From: Eledone cirrhosa
Taxonomy: Eukaryota
Direction: 5' to 3'
NCBI GenBank assembly: GCA_964016885.1
Contig: OZ024740.1
Span: 274,598,001-274,662,000 of the forward strand
Length of the DNA: 64,000 nucleotides
The notes below the pieces were generated by a model that did not search any database, was not told the DNA's origin, and worked only from the letters and a program-made list of their open reading frames with translations. This document shows positions 1-64,000 of the stretch, piece after piece; position 1 is the first letter of the stretch; every line of letters starts with the position of its first letter. The position numbers and the translations under genes are program-made.

Positions 1-335
1 ATTTATGGTTATGTAAATACAAAACCCCAAGCAGTTGTAAGTATTTTACACACACCCTAAATAGTGGTAGGCAGTAATGTATTTACTACCTTATTACCAG
101 TAAGTTAAGTAGCTCAATGTAAAAACATCAAATGATTTACAGAGCAGTTATATGAAATATATGGATCAAAGAACTGCTCAAAACATTATATTATAATGTT
201 TTGAGCAGTTCTTTAATTCTTATATTTCATATAGATACATATATATATACATACATATATAATATATATACATATATAATATATATACGTATATAATATA
301 TATACATATATAATATATATACATATATATACATA

Positions 336-3300
336 CCACTGCACAAACTCCCATTGCTGCCATTAACAAACAAACAAATTAACAACACACCAAAACAATT
401 AAAACCATCCACTCTCGCCTCTACATTTTTGCTTAACGCCCAAGGCATCAGCCCTTCCACCAATACTCAAAAATGGAAGATCAAATTCCTGGAGGACTGG
501 ATTGATGTCCATCCAAACCACATCCCTTTCTTCGTCCTCACTGAAACCCATCTCAGTAACCTCCACTTGGAAGCCGAGGTGAAAGTGAAAAATTTCAAAG
601 CCATCCGTGCTGATCGCGCTGGCAGAAGAAAGGGCGGAACTGCCATTTATGTCCATAATTCTTTCTCAACAGAGGCTATGAACATATTCACTAATGGATA
701 CTGTGAGGCAGTCACTGTATTCAGTCAAACCAACAACCTATTAGTAGTTGGGCTCTATAGGCCACCCCAAACGCCTGTACCATGCTTCAAGGAATGCCTC
801 AACAGCATAAAGTGTTTCATCCAAGAGTGTCACCCTGACAACATCTTAATGATGGGGGGACTTCAACCTCCCCGGAGTTGACTGGTCCACAAACACCCTG
901 CCACCAGGTTCTTCTGCCTCAACCTCTGACAGGGAAGCTGTGGAATCACTTCTTGACTTCATGGATGATTTCTTCCTATCCCAACTAGTGCTCGAACCAA
1001 CGAGGTGCCACAAAAACGTCCTAGACTTAATTTTCAGCAATCACACTGACAATATCCACAATATTGCAGTGGAGAAAACTCTACTCTCTGATCATGACAT
1101 GGTTCTCTGTGATCTGAGATTCCACCGTCCAATATACAAACCCAATGTCATCTCTCCTGTCCATCCGTTTGACGCTATGGATTTCCACAATGCAAACTGG
1201 GAAGCGATCAGTCATGATCTTGCACATGTCGACTGGTCCTTCACGCACACTCATACACCCACTAACATCAAAAAGTCCTGGCAGACATTTGTGGACACTG
1301 TTACAAACATATGTGCTAAACACACCCCATTAAGAACTATAAACAAATCTAAGAGCAGAATCCCTAGAAATAGAAAAACGCTCATCAGAAAAATTAAGAG
1401 AACGAACAAAAAAATCAACAAGCTGAAATACTGTCAGCAGCAACACATCAACTTGACTGCCATTTCATCACTAGAGATTAAAAAACATAACCTCCAAAAC
1501 AACATAATGTCCCTCATCAACAATCAGAGAAGAGCTGAAGAGGCCTGGGCCATTGAGAAGATCAAACTCAATCCCAAAGTGTTCTTTTCATTTGCAAAAA
1601 AACACAAAATCACTGGCTCTACTGTTGGCCCTCTAATTGATGAAAATGGCACTCTTCAAGACAATGCTAAAACCATGGGTGAGATACTGCAGAAACAATA
1701 CTGCTCTGTTTTCAGCAATCCTGATATGGCCGATCTGGGCTGTATCGGCGATGTTACTCCCCATTACACCTTATCGGACATAACGTTTGGCGCCCCTGAT
1801 GTCTTGGCGGCAATAAAGGAAATCAAGCATAATTCAGCAGTAGGTCCCGATAGGTTCCCTGCTTGTGTCCTGAAGGCGTGTCAACACCAACTTGCTTCTC
1901 CTCTTGCCAATCTGTGGCGGAACTCACTGGATGCTGGATATGTGCCAGAAAACCTTCTATCCCAGTCTGTTGTCCCAGTTTTCAAAAAGGGAAACAAATC
2001 CCATGCCGTGAATTACCGTCCAATCTCACTCACCTCTCATATCATTAAGGTATTTGAGCGAGTGGTGAGATCGCGAATGACCCACTTCCTTGAGAGTAAC
2101 AATATGCTGAACTCCAACCAGCATGGATTCCGTAATGGAAGGGATTGCCTGACGCAACTACTGCATCACTTTGATGACATTTTGAGAGCCTTGGGAGAGG
2201 GTTCCAACACTGATGTTATCTACCTTGATTTCAGCAAGGCCTTTGACAGGGTTGATCATAACATTCTACTGAGAAAGCTGTCCAATATTGGTGTCACTGG
2301 AAAGCTGCTGCAGTGGATCAAGAGCTTCCTGTCAAACAGAACCCAACATGTTGTAGTTGAGGGAGTCAAATCAAGCCCAGCCAAAGTCAGTAGTGGAGTC
2401 CCACAAGGCACTGTGTTGGGCCCACTTCTCTTCATCATCTATATTAATGACATCACTGACATCATCAAACACAGCAACATTAAAATTTTCGCTGATGATT
2501 CCAAGCTCCAAAAGGTCATCAATGGCGTGGATGACCGGATAAGCCTTCAGTCAGACCTACTGGCTGTTACCCAATGGGCAGAAAAGAACAACATGTTACT
2601 GAACGAGGACAAATTCGAACTGATCCACTTTGGAAAAGAGGATGCTCTGAAACTCCCGTACTCCCTTCCCTCCGGGGAATCTCTCGTGGCATCTAACAAC
2701 ATCAGAGACTTGGGAGTAACCGTGGACAGCAACATAAGCTGGACCACGCATATAAGCAGCAAAGTTGACATGGCCCGCAGAATGTGTTCCTGGATCCTCA
2801 GAACCTTCCAGTCGAGAGATTCCCGCACCATTATCCTTCTCTTCTCTACTTTCGCCCGACCACACCTTGAATACTGTTGTCCACTGTGGTCTCCCCACAC
2901 GAAACAAAGTATCATGAAACTTGAAGCTCCTCAAAGGGCAATCACGAAAAAGATAGATGGCATGTCAGACCTTGACTACTGGGGTCGATTGGAAAACCTG
3001 AAACTTTACTCACTCCAACGTCGCCGTGAGCGTTATATTATCTGCATGATGTGGAAAATGTTCCATCATCACTGCCCAAATGATGTTGGCATCGCCTTCA
3101 AGATACACCCAAGGCTTGGGCCCCGTGCTATCCGTCCCATTCAAAAATCTAAATCGCAACTCATAACAACAATACGGCACAATTATTTCACCTCAATCGG
3201 CCCTGCTCTCTTCAACATCACACCAGGACACGTCAAAACAGAAACTGACCACTCAAAATTCAAGAAGTCTTTGGACAAATTCCTCCAAGTAATCCCGGAC

Positions 3301-3451
3301 AAACCACCCACACCCGGATATGTCTCCGCAAACAGTAATTCTCTTCTCGAATGGGCCATGGTGCCCAAATCCTGAATTGAAAGACTTCGCCAGGTGGTGC
3401 TATTAAGTTAGACATGGCCTGGGCCAATACTGGCCAAAACATTTCAAAGTT
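336..3451 (+). mobile_element. Non-LTR retrotransposon (CR1/L2-group LINE), APE endonuclease + RT, inserted in (TA)n
   Basis: APE motifs LNAQG, LTETH, GGTAIYV, GLYRPP, LDLIFSN, SDH; RT motifs [40 protein letters not shown]. Short 3' UTR; TA arrays on both sides; no ORF1 visible. Confidence 0.93.
354..3375 (+). pseudogene. LINE ORF2 (EN-RT, ~1000 aa) split by one frameshift in a G6 run at ~854-859
   Basis: Removing one G from ATGGGGGGACTTCAAC gives MGDFNLPGVDW, the canonical APE GDFN motif, and joins ORF 354..881 to ORF 940..3375. Confidence 0.88.
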
Positions 3452-3505
3452 ATATATACAGACATATGTATACATATATATATATATACATACATATATA
3501 TATAT

Positions 3506-3554
<49 letters not shown>

Positions 3555-3589
3555 CATATACATATATACATATATATACATACATATAA

Positions 3590-3620
<31 letters not shown>

Positions 3621-3631
3621 CATATATATAC

Positions 3632-3664
<33 letters not shown>

Positions 3665-3819
3665 CATACATATATATATATATACATATATATACATACA
3701 TATATATACATGTATATATATGTACATATATATGTAAGTATGTTTTGATATATATATTTACATACCTACATATATATATACATACATATATACATATATA
3801 TACATACATACATATATAC

Positions 3820-3911
<92 letters not shown>

Positions 3912-3978
3912 GTATATATATATACATATGTATCATTAAAAAAAAAGTATATATACATACATATATATATATACTTAC

Positions 3979-4025
<47 letters not shown>

Positions 4026-4029
4026 CTTA

Positions 4030-7000
4030 CATCATCATCATCATCATCATCAACGTTTAACGTCCGTGTTCCACGCTTGCATGGGTTTGGACGGGGGTTT
4101 TTCCACTTGAGGCAAGAGTGATTGTCTTGCTCCCATAGGACTGACTGGCAGGTTTTCTACAGTTGGATGCCCTTCCTAACACCAACCACATTTACAGTGT
4201 GGGTCTGGGAGGTTTTTACCGTGTTGCCTACACGGCCACATTACAGCGTGGACTGTGTGTTTTTTTTGTCGTGACACCTACACGATCTCATTTGTTTCGG
4301 CCTGGATGGCGCGGCACCAACATAACTTTACATAGAACGGGGTGGTGTGGATGGGGTGGGGGTGGTGGGACGGGGTGTATTTTGTTAGAGATGCCTACTG
4401 GCTGTAGTAGGTTTTACTATGTATTTAGGTAAGGCGGGTCTTCTCTGTTACTGAGTACCGCCAAAGGTCTCGGTCCAGTGACATTGTCTTGGAGAGGTGT
4501 AAGTGTGTGAGGTCGGAGTTTATCAGCTCGTCCCAGGTTTTTCTAGGTCTGCCTATTCCGTGGCTACCGTCTATCTTTATTGCCCTGCACTTTGTTATAC
4601 AGCTATCGATTTTCATGCGCATCACGTGTCCATACCAACGTAGCCTTCTCTCGAGTAAACAACATCTGATCCCTCTTATTTCTAATTTTTTCCTTAGTTC
4701 GTTTATGCTTTGCCGTTCACGTATATTACTGTTACACATCCAGCGGAGCATGCCAGCTTTGTTCCTCTCTAGTCTGCGTATATCCTCTGCACACAATGCC
4801 CAGGTCTCACTGCCATGCAACATTACTGTTCGTATGCAGGCATCATACAACCTGCCTTTCATTTTTAGGGATAACCCTTTAGCAGCTAATAGTGGTATAA
4901 GCTCTCTGAACTTTTTCCAACCAGTTCTGACTCTAGCTACTGTACTTTCAGAGCACCCTCCCCCACTGCTGATTTTGTCGCCCAGGTAACGGAAGCTGTC
5001 CACTATTTCTATAGAACCCCCTGCGCAATTGAAAGAGCTAGTATTTTCTGGGCACTTGCTGCTACTTATTGCACCAGAGCACCGGCCACATGTAAAATCT
5101 ATGTTCTTAGTTAGCTTACCTGTGATCCCACTACATCTTTTATGCACCCATACTTTGCATTTGGGACATAAAATGTTGTTTCTACCTACGCCTTTCCTAC
5201 ACACTGAGCATGGCCATATCCCAGAGGGGACCGCTGCCTTATTTTCTTTCCTACAAACTAGAACTTTAGTCTTAGCCAGGTTAATTTTAAGTCCTTTTGA
5301 TTCTAGGCCGTCCTTCCATGTTTGGAATTTCTTCTCTAGCTCGGCCATTGATTCAGCTATGAGTGTCAGGTCGTCTGCGTATAGGAGTTCCCATGGGCAG
5401 CCGGTTTTGAACTCCTGTTATAGCCTGAAGGGCAATAATAAATAGTAGGGGGATGAGAACAGAGCCCTGATTGATGCCAACTTTTACGCGAAACTCTTCA
5501 CTATATTCGTTGTTAATTCTAACCTTGCTGACTGTTTCTTTATACATGGCTTGTATAGCTCTCACAAGCCATTCGTCAACCCCTAGTTTTCTAAGAGCCC
5601 ACCAGATAATGGAACGGGGGACTCTGTCGAAGGCTTTCTCCAAGTCGACAAAAGCTAAGTAGAGGGGTTTACCTTTAGCTAGGTACTTCTCCTGTAGTTG
5701 TCGTACAATGAAAAGAGTGTCTGTGGTACTTTTGCCTGACACAAACCCGAACTGCATTTCATCTAGGTCAATTCTCTCTCTGATTAGTTGCGCTATTACT
5801 TTTTCCGTGACCTTCATGACCTGGTCGATTAATTTAATGCCTCTATAGTTACTCCTATCTAGGGCATCTCCTTTACCCTTATAACAGTTAACGATGCTGC
5901 TGCTATGCGAGTCCTTCGGAACAACCCCATTCTGTACGACTTGGTTAACTATGCGGGTGACCATGGTGTATCCCACCGTGCCAGATGCCTTCAGCATCTC
6001 AGCAACTATTTCCGAAGGCCCAGCCACCTTACCCGTCTTCATATCCTTGATTGCCTTACTTATTATACTCCCCTCGACTAACACTGCTGGTACCTCTATT
6101 GGGTCGATGTGGGGGAGACTGTCTTTCTCCCATTTATTCTCCTCATTTAGTAGCCTTTCATAGTGACACTTCCAAGCTACCTTCTTATCAGCGTCGGTGA
6201 TGGCAAGTACGCCGTCATCATTAAGTACACACTTCTCCCCGACAATATCACGGTTTTCCTTGACGCATTGCCTAGCAATCCTGAACACCTCACATTTTTA
6301 ATCCTCGCGTTGTAGAACATGCTTGAAGTTTCTTTCCTCTGCTTCCCTTCTTGCAAAGTACACTTGTCTCCTAGCTTCCCTCCTGGCCACTTGATAGTCT
6401 TCTCTACTTCCCCCATCCCGCCATACTTTCCAAGCCTGCTTTTTGGCCTTAATTGACCCCTCCACCTTACTGTTCCACCACCATGTTACTCTCCTCCTGC
6501 CTAAAGCCTGCTCCAGCCACAGACTTCGTCTGTTGCCATCAGCAGGTTTGCTTTCAGAAATTCCCACTGTCCCTCTATATTGTCCGACTCTAAATGCTCT
6601 TCCTTACTGTCGAAAGCATCAAGTAATATGCTTTGAAATTTATTTCTGGCTGTGGGGTCCTTTAGCCTCCATATTTTTCTCCTGAGGATAGTCCTCTTCT
6701 GCTGTCGAGTACGTCTCGTCCTGACTATGAGGTCGCTAATTATCAGTCTATGTTGGGAGGTGCATTCTTCATGGGGTAGGGATTTAGTGTTTACAACAGA
6801 CACTCTGTCACGTCTTCTGGTAAGGATATAATCTACCTGGCTTGTGTGTTCCCCGGATCTATAGGTGATCAGGTGATTGTCACGTTTTTTGAAGTTAGTG
6901 TTACAGATAGTTAGGTTATTTACGTCACAGAATTCCAGGATTCTGGAGCCTTCCTCATTTCTAGTACCAAACCCATAGCCTCCATGGATTTCGTCGTAGC

Positions 7001-7229
7001 CGTCACAATGTTGTCCAACGTGACCATTTAGGTCGCCTGCAATAATTATATAGTCACTGTCGGTTATTTGGGAGGTAGTGAGCATCAGTGTCTCATAGAA
7101 TCTGTCTTTTATAGTGCCGGGCAGTCCGGATTGGAGTGCGTACGCAGATATTACTGTCACCGTAGTTCTATTGAGGACAAGTTGTATTTTAATTATTCTG
7201 TCGTTCACTCTATTTACGTCTATTATCTT
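4030..7229 (-). mobile_element. RTE-clade LINE, 5'-truncated and frameshifted, with PHD-like Zn finger and (ATG)n tail
   Basis: EN motifs [27 protein letters not shown]; RT motifs NYRGIKL, QFGF, FVDLEKAFD, GINQGSVL, YADD; C4HC3 motif; RRLRWYGH and GRPRKTW. Spread over ORFs 6501-7415, 6298-6567, 5353-6288 and 4425-5348; (CAT)n at 4030-4051. Confidence 0.93.
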
Positions 7230-7477
7230 ATCTGCCCACTTTTCTGCTACCATGATTCCTACTCCACCCAGCCCATCGTCTTTTCCCACATATATATATA
7301 TATACATACATACATATATATACATACATATACATACATACATATACATACATACATATATATATATACATATACATACATACATATATATATATACATA
7401 CATATATATATACATACATATATATATACATACATATATATATATACATACATATATATATACACATACATATATAT

Positions 7478-7796
7478 ATTGTTATACTTTGGGAGAGTCA
7501 TGTTGCCAATAAGAAACACACGCACCAGTTGCTTTCACTTCAATTTATTATAATAAATTTATAAATTTAGGAGTTTATAAATTTCTGGTTGGTTGGTTGG
7601 TTCCACAACCAGATAGTTGTTTATATATAAACAACTATCTGGTTGTGTAACCAACCAATTTATTATAATAAATTGAAGTGAAAGCAACTGGTGCGTGTGT
7701 TTCTTATTGGCAACATGACCCTCCCAAAGTATAACAATATCGGTTTCAACACACGTTTTCAGATAAAGAATCTTGCTAAACAAATACATATATATA
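7478..7796. mobile_element. Palindromic mini-element made of two opposed 3' ends of the PLE at 21782-26374
   Basis: Both arms match 26216-26372; centre TTATATATAA at ~7625; the right arm carries a ~55-nt tail also present at 21790-21840. Confidence 0.9.
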
Positions 7797-8054
7797 TATA
7801 CATATATATATATACAAACATATATATATATATACATATATATATACTTATATATATATATTTTTAATATATATATATACATATATATATATATACATAC
7901 ATACGTGTTAATAAATTCCTTTTAACTGAAATGTATCCATTTAAATACTTCTATATATATATATATATATACATATATATACATATATATACATACATAT
8001 ATATACATACTTATATATATACATACATATATATATATATATATACATATATAT

Positions 8055-8099
<45 letters not shown>

Positions 8100-8188
8100 T
8101 ATATACATACATATATATATATATACATATATATATACATATATATATACATACATACATATATATATATACATACATATATATATAT

Positions 8189-8219
<31 letters not shown>

Positions 8220-8237
8220 CATACATATATATACATA

Positions 8238-8453
8238 TTATCCTTCTATGTTGTTTACTTGTCTCACTCGCTTTACGCGACTCACTTGTCCCAATAGCTT
8301 TTTTTGTTATTGCTCGCACCAACCTGAGGTATATGATTTTTAATGCGATGAAATACGAATGATGGTTAGAAAATCACTGATGAGGGACTAATTTTATAAT
8401 ATGTAACCCATATGCAACCACGCTGTATTCCTCTTTCTTCTCATGTTTTTTTA
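8238..8453 (+). repeat. Diverged fragment of the non-coding repeat at 59158-60334
   Basis: Aligns by eye to 60130-60334 (gtcccaata...ttattgctcgcaccaacc...atcactgatga...atgtaaccca). Confidence 0.8.
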
Positions 8454-8484
8454 TACATATATATATATATATATATATACATAC

Positions 8485-8515
<31 letters not shown>

Positions 8516-8615
8516 CATATATATACATACATATATATATATATACATACATATATATATATATATATATACATACATATATATATATATATATACATAC
8601 ATATATATATATATG

Positions 8616-8660
<45 letters not shown>

Positions 8661-8834
8661 AGATCAAAAGATGGTTAAAGGAGTTCAATATATTTTATTA
8701 TGCGCATTTCAAAAACAAACATCATCAAACAATAATATTTGTGTTTTCATCAGATAAAACAGGAGAACAAACTGTAGAGTGCTTCTTATCCGATATCTGC
8801 ATTGCTTTATTGTACTACAATAAAACTCACCTCC

Positions 8835-8876
<42 letters not shown>

Positions 8877-9093
8877 CATATATATAAGTCCCACCCTTGC
8901 AAGCAGGGAAGAGTGGACATAAAATGAAATGAAATGAAATTTAATATTTATATCTATATATACATATATATATATATATACATATGTCTAACCCATGCTA
9001 GCATGGAAAGTGGACGTTAAACGAAGATGATGATGATATACATACATATATATATATACATACATTATATACATACATACATACATACATACA

Positions 9094-9690
9094 TGGTGGC
9101 TGCCAACTCGTTTTTGAGTACGGCCACCATTTTATATCCATGTAGGAGAACCCCTACCTATGCGCTGAACGAGTGAGACTTTTTAGTCCAGCCAACGACT
9201 TGAAAACTCTGGTACAAACACTACACTTGTGACAATTATTGACACATAGTGCTGGGCCCATGGTACCATGTGACGACAAGTGCAGAGAGATCTCCAGATA
9301 TAAAGCAATGCCTGTGCCGTGAAGCTTTTATAGTGAGCAAAGGCACTGCACAAAGCCAGTCTCACTCTCTTAACCAAGGTGATATTTACCAAAAAGAGGA
9401 ACAAGTCAACATCATTGGATACCATCAGGGTTGCAGCTGTTATATCAGTGTTTTCCATCTCCTAGAATTCTGCCTTGTCAAAGGCTAAGGGGTCATCTCT
9501 CCCGGTGATGTTGGATGGCCATTGACTCTTAAGAGGTCCTTTGCCCTTTGACAGGTTTTGTTTTTAGTCCTGCAGGATGTCCAAAGTCACCCTCCTCACC
9601 AAAAAACCTTGGTGGGTTTGCCAGTTTAGTCGGCAACGACGTCACCATGAGACAGGTTGTACTGGGATACATGTTACCAGTAGCACCAAC
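9094..9690. other. Unclassified GC-richer insert between TA arrays, possibly a retroelement remnant
   Basis: Sharp TA boundaries and complex sequence; no protein motif recognised. Confidence 0.3.
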
Positions 9691-9731
9691 TATATATATA
9701 TATATACATACATATATATATATATATATAG

Positions 9732-9786
<55 letters not shown>

Positions 9787-9849
9787 CATATATATATACA
9801 TATATATACATATATATATACATATATATATACATATATATATATATAC

Positions 9850-9880
<31 letters not shown>

Positions 9881-9881
9881 C

Positions 9882-9914
<33 letters not shown>

Positions 9915-9915
9915 C

Positions 9916-9950
<35 letters not shown>

Positions 9951-9963
9951 CATATATATATAC

Positions 9964-10024
<61 letters not shown>

Positions 10025-10037
10025 CATATATATATAC

Positions 10038-10068
<31 letters not shown>

Positions 10069-10111
10069 CATATATATATACATATATATATATATATACA
10101 TATATATATAC

Positions 10112-10154
<43 letters not shown>

Positions 10155-10213
10155 TATATACATATATATACATATATATATACATATATATATATATATA
10201 CATATATATATAC

Positions 10214-10244
<31 letters not shown>

Positions 10245-10285
10245 CATATATATATGCATATATATACATACATATATGCATATAT

Positions 10286-10318
<33 letters not shown>

Positions 10319-10389
10319 CATACATATATATATACATATATATATATATATATGCATATATATATATATACATATATATATGCATATAT

Positions 10390-10428
<39 letters not shown>

Positions 10429-10615
10429 TATATACATATATATACATACATATATATATACATATATATATATACATATATATATACATATATATATATA
10501 CATATATATATATATACATATATATACATATATATGCATATATATACATACATATATATATATACATATATATATACATATATATATGCATATATATACA
10601 TACATATATATATAC

Positions 10616-10646
<31 letters not shown>

Positions 10647-10739
10647 CATATATATATACATATATATATGCATATATATACATACATATATATATGCATA
10701 TATATACATACATATATATATATACATTCATGTATATAC

Positions 10740-10771
<32 letters not shown>

Positions 10772-10809
10772 GCATATATATATACATATATATACATGTA
10801 TATATGCAT
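9691..10809. repeat. Long interrupted (TA)n/(TATACA)n array, representative of more than 30 such tracts
   Basis: Direct reading. Other large tracts: 3452-4025, 11069-11900, 13426-14290, 28134-28941, 37150-37720, 41940-43330, 51003-51460. Confidence 0.99.
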
Positions 10810-11068
10810 AAGACACTTTATTTCACATTGCTCCAGTTTACTCAGCTGTAGAAATGAGATGATAGGGACTGGGGTCCATATCATTCCACTGTAAAGTGGA
10901 CCTGTAGGCGCCACGGAAAAAAAGCACCCAGCACTCACTGTAAATGAGGTTGGTGTTAGGAAGGGCATCCAGCTGTAGAAATCAAGCCAGAATCAGTTGC
11001 CGTCCCATACCTCGCAAGCAGGGAAAAGCGGACGTAAAATGAAATGATGATGATGATGATGATGATGC
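10810..11068 (+). mobile_element. 5'-truncated SINE with RTE-like 3' end
   Basis: 3' part nearly identical to 52205-52400; (ATG)n tail. Confidence 0.8.
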
Positions 11069-11091
11069 ATATATATATATACATATATATA

Positions 11092-11143
<52 letters not shown>

Positions 11144-11264
11144 TATATATATATATACATAAATATATGCATATATATATATATATGCATATATATTTAT
11201 ATATACATATATATATGCATATATATATATATATGCATATATATATATATACATATATATATGC

Positions 11265-11295
<31 letters not shown>

Positions 11296-11352
11296 TATAT
11301 ACATATATACATATATATATACATATATATATACATATATATATACATATAC

Positions 11353-11401
<49 letters not shown>

Positions 11402-11446
11402 CATATACCTATATATATACATATATACATATATATATACATATAC

Positions 11447-11496
<50 letters not shown>

Positions 11497-11523
11497 ACAT
11501 ATATATATATATACATACATATA

Positions 11524-11555
<32 letters not shown>

Positions 11556-11603
11556 CATACATATATACATACATATATACATATATATATAAATACATAC
11601 ATA

Positions 11604-11667
<64 letters not shown>

Positions 11668-11900
11668 CATATATACATATATATATACATATATATATAT
11701 ATACATACATACATATATATACATACATACATACATATACATACATATACATACATACATATATATATCTACATACATATATAAATATACAGACATATAT
11801 ATATATACATACATATATATATATACATACATATATATATATACAGACATATATATATATATACATACATATATATATATACATACATATATATATATAT

Positions 11901-11975
11901 ATTGTTATACTTTGGAAGGGTCATGTTGCTAATAAGAAACACACGCACCAGAAGTTTTCACTTCAATTTATTATA
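11901..11975 (-). mobile_element. PLE 3'-end fragment (family of 21782-26374) abutting an RTE fragment
   Basis: attgttatactttggaagggtcatgttgctaataagaaacacacgcacca matches 21841-21890. Confidence 0.85.
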
Positions 11976-12848
11976 AGAGAGAAACGGAGAGAATGGAGAG
12001 AAACGTTGGATGTTTAATAGTAATATACGTGAACGGCAAAGCATAAACGAACTAAGGGAGAAATTAGGAATAAGAGGGATCAAATGTTGTTTACTTGAGA
12101 GAAGACTACGTTAGTACGGTCACGTGATGCGCATGAAAGACGAAAGCTGTATAGAAAAGTGCAGGGCAATATAAATAGACGGTAGCCACGGAGTAGGCAG
12201 ACCCAGAAAAACCTGGGACGAGTTGATAAATTCCGACCTCACACACTTACACCTCTCTAAGACAATGTCACTGAACCGAGAGCTTTGGCGCTACACAGTT
12301 ATACAGAAGACCCGCTTTGCCTAAGTTCAAAGCGAAACCTACAGTCGGTAGGCACCTCTAACGAAATACACCCTCGATCCACTACCCCCACCCAATCCAC
12401 ACTACCCCACTAAATGTGAAGTTATGTTGGTACCACGACATCCAGTCCGAATCAAATGAGGTTGTGTAGGTGTCACGACCCCAAAAAAAAAACACACAGT
12501 CCACGCTGTAATGTGGCCGTGTAGGTAACACGGTAAAAACCTCCCAGTCCACACTGTAAACGTGGTTGGTGTTAGGAAGGGTATCCAGCCGTAGAAAACC
12601 CTCTAGACGTGTAGGTGTCACGACAAAAAAACACACAGTCCACGCTGTAATGTGGCCGTGTAGGTAACACGGTAAAAACCTCCCAGTCCACACTGTAAAC
12701 GTGGTTGGTGTTAGGAAGGGTATCCAGCCGTAGAAAACCCGCCAGACAGTCCTTTACAAGCAGGACAACCAATCTTGACTCAGGTGGCAAAACTCCTGTC
12801 CAAACTCATGCAAGCATGGAAGATTGACGTTAAACGATGATGATGATA
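11976..12848 (+). mobile_element. RTE LINE 3' fragment with ~140-bp tandem duplication in the 3' UTR
   Basis: Homologous to 4030-4750 in opposite orientation (GRPRKTWDELINSDL); 12464-12601 is repeated at 12609-12740; (ATG)n tail. Confidence 0.9.
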
Positions 12849-12887
12849 TATATATACATATATATACATACATATATATACATATAT

Positions 12888-13425
12888 ATGGAATAGAATG
12901 AAACGAAATTTCATTTCTCCCTCTTAGTACGACACTTACTTAAATGTAAGTATGTATGTATACGTACATACATATATGTATACAGACGTACAGTAGCATG
13001 TATATATATACATACAGGCACACGTTTCATTCTATTCCATTTATCGTTTTCGGTGCGCCTGGCCGACTGAACTCACTCGATATGCAAATTAGGCTGCTCA
13101 GTCGTTAATTTTCACAAGGAAAGTATATACTTCGGACGTTCAACCATCTGGCAGAAAGGTATACGGTGCTGACGATAGCTAATAAGCTTGAAACTAGTAC
13201 ATCGTTCCTGTGTCAGTGTTGAACAAAAAGGTGACTTGGTTGCCTAAACACTGTACGGCGTAATTCAGGCTGTTTGTTTGTTTACAAACGAACAAACCGA
13301 GCATTATAATAAATGTTCGGTAAACTGATACGTGCATATATGTATGTGTGCCTCTATGTATATATATACATGCTACTGTACGTCTGTATACATATATGTA
13401 TGTACGTATACATACATACTTACAT
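12888..13425 (+). mobile_element. Non-coding HHR-bearing element with nested inverted repeats (PLE pLTR-like)
   Basis: 12944-13023 is the reverse complement of ~13347-13425; 12888-12905 of 13023-13040; HHR inside. Confidence 0.72.
13164..13204 (+). ncRNA. Minimal type-I hammerhead ribozyme
   Basis: CGGTG-CTGACGA-tAGCT aata AGCTt-GAAA-CTAG-TA-CATCG; palindromic stem III, GUA triplet. Confidence 0.8.
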
Positions 13426-13426
13426 A

Positions 13427-13558
<132 letters not shown>

Positions 13559-13580
13559 TATATATATATACATGTACATA

Positions 13581-13614
<34 letters not shown>

Positions 13615-13645
13615 CATGTACATATATATATATATATACATGTAC

Positions 13646-13676
<31 letters not shown>

Positions 13677-13678
13677 CA

Positions 13679-13734
<56 letters not shown>

Positions 13735-14003
13735 TATATACATATATATATATATATACATGTACATATATATATACATATGTACATATATATATATATG
13801 TACATATATATATATACATGGACATATATATATATACATATATACATATATATATACATATATACATATATATATATGTACATATATATATATATACATG
13901 TACATATATATATATACATATATACATATATATATATACATATATACATATATATATATACATATATACATATATATATATACATATATACATATATATA
14001 TAT

Positions 14004-14050
<47 letters not shown>

Positions 14051-14125
14051 TACATATATATATACATATATATATATATACATATATATATATACATATA
14101 TACATATACATATATATATATATAC

Positions 14126-14156
<31 letters not shown>

Positions 14157-14183
14157 CATATATATATACATATATATATATAC

Positions 14184-15041
<858 letters not shown>

Positions 15042-15042
15042 C

Positions 15043-15141
<99 letters not shown>

Positions 15142-15182
15142 TATATATACACATATATATATTTATACACATATATATATAC

Positions 15183-15215
<33 letters not shown>

Positions 15216-15244
15216 CATATATATATATACATATATATATATAC

Positions 15245-15311
<67 letters not shown>

Positions 15312-15500
15312 CATATATATATACATATATATACATATATATATACATATATATATATACATATATATGTAAAGTTATATTTAAAATTGTTGGGTTACAA
15401 CTAGTAAATATTTATAACTGATATAAAAGCACTCGACAAATATTTGGAGTATATTTACAATATTAAATAAATGGAAAACTATATTTATAAAACCATATTT

Positions 15501-15564
15501 ATTTCATTATATATATTTCGGGGATATCATATTAACAATATGCTATGCCTTCATCAGACAAAAT
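15501..15564 (-). ncRNA. HHR (mirror of 21419-21482)
   Basis: Reverse complement within the inverted arm. Confidence 0.68.
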
Positions 15565-15925
15565 ACAATATAAACAGTTTTATAGATAAATATATTCGAC
15601 ATACCGTAATAAACATCAACTTCATTTGAAGAGGTTTACGCTAGCAGTGAAAATACAGAGAGAAAGAAAGAGAGAAAGAAAAGAGGGAAAAACGAAAGAA
15701 AGAAAGACAAAACGAAGAAAAGGAAGAAAAAGAAGAAAAAGAAAAAGAAGAAATGCTTGGAACAAAATAGAGAGATGGAAAAATAGATAAAGCGAAGAGC
15801 TTCATGTAAAGAGACAGAAAGATATATATATATATAGAGAGAGAGGAAATAGAGATAGATACATATATATATATAGAAAATTAGGTAGTGGGAGGTCATT
15901 TTGAGTAAGTGTATCAATGATACAT

Positions 15926-15960
<35 letters not shown>

Positions 15961-17017
15961 GCTCAAGTATTAATGTAAGGGAGATATATAGAGAGATATA
16001 GAGAGATATAGAGAGAGAAAAAAATGTAAAAATAGCCAGACATATTCGAGGCGTAGAAAACCCTATGTTTTAATGTATTAGTATTTATAAAACTTACACT
16101 ATATTGTAAATATCAGTATTCCTGAATGAAACAAGTATTCACAATGTGTGAAAATTCATTATCTTATGTTTAGTTTAAAAAAATTCATATGTCTATGTGA
16201 CAGCTACAAATCTCAATGTGAATCCAACTGATTCACTCCGCAAACTCTAAGTTATCGGAAAACATTCTCAATGTGGTATAAAAATTTGAGCGTATTATTA
16301 TTCTTGCGATTACTCTACAAGATTATCTATCAAGCAGAAATAGAGAGCAGATTTCAATATACTAATCGAAAATATATATTATATTATAAACAAAGATAAC
16401 AATAATAATAATAATAAGTAAAAATATATAAAAATATAGAATAGAAAACTAAAAAAATATTACGAAAGAATATTACATAATAAAAATATTGCATATTAAA
16501 AATACTACGTATTAAAAAATATTACGTATTAAAAATTTACATATAAAAATATTAAAAATAAAAATAAAAAAATAAAAATATTATAGAATACTACAATACT
16601 AAAAGAATAAAAATAAAAATAAAAATAAAAATAAAAATGAAAATAAAAATAAACCACAAAGAACAACCCTACAAAGTTAATTGACAATATATTGCCAAGT
16701 TCATTACAAGACAAAGCCAAAAATTATCTATCAAATCACATCTAGCAAAGAATATCGTAAAAAAGATTATGATGTCCAATAATGTCTACATATGTTCCTA
16801 TGTTTAATATAGAAGTTTATCTAGTGTAAGGTTAATTCAAAAAATTTGGAGCATCGGCTTTTAGGGTAGCTTAATTTTTCATGAGGAATGTTTAGATAAA
16901 ATAAAAATAAATAAAATAAAATAAACAATAAAAAGAGTAAAACGAGGGAATCAAAGATTTAGGAATCAAAAGATTTATCGGCTAGTTCTCATATAAACAT
17001 AAATCAAACTAAATATA

Positions 17018-17963
17018 CTACATTTTAAATTTAAATTTATATTTAAACGTTGAGTTTAATCTATGTTTGCAACAACTGAATAAATTTGTCCGTAGGTTAA
17101 GGGAATTTTTAGATTTTAGTATAAAGAATATCTCCTCTGCGCAGAGGTCACATGTCTCAGAGGATGAATTAAAAGGAATCCCTCTTGAGACTATATTCCA
17201 AGCCGTCGAATATCTAATGTTATCTAGCTTAAGTTGCCAGAGTACCCCTGATAGTGCCGTTGAAGATTTTTTATTTGGATCTGTGAAAGAATTCTTGTGG
17301 TTATTATAGCGAAGTTTAAATTCCGTCGATGTGGAACCGAAGTAGTTAAAAGAATTAGAGTCAGTATTAACATTACAATTGTATACTATATTTTTAACTA
17401 AGCAGTTGTTATTTAACGGACATTTAGATCTATCTCTACAGTTACATTTGTTAACTTGTATATTATTTATGCTATTATCAGTAGGTTTTAAGTTCCTATT
17501 ATTTATTCTATTAATATTTTGTGCTAAATTTTTGGTGGATGAGTAGGTTAATTTAATTGTATGCCTATTGAAGATTGAGTGATACCTATGTGTTCTAGGG
17601 AAGCGATTATCAAGAGCTTTGAAAAATAATTTAGCGATGTGGGTTTTAATGTTTAGTGAGAAAGGGGGGGCAAACCAAATTATGTTCCTAGTTCTATTTA
17701 TTTTTTGTCCTTTGGAATTATTGTAATGCTTTCTATTATAGTTGTTAATGTTGTTGCCGTAATTAAAAAAGTTGTTACTTTGTTTAGTTTGTCTATCATT
17801 ATCTATGTATACAATCTTATCAGCATACCCTGCCCTAGCTAGTGCATCATTATAGTATTGGGCCTTTTCGTCAAAAATCTTTCTATTCGACGAGATCCTA
17901 GAGATACGTTTTTGGACTGAGTTTACTATAGTGTTTTTGACAGATCTGGGGTGGTTAGAGTTA
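17018..17963 (-). pseudogene. Inverted duplicate of the PLE C-terminal half (late RT/linker + GIY-YIG)
   Basis: Protein identical to the + copy from NSNHPRS onward except ARAG vs ARVG. Confidence 0.92.
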
Positions 17964-19964
17964 TCTGACTTTGAAAACGATATAATTTCTATCATACAAG
18001 GGGTCAAATTCAAGAGAAATTTTAAAGGCCAGGAATATCTGAAAGGCATTAAGGATAACATTGAGAGCTTAGAGAAAACTGAGAAGATCTTGGTGAAATC
18101 TGACAAGACCAACAACCTCTATGGAGTGCGGAAAGACATGTATAATGGCCTCATACTGAAAGAGCTGAGGAAAAAATACAAGGTAGCAGATAAGGCCGAA
18201 CTTGAGAAAATGAATGTTGAAGCATCTTGTATAATGCATGAGTTGGAAATTGAGAACAGAACACAACCTTTCGTGCCCAGGAAACCGAAGATCAATATGA
18301 AGGACCACAAGAGCAATTTTGAAAATGACCTGCCAGTGAGATTGATCGCACCTTCAAAATCGGACCTGGGCAAATTAAGCAAAAACATTCTTGACAGGGT
18401 GATACTGCAAATTAAGAACTTGGATTGTGTATCTAACCTGAGCTTGTGGAAGGGAACTGGAGAGGTTGTTGAGTGGTTTAGGCAAATTAAATATGACAAT
18501 AATAATAGGTTTATTCAACTTGATATAGCTAACTATTATTCTTCTATTACCCCTAGTCTACTAAATAGGGCACTAAATTACGCATTCAAACATACGGACC
18601 TAACTAGCAAAGAAATGCATATTATATTATCGGCTAGGAAAACTTTGATAGAATTTAATGACAAATTATGGACTAGAGCAGATAGAGATAGCAATTTTGA
18701 CATAACTATGGGATCTTCCGACTCAGCTCAGGTAACTGACCTTGTGGGCTTATTTTTAATCAATTCGCTACATAGGAAAATACCTGGTACTACCGGAGGC
18801 TTATATAGGGATGACATGCTTTTACTTATTAATAATAATAACCCTGAACTAAATAGAAAATGTAAACAAATTACAAAATTTTTTAATTACTTTAACCTTA
18901 AAATAGAAATTGAGAACAACCATAGAATAGTCAATTTCCTAGATATAACATTAAATCTCAACACATGTCTCCACTATCCTTTTCACAAGTTGAATGAAAA
19001 CTTAAACTGTGTCAACTTTAACTCTAACCACCCCAGATCTGTCAAAAACACTATAGTAAACTCAGTCCAAAAACGTATCTCTAGGATCTCGTCGAATAGA
19101 AAGATTTTTGACGAAAAGGCCCAATACTATAATGATGCACTAGCTAGGGTAGGGTATGCTGATAAGATTGTATACATAGATAATGATAGACAAACTAAAC
19201 AAAGTAACAACTTTTTTAATTACGGCAACAACATTAACAACTATAATAGAAAGCATTACAATAATTCCAAAGGACAAAAAATAAATAGAACTAGGAACAT
19301 AATTTGGTTTGCCCCCCCTTTCTCACTAAACATTAAAACCCACATCGCTAAATTATTTTTCAAAGCTCTTGATAATCGCTTCCCTAGAACACATAGGTAT
19401 CACTCAATCTTCAATAGGCATACAATTAAATTAACCTACTCATCCACCAAAAATTTAGCACAAAATATTAATAGAATAAATAATAGGAACTTAAAACCTA
19501 CTGATAATAGCATAAATAATATACAAGTTAACAAATGTAACTGTAGAGATAGATCTAAATGTCCGTTAAATAACAACTGCTTAGTTAAAAATATAGTATA
19601 CAATTGTAATGTTAATACTGACTCTAATTCTTTTAACTACTTCGGTTCCACATCGACGGAATTTAAACTTCGCTATAATAACCACAAGAATTCTTTCACA
19701 GATCCAAATAAAAAATCTTCAACGGCACTATCAGGGGTACTCTGGCAACTTAAGCTAGATAACATTAGATATTCGACGGCTTGGAATATAGTCTCAAGAG
19801 GGATTCCTTTTAATTCATCCTCTGAGACATGTGACCTCTGCGCAGAGGAGATATTCTTTATACTAAAATCTAAAAACTCCCTTAACCTACGGACAAATTT
19901 ATTCAGTTGTTGCAAACATAGATTAAACTCAACGTTTAAATATAAATTTAAATTTAAAATGTAG
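17961..19964 (+). CDS. PLE reverse transcriptase + C-terminal GIY-YIG endonuclease (5'-truncated, open frame)
   Basis: VKSDKT, MKDHK, RLIAP, LDIANYYSSI, TMGS, YRDD, FLDI, WFAPPFS, CNCR..CPL...CL, VY..YFGST..FKLRYNNH, CDLC, CKHR. The first 10 aa of the track ORF come from the inverted arm. Clade call is from memory of motifs. Confidence 0.92.
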   Translation, partial: LSDFENDIISIIQGVKFKRNFKGQEYLKGIKDNIESLEKTEKILVKSDKTNNLYGVRKDMYNGLILKELRKKYKVADKAELEKMNVEASCIMHELEIENRTQPFVPRKPKINMKDHKSNFENDLPVRLIAPSKSDLGKLSKNILDRVILQIKNLDCVSNLSLWKGTGEVVEWFRQIKYDNNNRFIQLDIANYYSSITPSLLNRALNYAFKHTDLTSKEMHIILSARKTLIEFNDKLWTRADRDSNFDITMGSSDSAQVTDLVGLFLINSLHRKIPGTTGGLYRDDMLLLINNNNPELNRKCKQITKFFNYFNLKIEIENNHRIVNFLDITLNLNTCLHYPFHKLNENLNCVNFNSNHPRSVKNTIVNSVQKRISRISSNRKIFDEKAQYYNDALARVGYADKIVYIDNDRQTKQSNNFFNYGNNINNYNRKHYNNSKGQKINRTRNIIWFAPPFSLNIKTHIAKLFFKALDNRFPRTHRYHSIFNRHTIKLTYSSTKNLAQNINRINNRNLKPTDNSINNIQVNKCNCRDRSKCPLNNNCLVKNIVYNCNVNTDSNSFNYFGSTSTEFKLRYNNHKNSFTDPNKKSSTALSGVLWQLKLDNIRYSTAWNIVSRGIPFNSSSETCDLCAEEIFFILKSKNSLNLRTNLFSCCKHRLNSTFKYKFKFKM

Positions 19965-21022
19965 TATATTTAGTTTGATTTATGTTTATATGAGAACTAG
20001 CCGATAAATCTTTTGATTCCTAAATCTTTGATTCCCTCGTTTTACTCTTTTTATTGTTTATTTTATTTTATTTATTTTTATTTTTATCTAAACATTCCTC
20101 ATGAAAAATTAAGCTACCCTAAAAGCCGATGCTCCAAATTTTTTGAATTAACCTTACACTAGATAAACTTCTATATTAAACATAGGAACATATGTAGACA
20201 TTATTGGACATCATAATCTTTTTTACGATATTCTTTGCTAGATGTGATTTGATAGATAATTTTTGGCTTTGTCTTGTAATGAACTTGGCAATATATTGTC
20301 AATTAACTTTGTAGGGTTGTTCTTTGTGGTTTATTTTTATTTTCATTTTTATTTTTATTTTTATTTTTATTTTTATTCTTTTAGTATTGTAGTATTCTAT
20401 AATATTTTTATTTTTTTATTTTTATTTTTAATATTTTTATATGTAAATTTTTAATACGTAATATTTTTTAATACGTAGTATTTTTAATATGCAATATTTT
20501 TATTATGTAATATTCTTTCGTAATATTTTTTTAGTTTTCTATTCTATATTTTTATATATTTTTACTTATTATTATTATTATTGTTATCTTTGTTTATAAT
20601 ATAATATATATTTTCGATTAGTATATTGAAATCTGCTCTCTATTTCTGCTTGATAGATAATCTTGTAGAGTAATCGCAAGAATAATAATACGCTCAAATT
20701 TTTATACCACATTGAGAATGTTTTCCGATAACTTAGAGTTTGCGGAGTGAATCAGTTGGATTCACATTGAGATTTGTAGCTGTCACATAGACATATGAAT
20801 TTTTTTAAACTAAACATAAGATAATGAATTTTCACACATTGTGAATACTTGTTTCATTCAGGAATACTGATATTTACAATATAGTGTAAGTTTTATAAAT
20901 ACTAATACATTAAAACATAGGGTTTTCTACGCCTCGAATATGTCTGGCTATTTTTACATTTTTTTCTCTCTCTATATCTCTCTATATCTCTCTATATATC
21001 TCCCTTACATTAATACTTGAGC

Positions 21023-21057
<35 letters not shown>

Positions 21058-21418
21058 ATGTATCATTGATACACTTACTCAAAATGACCTCCCACTACCT
21101 AATTTTCTATATATATATATGTATCTATCTCTATTTCCTCTCTCTCTCTATATATATATATCTTTCTGTCTCTTTACATGAAGCTCTTCGCTTTATCTAT
21201 TTTTCCATCTCTCTATTTTGTTCCATGCATTTCTTCTTTTTCTTTTTCTTCTTTTTCTTCCTTTTCTTCGTTTTGTCTTTCTTTCTTTCGTTTTTCCCTC
21301 TTTTCTTTCTCTCTTTCTTTCTCTCTGTATTTTCACTGCTAGCGTAAACCTCTTCAAATGAAGTTGATGTTTATTACGGTATGTCGAATATATTTATCTA
21401 TAAAACTGTTTATATTGT

Positions 21419-21482
21419 ATTTTGTCTGATGAAGGCATAGCATATTGTTAATATGATATCCCCGAAATATATATAATGAAAT
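21419..21482 (+). ncRNA. Minimal type-I HHR near the PLE 3' end
   Basis: ATTTTGT-CTGATGA-AGG..CATATT gtt AATATG..CCC-GAAA-TATATA-TA-ATGAAAT; A-C mismatch at the base of stem II (A-U in the 34393 copy). Confidence 0.7.
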
Positions 21483-21591
21483 AAATATGGTTTTATAAAT
21501 ATAGTTTTCCATTTATTTAATATTGTATATACATATATATATATATATGCATATCTATATATACATATATATATATATATACATATCTATA

Positions 21592-21782
<191 letters not shown>

Positions 21783-21997
21783 TTCGTTTCTGAATTTGTT
21801 TAGCAAGATTCTTTATCTGAAATCGTGTGTTGAAACCGATATTGTTATACTTTGGGAGGGTCATGTTGCCAATAAGAAACACACGCACCAGTTGCTTTCA
21901 CTTCAATTTAATTTATTATATATTTATAAATTTACAAATTTATAAATTTCTGGTTGGTTGGTTGGTTCCACAACCAGATAGTTGTTTATATATATAT

Positions 21998-22042
21998 AGT
22001 CATAGTTCTTTCGTCACACACTCTGTGACCTCTTCAGTGACT
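21998..22042 (-). ncRNA. HHR (mirror of 26171-26215)
   Basis: Reverse complement within the inverted pLTR. Confidence 0.75.
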
Positions 22043-22317
22043 GGGGATTTCTTTCTTCGTTTCTGTGCCTTTCCTTTCTTCTATCCTACGCCATTTTGTT
22101 TGTGTGTGGGTTGCGTGCTCAGTTTGCGCATGCGCCACATCCGGGTGTCTGTGTGTGTTTGTGTTCATTTTTCTATTTTTCTATTTATATTTTTCTATTT
22201 GTTTGTTTATTTATTTATTTATTGTTGGTTGGTTGTTTGTTCTATGTGTGTGTGTGTTTTCATTTTGTGTGTGTTTTCAATTGTAAGTTGTTTGTTTTAT
22301 GTGTGTGTGTGTTTTCA

Positions 22318-25300
22318 AGAACAGTACATTACAGTACATTACTCAAGAATGTAATAAGCACTTTAACAGAAAATTAAAGTGGCTTAAACAGGCAAAGCTA
22401 AATCGGGATACTATAGATTATACCAATAGATATCCCGACAAAATTGACGGTATCAACATGGCCGACACCTCATTATCTGAAGAGTTCAACAATGAGAATA
22501 CCAACATTTATGGAAACACGGAAATAGATAATAATGAAATGTCTGTGTTACGTCTGCCACCCAAATTTGCGACATTCAAGAAGGTAAATATGATTAGTTG
22601 TCTGTCAGAAATAGAAAAATCATTTACGAAACTACGCTGGAGCATCAAAAACAAAAACAAAAGCAACAATATACGCACACACGTATACAACACACATCCC
22701 AACAACAACAGACACACAGACACAAACAACAATAACAACAACAATAGCAACATACCCAGATACAACAACAACAATAGCAACATACCCAGATACAACAACA
22801 ACAATAGCAACATACCCAGATACAACAACAGACACGCAGACACAAACAACAATAACAACACACACGGAGACAACAATAACAACAACACACACATCAACAA
22901 CAACAACAATAGCAACATACCCAGATACAACAACAGACACGCAGACACAAACAACAATAACAACACACACGGAGACAACAATAACAACAACACACACATC
23001 AACAACAACAACAATAGCAACATACCCAGATACAACAACAGACACGCAAACACAAACAACAATAACAACACACACAACAACGATAACACACACACACACG
23101 GAGACAACAACAACACACATCAACAACAACACACATCAACAACAACACACATCAACAACAACAACACACACGCATTCAATGCCTCTCACCACCACCACAA
23201 TCTTAACAAACACACACACACAGAAAACAAGTAATGACAGTAGCACAGAAATCAGAGAAATAAGAGAAAGTAATAGGATTAAAAGGAAAAGGAGATGGGA
23301 GACTAAGGACAAAGAGAATAACCAAGACGAACACACAGACACACAAAATAGGGTAGATAACAACATTGAGCCAGTGGAAAGAGACAGCAGTAATTATGAG
23401 AGACATAGAAACAACCATGAAGCTGAGGCTGCTGCTGTTGGTGGAAATAGAAACAACACAACTAACAATAACAATAGCACTAGTACACATAAAGCAGCAG
23501 CCTGGAACTCTCCGTTTTATAACCCCTCCGATAAATCATTCGACCTACGACGAGTCCACGCCACGACTTTGCCATTTAACAAACGCACACAGTTACCGTC
23601 GCAGGTCGATGAACAAACAGAAGCACAATTTAGTATAGCTAAATCCGAACTTAGAAATATTATAGAACAGTATAGCAAGAAGCATAATAGAATAGAGGCC
23701 CAGCAACTGGGAGAAGAATCTGCAAATGGCTTGCGTAAGCTCATGCAGCGCTCGCGTAATGGAGAGATAGCATGCTTTCCAACAGACAAGTCTGGCAGAA
23801 TGTCGGTTGACAGCCTGCCAAACTACATCCAGGCAATGCAACCCCACATCACTAACACAAGAGAGGTAACACCACAGGAGCATGAGGATAGAGAAAAAAC
23901 CCTCAATGCCCATATGGTGATGTGGACAAATATAATGCAGCCCAACAAAAGGACTGCCAACAACTTCCAGGCCTGGAACAATGACGTGCCGGCGTTGTAT
24001 GGGCTTCGAAAAGACCATAAAACGGGCTGGGACCCTGTCGCGGGACCACCAACACGGCCAGTCTGTGGGGCTAACATTGCTAGTAACTACAGACTGTCCT
24101 ACTTCCTCTCCCTGATATTACGCCCCATCATTGAGATGTCCCCAGATGTGTGTGACAGCACGGAGGACCTCCTCAGCAGAATCGGCGCGGGTAACCGATC
24201 TGGGGACCTAACAAGCTGCATAATAGGCAGTATGGATGTTGTGTCCCTGTATCCATCTATTGACATGGATTTTGCTGTGGAGAAATGCGTCGAAATGATC
24301 AGCGAGAGCAAGGTTGAGTTCCGTGGGATTGATACCAGTGAGCTGGGACTTCTACTTAAGCTTACCCATAGTAATAGTTACCTAGACACTTATGACCTTA
24401 GCAACCTGTGCCCTACAAGACCAGCAAGAGGCAGACCACCTACCATCACCTCAATGGCCAAGAAAACCCACACAGATAGATGGAACGGGTGGACCAGAGC
24501 CATACGGACACCCGAAAACCACGATGAACTGAAGAAAATGATTGCACATGCAGTAGGGGCCAGCATAAAATTAACCCTTAAGGAACATATGTTCAAATTT
24601 AATGGTAAAACATATGCCCAAGAGGAAGGAGCAGCCATTGGTGTTAGCATTGCAGGCGACATAGCTAACTTATTCATGGTATGGTGGGACAGTAGACTTA
24701 AACAAAAACTTAATGAACAATTAGAAGACAGCTTAACCCTGATAATGTACTCCCGCTACGTAGATGATATAAACATCGTAGTTAAGACACCCCCACTAAA
24801 GAACAGTCAGGAACTAGAGAAAAACACAATGGAAAGCATCCAGCAAATAGCAAACTCCATCCACCAGAGCATTAGAGTTACTATAGACTACCCAAGTAGA
24901 CACCCCAACCATCGATTACCTGTACTAGACACAGAGCTCTGGTTAGATACAATTAACAACCAAAAACAAATCCTCCATTCCCATTATGCCAAACCCAGGA
25001 CTTCCAAACATCTGATCCACCGAAACTCGGCCATTTCGGACCATACCAAAATCAACATACTGATTGCGGATTTGGTACGGGTGATGAGAAATGTGTCCCG
25101 CATGTGCAACCCCGAAGAACTAGAGAGACACATACAACATTTCATCCACCGTATGCAGTTCTCTGGCTACAATCAGAGAGATAGAATCAGAGTGTATAAA
25201 GGAGCCAGAACCAAATGGGAAAAAATGGTAAATAATGACATAAATGGGACCTGCCCCTTGTATAGGAGCAAATTTTGGAATAGAATAGAAAGAACTAAGA

Positions 25301-25887
25301 ACAAGGCCAATAGAATAAACTCATGGTATGATAGCAATAAATACCAGAGCGTAATGTTCATCAATACAACCCCTAGAAGCGAACTAGCCTACAAATTTAG
25401 AAGGGCCCTAAAGAAACATAATCTCAATATTAAGATAGTAGAAAGACCTGGTACCTCCGTAAAAACACTTATTAGCAAGACATACCCGTTCCAAAGACCC
25501 TCATGTATAGATAAGAAATGTATAACCTGTAAAATAAGCCCCCATATTAACTGTAAAACTAGAAATGTAGTATATAGCATAAGATGTACTGAAGGACAAT
25601 GTAGAAACAAAAATATAGTGTACATAGGTGAGACAGCTCGTAGTATAGGGGAACGAATAAATGAACACTGGCGAGACCTCCAAGATAATAAAGAATCATC
25701 TGTGCTCTACCAACATGCTAAGATAGAACACAGAGGTAAGTTAGAGAACATAGAAATAATAATAGAATCCACACGCAAGAAAGACGCAATGTTTAGGCAA
25801 ATTACAGAGGCAGTAAGCATAAAAGAATTAAAACCAAAATTAAATAGAAAATATGAGTGGAACAGCAACATCACAACTTACAATTAA
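22318..25887 (+). CDS. PLE RT + GIY-YIG ORF with Asn-rich repeat insert; one frameshift at ~23100-23230
   Basis: N-terminal EMSVLRLPPKF..EIEKSFTKLRW; PTDKSG, LYGLRKDHK, RPVCG, MDVVSLYPSI, QEEGAAIG, RYVDD, VLD; CxxxxCxxC, NVVYSIRC..YIGETARSIGERINEH, HA..EH, EA..I...KPKLN. Confidence 0.92.
22700..23220 (+). repeat. Coding minisatellite: 30-bp units and 105-bp higher-order units on an (AAC)n backbone
   Basis: NNNNSNIPRY three times; 35-aa unit starting at 22806, 22911 and 23016. Confidence 0.9.
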
Positions 25888-26170
25888 GGACAAAATGAAA
25901 ACACACACACACATAAAACAAACAACTTACAATTGAAAACACACACAAAATGAAAACACACACACACATAGAACAAACAACCAACCAACAATAAATAAAT
26001 AAATAAACAAACAAATAGAAAAATATAAATAGAAAAATAGAAAAATGAACACAAACACACACAGACACCCGGATGTGGCGCATGCGCAAACTGAGCACGC
26101 AACCCACACACAAACAAAATGGCGTAGGATAGAAGAAAGGAAAGGCACAGAAACGAAGAAAGAAATCCCC

Positions 26171-26215
26171 AGTCACTGAAGAGGTCACAGAGTGTGTGAC
26201 GAAAGAACTATGACT
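26171..26215 (+). ncRNA. Minimal type-I HHR in pLTR
   Basis: AGTCA-CTGAAGA-g-GTCAC..GTGAC-GAAA-G aa C-TA-TGACT; perfect stem I. Confidence 0.78.
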
Positions 26216-26401
26216 ATATATATATAAACAACTATCTGGTTGTGGAACCAACCAACCAACCAGAAATTTATAAATTTGTAAATTTATAAATATATAATAA
26301 ATTAAATTGAAGTGAAAGCAACTGGTGCGTGTGTTTCTTATTGGCAACATGACCCTCCCAAAGTATAACAATATATATATATACATATATATATACACAT
26401 A

Positions 26402-26477
<76 letters not shown>

Positions 26478-26493
26478 CATATATATATATATA

Positions 26494-28133
26494 TTGAACT
26501 CCCCACCCTTATTCCTTTCGCCTTCCACCGCCCCCCTCCCTCCACACTTATCCCCCACTAACACCACTAACACACCCCTCCTTTTCACCGCCCACCCCAC
26601 AACTAACAATACTAACACCTCCACTCCACCCCTCATCTGACCACCCTGCCCCAACTAACATACTAACATCCCTTCCCTCCCCCTCTTCCCCCCCCTCCTT
26701 ATCACACACCCACCGGCACATATATACACGCGCTCACACTAAACACACACCCTACTACCACCACTAACCCTCACTCCACACCTCTCACCCCACACCTCCA
26801 TCCCACCACCCCGCAACTAACCTCACTAACACCCCCTAACCCCAAGCACACGAACCACGCACCCACTTACACCACCCACCACACACGCAACTAACATCAC
26901 TAACACCCCCCAACCCCACGCACACGTACCCACACACCATCGTACACCACCAACTCTACACACCCTACCACCACTAACCCCCACTCACACCTGCATTCAA
27001 CCCCTCCCCACCTCCCGTATACTAACACCCACTAACACCTCTTCATCAAACTACACACACACCAGTACACCACACTCCCTCCATAGAACCACACACACCC
27101 TTCTATCCCCGCTCCACCCACACCCTCACTCCACACTCACTCATCCCACTAACACCCCTACTAATACACACAAACACACCCTCCTCACTCCAACTTTCAC
27201 ACCTACCCATCCTCGCCCCTTTACCATTCCACCGACTGCTGCTATGCCCTCTGACCACCTCCCAGCACAAACAGACCACAGCACTCCCACTGCTGACCAT
27301 TTCCTGTTGCGCGCGCACCCCACATCTCTCCTCTTCCGACCTTCGCTTCATGGAATACCCACACGCAGAAATTGACCAACAACCAATCCACTAAACATCT
27401 TCGGAATTTACCAACTTTTCAACCATCCTCTTACGTAATCACCTATATAACTCACCCACACACACACACCCAAAAGAAATTTTTCTCCACACTCCACCTA
27501 CACCCACAACACGCTTAAACCCCACACACACGTGCTTTCCACCACATATTTACACCCTCAGCTCCTGATTCCTCTCCCCCCCACCCCTCTATCCACACAC
27601 GCACAGACACTCCGACCCACAAACCCCCACACACACACATCCTAAACATGCAACCCCGTTCTTCCCCCAACCCTTACTTTCACATACACACACACACACA
27701 CGCACACCTACACACACACACCACCTTCAGCCCTCCCCGCTCGGACACCCCGTCTCCCTCTCCCCACTCCACCCGCCACCACCTCTACACACCCCACACC
27801 CTACCACCACCTGTTTACCCCCCTTTTAATTTCAGTTTATTTTGATCATGCCTTTATTTTTAAATTTATCTCATTCCTTGTATTTTGAACATGCTTTATT
27901 TTTATTTTTATCTTTATTTTTTATTTTTTCATTCGCACCGTTTCCTTTCGCTATATGTCTCTCCACCACTCCCCTACACACCCTTTGAACTCTGTTCCCA
28001 CACACTTCTCACCTGAGGAAGGGCTTATGCCCGAAACGTCGTCCCCCACCAACACCCCACTCTCCAGAGCGTGAAATTAATAAATATTCGTTGTACTGCC
28101 TCTCTGTTTTGTCCCTGTTCAAATTTTTCCATT
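26494..28133 (+). mobile_element. Degenerate C/A-rich 3' portion of another probable PLE
   Basis: HHR-like CTGAGGA-a-GGGC ttat GCCC-GAAA-CGTCGTC at 28013-28043; faint GIY-YIG C-terminal remnant (TPTADHF..H..LHG) near 27280-27420; last ~60 nt recur at 37090-37151. Confidence 0.5.
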
Positions 28134-28151
28134 ATATATATATACATACAT

Positions 28152-28288
<137 letters not shown>

Positions 28289-28349
28289 CATATACATATA
28301 TATATATACATATATATATATATACATATATATACATATATATATATAC

Positions 28350-28382
<33 letters not shown>

Positions 28383-28391
28383 CATATATAC

Positions 28392-28422
<31 letters not shown>

Positions 28423-28423
28423 C

Positions 28424-28504
<81 letters not shown>

Positions 28505-28560
28505 AAAGTTTGTTAGGGGGTAACAAACTTTTATCTGACTTTGAAAATCTATATATACAC

Positions 28561-28633
<73 letters not shown>

Positions 28634-28676
28634 TATATACACATATATATATATATATACACATATATATATATAT

Positions 28677-28869
<193 letters not shown>

Positions 28870-28870
28870 T

Positions 28871-28941
<71 letters not shown>

Positions 28942-28942
<1 letters not shown>

Positions 28943-29406
28943 TGTTGTCCCAGTTTTCAAAAAGGGAAACAAATCCCTTGCCGTGAATTACCGTCCAATC
29001 TCACTCACCTCTCATATCATTAAGGTATTTGAGAGAGGGGTGAGATCGCGAATGACCCTCTTCCTTGCTGAACTCCAACCAGCATGGATTCCGTAATGGA
29101 AGGGATTGCCTGACGCAGCTACTGCATCAATTTGATGACATTTTGAGAGCCTTGGGAGAGGGTTCCAACACTGATGTTATCTACCTTGATTTCAGCAAGG
29201 ACTTTGACAGGGTTGATCATAACATTCTACTGAGAAAGCTGTCCAATATTGGTGTCACTGGAAAGCTGCTGCAGTGGATCAAGAGCTTCCTGTCAAACAG
29301 AACCCAACATGTTGTAGTTGAGGGAGTCAAATCCAGCCCAGCCAAAGTCAGTAGTGGGGTCCCACAAGGCACTGTGTTGGGCCCACTTCTCTTCATCATC
29401 TATATT
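28942..29406 (+). pseudogene. Internal RT fragment of the same LINE family as 336-3451, ending at the assembly gap
   Basis: Matches ~1967-2446 with a few substitutions and a 14-bp deletion. Confidence 0.93.
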
Positions 29407-29606
29407 NNNNNNNNNNNNNNNNNNNNNNNNNNNNNNNNNNNNNNNNNNNNNNNNNNNNNNNNNNNNNNNNNNNNNNNNNNNNNNNNNNNNNNNNNNNNNN
29501 NNNNNNNNNNNNNNNNNNNNNNNNNNNNNNNNNNNNNNNNNNNNNNNNNNNNNNNNNNNNNNNNNNNNNNNNNNNNNNNNNNNNNNNNNNNNNNNNNNNN
29601 NNNNNN
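29407..29606. other. Assembly gap (200 N)
   Basis: Run of N. Confidence 1.
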
Positions 29607-30133
29607 TATATATAATTAATACAATAACAGAGATAGTTTAAAGCTAAACTCTGACTGGTAACCATCTCACTCAACAAACATTAGGTTATATTAAAATATA
29701 AACCCAATTTAAGTGTTTGGGGTGCTAACAATATGTATAATGTGGAAAAACCAGTTGTATTATTTTATGAGATATAATTAAAGTTAAAGTATATCTCTCT
29801 TTCCAAACAATTGTTTCATTATAAGTTTTCTACAAGTTTGGGAGAAAGTTTCCAGTTTATGTAGAAGCCTAATATATATTCATGTAAGAATATATTTAGG
29901 TGGGCACTTATAAATCATCAGTGGAAGCCCATTAAACATTGATATAAGAAAACAATTTCTTACCGCTGTCAAAAATCATGTCCGTAAAGTTGGTCTCTCT
30001 CACTTCGAATGACCGTTATATATGTATATATATTTAATATAGAAAAGCTTCAATATTAAACATTTATACTCTGCTATGTATTGAGTACCTTACTTACTTA
30101 CTGTGGTTACCCCCGATTGAACCCGGAGTAAGG

Positions 30134-30218
30134 GGTCTGACGAGCCGTGGATTACAGACTCGGAATAGATCGATGCAGATCGAACCTTGAGCGGATCAGT
30201 GGCGAAACACGCGTCACC
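30134..30218 (+). ncRNA. Type-I HHR with extended stem II (mirror 35238-35322, -)
   Basis: GGT-CTGACGA-GCC...GGC-GAAA-C acgc G-TC-ACC; GUC triplet. Confidence 0.78.
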
Positions 30219-30557
30219 AACAAATAAACGTAATGAAGGAGTAACCGCTTGTCTTTGCTTTATTTTACTATAATACACTCTGTCTAGCTCTACACCTCGA
30301 CACAGAAGTGAACCTAAACATCAAGTGCTCACCCGGCTGAACCTACAGTAACTCCAAGTTACACTCCCTGGATATATATCATCATCATCACCGTTTTACG
30401 CCCGTTCTTCCACGCTAGCATGGGTTAGACGGGTTGTCCTGTTGTGGGCAGTAGCCGGTCGGCTGACCATACCTTGCTCATATGGGAATATATATATATA
30501 TATATATAGGGAAACACAAAGCAGGCATTGTTTAGAAATGTCTAGCGAGTTTGAAAA

Positions 30558-30921
30558 TTAGGTAGTAACGTATGCTTACGCCGTATTTGACTAAATAGAA
30601 TTAGTCTGTTAATTGGGATATTTTTTTAAGAACCCTCTGAATGGAAAAAAGGATGAGTATTGATAAAGCTTGATTTGTCTCTCTATTCATATACATATAT
30701 ATACCTGTTATGGTTATATAGCTTCTAATTGAATGGAATGAAGCATGGGTGACATGTTGATGTAATGGTAATGCATTGATCCGGCAATCCAAAGATGTGC
30801 ATTCGTGTCCCATGTACATGAATACTCATCCTTTTTTCCATTCAGAGGCTTTTTAAAAAATCCCAACTAACAGACTTATTCTATTTAATCAAATACAGCA
30901 TAAGCACTTGTTACTACCTAA
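30558..30921. repeat. Older small fold-back with ~100-bp diverged arms (mirror 34529-34892)
   Basis: ttaggtagtaac...ggatgagtatt versus aatactcatcc...gttactacctaa, with multiple mismatches. Confidence 0.85.
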
Positions 30922-31640
30922 CGTATATATATATATATATATATATATATACGATATTAAATAAATGGAAACTATATTTATAAAACCATATTTATTTCAT
31001 TATATATATTTCAGGGATATCATATTAACAATATGCTATGCCTTCCTCAGACAAAATACAATATAAACAGTTTTATAGATAAATAGATTTGACATACCGT
31101 ACAACATCGACTTGTATTTGAAAAGTTGAATTGGCAGTGAAAAAATTGTACACAGAGAGAAAGAAAGAGAGAAAAAGGAAAGAAAGACAGAAAACGAAGA
31201 AAAAGAAGAAAAAGAAGAAAAAGAAGAAATGCATGGAACAAAATAGAGAGATGGAAAGATAGATAAAGAGAAGAACTTCATGTAAAGAAACAGAGAGAGA
31301 TATATATATAGAGAGAGAGGAAATAGAGATAGATATATATATATAGAAAACTAGGTAGTGGGAACATCCGTTGAGTAAACGTATCAATGATACATTTATT
31401 TATTTATTTATTTATTTAGCTCTAGTATTAATGTAAGGGAGATATATGTGGTTAGGAGAGAAACCAGCTGTTATATAGAGAGAAAAATTAAAAATAACCA
31501 GACATAGGCGAGGCATAAAAACCCTATGTTTTAATGTAGAGGTATTAGTATGTATAAAAACCAGCCACTATATTGTAAATATCAGTATTCCTGAATGAGA
31601 CATGTATCCATAATGTGTGAAAAGTAATGATCTTATGTTT

Positions 31641-31672
<32 letters not shown>

Positions 31673-32423
31673 TTCATATGTTTATGTGATAACTACAAAC
31701 ATCTATGTGAATTTACATGATCAACTCTGCAAACCCTAGGTTCACGGAAAACATTCTCATTGTGCTATAAACATTTAAGTATACATATATGTGTATATAT
31801 ATACACACATATATATATAGAGTCTATATTACTACTATTGTCTTTACTCTACAAGATTATCTATCAAGCAGAAATAGAGAGCAGATTTCAATATATTAAT
31901 AAAAAAAATATATATCAGAAACAAAACCAAAAAATAACAATAATAATAATAATAATAAATAATAATAAAATAGAAAACTAAAAAATATTACGAAAGAATA
32001 TTACATATTAAAAATATTACATATTAAAAATAAAAATATTAGAAAATACTACAATAATAAAAAAATAAACCACAAAGATCAACCCTTCAAAATTAATTGA
32101 CAATATATTGCCAAGTTCATTATAAGCATCAGAGTCGAAAAACAGATAAAGCTAAAAAATTATTTATCAAATCGCATCTAGCAAAAATCATTTCAAAAAG
32201 TTTAGGATGCCCATTTGGTCTACATGTGTTCGTATATTTAATATAGAAGTTTATCTAGTGTAACGTTTATTCGAAATATTTGGAGCATCAACTTTTAGGG
32301 TAGCTTAATTTTTCATGAAGAATGTTTAAATAAAAATAAAAATAAAAATAAAAAGAATAAAAAGAAGAAATCGAAAGATTTATCGGCTAGTTTCCCATAT
32401 AATTATAAATCAAACTAAATATA

Positions 32424-33802
32424 CTACATTTTAAATTTAAATTTATATTTAAAAGTTGAGTTTAATCTATGTTTGCAGCAACTGAATAAATTTTCCGTAG
32501 ATTAAGGGAATTTTTAGATTTTAGTATAAAGAATATCTCCTCTGCGCAGAGGTCACATGTCTCAGAGGATGAATTAAAAGGAATCCCTCTTGAGACTATA
32601 TTCCAAGCCGTCGAATATCTAACGTTATCTAGCTTAAGTTGCCAGAGTACGCCTGATAGTGCCGTTGAAGATTTTTTGCTTGGATCTGTGAAAGAATTCT
32701 TGTGGTTATTATAGCGAAGTTTAAATTCCGTCGATGTGGAACCGACGTAGTTAAAAGAATTAGAGTCAGTTTTAACATTACAATTGTATACTTTATTTTT
32801 AACTAGGCAGTTGTTATTTAACGGACATTTAGATCTATCTCTACAGTTACATTTGTTAACTTGTATATTATTTATGCTATTATCACTAGGTTTTAAGTTC
32901 CTATTATTTATTCTATTAATATTTTGTGCTAAATTTTTGGTGGATGAGTAGGTTAATTTTATAGTATGTCTATTGAAAATTGAGTGATACCTATGTGTTC
33001 TAGGGAAGCGATTATCAAGAGCTTTAAAAAATAGTTTAGCGATGTGGGTTTTAATGTTTAGTGAGAAAGGGGGGGGGGGGGCAAACCAAATTATGTTCCT
33101 AGTTCTATTTCTTTTTTGGCCTTTGGAATTATTGTAATGCTTTCTATTATAGTTGTTAAGGTTGTTGCCGTAATTAAAATAGTTGTTATTTTGTTTAGTT
33201 TGTCTATCATTATCTATGTACATAATCTTATCAGTATATCCTGCTCTAGCTAATGCTTCATTGTAGTATTGGGCTTTTTCGTCGAAAATCATTCTATTCG
33301 ACGAGATCCTAGAGATACGTTTTTGAACAGAGTTTACTATAGTGTTTTTGACAGATCTGGGGTGGTTAGAGTTAAAGTTGACATAGTTTAAGTTTTCATT
33401 CAACTTGTGAAAAGGATAGTGAAAACATGTGTTGAGATTTAATGTTATATCTAGGAAATTGATTATTCTATGGTTGTTCTCAATTTCTATTTTAAGATTA
33501 AAGTAATTAAAAAATTGTGTAATTTGTTTACATTTTCTATTTAGTTCAGAGTTATTATTATCAATAAGTAAAAGCATGTCATCTCTATATAAACCTCCGG
33601 TAGTACCAGGTATTTTCCTATGTAGCGAATTGATTAAAAATAAGCCCACAAGGTCAGTTACCTGAGCTGAGTCGGATGATCCCATAGTAATGTCAAAATT
33701 GCTATCTCTATCTGCTCTGGTCCATAGTTGGTCATTAAATTCTATCAAAGTTTTCCTAGCCGATAATATAATATGCATTTCATTGCTAGTTAGGTCAGTA
33801 TG
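32424..33802 (-). pseudogene. PLE RT (YRDD) + GIY-YIG fragment, close relative of 17961-19964
   Basis: Nearly the same protein from HTDLTS onward; G-run expansion (PPPP); 1-nt frameshift near the C-terminus. Confidence 0.93.
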
Positions 33803-34392
33803 AAAAACTAAACATAAGATCATTACTTTTCACACATTATGGATACATGTCTCATTCAGGAATACTGATATTTACAATATAGTGGCTGGTTTTTATACAT
33901 ACTAATACCTCTACATTAAAACATAGGGTTTTTATGCCTCGCCTATGTCTGGTTATTTTTAATTTTTCTCTCTATATAACAGCTGGTTTCTCTCCTAACC
34001 ACATATATCTCCCTTACATTAATACTAGAGCTAAATAAATAAATAAATAAATAAATGTATCATTGATACGTTTACTCAACGGATGTTCCCACTACCTAGT
34101 TTTCTATATATATATATCTATCTCTATTTCCTCTCTCTCTATATATATATCTCTCTCTGTTTCTTTACATGAAGTTCTTCTCTTTATCTATCTTTCCATC
34201 TCTCTATTTTGTTCCATGCATTTCTTCTTTTTCTTCTTTTTCTTCTTTTTCTTCGTTTTCTGTCTTTCTTTCCTTTTTCTCTCTTTCTTTCTCTCTGTGT
34301 ACAATTTTTTCACTGCCAATTCAACTTTTCAAATACAAGTCGATGTTGTACGGTATGTCAAATCTATTTATCTATAAAACTGTTTATATTGT

Positions 34393-34456
34393 ATTTTGTC
34401 TGAGGAAGGCATAGCATATTGTTAATATGATATCCCTGAAATATATATAATGAAAT
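34393..34456 (+). ncRNA. Minimal type-I HHR (mirror 30994-31057, -)
   Basis: ATTTTGT-CTGAGGA-AGG...CCT-GAAA-TATATA-TA-ATGAAAT. Confidence 0.76.
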
Positions 34457-35529
34457 AAATATGGTTTTATAAATATAGTTTCCATTTATTTAATATCGTA
34501 TATATATATATATATATATATATATACGTTAGGTAGTAACAAGTGCTTATGCTGTATTTGATTAAATAGAATAAGTCTGTTAGTTGGGATTTTTTAAAAA
34601 GCCTCTGAATGGAAAAAAGGATGAGTATTCATGTACATGGGACACGAATGCACATCTTTGGATTGCCGGATCAATGCATTACCATTACATCAACATGTCA
34701 CCCATGCTTCATTCCATTCAATTAGAAGCTATATAACCATAACAGGTATATATATGTATATGAATAGAGAGACAAATCAAGCTTTATCAATACTCATCCT
34801 TTTTTCCATTCAGAGGGTTCTTAAAAAAATATCCCAATTAACAGACTAATTCTATTTAGTCAAATACGGCGTAAGCATACGTTACTACCTAATTTTCAAA
34901 CTCGCTAGACATTTCTAAACAATGCCTGCTTTGTGTTTCCCTATATATATATATATATATATATATATTCCCATATGAGCAAGGTATGGTCAGCCGACCG
35001 GCTACTGCCCACAACAGGACAACCCGTCTAACCCATGCTAGCGTGGAAGAACGGGCGTAAAACGGTGATGATGATGATATATATCCAGGGAGTGTAACTT
35101 GGAGTTACTGTAGGTTCAGCCGGGTGAGCACTTGATGTTTAGGTTCACTTCTGTGTCGAGGTGTAGAGCTAGACAGAGTGTATTATAGTAAAATAAAGCA
35201 AAGACAAGCGGTTACTCCTTCATTACGTTTATTTGTTGGTGACGCGTGTTTCGCCACTGATCCGCTCAAGGTTCGATCTGCATCGATCTATTCCGAGTCT
35301 GTAATCCACGGCTCGTCAGACCCCTTACTCCGGGTTCAATCGGGGGTAACCACAGTAAGTAAGTAAGGTACTCAATACATAGCAGAGTATAAATGTTTAA
35401 TATTGAAGCTTTTCTATATTAAATATATATACATATATAACGGTCATTCGAGGTGAGAGAGACCAACTTTACGGACATGATTTTTGACAGCGGTAAGAAA
35501 TTGTTTTCTTATATCAATGTTTAATGGGC

Positions 35530-35655
35530 TTCCACTGATGATTTATAAGTGCCCACCTAAATATATTCTTACATGAATATATATTAGGCTTCTACATAAA
35601 CTGGAAACTTTCTCCCAAACTTGTAGAAAACTTATAATGAAACAATTGTTTGGAA
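35530..35655 (+). ncRNA. Type-I HHR with ~80-nt loop-2 insertion (mirror 29801-29926, -)
   Basis: TTCCA-CTGATGA-tTTATAAGT...ACTTATAAt-GAAA-CAATTG-TT-TGGAA. Confidence 0.7.
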
Positions 35656-35836
35656 AGAGAGATATACTTTAACTTTAATTATATCTCATAAAATAATACA
35701 ACTGGTTTTTCCACATTATACATATTGTTAGCACCCCAAACACTTAAATTGGGTTTATATTTTAATATAACCTAATGTTTGTTGAGTGAGATGGTTACCA
35801 GTCAGAGTTTAGCTTTAAACTATCTCTGTTATTGTA

Positions 35837-35892
<56 letters not shown>

Positions 35893-35973
35893 TATCATCA
35901 TCATCATCACTGTTTAACATCCATTCTTTCACCCAAGCATGGGAATAACGTATATATATATATATATATATAA

Positions 35974-36165
35974 TATAGAAATGGCTTCTACAGGACTAGA
36001 ACTGTTTCATTCAGAGGAAATCATTATCATCAGAGCGTTCCTGATGGTTTCCTTATAATGAAACATTTATAGTCCTGTAGAAGCCATTTCTATATTAAAT
36101 GTTTATACTCTGCTATGTATTGAGTACCTTACTTACTGTGGTTACCCCAGATTGAACCCAGGATA
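35974..36165. repeat. ~120-bp hairpin followed by a copy of the sequence at ~30050-30125
   Basis: atagaaatggcttctacaggacta ... tagtcctgtagaagccatttctat; then tttatactctgctatgtattgagtaccttac. Confidence 0.8.
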
Positions 36166-37059
36166 AACATATATACACATATATATATATATATATATAT
36201 AAATACATATATTTTTTCATGTATATATATGTTCAAGAAATTATCGTATAGTTAAAGGGTTTGCTTTACCAATACTTGGTTTTGCATTCAGTCCAACTGT
36301 ATGGTAAATAACTTCTATAATCATCTTGGGTTGATCAATGCCTTGTAAGTGAAATTAGATGATAGGTGATCATGGTCACTGTGCAGAAGCCTATAATGTG
36401 TCAGTCCTATTGTATCCATGTGACTACTTTAGTATGGTCATGTGATGCCTTTGGATGATGATCCTTCAATGAAGAAATGCTACATTTCCAAGTGGAAGGA
36501 AGCTGATGTAGAAGAAGGAAATTCTGTACAAAAGGGATGAAGTTGGATCTCAAAACAATGAACCTCACAGAAGAGATGACGAAGAAATGCAATGAGTGGG
36601 GGACGTTGTGCTGTTAAATATTCACACAACCCATGCAAGCATGGAACACTGAATTTATAAGAATGATAATCACAATAGACCATGCAGCCATCCCTTTTTA
36701 AAGAATATATGACTGCAATTTCCAGCAAGTCAAACCACTACGTGGATGTCTCCTTGAACATATGTTCTGTTAATGTGATCAATGGTAGAGAGAATACTTG
36801 TGCTGATTTGAACATAAGATTGCTAAAGCATCCAAATATAGTCAACAATAAATTCAATTTGGACACCAAGTTATATATTGATACTGCAAACTGTATGAAT
36901 TTCATGGTAATGTGATAATAAACAGAGAACATGAAGATAATACAGAATCTACAAAATGTAACCCCAACCAGAAACAAAAAAATAAAAACAAAAATATAAA
37001 CCAATATATATATATATATATACATATATATACACATATATATATATATTTATAAATAC

Positions 37060-37092
<33 letters not shown>

Positions 37093-37150
37093 AAACTAAT
37101 AAACCTTTGTTTGTACTGCCTCTCTGTTTTGTTCCCGTTCCATTTTTCAC

Positions 37151-37228
<78 letters not shown>

Positions 37229-37389
37229 CATATATATACATATATATATACATATACATATATATACATATATATATATATATGTATATATAATCTTCTA
37301 TACACAATCATACACAATCATACACACCCGTGTATATTTATCTATCTATATATATATATATACATATATATATACATATATATATATAC

Positions 37390-37724
<335 letters not shown>

Positions 37725-38327
37725 CGATATGAAAAATAAAAGTAATAAAGAAGTTATTTGTTTTAGCGTTTTAAGAAATAAACATATAAACAAAATAAGA
37801 TATATCAAAGAGAAGACAAAAAAAAAGATAAAATGAATACACAAACAACAACAACATCAATAATAACAACAACTGAGATTTCGTTTTTACATTCCTTCTA
37901 TAATTTCTTCACTGAATCATATATTAAATTTTACTTTTCTCCATTTTGTTCATCTGTTCTGTTCTTTATTCCTATGCTCTCTATCCAAATTTGCTTCCTT
38001 TCATTCCAGCTCCTTTCCTCCACCCACATATCACACATTTATATTTTTATTGTTGTTGTTGTTTGGCAAGAGATTTCATCATCCAAGATGGTGTGCATGT
38101 GTATGTGTTGAAAGCAGGACATTCCCCCCTCCTCTCCCCTGCCCCACCATACACACACCCATGCTAACATCATATTGATGACGTAAAGTACACACTTATG
38201 TACCAGAATGAAGTATCGACTGTGACCAGATTGTAAATATATGACAAAAGTCATTGATACATAACAGAGAGATTTGTATTGAAAGTTGGACAAATTATCT
38301 TGTGGCATGAGGTGACACACTTTCATG

Positions 38328-38794
38328 TTAACCCTTTAGCATTTAAACCAGCCATATTCGGCCAGAATTCTCTCACCTCTCTCTGTTCAAACCACCTGTA
38401 ACTGGCCGTTCATACTGATGCTAAGGTATTGTTCTCAAAATAAATTACATAAAAATCTCGTAGATTCGATATTATGTGAGATAATTATGTAAGATAAAGC
38501 CTTTACCATGAAAATACAATAGTATATATAGAATAATGTAAATGCTAAAGGGTTAAATTAAGAGTTTAACCAACTTTACCCCTTACATTACTTTATATTT
38601 ACTATTATATTTTCATGGTAAAGGCTTTATCTCACATAATTATCTCATATAATATCAAATTTTTAAAATTTTGATAATTTATTTTGAGAACAATACTTTA
38701 ACATCAGTATGAGCAGCCAGTTACAGCTGGTTTGAATAGAAAGAGGTGAGAGAGTTCTGGCTGGATATGGCCGGTTTAAATGCTAAAGGGTTAA
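38328..38794. mobile_element. Two piggyBac-type MITE copies in inverted orientation
   Basis: TTAA|CCCTTTAGCATTTA...TAAATGCTAAAGGG|TTAA (38328-38554); inverted second copy ~38566-38794 with a decayed left end. Confidence 0.8.
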
Positions 38795-40734
38795 ATCAAC
38801 TTTAGCTTTCATCCTTCTGAAGTCAATGAAGTAAAAAGTACCAATCAAGTACTAGGCAGAGAACATTAAATATAGTATACCTTAGGGAATTTATTCTGGC
38901 TTTCTGTGCTCTGGGTTCAAATTCCACCTGAGAAAAATTTGCCTTTTATTTATCTGGGGTCAATAAATTAAAGTACCAGGCCATGACAGTGTAATAGTGA
39001 AATTTTTAGAATGTCATATGAGATGCTTTGCAGTATCTGTTATGGTACTTTGCATTCTGAGTTCAGAATGTGCGTGCAGAATGCTTTCATCGCTCTGCTT
39101 GTCCCTTGAACTAGCAATGCCCCTCACTAACACTGACAAGTGAGGAATTTCTGGAAGTTATCCATATTCCCTGGCTCAAAAAACAGACTGCTCAGTTCGA
39201 CTTTGTCAATATCCAGAGCCTCTCCAAGTGCATCCTCACACTTGCCCACCACTAGTCCTCTTTGGAACTTGAGAGTGGAAGTTCCACTGACCACCTTGCC
39301 CACTTGGTAGAGGGCAGTGTGTGCCTGGTAACATTCCAGATGCCAGACACCCAGTCTTGGTCTCTTTTTGCCACAGCCTTACTGATACCTCCATGCATGT
39401 AGGCTTTATTCCAAGCCAGCTATTCCACCCAACCTCTGTAGCATAGTCAGGTGAGAGATTTTTGGAAGTCATACATAGGCCCAATTTAAATGCCATACTG
39501 GCTTGACTGCTTGCTTGATATCCATCAATACCTAGAGTCTCCATTACAACATCGTCATTCTTGCCAACCCCTAACATTCAAAATAATGCCCACATTGTCA
39601 ACAAAACAAGATATGGGTAGAAATATCTGACAAACGATGACCTCACCTACTCACTGTTCAGCATTTGGTGGACCTTTAAGATGTCATTATATATTAGGAT
39701 TTCTTATATATAATTGTTTCTACTTTTGACACAAGGCCAGCATTTATCAAAATAAAGTATCAGTAATACACTGGAATAATTGCTGGCCTTGTGTCAAAAG
39801 TAGAAACAATCATAAATTAGGAAATCCACTTTATCACTAAATGATCTAAGGACTTTGTAGTCTGTTTTCATTGATTTCTAGTCCGTATCTTATTTGGAAT
39901 GTCTTTGTTTGATACATATTTGCTTTTTTATCTCCCATTTCTAGTATACCTAGAAATATGTAGTTGCAAAGCAAACTTTTTAAACACATGCTTATGGATT
40001 GTACTCATGTCTTTCTTCTTAGATTTCTCCTTTACAGAAAGTTGAAAGAGTTATCTGGATCAATAGTTTTTACCAAATAAGACGAGAGAGATTGAATGAT
40101 AGGTATAGGAATGACAGAAAGAGAGAAGAAAGTTGCAGCTTGCAGGATGGGGGAGTCAGAAGAAAGGGCCTCTTGTTGGTTTTGGAGCAGGAGAGAGTAG
40201 ATAAGCTGGAAACCAGGAATTGAAGATTGGCAGTAATTTGGCCACCACTGCTGACCCACCAGAAACTGTTACAATTGAGGGTTGAAACACCCAATTAACA
40301 TTGAACACGATCTGATATCATCACCACCTCCTGGTCAAGGCTATATTCATTGAAGGTGAATGAATGTGAGGCATCTTCTTGAAGATGTAATTATGCTTAC
40401 AGTACAATATTTAAGTTGGGTCTATCACCAAAGTGATCATCACAAAAGTCACTGAGTCATGTTAAATATTTGTAAATATGTGCCATAGAGAGAGACAATG
40501 ATTTATGTGGTTAGAAATTCTGTATGATTGATGCTTGTAGAGTTACTGTCAAATCATCCACTTATAGATGTATCTGACTGGGAACATTGATATAGAAACT
40601 TATAGTATCTTAATTATGTGAAATGAATAAATATTGGTTTTCTTAATTACAACCAACTTATTTTGTGGAAAATATGGAAATATGAAGTAGTGATGTTTGC
40701 TGAAACTGAAGCTGAAGCATATAGACAATATGCC

Positions 40735-40998
40735 CCCATGCCCCTCCCACTGTAAAGTGGTCGTGTAGGTGTCAAGACAAAAAGCACCCAGTCCACACTC
40801 TAAAGTGCTTGTGTAGGCGCCACAGTAAAAAAGCACCCAGTATTTCCTGTAAATGAGGTTGGTGTTAGGAAGGGCAGCCAGCTGTAGAAACCAAGTCAAA
40901 ATCAGTCCTGTATGAGCAAGATATGGTCACCTGATCTCAAATTGCCCACAACAGGACAACCTGTCTAACCCATGCTAGCATGGAAACATTGACGTAAA

Positions 40999-41037
<39 letters not shown>
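40735..41037 (+). mobile_element. SINE/RTE 3'-end fragment with (ATG)n tail
   Basis: ggtgttaggaagggcagccagctgtagaaa...cccatgctagcatggaaacattgacgtaaaat(gat)n. Confidence 0.8.
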
Positions 41038-41925
41038 GGTCATAACAACATAGAAAATTAGCAGTGTAAGGGCAATGCCCCAAACAAGGAGACTTGGTTC
41101 ATAAGGAGATTATTTTGCTTACTTGTATATAGTAGTCTAACAAATTCAATAATAACTAACATCTCTTTTAATTGTAAATCTTTAATGACTATACATATTA
41201 CCATATCTTCTCAATCAATTGTGAACTCTTTGACAACTGTATGACTCTACTTCTTGAAAAGCAATGGAGAATACAGCCATATAGGTGATCAGAGAATCAC
41301 AGCTGCTACCAGATGTACTATCACCACAGTATGTAAGACACATAAACATATATATAGGATTTAATTTGGGAAAATATTGCAGCTCTTTCTAGCAGGTCAA
41401 GTGGCTCTCACTCTGGCTCTCCTTATTTAAAAAATGTTGTAAAGAAATGTGAAAATGCGAGAGAGCGTGAGAAATAAATAGTGATGGAGATTAGTGAGGT
41501 AATGAAATATAGACGGCTTCGGTATTCCTTATTTCTTAGAAAATATATACAAAATATTTGAAGATTATTCATACATTTAAGTAGCAGAAGAAATGTTTTA
41601 AAATAATGATATTGTTATTTTATATATCATATTCATGGTTTTTCTTTGTTATTATATATTTGATTGTTACTTTTTAATTTGTTCAGTTTAGGTGTTGGTG
41701 TTAATGTTCTTTGGCATCATCCATGTCTCAGTTATCTTCCATGATACACAGATTTTATGTTACGAATACATATATACATATATGTTTATATCTATCTGTG
41801 TGTTTGTGAATGTGTATGTATGGATATATATTTACACACACTGATATATAGATACCTTTATATGTTAGTTGACTTACATAAATATGTATGAATATATAGT
41901 CACACACAACATGCACACTTTATAC

Positions 41926-41969
<44 letters not shown>

Positions 41970-42037
41970 GAATATATATATATATATACATATATATATA
42001 CATACATACATAAATATATATATATATATATATATGA

Positions 42038-42068
<31 letters not shown>

Positions 42069-42135
42069 CATACATACATAAATATATATATATATATGAA
42101 TATATATACATATATATATATATATACACATATAC

Positions 42136-42172
<37 letters not shown>

Positions 42173-42260
42173 TATATACATATATATATATATATATACA
42201 TATCTATATATAAACATATATATATATATATATATATATACACACCACACACGCACACAG

Positions 42261-42297
<37 letters not shown>

Positions 42298-42475
42298 CAT
42301 ATATATATACATATATATATATATATGTGTGTGTACAAAGAGAAAAAGAGAGACAGACACATATGCACATACATGCACATCGTTGACACATGCCAATGAA
42401 CACTCACACATACACACAAACATTTGCATATATACACATTAATGTAGAGACAGTGATAAACAGAACAAAATGAAA

Positions 42476-42520
<45 letters not shown>

Positions 42521-42775
42521 AAAAGAGGAAGCTCTGAGAGGAGAGAGAGGAAATATCTTGTATGTAATATCTAGGGATAACTGCGAGTTAGCTATTACAT
42601 TATCTATTCTCACCTGCCTTGTATTATGCTCAGGGGAGTTGCTGTTCGGCAAACTGTTAATTGAATTTACACGCTTTATAATTCAATTCGACTCACATTT
42701 ACCTACACTGTATGTTTGCCTGAATATGTATCTCTCTATGTGTATATGTGACTGTACATATGTGTGTGTGTGTAT

Positions 42776-42867
<92 letters not shown>

Positions 42868-42869
42868 TG

Positions 42870-42921
<52 letters not shown>

Positions 42922-43066
42922 TATGTGTGTATGTATGTATGTATAATACATACATCCCCACATGCATACATATATATAAGTACATATATACACGCATACA
43001 TATATATAAGTATATATATATAAGTATATAAGTGGGTGTATCTATATATATGTATATATGTATATG

Positions 43067-43097
<31 letters not shown>

Positions 43098-43281
43098 GTA
43101 TATATATATGTATGTATATGTATGCATATATATATATATATATGTATGTATGTATTTCTGTGTATACATGCATGTATTTATATATATATATATACAATAT
43201 GTACACATGTATGTGTACCTATGTATGTATATATATATATACATATATATATTATATATATTATATATATATATATATGTG

Positions 43282-43319
<38 letters not shown>

Positions 43320-44614
43320 CGTCTATGTGTGTGTGTGTGTGCTTGTGCGTGTGTATGCGTATAAATAGTTTTCAATCCATCTTTTCATATGGTCGTTTAA
43401 CACTCACCCTCTTCCCTCCACTCTTCCTTTTCTCCCTCCCCCTTTCTATTTGTCTCTTTCCCTCTCTTTCACTTTTTATCATTGGGGTAGTTTTACCTAT
43501 TTTCACTCACCTAAATGCTAACAACTGCCTTTTCCCCCCTGCCACACCACTCCACCCTGCCAACCAAAAGACTGTGAAATTTTGTGGGTGTTGGTGCCAG
43601 TGTTGGTGTTGGTGTTGGTGTTGGCGTTGTCATTGGAGTAGGAGTCACGTAGAGGAGGAACAACACTCTCACATTATTTCAAAAATCACCAAATAGACAC
43701 ATACATGCATCCACATACAAACACACACACATATACTCACATCCACATGCACTCATACATCTACATACACACACAAACACAGAAAAAATACTTATACGGG
43801 TAGGCTAAAAAGTTAATTGACTGAAAAGTTCATAGCTTGACCAAGATACTCTCATGCAATGACCAAATAAGGTTTATTTTTCAACATAGTCATTGGAAAG
43901 AAGCAATGTAGTTACTAATAAGAAGAGTTGAAATTTATGCATGCCACATTTCACAGCTCTAGCATAGTCAGCCAATGAACTTTTCCCCCAAACCCTCGCT
44001 CACACTTACACGTACAAACATAAACATATGATTCAATGAGGGAATCTTTACTAAGTCGACTCAATCTGCTAGAAACATTAACTAATCTTCCCCATATTTC
44101 TCTCAAATATACCCTCCCCACTGTCTTGAAAACAGAAAGAGTCATTAGACAAAGTTCTCCTAGATATACAAAAAGACAAGTCAGTCATGGCTTCAGCACC
44201 TTTATATTGAGCTAAATAACAATAGTTGATTGGGCTAAATAACAATAGCAATAACATCAAAATCACTCATAAATCCTGTGCACATACACCACATGGCCTA
44301 TATATTGTTAACCCTTCATACTTAATCAAAATATCTCCCACTTTTTTGTTAAGTCAAAAAAGGACATTAATTATTTGTCTTTATGTCTTTTGAGATTGAT
44401 GGTATGAAGATTTTTGTCAAAAAAGACACCTGACCCAAATGCAAACAGCAGAGGGACTGTCTTAAATGCACCCAATGTTTGCATATTAAATATATGTATA
44501 TTTATATAAACATTAGTGCAGTCTTGGTTACCCACTCTATATGTATATAGATATAACATATCGTCCACTTCGGTTGCTAGTGCACTTCTTAGTATATATA
44601 TATATATATATATG

Positions 44615-44888
44615 ACAAAATTCAGGACCCCGACAGCTGAGCTCCGGCCATTTCAACAGCTGGATTTGAACTGAAGTTCAGATCTAGCTGTTGAAATGGC
44701 CAGAGCTCAGCTGTCGGGGTCCTGAATTTTTTCGTATTACCCACTTTACTAACCCCAAGTATTGAGAATGGAGGCAGTAAAAACCAGTTAGACCATTACT
44801 CACCAGAGTACTCAATACTTGGGGTTAGTAGAGTGGGTAATACGAAAAAATTCAGGACCCCGACAGCTGAGCTATGGCCGTTTCAACA
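44615..44888. repeat. Double fold-back of a PLE-terminus sequence related to 60373-60490
   Basis: aaaattcaggaccccgacagctgagct occurs + at 44617, - at ~44704-44730 and + at ~44847. Confidence 0.85.
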
Positions 44889-44954
44889 TATATATATATA
44901 TATATATCCAATAAACGTAATGAAAGAGTAACCAATCGTCCTTGTTATCTTATT

Positions 44955-45021
<67 letters not shown>

Positions 45022-45075
45022 ATATATATATATATATATAGATAGATAGATATAGATATAGATATAGATATATAT

Positions 45076-45566
45076 AAATGGTCGGTTTGGAAGTTTCAAT
45101 AATGCAGATGGGTAAATCTCCGGGTAACAGAATCAGGTGGTAATGAGAGAGAAATGTAAGAGGAAGCATAGAAAGAGACATAGAGAGTGTAAAGGAATGT
45201 AGGAAAAGTGTAAAAAATGATAATAACACGACATACCTTGGAAGTGATTTAATAGTCCCAATATTTTGGACTTCGCATCCATCAACGGGGGCTCCGACAT
45301 AACTTTTTCCCCTAGGAAAACACCCAGTTGATGGATGCAAAATCCAAAATATAGGGACTATTAAATCACTTCCAAGGTAATTATTTTTTACACTTTTCCT
45401 GCATTCCATTTCGCTCTCTACATCTCTTTCTATGCTTCTTCCTTACATCTCTCTTTCATTACCACCTGATTCTTTACCCAGAGATTTATCCGTCTGCAAT
45501 GTTGAGGCATCCAAACCGACCATTTTTATTATTCCACAATGCTTCAAGCAAATTTCAACACTCTCA
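45076..45566. repeat. Diverged fold-back element (~210-bp arms, ~40-nt one-sided tail) in (TA)n
   Basis: aaatggtcggtttgg...gcatccatcaac versus gttgatggatgc...ccaaaccgaccattt. Confidence 0.85.
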
Positions 45567-45581
45567 TATATATATATATAA

Positions 45582-45830
45582 ATATGGCGTAGGACAGAAC
45601 AAAGGAGAGGCACAGAAACAAAGAAAGGAATCCCCAGTCACTGATGAGGTCACAGAGTGTGTGACGAAAGAACTATGACTATATATAAACAACTATCTGG
45701 TTGTGGAACCAACCAACCAACCAGAAATTTATAAATTTATAAACTTATAAATTTATAAATATATAATAAATTGAAGTGAAAGCAACTGGTGCGTGTGTTT
45801 CTTATTGGCAACATGACCCTCCCAAAGTAT

Positions 45831-45836
<6 letters not shown>
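45582..45836 (+). mobile_element. Solo pLTR of the second PLE family with HHR at 45636-45680
   Basis: Matches ~26118-26372; AGTCA-CTGATGA-..-GAAA-GAAC-TA-TGACT. Confidence 0.92.
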
Positions 45837-45879
<43 letters not shown>

Positions 45880-46095
45880 CAGCTGTAAAAGTCCCAGTCA
45901 AATTGTAGTTGCATCTTAGCAAGGTTCGGCGTGACCAATCTGGCCAGACTTGTCTCATGTTGTGGATGACCCATGCAAGCATGGAACATGAACATTAAAG
46001 AGTGATGATGATGATGTTATATGTAATCTATATATATAATGTATCTATGTATGTCTATGAACTGTATGTGTATGAGCTGTGTATGAGCATTGCTT

Positions 46096-46390
46096 TCATC
46101 ATCATCATCATCATCATCATTTTACGTCCGCTTTTCCCTGTTTGCAAGGGTGGGACAAGTCCTATTCAGCACAGCATCTCTCCACTTATCACGGTCCTTC
46201 GTCATCTCCTCTGTGAGTTTCAGTGATCTGGGGTCTACTCTCACCACCTCTGCCCATGTTTTTCGTGGTCTTCCTCTACTGCGTCTTCCTTTTATTGCGA
46301 TTTCTTGGCACTTCTTTACTCAGCAGTCATACTCCATGCACATCACATGTCCATACCATCTCAGTCTGCTCTCCTGCACACCACAACTTA
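46096..46390 (-). mobile_element. RTE 3' fragment (short-UTR subfamily)
   Basis: Minus strand reads RLRWYGHV and GRPRKTWAEVV; (CAT)n tail. Confidence 0.8.
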
Positions 46391-46974
46391 TCATAGATGT
46401 TAAAATATACATCCCTTTTGAAGCAGTCAAAACAAATATCTGCTATTGTATATAAACATTTAGATGTATATGAAACTAATGGCAATGCAAATATAAATTA
46501 AACTGTTAATACATAAATTTAACCTCCATATTATGTGTTGACTGCACTTTTCAGATATATCATCATCATCATCATCATCATTGATTAACATCTATCTTCC
46601 ATGCTAGCATGGGTTAGATGGGTTTGTCCCATTTAGTTGGGTCGGTTGACCATGTCTCACTCATATAGAAGTGTTTCTGGCAGGTTTTCTATGGCTGGAT
46701 GCCCTTCCTAACGCCAACCACATTGACAGTGTGTGGCGGTTGCTTTTTTCCATGTCTTTTACACGTCCACTTTACAGTGTGGGCTGGATGCTTTTGTCGT
46801 GACACCTACATGATCACTTTACAGTGTGGGCTGGATGATTGTGGTACCAGCATAATATACATATATATATATTTGCATGCATATACATATACCATATATA
46901 TGCAATATATATATACACGTATCATACATATACATACACACTTCATATATATACACACATAAATATATCATTAA

Positions 46975-48186
46975 CCTCATCAGTTAACGTCCATCATTCA
47001 TGGATAGGACGGATTAACCCTTGTTTAGCTCCCTTGTTTAGCAGATTTGGGCTTGGTTTCTACAGCTGGGTGTCCTTCTAACCACTAATCACATTTACAG
47101 TGTGTGCTGGGTGCTTTTTGTCATGTCACCCACACGACCACATTACAGTGTGGACTGGGCACTTTTTGCCATGACACTGACATGACCAACTTACAGTGTG
47201 GACTGGGCACTTTTCTCATGTCACTGACATGACCAGTTTACAGTGGGGCATGGGCACTTTTGTCTTGGGGCGAAGAAGCTTGGGAAATCATGGACAGGGT
47301 AGTAGGGGGGAGGTATGGTTACTGCTAAGGGAGGTGAATGAGAGGGGAGAAGTTTGAGGAAGGTGTTGCCTACTAGGTATAAGCCACAGCCTGAGAATAA
47401 TAGAGGGCAGGTCTTCTGTAAAACTGCATAGTGCCAGAGGTCATGGTCCTGTGTCATTCCCATTGAGAGGTGTAATTGTGCAAGGTCAGCTTTAATTACC
47501 TCATCCCAAGTCTTTCTGGGCCTGCCCATACCATGGCTACCATCAACTTTGAGCGACTTATTTTACAGCTGTCATCCTTCATATGCATCACATGTCCATA
47601 CCAATGCAATCTCCTCTCCTGCACACAACAACTGATCCCTCTTATGCCTAATTTTTCACACAGTGTATTTATACATTGCCGTTCATGTATATTGCTATTG
47701 CACATCCAATGAAGCATGGAGGCTTCATTTCTTTCCAATTTTTGCAGGTCCTCAGCACACAGTGCCAAGGTCTCGCTGCTGTGCAACATTGTTGTTTGTA
47801 TACATGCATCATAGTCTGCCTTTCATTTTGAGAGAAAAAACTTTTGTAGTTAGTAACGGTAGTAGCTCCCTGAACTTTCTCCAGCCTGATCTCACTCTGG
47901 TTACTGTGCTTTCAGACACCCTCCCCACTACTGATTTGGTCACCCAGATAACGGAAACTAGCTACCACTTCAACCGAGCCCTCTGAGCATTTGAAGCCGG
48001 TTCTATCCTGAGGGTTCTTGCTACTTACTGCCCTTGTGCACCAGCCACAAATAAAACCTACCTTCTTTGTTAGCCTGCCTGAGATCCCACTACATCTCTT
48101 GTGTACCCATTGCTGGCATTTGGTGCAGAGAATGGAATTTATACCTACTCCTTTTCGGCACACTGAGCAGGGCCATTTCCCAGAGG
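46975..48186 (-). mobile_element. Degenerate RTE 3' part (PHD-like finger to 3' UTR with ~45-bp tandem units)
   Basis: WPCSVCRKGVGINSILCTKCQQWVHKRCSG; GRPRKTWDEVI; repeats of ttacagtgtggactgggcacttt at 47095-47260. Confidence 0.9.
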
Positions 48187-48228
48187 ATATATATATAGAG
48201 AGAGAAAGAGAGAGATGTATACACACAT

Positions 48229-48261
<33 letters not shown>

Positions 48262-49340
48262 TATATATATATATACTGCAGAATTGACTTTGATCCTACT
48301 TACTTTTATTTACTCTCTGCACATTACAGCTGCTTTAACTCTGGAATACACCACAACACAGTAAGGACCTTGCAACAACATCATTGATTACTTAAAACGG
48401 CAAGCCACCACCTGTAAGTCTAGTTACACACTTACATAGCATATATATATATACACACACACATTATTAACAAAATTCATAAGAGTGATCATGATGAACT
48501 TCTGCAATTTACAGTTACATTTACATATAAGTATGTGACATAACTAACAAATTATTCTTACCGAAATAAAGAAATATTTATCAACAGCTTCAGTTTATCA
48601 GTTTAATTCAGATTTCAGACTCCACGCTCAATTTCTTCAGTAATTCCGAGGAATCAAAACGAGACTGAAAATTATTGATGGCAATAATAACCCTATTGGC
48701 TAACTTGTCAATTTAATAGACTCAGGTCATGAAGCATATTCTATTGGCCGACAACTAAATTCTATCTTTTATAAGTTTCATAAAGATATATGAATTTTGA
48801 CGATTGCTTATTTTGTTGGTTGTCAGCTTGTTTTCTGTGGTAATTACTGCTACATATAGTATACAAAATGAATTGGTTACAGTGATTTTCAACCATTCTG
48901 CCCCCACTAGTTTTCATTCATTGCAAGAATTTGGGAGTATTTAGTGTCTCACTCAATTAATTTCTATTGTCGCTAATTACAAACCATTTATTTGCTTTGC
49001 TTGTAGAACAAGAATTACTTGATTTACTTCTGCCATTTCTTCAGACAAAACTATTTCATGACTCACCCACCCACCCGAAACCCTACACCAAAACAAACCA
49101 AGCCAAACTAATCTGAATTGAAAGGTTGTAGTCCAGTTAAACAGAAAACTGTAATGTTTTAATACAGTAGAGATCATTTTGCACACACACACACTCACAC
49201 ACACACGTACACACACATACATTCACACAAACACACACACACACAAACATATCCTTGTGTGCATGTTTGTATGAACATAAATATCTATGTATACAATATG
49301 TATATATGTTGGTATCTTTCTTTCTCTCTTTTTCCCTCAT

Positions 49341-49404
<64 letters not shown>

Positions 49405-49463
49405 GTATATATATATATCATACATATATGCATTGTACACATATCTATATATATTTGTATCAT

Positions 49464-49495
<32 letters not shown>

Positions 49496-50645
49496 GAGGA
49501 AAAGATAGATATAGATAGATAGAGAGATAGAGAGAGAGAGAGGGGGGAGAGAGAAAGAGAGAGTTATAGAGAGATAGAGGACTAGAGAGAGAGAGAGGAA
49601 GTGAGAGAGAGCGATGGTAACAGTTTTCTGAACCATAACGTTGAAGATCTCTTGACTTAAGAATACTATTCATTAGGGTAGTGAAAAAGATATACAATTT
49701 CCTGATTTATTTTTATTTTCACATTTATTTATTTATATATACATTTTTTTAAATCTTTAGATCCCAAATGATCAATATATATAATGATTTACGCTTGATA
49801 ATTTTCTCAATAATAAGTTAATGATTTCTCCCTGTCTTTCTTTTAAAAAAGACAACTTCAGCATATGTGGAGTTTTCAAGGTTGAATTAGTTTGTAAGTA
49901 TATAATGAGGAATGCACATATTTCTCAGCAGTGAAAACGATGAGAAATGAAGTATTAAAAAGAATTTAGTTTTAGATGTCGAAAAATACATGTAAATTTA
50001 TATAATAAAAAATAATGATTTCTTTCATTGGTATAAGGCGGCAAATTTATAAATGTGATATATCTGTATATGCCTATATCTATATCTATCTATTTATCTA
50101 TCTATCTATATAACGTGTAGGGATTTCACTTGTTAATGTTTTACTGTGTTGACCATCACATACGGTGATAGCCGACATGGACTGGAATCAAATTCTGTCG
50201 ATTGATTGGTTATTGATTAGGTGAAGCCGCTGATGAAGACACATGCGTCGATTGCGCATTGTTGCTTAATAAATGCAGAAAGTAGATGCTGTGCACTCTA
50301 TTGCTGCATTAAGTGTGGCCGAACCTCGAGTATGGGTAAAGGTTGAAGGTACCCATTTACGTGTGTTATATTGAAGTGAATAAATATGTGTCTACTCTAG
50401 GAGTTTATTTAACATTGACTATTGAGTATGTTGAGATGCAACGGGTCCTAGCAGTGAAACCCATGTTAGTTCCAACAACTTATTATCTATATATATATAC
50501 ACAACATATTATATATATTATATATATATATAATATATATATATTAAATTGTTAAACAATATTCAATGATTATGTCAAAGAATCAGTTTTACAGTAGATT
50601 GGAAGCACTCAACGGTTAAAAAAAAAATAATTTTCAGGAGTTATT

Positions 50646-51002
50646 AATATTAAAATATAAGTATTAATAAAATAGATGTTCTTTTGATCAATTACATTTT
50701 ATTATACATATTTTGGATGTACAACCTTGATTACATCTTAACCATTTAACATCTCAGGGTATGTCATGTATCATTATATTTTGTCTGATTTTGTTCAAAT
50801 CCCGTCGAGGTTAACTTTCATCCTTACGGGGTCGATAAAATAAAGTACCAGTAATGTACTGGGTAATTGCTGGCCTTGTGCCTAAAGTAGAAACAATTAT
50901 ATTTTGTCTGATGAGGACGTACTGTTGTACATCTGAAATATGTATAATAAAATGTAATTGATCAAAAGAACATCTATTTTATTAATACTTATATTTTAAT
51001 AT

Positions 51003-51003
<1 letters not shown>
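50646..51003. mobile_element. Small HHR-bearing fold-back interrupted by a SINE
   Basis: 50646-50725 is inverted at ~50924-51003; HHR 50901-50953 ATTTTGT-CTGATGA-GGA..TCT-GAAA-TAtgTA-TA-ATAAAAT. Confidence 0.8.
50790..50895 (+). mobile_element. 5'-truncated Deu/Nin-domain SINE with 17-bp target-site duplication
   Basis: B box GTTCAAATCC; ctttcatccttacggggtcgataaaataaagtaccag; ATTATATTTTGTCTGAT at 50773-50789 and 50896-50912. Confidence 0.85.
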
Positions 51004-51038
<35 letters not shown>

Positions 51039-51109
51039 TATATATATATATTATATATATATATTATATATATATATATATTATATATATATATTATATA
51101 TATATATAT

Positions 51110-51142
<33 letters not shown>

Positions 51143-51154
51143 ATATATATATTG

Positions 51155-51190
<36 letters not shown>

Positions 51191-51369
51191 ATTATATATA
51201 TATATTATATATATATATATATTATATATATATATATATTATATATATATATATATTATATATATATATATATATTATATATATATATATATATTATATA
51301 TATATATATATATTATATATATATATTATATATATAGATATATTATATATATTATATATATATATATAT

Positions 51370-51401
<32 letters not shown>

Positions 51402-51595
51402 ATATATTGTATATATATATATATTGTATATATATATATATTGTATATATATATATATATATCATCATCATCATCATCAACATCTTACGTCCGCTTTTCC
51501 CTGCTAGCAAGGGTGGGACGGGTCTTATTCAGCACAGCATCTCTGTATATATATATATCATCTATATATATATACATCTATATATATACATCATC

Positions 51596-51631
<36 letters not shown>

Positions 51632-51814
51632 ATATATTTTTTTTCCTTTCCTATCAACTCCTCTCCTCCCTCCCTCTCAGAGTTCCTCCCTATCTTCCTA
51701 ATGAAGGACTTACATCACAACCTCCCCCACGCTCACCAAGCATGAAACTAATAAAACTCTGTACTATTGACTCCTGCGTTTGTTTGTTTATTTGTCCTTT
51801 TGAACTATATATAC

Positions 51815-51849
<35 letters not shown>

Positions 51850-52132
51850 CTCACATATATATATATTGACAGAGAGAGAGAGAAAGAAAGAAAGAGAGAG
51901 AGAGGTAAGAACCCAAGCATGACACCAAACAGTTTCCGCTTGTGTTCAGCAAGCCTTTTCAACACACAAGTCAAAACTCTTTGGCATCGCAGTTGGGTTC
52001 ATAGCTCTTTCCATACCCCCTCTGCATCTCCCCATGCATTGAGTACTCCATGATTTGTAGTCTACCTGGTCTCAGTGCCACAGACTCACTCTCTCTCTCT
52101 CTCTCTCTACATATATATATATATATATATAT

Positions 52133-52400
52133 GGAGTCACATGGCTTAGTGGTTAGAGCATTGGCCTTGCAATCGAAAGATTGTGAGTTCAATTCTCTGA
52201 CCGGGTGACTGGGGTCCCTATCATTCCACTGCAAAGTGGTCGTGGAGGTGCCACGGCAAAAAAGCACCCAGCACTCACTGTAAATGAGGTTGGTGTTAGG
52301 AAGGGCATCCAGCTGTAGAAATCAAACCAGAATCAGTTCCCGTCCCACCCTTGCAAGCAGGGAAAAAGCGGGCGTAAAATGATGATGAGGATGATGATGA
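52133..52400 (+). mobile_element. Full-length tRNA-derived SINE with RTE-derived 3' end
   Basis: A box TGGCTTAGTGG, B box GAGTTCAATTC; 3' part shared with the RTE 3' UTR; (ATG)n tail. Confidence 0.88.
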
Positions 52401-52555
52401 TATATATATATACATACATATGTATACATATGTATATATACATATATATGTAGAAGAGATATTTAATTTGTTGGAAATCCAACAAATATAGATGTTTATT
52501 ACTGATTCAGAGCACTATTTAATATCATTGAATTATATACATATATATATATATA

Positions 52556-52740
52556 TAACAAAGGAATTTTGGTAAGGAACCAGATGGACCATAACGCACC
52601 AGAGTACTCAATACTTGAGGTAGTAGAGTGGGTAATAGGAAAAAGTATGACCCCGACGGCAGAGCTGAAGCCGTTTTGACGGCAGAGCTTAAGCCGTTTC
52701 CAGAAATAGCCGTCGAAATTGCCCATTTCTCAGATATGAA
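52556..52740 (-). mobile_element. PLE 3'-terminal fragment related to 60373-60490
   Basis: ggtaaggaaccagatggaccat...gtactcaatactt...agtagagtgggtaatagga...gaccccgacggc. Confidence 0.8.
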
Positions 52741-53077
52741 ATAGTTGGGATTGGCTTATATTTGTATCAGCTTCTATTCGAGTTTATCAAGTATATAAGG
52801 TTTATATACATATAAACAATTTTAAGAAAAAATCATCTGGGGAATGATAGGCTGCTAGTCAATAATAATACCAATGAATGAAAATTTGAACAACCAATGA
52901 ATTGGCAAATGAAATGCCCTAATAAAAGAACATTTAGAAATAAGTGTATAGGCAAAAAATCAACCTGTTCTAATGTATATAAAACCAGTCGAAAATACAA
53001 GAAAATTGTTCCCAAATGAGTAGAGTGAAAATCAGGTTGTTTAAAAAAGAATTCAGTATCAATAATTATCAACAAAT

Positions 53078-53125
<48 letters not shown>

Positions 53126-54285
53126 GAATATTGATGAGAGTTAGTTGTACTCATTTACTAGGTGTTTTGGTGTCTTTTAGCTTAATGCAATGATAGGGAT
53201 CATACAGAGCTGTTATATACTTACAGTTTATTTACAAACCAAAGAATTTAAGGGTTCAAGGCATTTAATAACTGACAATTGCTTCTACTCAGATTACGCT
53301 ATATAACAAATCATTTTACTTAACAATTTTCCATTAGTGAGTATAGACCATGGGTGTCATCAGAGTTTAATTAAAATACCAATACAATTCACTTGGTGTA
53401 ATTGTAGCGTAACTGTCTGTCAGACAGCAGATGTGATTTCAAGTCCCACAGGCAATATCTACTTTTTCCATCTCTAGAGCCTTATGTGCCCAACTTGTTC
53501 AAAGGATGGTGGATTGGTAGAATTGTTAGAGCATCAGACAAATGTTTAGCTGTATTTGTTCCAGCTATTTACAACCAGTAAAGAGCCAATGTTGATATGA
53601 CCAGCTTGGCCCTTTCCCCAAATTGCTGGCCTGGTGCTAAAATTTTGAAACTATTATTGCATGAGCTTAATATTTATAATCTACTATCTATGAAGGATTT
53701 GTAGCAGACACCTAACACACCCAGAATAATCACACCACAAGAATACACAAAAATGGCAGTAGCAATGGCAGTGACATAGCTCGAGTATGTGCCACTCGGG
53801 AGTAGGGGGAAGCCCTTAAGTTTGTGGCTCCTCTCCACCCCTTTTCTTTCAATACATCTGATACAGGCTTATACAACAGGACCAAATATGGTGCCCTCTA
53901 AAACTGCCCTCTTTTTCTCTAACAATGCTACTGGACAGTGGAAGTCAGCTATAACAGTTCCTCTCCTAACTTAGTTTTTGCCCAGTTTATCAAATATCCA
54001 GCATAACTGTGTATGGATTAACAAAGTTTCATCGTATAGATCTAATTATTTTGCACAAGAAAAACACTTTTCCTGACATAACAATCCTATACAGCAGTAA
54101 ATATTACAATAACCGACAATAAAATAAACACATACACACACATACACACACATACAAATAAATGCACACATACATACAGAGTTACACAACATTCCATTTG
54201 AGTGAACAAATCTTAGTATAAAAGTAAAGATGGACATAAAATATACTTTGAACATTTTTTACGTGCGCACATGTTTGTATGTTTG

Positions 54286-54316
<31 letters not shown>

Positions 54317-54343
54317 ATGTGTGTGCGTGCGAGTGAGTGTGTG

Positions 54344-54426
<83 letters not shown>

Positions 54427-56306
54427 GTATGTATGTATAATATATATTTACATACATATATTCATATATATATATATATATATATATGAATATATGTATG
54501 TAAATATATATTATACATACATACATATATATATATATACACACACACACACTCGCACGCACACACACTTGCACGCACACACACACATATATAGATATAT
54601 ATATGTGTGTGTGTGTGTATATATATATTTATATGTACATGCATACATACATACATATAATAAATAAATCTAAACTATATTCAGGATTCACACTTATCAA
54701 GAATATATGTATAACTTATTTACTTATTTTCTGTGAGGCGTAAACACGATACAAACAAAAATAATAAAATAATAAAAATAAAATAAAACAAAAGTTAACC
54801 CTAAGCTTTCCACCCACCCACCACATTACACACACATACCACCCCACCACAAACACACAGACACAGAGAAACACCGAATTTTAACTAATGCGTCATACAG
54901 AGTCATAAAAGAGCTATAATACATAGAAGTGATAATGGATTTGTTACACTAGTTATATATTACATACACTCAACTTGTCCTTCAATAATTCTGTCTCTTG
55001 GTTGTTTTAACTGATTGCATTATTCATTTATGTCATTATACTGCTTTCTTTCTTCTTCTTCTTGTTTTTTTTTTGTTTTTCTTTTGGTCTATTATTTTTC
55101 AGAAAAGAGTTATTGTTTGTGTTGTTGTTGTTTTCTTTTCGAAAAAGAGTTATTGTTCTTGTTTTTCTTTTTTTTTTCATTTTTATTTTACATAATTCTT
55201 CGTAGTTGTTAAAAAAAAAAATTCTTCTAAGTTATTTTTCATCATTATTAATATTTTTTTAAACAAATGTTATAGCTATGAGAATCAAAATATATAAACT
55301 TTAAAATATAGATTACAAAAGTAAACATTACCATTATTATTATTATTATTACTATTATTATCGTTGTTATTATTATTAATGGTAAAAAGAATTTACCATT
55401 ATAAAACATGAAATTCAAATAATATTTTTACTATTATTATCTACTGGGTTGTTTTGGGTAGTTTTTTTTTAGGTATTTTTTAAAATAAATTATTTTGTGT
55501 CTGTGAAAACCCAACATACCAGCCATCAATAATTAAATATAAAAATATATATATTTTATACATTTTTTTTTTAAATAAGGAATACAAAAGATTTTATTTT
55601 TTCAATTTTTTATTTTTTTATTTTGTGTGTGACAATGTTTGTGCTATCCTTTATTCAGTGTGTTTATAATAAATTTGTTTTAAAATATTACACGTTTGCT
55701 TTAAAAAAAAAACCATTTTTAAAATGAAATATGAAAATAAAGTTTCCATATAAATATAAATAGAAAAAAAGTAAATTTTCATTCCCACCCTCCCCCCAAA
55801 AAAATGTCGCAATTTATTTTATTTACTTCAACTATTTTTGCTGTAAGTGTTACTAAGATCTGCAATCAGCTCTCTTTCATTCTTTCTTCTTTCTTTCATA
55901 AACTTATTCTTTTATAGTTTTTTCTTCTCAATCATTTTGTTCATTTCTCATTCTTTCTACTTTTCTCTTTTCTGTATACTAGTCATTTTCTTTTTATATA
56001 TAATTTATTCTTTATTCTTACACTCCCACTTTATGCCCACTTCTTTATCTGACACTTTTCATTCTTTCATTACCATTTGGTCAGTTTACCTTTCCTGCCT
56101 TCTTCCTCATTTCTGTGTATCTCTGTTCTCTCTTGCTTATATATATATATATATATATATATACTTCCCACAGGTACAAGCCAAAGCTGAAGCAACCCCC
56201 TCCCACTGCAAGGTTACCTGACATTGCACTGCCCACAACAGGACAACCCATCCAACCCATGCTAGCGTGGAAGAATGGACGTAAAATGGTGATGATGATG
56301 ATGATG

Positions 56307-56337
<31 letters not shown>

Positions 56338-56348
56338 CGTGTGCGTGC

Positions 56349-56384
<36 letters not shown>

Positions 56385-56393
56385 GTGAGTAAA

Positions 56394-56821
56394 TTAATCC
56401 TTTAGCATTTAAACCGGCCCTATCCGGCCACAATTCTCACACTTCTTTCTGTTCAAATTGCTTGTAAGTGGCTGCTCATACTTATGTTAAGTTATTGTTC
56501 TCAAAATATATAATATCAAAATCTCATAGATTCCATATTATGTGAGATACTTGTGTGAGGTAAAGCCATTGCCATAAAAATATAATTGTTTCTACTTTAG
56601 GCACAAGGCCAGCAATTACCCAGTGCATTACTGGTACTTTTATTTTATCGACCCCGTAAGGATGAAAGGCAAAGTCAACCTCGGCGGGATTTGAACTCAG
56701 ATCGTAAAGGGACGTAACTATGCTGGAAAGCATGGCGTCCGACCCTCTACCGATACTGCCAATCCATTGCCATAAAAATATAATGGTAAATAAAGTATAA
56801 TAATAAATGCTAAATGGTTAA
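56394..56821 (+). mobile_element. piggyBac-type MITE (family of 38328) carrying a nested SINE
   Basis: ttaatcctttagcatttaaacc ... taaatgctaaatggttaa; internal similarity to 38340-38540. Confidence 0.8.
56587..56763 (-). mobile_element. tRNA-headed Deu/Nin-domain SINE with ~21-bp flanking direct repeat
   Basis: A box TGGCAGTATCGG, B box GAGTTCAAATCC, gcctttcatccttacggggtcgataaaat; CCATTGCCATAAAAATATAAT on both sides. Decayed relatives at ~38795-38985, 39710-39810, 53505-53650 and 57030-57235. Confidence 0.87.
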
Positions 56822-57940
56822 AAGTGTCAGACTGTTGTTCACAAATATAGCTTAGGCCTTTTCCACCAAATGGAGAAATTCCAGAAACCTTTTATGAGGC
56901 AAATAACCTCGCCAAAGACTGGAGCTACTTCAATCATTACATCTCTATACTCTGGAATGCTGGTGTGAATCACATTACACACATACACAGTTTGTAAATA
57001 TATTTGCATGGATATATTTAATGGTTCCTGATTTAGGCACATGACCAACAGTTTTGGGGGAGGGGAAATTCAATCAAATTGACCCCTATGCGTCACTATT
57101 ACTTTATTTAAATAGCCTGCAAGGATGAAACACAAAGACAACCTCAGTGGGATTTGAAATCAGAACATAAAGGGACGTAACTCTATGCCATAAAGCAAAT
57201 TGTTCGTCATTCTACTGATGCTGCCAATCCACCACCCATGCATACATATAGTAAACATACTTTTAGCCTCGTTTTGCTAATGTGCACTCTGGTGGAATCA
57301 CAACAAAGTTGTTTTGGCACAAAAAAAGTGAAAAATAAACTTCAGAAAATGTTGCTGGTCATTGCCTGCCGACCTAGTGTATTTATGATCTTTTGAGATT
57401 GCACAGCAAATTTAAAACTTCAATTACATTTATTTAAGTTTTGCAATAATATAAGATGTCTTAGATAGTCAATGCTTAGCTTTAACAATTGCTGTGAGAA
57501 TACTTTGAGATAATCAATAGGGTGTTCAATATCATTTTTTTTTTAAATAATCAAAGATAATTAAATATGCTATCCATTCCACCAAATACACACACACATA
57601 CACCCATACATATTCCCATAAACATTTATACAAATATATGCTCATAAACACACACACACACACACACACATATTATACTCTGACTAGCATATGCATTAGA
57701 TGTATAGTCATGTATTGCTAAGAACATGACTATAATGGAAATTTAGTGGTTCACTATCAAAGATTCTCTACGTAAGGCTATATATTACATGTATTATTAA
57801 AAGCAGCTTAGCGTCCAGTATTTTGTTATATTCAATATCTCAAGTAGAATTAAATTGTTTCAATGTTTTGTTGTTTAAAGCAGATTGGTCTGGTGTTAAC
57901 TACATTAAATACCTGTTTCATTTTTCATGCCTAAAGAATA

Positions 57941-58151
57941 TACCGTATATACTCAAATATAAGCTGAGGAATATGTGACCAAAAAATCGATGGTAAAATT
58001 GCTGGTGGTCGGCTTATATACACCATCTAAACAATGTGTTGATTAGCTGCCCCGGCTTAAAAATTGGATTTGGATTTTTGTCCATTCCTCAGACATAAAA
58101 TAGGAGGGTCGGCTTATATTTGGACCGGCTTATATTCGAGTATATACAGTA
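57941..58151. mobile_element. Tc1/mariner-superfamily (pogo/Tc2-like) MITE
   Basis: TA|CCGTATATACTCAAATATAAGCTG ... CGGCTTATATTCGAGTATATACAG|TA; internal GTCGGCTTATA subrepeats. Confidence 0.85.
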
Positions 58152-59157
58152 AGTGCCAAACACACATAGAAATGGTAGAACATGCAAGGAATGCCAAACA
58201 GATCTTTGTAGGCAATCATTGTGTGATACCTGAAGATTGTGCTAGACGTTCTTTATAAATCTACAGATTCCCTAAAATATGGCCATTTGTAGACTTGAGT
58301 AGCTACTGACAAAGACAGCAGCAAATAGGAATGATGAGGAATTATGGAGGGAGAAGGGGAGGAGGGGGAGGAGGGGGAGGAGGGGAGGGGAGGAGGAGGA
58401 AGAAGAAGATCTAGAAGTGATGGAAACAAATAAAAGATTTGAACTTAGAACATAAGAAGTATAATGAAATTTTAGTTTGATATTCTGCTGTATCTGAAAA
58501 CTCAATTCTATCCCCCTTTAATACAACAGGTAAAAATAGATTTGGAAATAAACGTTATTGAAATTGTTTGGAAGTATTGTAAACGTCCCTCAGAAAATTC
58601 TAAAGAATACTGACTTCTTTATGCTAGGCACAAAATTAATTCTGTTAGTATTTTGGGAACTATGAAATCAATTGAATCAAAATTAAATTTGATACTTTGT
58701 ATCATTACATCTCTTATATTGATTCCATACCAAGCCACTTTGCAAATGGCTTATATTTTACTAGCTCTGGTAAATAGAGTCCTCAATTGGATTCTTCTTC
58801 TTCTTCTTCTTCTTCTTCTTCTTCTTCTTCTTCTGCTTTTCTTCTTCTGCTTCTCCTCCTCCTTCTTTTTCGTCTTCTTATTTTCCTCCTCCTCACCCTC
58901 TTCTTCTTCTTCTTCTTCTTCTTCTTCTTTGTGCTTTTTTAAGTGCTCAAGAGAGGTTGTCATGTCTCTGACACAACTAAGGGATCCTCCCGACCCTTTG
59001 TTTGCCAAGCTTTCTGCAACTGGATATCTTTCCTATCACCAAACACTTTACAGCGTGTACTGGGTGCAATTATCATGCAGATCACGAACACTAGAGAGGT
59101 TGCCATACACCAGCACAACTGAAGAGTCCTCTTGACCTATGTATATATATATATATA

Positions 59158-60329
59158 TGAATAAAATTAGTCCTTCATTGGTATTTCTTCGTTTAAAGAT
59201 CATATACCTGTGGTTGTTGCGAGCAATAATTAAAGAAAGTTATTGGGACACGTAAATAGGGTGAAGCGAGCGAGACATGTAAACAAACATAGATGGTAAT
59301 GCAACGGAAAGAGAGGAAGAGAAGAGACAAGCCCGTGATATCTATGAACTCAAGCTCGGTGAAATCATAGACGAGAGGTAAAGACCATCCGACCTGGGCG
59401 AGATGTGAGCGAGAAAAGGATTTCACACAGGTCAAACGGGAGGAAGTGAGAGAGGGGGTCGAAGCAGAAAGTGAGTGAGTGAAAGTGTGAGGAAGTGTGA
59501 GCTGAGAGAGAGTGACTGGCAGAGGAGGTAAAAAGAAGGTGAGAGATACAGAGAAAGGGGAAGCAGTAAGAAAGAAACAGATAGGACGCAGCGGAGAAAA
59601 AGATATAAAAATATATGAAAAATGGCGTGCTGCGGGTTTGCACATGGGTTACATATGAATAAAATTAGTCCTTCATCAATGATCTTCCAACCTTCATTGG
59701 TATTTCTTCGCTTTGAAGATCATATACCTCTGCTTGGTGCAAGCAATAACTAAAGAAAGTTATTGGGACACTATTCATATGTAACCCATGTGCAAACACG
59801 CAGCACGCCATTTTTCATATATTTATATTTTTTCCACCGCTGCGACCTCTTTGTTTCTTTTTACTGCTTCCCCTATCTCTGTATCTCTCACCTTCTTTTT
59901 ACCCCCTCTGCCAGTCACTCTCTCTCAGCTCACACTTCCTCACACTTTCACTCACTCACTTTCTGCTTCGACCCCCTCTCTCACTTCCTCCCGTTTGACC
60001 TGTGTGAAATCCTTTTCTCGCTCGTATCTCGCCCAGGTCGGATGGTTTTTACCTCTCGTCTATGATTTCACCGAGCTTAAGTTCATAGATATCACGGACT
60101 TGTCTCTTCTCTTCCTCTCTTTCCATTGCATTACCATCTATGTTTGTTTACATGTCTCGCTCGCTTCACCCTATTTACGTGTCCCAATAACTTTCTTTTG
60201 TTATTGCTCGCACCAACCAGAGGTATATGATCTTTAAAGCGAAGAAATACCAATGAAGGTTGGAAGATCACTGATGAAGGACTAATTTTATTCATATGTA
60301 ACCCATGTGCAACCACGCAGCACACCATT

Positions 60330-60334
<5 letters not shown>
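59158..60334. mobile_element. Inverted pair of >1-unit copies of a ~517-bp non-coding repeat
   Basis: Minus arm 59158-59771, plus arm 59772-60334; each arm has a terminal direct repeat. Confidence 0.85.
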
Positions 60335-60372
<38 letters not shown>

Positions 60373-60373
<1 letters not shown>

Positions 60374-62727
60374 CGAAGGAAATATGGTAAGGAACCAGAT
60401 GGACCATCCAAAGTACTCAATACTTAGGGTAGTAGAGTGGGTAATAGGAACAAGTAGGACCCCGACGGCTGAGCTCAAGCCGTTTCGACGGCTAATTCTG
60501 GACTAAATGTTTAGACTGGTAAATGAATAGCCGAACTTCTCAGGGGATAATTCCATATATGGTAAAAGTGATTGTCACAAGGATTGGTCAAAAGTTTGAT
60601 GTTAAGACACATGATTCTATCATGGCATTTTGTGGGAGGTAGGATTAGCTGAATTTGCCAGTAGAAGAAAGAGGGAGGGGGAGTGGAGGAAACCCAGTCA
60701 AGCGTTGAAAGTGAAAACTACAGCAGATTCTAAGGATAGTGTATAGAAGGTCGAAAAAAGTATACTAGAGAAGGGGAGGGGGGAAGTTGAAACAATAAGA
60801 AAATCTAAATGGAGTAAATATATAGAAAATATAAAAAAATATAAAAAAATATAAATAAAACATTTCTTGTTACTAGTCCCCTTCCACAATCACCAAAATT
60901 CTCACTGGTACTGCTAAGCTATAGAAAAGTTTAATAAGTGGGAAGGAATACTAAATACGAGATTGTAGTGAAATAATTTTATGTGGCCATCATTACAGGG
61001 GGTCTACCACCACTACAATAGTTAGTAGTAATCGACCAAATCTATTTTACAATGACAGGTCAACAAGTTGAGGGCCAACATACTAAAAAAACTAATACGA
61101 AATATTAATTCAGAATCCCGAAACATGAATACTAATACGATATATGTAATTACTGCTACAATACATAAATTCTAATACAATCTACATACATACTCATACA
61201 ATATATATAAAAAACTAATACAATATATATAAATACTGCTACAATACATAAATTCTAATACAATCTACATAAATACTCTTACAATATATATGAAAAACTA
61301 ATACGAAAAATTAATTCAGAATCCCAAAAAATTAATACTGATATACGAGAAACTAAAGCAGAAATACCACTAAGAAATCTAGAAATCACGGAAATGGGGC
61401 AGCAACCAGAGCAGAAAGCAAGTACCTGGGGTCTAGCACATCTGCTATAAAAAGCGGAATCGGTCAATTATCATAAAATAAGGGTGTGGGGGTACTAAGG
61501 CTACAGAGGACGGAAGGGCTGCATCGGGGTGGGCGAGAAGGTGAAAAGAACGACGACAAAGAAAGAGGTATGGGGTGGAAGGACTAGGAAGGGATGGGGG
61601 GAAGAAGGAGGGGGAAGAAGGAAATATAGAGGGAACGATAAGAAATATATAAAAAAATATATAAAAAGTTACGTCTACCTTTGTAAGCAGGGGTTACCCC
61701 TTACAAAGTCGGCAAGTGGGGTGTTTCAGCTCTTGTCTGCCCCCCCCCCCCTCCGGGTGATTATGGGGTTTGAGGGCGAGGTAAGTACTACGCAATCTGT
61801 GTTTGCATGCAGTTACCAGTTCGTCTTTCTTGTTTAGGAGTTGGTCCGTCGAAAACAACATTTGTAATGTTTCCTCCCGTGTAAGAGTTGGCTCTGGACA
61901 GTAAGCTCCAAGTGAGATTATAGGTTATATTATTATCTTTGAGGTCCCAGATGTGGCCCGAAAGTGTAGTGGCATGACGCCGGGCTGGGTTTCGGAAAGT
62001 ATGTCTGTGTTGGTATAGCCGAATTAATATTTCGTATTAGTTTCGGGATTCTGAATTAATATTTTGTATTAGTTTTTTTAGTATGTTGGCCCTCAACTTG
62101 TTGACCTGTCATTGTAAGATAGATTTGGCCGATTACTACTAACTATTGTAGCGGTGGAAGACCCCCTGTAATGATGGCCTCATAAAATTCTTTCACTACA
62201 ATCTCGTATTTAGTATTCCTTCCCACCTATTAAACTTTTCTATAGCTTAGCAGTACCAGTGAGAGATTTGATGATTGTGGAAGGGGACTAGTAACCAGAA
62301 ATTGTTTTTATTTATTTTTTTAATTTTTATATTTTTTATATTTTCTATATATTTACTCCATTTAGATTTACTTATTTTTTCAACTTCCTCCCCCTCCCCT
62401 TCTCTAGTATACTTTGTTCGACCTTCTATACACTATCTTTAGAATCTGCTGTAGTTTTCACTTTCAACGCTTGACTGGGTTTCCTCTACTCTCCCTCCCT
62501 CTTTCTTCTACTGGCAAGTTCAGCTACTCCTACCTTCCACAAAATCCATGATAGAATCATGTGTCTTAACAACAAACTTTTGACCAATCCTTGTGACAAT
62601 CACTTTTACCATATATGGAATTACCCCTGAGAAGTTCGGCTATTCATTTACCAGGCTAAAAAATTTCATTTAGTCCAGAATTAGCCATCGAAACGGCTTG
62701 AGCTCAGCCGTCGGGGTCCTACTTGTT

Positions 62728-62732
<5 letters not shown>
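60373..62732 (-). mobile_element. Fold-back PLE of a different Hydra-type family
   Basis: 60444-61124 is inverted at ~62041-62732 (diverged); GIY-YIG C-terminal remnant in the spacer; degenerate HHR at 60460-60546 (-) and 62624-62716 (+). Confidence 0.85.
61765..62021 (-). pseudogene. GIY-YIG C-terminal fragment (not in the ORF track)
   Basis: Manual translation RLYQHRHTFRNPARRHATTLSGHIWDLKDNNITYNLTWSLLSRANSY, then frameshifted LLNKKDELVTACKHRLRSTY; aligns with RYNNHKNSF..STALSGVLWQLK..W.IVSR..LNLRTNLFSCCKHRLNST. Confidence 0.85.
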
Positions 62733-62788
<56 letters not shown>

Positions 62789-62789
62789 A

Positions 62790-62900
62790 TGATATTAATA
62801 AATAGAAACTATATTTATAAAACCATATTTATTCTATTATATTTCAAGGGTACCAAAACTTTGGTACGCTCTCATCAGATAAAATAAAAAATTTGTTTTA
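62790..62900 (-). mobile_element. Solo pLTR end related to the 21400-21525 terminus, with HHR-like motif
   Basis: aaactatatttataaaaccatatttatt shared; minus strand CTGATGA-GAG.GTACCAA..TTGGTAC.CTT-GAAA-TATA with shortened stem III. Confidence 0.7.
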
Positions 62901-62997
62901 TAAATAGTGACATACCCAGGAATCAGACCTTAACGGTTCAGGTTCTGTTTGTTATAAATATATTTGTTGAATTACCAACAAATTAAATATATCTTTG

Positions 62998-63036
<39 letters not shown>

Positions 63037-63060
63037 GTTTAATGTCTATCTTCCACGCTA

Positions 63061-63099
<39 letters not shown>

Positions 63100-63198
63100 C
63101 GCATGTATATATAATAGAAAAAACGAGGAAGTTTTGTTTACATATGAATAATATTTATTGTGTACCAACCTGCTACGCACATTTATTAATCAAAAGGG

Positions 63199-63257
<59 letters not shown>

Positions 63258-64000
63258 TAAAAATATAAATAAAGTGAGAGAGAGTGATAAATTAGAGTTG
63301 AAGGGGAGAAAGTATGGATGAGGAAGATAAAAAGGTGATATTATAGATGACAAATGTTCTAATCTAGAACAGTGTTCTATTTTGTCATTTCACAAAATGA
63401 AAAGCTTAAAACATTTTCATTTCTCATCTTCCGTTTCTACTCCCACCACATTAACATGTTCACTCTTTCTCCATCTTCTTTTTCAATATGTTATTTTTAC
63501 CAAAAGCATGGCTGAGAGTTAGAAATCTTTTATCAGAATTTTTTATCCTAGCATGGATCTGTGCCAGATTTTGAAAGGATTTTTTTAGAAATGGTGACAT
63601 TATTTCAAGACACACCTTCATGCTTATTATATACATTTGTATGGTACTTCCACCTTTTCAGTTATTCGTAAACCTTCTGCTTCAAATTCTCTAATTTTAT
63701 GTGTGTTTTGCCACCATTCTGCCACACATCTAACCAACTCACATCAAGCACTTTTTGTGGTAACCATTGCATTCTTCTTGCAGTTCAAATCAATCAGTTA
63801 CTCTTTTTGCCTCACAATTAGCTGTTGAAAGATAGTTTCTTCATTCCTTAAGCTTTTGCTCTCACTCCATTGTTCTCTTCCCTTATTTTCTCTATAATTC
63901 ATTACTCTCATTATTCTCAATGAAAATCTGCTTGTATTTATTTTATTTCTCCATGACGTCTCAATACCATACCTAAATTTCTTTCTCTCTTTCTCTCTCT

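Follow-up and report, generated by a model that had tools for sequence, protein, structure and literature searches.

A PLE fold-back beside an assembly gap in Eledone cirrhosa with arms that continue through a train of other repeats, and the pairing of tailed and tail-less ends among its relatives

Introduction

How does a PLE fold-back come to carry, in both of its arms, more than a kilobase of repeats that belong to other families? The question is raised by a locus at positions 29607 to 35849 of a 64,000-nucleotide stretch of the Eledone cirrhosa assembly (GCA_964016885.1, contig OZ024740.1, positions 274,598,001 to 274,662,000 of the forward strand), which we refer to as the window. An earlier, sequence-only reading had proposed PLE-mediated transduction, in which a read-through transcript was reverse transcribed from the outermost terminus of a train of elements stacked in one TA array. 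Here we take the locus apart, compare it with its relatives in the same assembly, and weigh transduction against copying of resident DNA in place.

Results

The locus consists of two mirror-image arms, the left at 29607 to 31645 (minus strand) and the right at 33805 to 35849. Over an alignment of 2,045 columns they differ by one substitution (30004/35452) and by 6 nt of TA length, so the near-identical fold-back reported in the sequence-only reading is present in the assembly. The spacer between the arms (31646 to 33804, 2,159 nt) is the unique part of a 5'-truncated PLE, here called P, and holds an open frame on the minus strand at 32462 to 33829 (455 aa from stop to stop). In the right arm the 3' end of P (33805 to 34498, plus strand) is tail-less, includes a hammerhead motif at 34400 to 34449, and is identical to its left-arm counterpart across all 694 nt. 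Beyond P the arms have a further 1,317 nt of flank in common, or about 1.35 kb with the whole stack of repeats. The left arm touches an assembly gap of 200 N (29407 to 29606): the first base after the gap, 29607, is the start of the arm, which enters TA sequence by only a few bases, and the single arm substitution is a non-family allele, at 30004, in this gap-side arm. Outside the arms, and cut by the gap, lies a LINE reverse transcriptase fragment (28942 to 29406, plus strand; Pfam RVT_1) that is 95% identical to positions 1967 to 2445 of the window. The central junction at 33804/33805 has a 2-nt filler without microhomology; in a survey of junctions (61 rows, some of them duplicated), 28 had overlap, 4 were blunt and 29 had filler, a distribution that does not discriminate. 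The locus is a real oddity in the assembly made of known parts, a variant of the PLE head-to-head structure.

The identity of the core was established from its relatives. Full-length P relatives (L108 and L119) have stop-to-stop frames of 747 to 750 aa, each a single ORF with a reverse transcriptase and, at the C terminus, a GIY-YIG-type nuclease, as judged from motifs read by eye (YRDD and IVY..YVG); a Pfam search of the PLE frames gave no match. These relatives also have the motifs RWR, DKT, CNCRDRSKC (CxCX5C), CDLC (CxxC) and CKH (CxH). According to the available text of PMC8557442, elements of the Hydra clade have RWK-like and DKT motifs, a CxCX5C linker, and CxxC and CxH around E and N, with no CCHH. 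Because the motifs of the full-length relatives match this description, we place P in the Hydra clade on the basis of motifs. Two more Hydra-clade features are present: the terminal repeat carries a hammerhead motif, and the element is inserted in (TA)n. By these marks the core is a 5'-truncated Hydra-type PLE in head-to-head fold-back form, and its recognition as a PLE fold-back from the sequence alone is borne out. The unit measured from terminus to terminus in L108 is about 3.85 kb, owing to a long 3' region; Hydra-clade PLEs are "generally" <3 kb in the part of PMC8557442 available. The closest relatives of the P copy studied here are 99% identical to it and have normal ends, without passenger. 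A sister P-family fold-back lies in the same window (15370 to 21527, plus strand), with 4 differences in 2,507 nt between its arms. No flank was copied there. Its arms, which had been said to stop just after the hammerhead motif, are asymmetric: the left arm has an extra tail of about 90 nt and the right arm is tail-less.

Outward from P, the right arm passes through a stack of dispersed, TA-targeting repeats. A run of (TA)14 (34499 to 34526) separates P from repeat A (34529 to 34941), an old small fold-back with a one-sided extension, whose own inner palindrome (34529 to 34632 against 34786 to 34892) is 87% identical and thus diverged, as had been noted. Next come the 3' tail of a common LINE/SINE (34969 to 35076, plus strand), presumably of RTE type, a label taken from the sequence-only reading, with several copies in the window, one of them beside a reverse transcriptase frame at 4425 to 5417; repeat B (35077 to 35327, minus strand), a short hammerhead-bearing element in antisense whose family copies end at 35077 or at 35184; S (35328 to 35415), probably a very small fold-back that belongs to yet another family, with 89% identity to positions 36088 to 36159; and, outermost, C (35430 to 35845, plus strand), followed by a run of (TA)25 at the right-arm end (35842 to 35891). 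The passenger list drawn up from the sequence alone overlooked one piece, S, which comes from another repeat family. A, B and C are all dispersed families, with best other copies 82%, 93% and 98 to 100% identical, respectively, which bears out the earlier claim that the passengers were stacked before they were duplicated. Most of the train's TA runs are bordered on the inner side by a repeat terminus, so copying that halted at a terminus would be expected anyway.

A descriptor for type I hammerheads finds three motifs per arm, in P (plus strand), in B (35319 to 35241, minus strand) and in C (35535 to 35650, plus strand), whereas none of 300 dinucleotide shuffles of the arm gave any hammerhead motif. 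The motifs have a short self-complementary loop III, an architecture that PMC4209133, in the portion available, describes for dimer-type ribozymes of PLEs. Rfam at the gathering threshold reports no ribozyme in the arms. In the P and B motifs the hammerhead is not the fold of lowest energy (z of 0.41 and 0.45 against shuffles), and only the C motif folds better than shuffles (z of -4.8). Each arm thus carries the three hammerheads attributed to it earlier as putative motifs, with ribozyme activity that is predicted only.

Both arms finish at the family 3' end of C. The family unit is 999 nt long, with a longest open frame of 59 aa, and occurs as direct partial tandems. Non-LTR retrozymes are described in the available text of 10.64898/2026.07.22.740005 as non-coding tandem units with a type I hammerhead motif in each unit, and C is of this type by its sequence; the copy at the locus is the 5'-truncated terminus of such a unit, and a young one. 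The sequence-only reading was correct that the outermost hammerhead-bearing terminus is a different one in sense orientation, but its proposed assignment of 35430 to 35845 to an autonomous PLE does not hold, because the segment is the end of this non-coding unit. No autonomous partner with the terminus of C was found among the loci examined. The 3' end of C was single in 28 of 30 loci, so symmetric arm ends do not count against an origin driven by C. An inverted copy was present at 1 of 58 C loci (a few of which overlap), and that locus ends at the ribozyme site and not at the terminus. A close C copy occurred in 1 of 99 control loci of 10 kb. Over 413 columns the present copy has one private substitution (35609), common to both arms.

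To define what an ordinary P insertion looks like, we used 75 P loci, none longer than 10 kb, together with the sister. These contained 58 outward-facing end pairs; six whose arms were short or unmatched were set aside and one was the present locus, which left 51 controls. In 50 of the 51, one end had a tail of about 90 nt and the other was tail-less; in the remaining one both ends were tail-less. A collinear flank was shared in 0 of 51. One more locus, L107, completed later, added another tailed and tail-less pair and brought the P count to 51 of 52. In a second PLE family, X, the pairing held in 16 of 16 pairs, from 24 loci that had been selected because one end was tailed. (A search for a hammerhead core gave nothing in the final 620 nt of X or in the four A-family copies examined.) The present locus, with both P ends tail-less and 1,317 nt of flank shared, goes against the pattern of 51 of 52, and on both counts it falls outside the ordinary P insertions. 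That PLE insertions can have a tail on one side is already described in the accessible text of PMC8557442 and PMC3846280; no published count of the tailed and tail-less pairing was found in the literature searched, and likewise no cross-family composites.

We next compared the age of the arms with that of the elements that they contain. Against 18 relatives over 2,825 columns, the P copy has six private substitutions, all of them in the spacer. If the arms were as old as P, about 8.7 differences between them would be expected, and 1 was seen (Poisson, 0.002). The control arms pooled differ at 325 of 51,106 nt; for the 28 pairs with arms of at least 600 nt the range is 0.10 to 1.95%, and the present arms are more alike than any control. 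The duplication, or its last homogenization, is therefore likely to be younger than the insertions of both P and C, unless the private changes were inherited from a source copy outside the sample. In the P portion of the arms alone, 0 differences in 694 nt has a chance of about 0.05 under extension from an older arm.

If the train had been carried in from elsewhere, a donor with the same order in single orientation was anticipated by the sequence-only reading. A search of the assembly with the whole passenger returned only the two arms (52 matches from 40 scored candidates), and a 30-nt query across the B/S junction, with up to 2 mismatches, occurred at two places in 3.0 Gb, both of them the arms. 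Within the assembly the duplicated DNA is thus local and single-source. These searches covered the sequenced bases of one haplotype, 3.0 Gb; given the age of A, B and S, even an allele without the young P and C ought to reveal a donor site. None of the public contigs and reduced-representation reads spanned the gap or a TA run. The depth over exact pieces of A was 9.6 in the data set X1 and 13.9 in X2, against 7.6 to 8.0 and 3.9 to 4.0 for the unique right flank, where contig depth is no copy number. The private allele of C appeared only in X3 (5.8 against 3.7 to 3.8), and X1 to X3 may be the assembly's own sample, so these depths are given no weight here. We dropped a reading of the private alleles as absent from X1, since contigs lose rare variants.

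Transduction of this kind does fit another locus. At L117 (G000:C3:140038429-140048428), arms of 2.4 kb comprise P sequence, cut before its ribozyme, and an X terminus; one arm has the 40-nt tail of X and the other has the tail-less end of X. The arms have two differences in the P part and none in the X part, and the nearest assembly gap is more than 8 kb away. No donor was found among the 40 best matches, but here the cargo consists solely of young P sequence, and a donor that is polymorphic would therefore go unnoticed. We consider it probable that at L117 the second PLE family captured 3.4 kb of Hydra-type sequence. Its shape is as expected for capture from a read-through RNA, which makes the mechanism of the sequence-only reading credible in this genome, with a signature that the present locus cannot show. 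The mechanism thus gains a candidate example at L117, while at the present locus it is unsupported.

Discussion

Taken together, the missing donor, the lost tail, the marked youth of the arms and their termination at a TA run make local copying the simplest account of the locus. We favor, with a probability of roughly 0.6, the reading that the outer 1.35 kb is resident flank of which a local snap-back made a second copy on the spot, from DNA, whether in the germ line or as a data artefact. P would first have inserted as an ordinary head-to-head copy in a TA array where C and the older repeats were already present. The gap-side arm would then have offered a free DNA end, which likely paired with the inverted arm of P itself and was likely lengthened across the stack of repeats as far as the next long TA run, where copying may have stopped and rejoined. 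The tailed end would have been lost in the process and replaced by a copy of the flank of the other arm. A precedent for such priming comes from L1 insertions, beside which self-annealed resected ends prime local inverted duplications, according to the available text of 10.1101/2024.12.14.628481. Against local snap-back stand the 2-nt filler at the central junction, where no microhomology for priming is seen, and the lack of a second case of DNA-level flank copying among the 51 controls; the pre-existing arm from which extension would start is taken from the family pattern only.

Because the locus is in contact with the gap, the same product could have formed in a library molecule or at a contig tip during assembly. 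Taken singly, neither setting of the snap-back is probable: a germ line event is possible but doubtful, and an artefact is comparably tentative. The start of the left arm directly at the gap, and its non-family allele, speak for the artefact. According to the accessible part of PMC12870357, fold-back reads make up about 0.6% of nanopore genomic reads and are nearly absent in HiFi data, which would count against an artefact in an assembly of HiFi reads. No tip that copied its flank was seen at the 20 starts and 2 ends of contigs that were checked, nor at another gap, a sample too small to exclude a rare artefact; 3 of the 20 starts begin in plain TA runs, and one locus (L274) has a near-perfect terminal repeat inside a PLE array. 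Hairpin-forming AT satellites cause real loss of coverage, as 10.64898/2026.07.13.738322 reports in the part available, but usually well inside the block, whereas the present contig ends a few bases into the TA run.

Several observations would suit transduction primed by C, in which an RNA reading through P and the passengers into C served a PLE enzyme that primed both target strands. The source of that RNA would be hidden within the gap or on the other haplotype, or would be the locus itself. Both arms finish exactly at the single 3' end of C, which is young (98 to 100%), in sense and active-looking, and of which a close copy is rare in controls (1 of 99). The arms are near-identical throughout, and 0 differences in 694 nt of P are more easily reconciled with arms newly copied as a whole than with extension of one that was already old. 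In the available text of PMC11167929, a PLE protein starts internally and extends both strands with no need of hammerhead cleavage; PLE repeats have moved cargo in trans, by the account in the accessible part of PMC3846280; and L117, for which a donor is likewise missing among the 40 best matches, shows this type of product in the same genome. However, no donor or empty donor allele was found, C is non-coding, with no autonomous partner sharing its terminus among the loci examined and an inverted copy at only 1 of 58 of its loci, and contact with the gap would have to be a coincidence. We therefore retain transduction as a serious rival, though not a probable one. The same low expectation attaches to the broader idea of which it would be an instance, that in TA arrays dense with PLEs a terminus nested downstream of another element lets its own enzyme start internally on a read-through RNA and carry along neighbors of other clades, here as a retrozyme-end event moving a five-piece, three-ribozyme train; as part of that idea, it is conceivable, though doubtful, that the tailed and tail-less pair of ends records which enzyme acted. 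Copying of the flank at the insertion of P, by a new cDNA end that folded back and ran into target DNA, would explain the missing donor, the identical arms and the P-type central junction, but six private substitutions in P against one difference between the arms, and the failure of any of the 51 controls to do so, make it very improbable. We give equally little credence to the arms being the center of a much longer inverted duplication through the gap. The left arm is cut by the gap and its true end is unseen, but the sequence to the left of the gap is a LINE fragment and not a mirror of 35892 onward, and a search with 35880 to 36600 finds one full copy in the assembly. Local snap-back of resident flank thus remains the reading that we prefer.

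If the product is real DNA, inverted arms left by PLEs can later copy neighboring sequence and so generate local inverted duplications in TA-rich genomes; if it is an artefact, arms beside gaps can mimic transduction. The pairing of ends and L117 are leads worth following and matter more than the locus itself. Near-strict pairing of tailed and tail-less ends (51 of 52 in P, 16 of 16 in X) fits a dimer that primes both target strands from two RNA start sites, and extension of both strands from two internal start sites by a PLE protein has been seen in vitro (PMC11167929, in the portion available), a link that is testable. Each arm would normally be a separate cDNA.

Among known systems, the closest to the present locus are the head-to-head PLE insertions of the Hydra clade (available text of PMC8557442 and PMC3846280), with which it shares 5' truncation, an inverted copy, a hammerhead motif, (TA)n and, in the family, the optional tail at one end. 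That tail is 30 to 40 nt in those accounts and about 90 nt in the P family, and the present locus is tail-less, with arms that run 1.35 kb past the element. Pen3a and the captured NRPS DNA in Adineta vaga (PMC3846280 and PMC6431247, as far as their accessible text goes) likewise have foreign DNA between terminal repeats, direct as well as inverted, but that cargo lies between repeats of one family, with a target duplication and relatives elsewhere, whereas here the termini belong to different families and no source copy was found. Compared with the non-LTR retrozymes in the accessible part of 10.64898/2026.07.22.740005, C has a unit of about 1 kb and a long stem II, and the window holds only a truncated terminus of it. 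Fold-back reads (PMC12870357, in its available text) also contain a near-perfect inverted copy, sometimes with about 2 kb between the segments, but the center of the present locus is a biological-looking PLE junction. Inverted duplication of L1 flanks, as presented in the available portion of 10.1101/2024.12.14.628481, similarly places an inverted flank beside a retroelement without a donor; there, hairpins of 2 bp act at insertion, whereas here an arm of about 700 bp would have acted after it.

Pairing of element ends and composite fold-backs

Element ends of the Hydra-type Penelope-like element (PLE) that forms the core of the focal fold-back occur with or without an extra tail of about 90 nt. 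In head-to-head copies of this family, including that at window 15370-21527 and those at loci L106-L144 and L209-L244, a tailed end is paired with a tail-less end in 51 of 52 cases. This pairing is near-strict; two tailed ends were found in none of the 52 copies, and the tail lies on either arm. The small fold-backs of the short hammerhead-bearing repeat (L055, L056, L059, and L064) likewise combine a long and a short end, at 35077 versus 35184, 107 nt apart. An inverted repeat at window 60444-62732 (~710 nt, 93%), in which additional sequence separates one arm from its TA run, is likely a further insertion of the tailed/tail-less type.

Both arms of a composite fold-back at L117:2058-8700 (G000:C3:140040486-140047128) consist of Hydra-type sequence and the terminus of a second PLE family, with one terminus tailed and the other tail-less. 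We regard this locus as the best candidate for genuine cross-family capture via RNA; no donor for it was found among the best 40 matches. At L110:7356-7902, a tail-less Hydra-type end is followed by a TA run and a truncated copy, in sense orientation, of the 999-nt retrozyme-type unit. The arms are not extended there; the stacking found in the window is present at this locus without duplication. Both outer ends of another copy of this unit (L156:1383-2503) fall at unit position 803, the predicted ribozyme cleavage site, and identical non-TA sequence lies beyond each.

Other elements in and beyond the window

Hammerhead motifs with a long stem I at window 8753-8699 and 50908-50946 belong to other repeat families. 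An 840-amino-acid LINE frame (window 853-3375) encodes endonuclease and reverse transcriptase domains, and a fragment 95% identical to this LINE is located left of the 200-N gap (29407..29606). Directly adjoining the sister copy is another PLE, with inverted terminal arms (window 21687-26494), which contains an intact-looking, 1,090-amino-acid stop-to-stop frame (22615-25887). A related PLE forms a tandem-inverted array at a contig start (L274:1-10000, G000:C45), and its arms are 99.9% identical.
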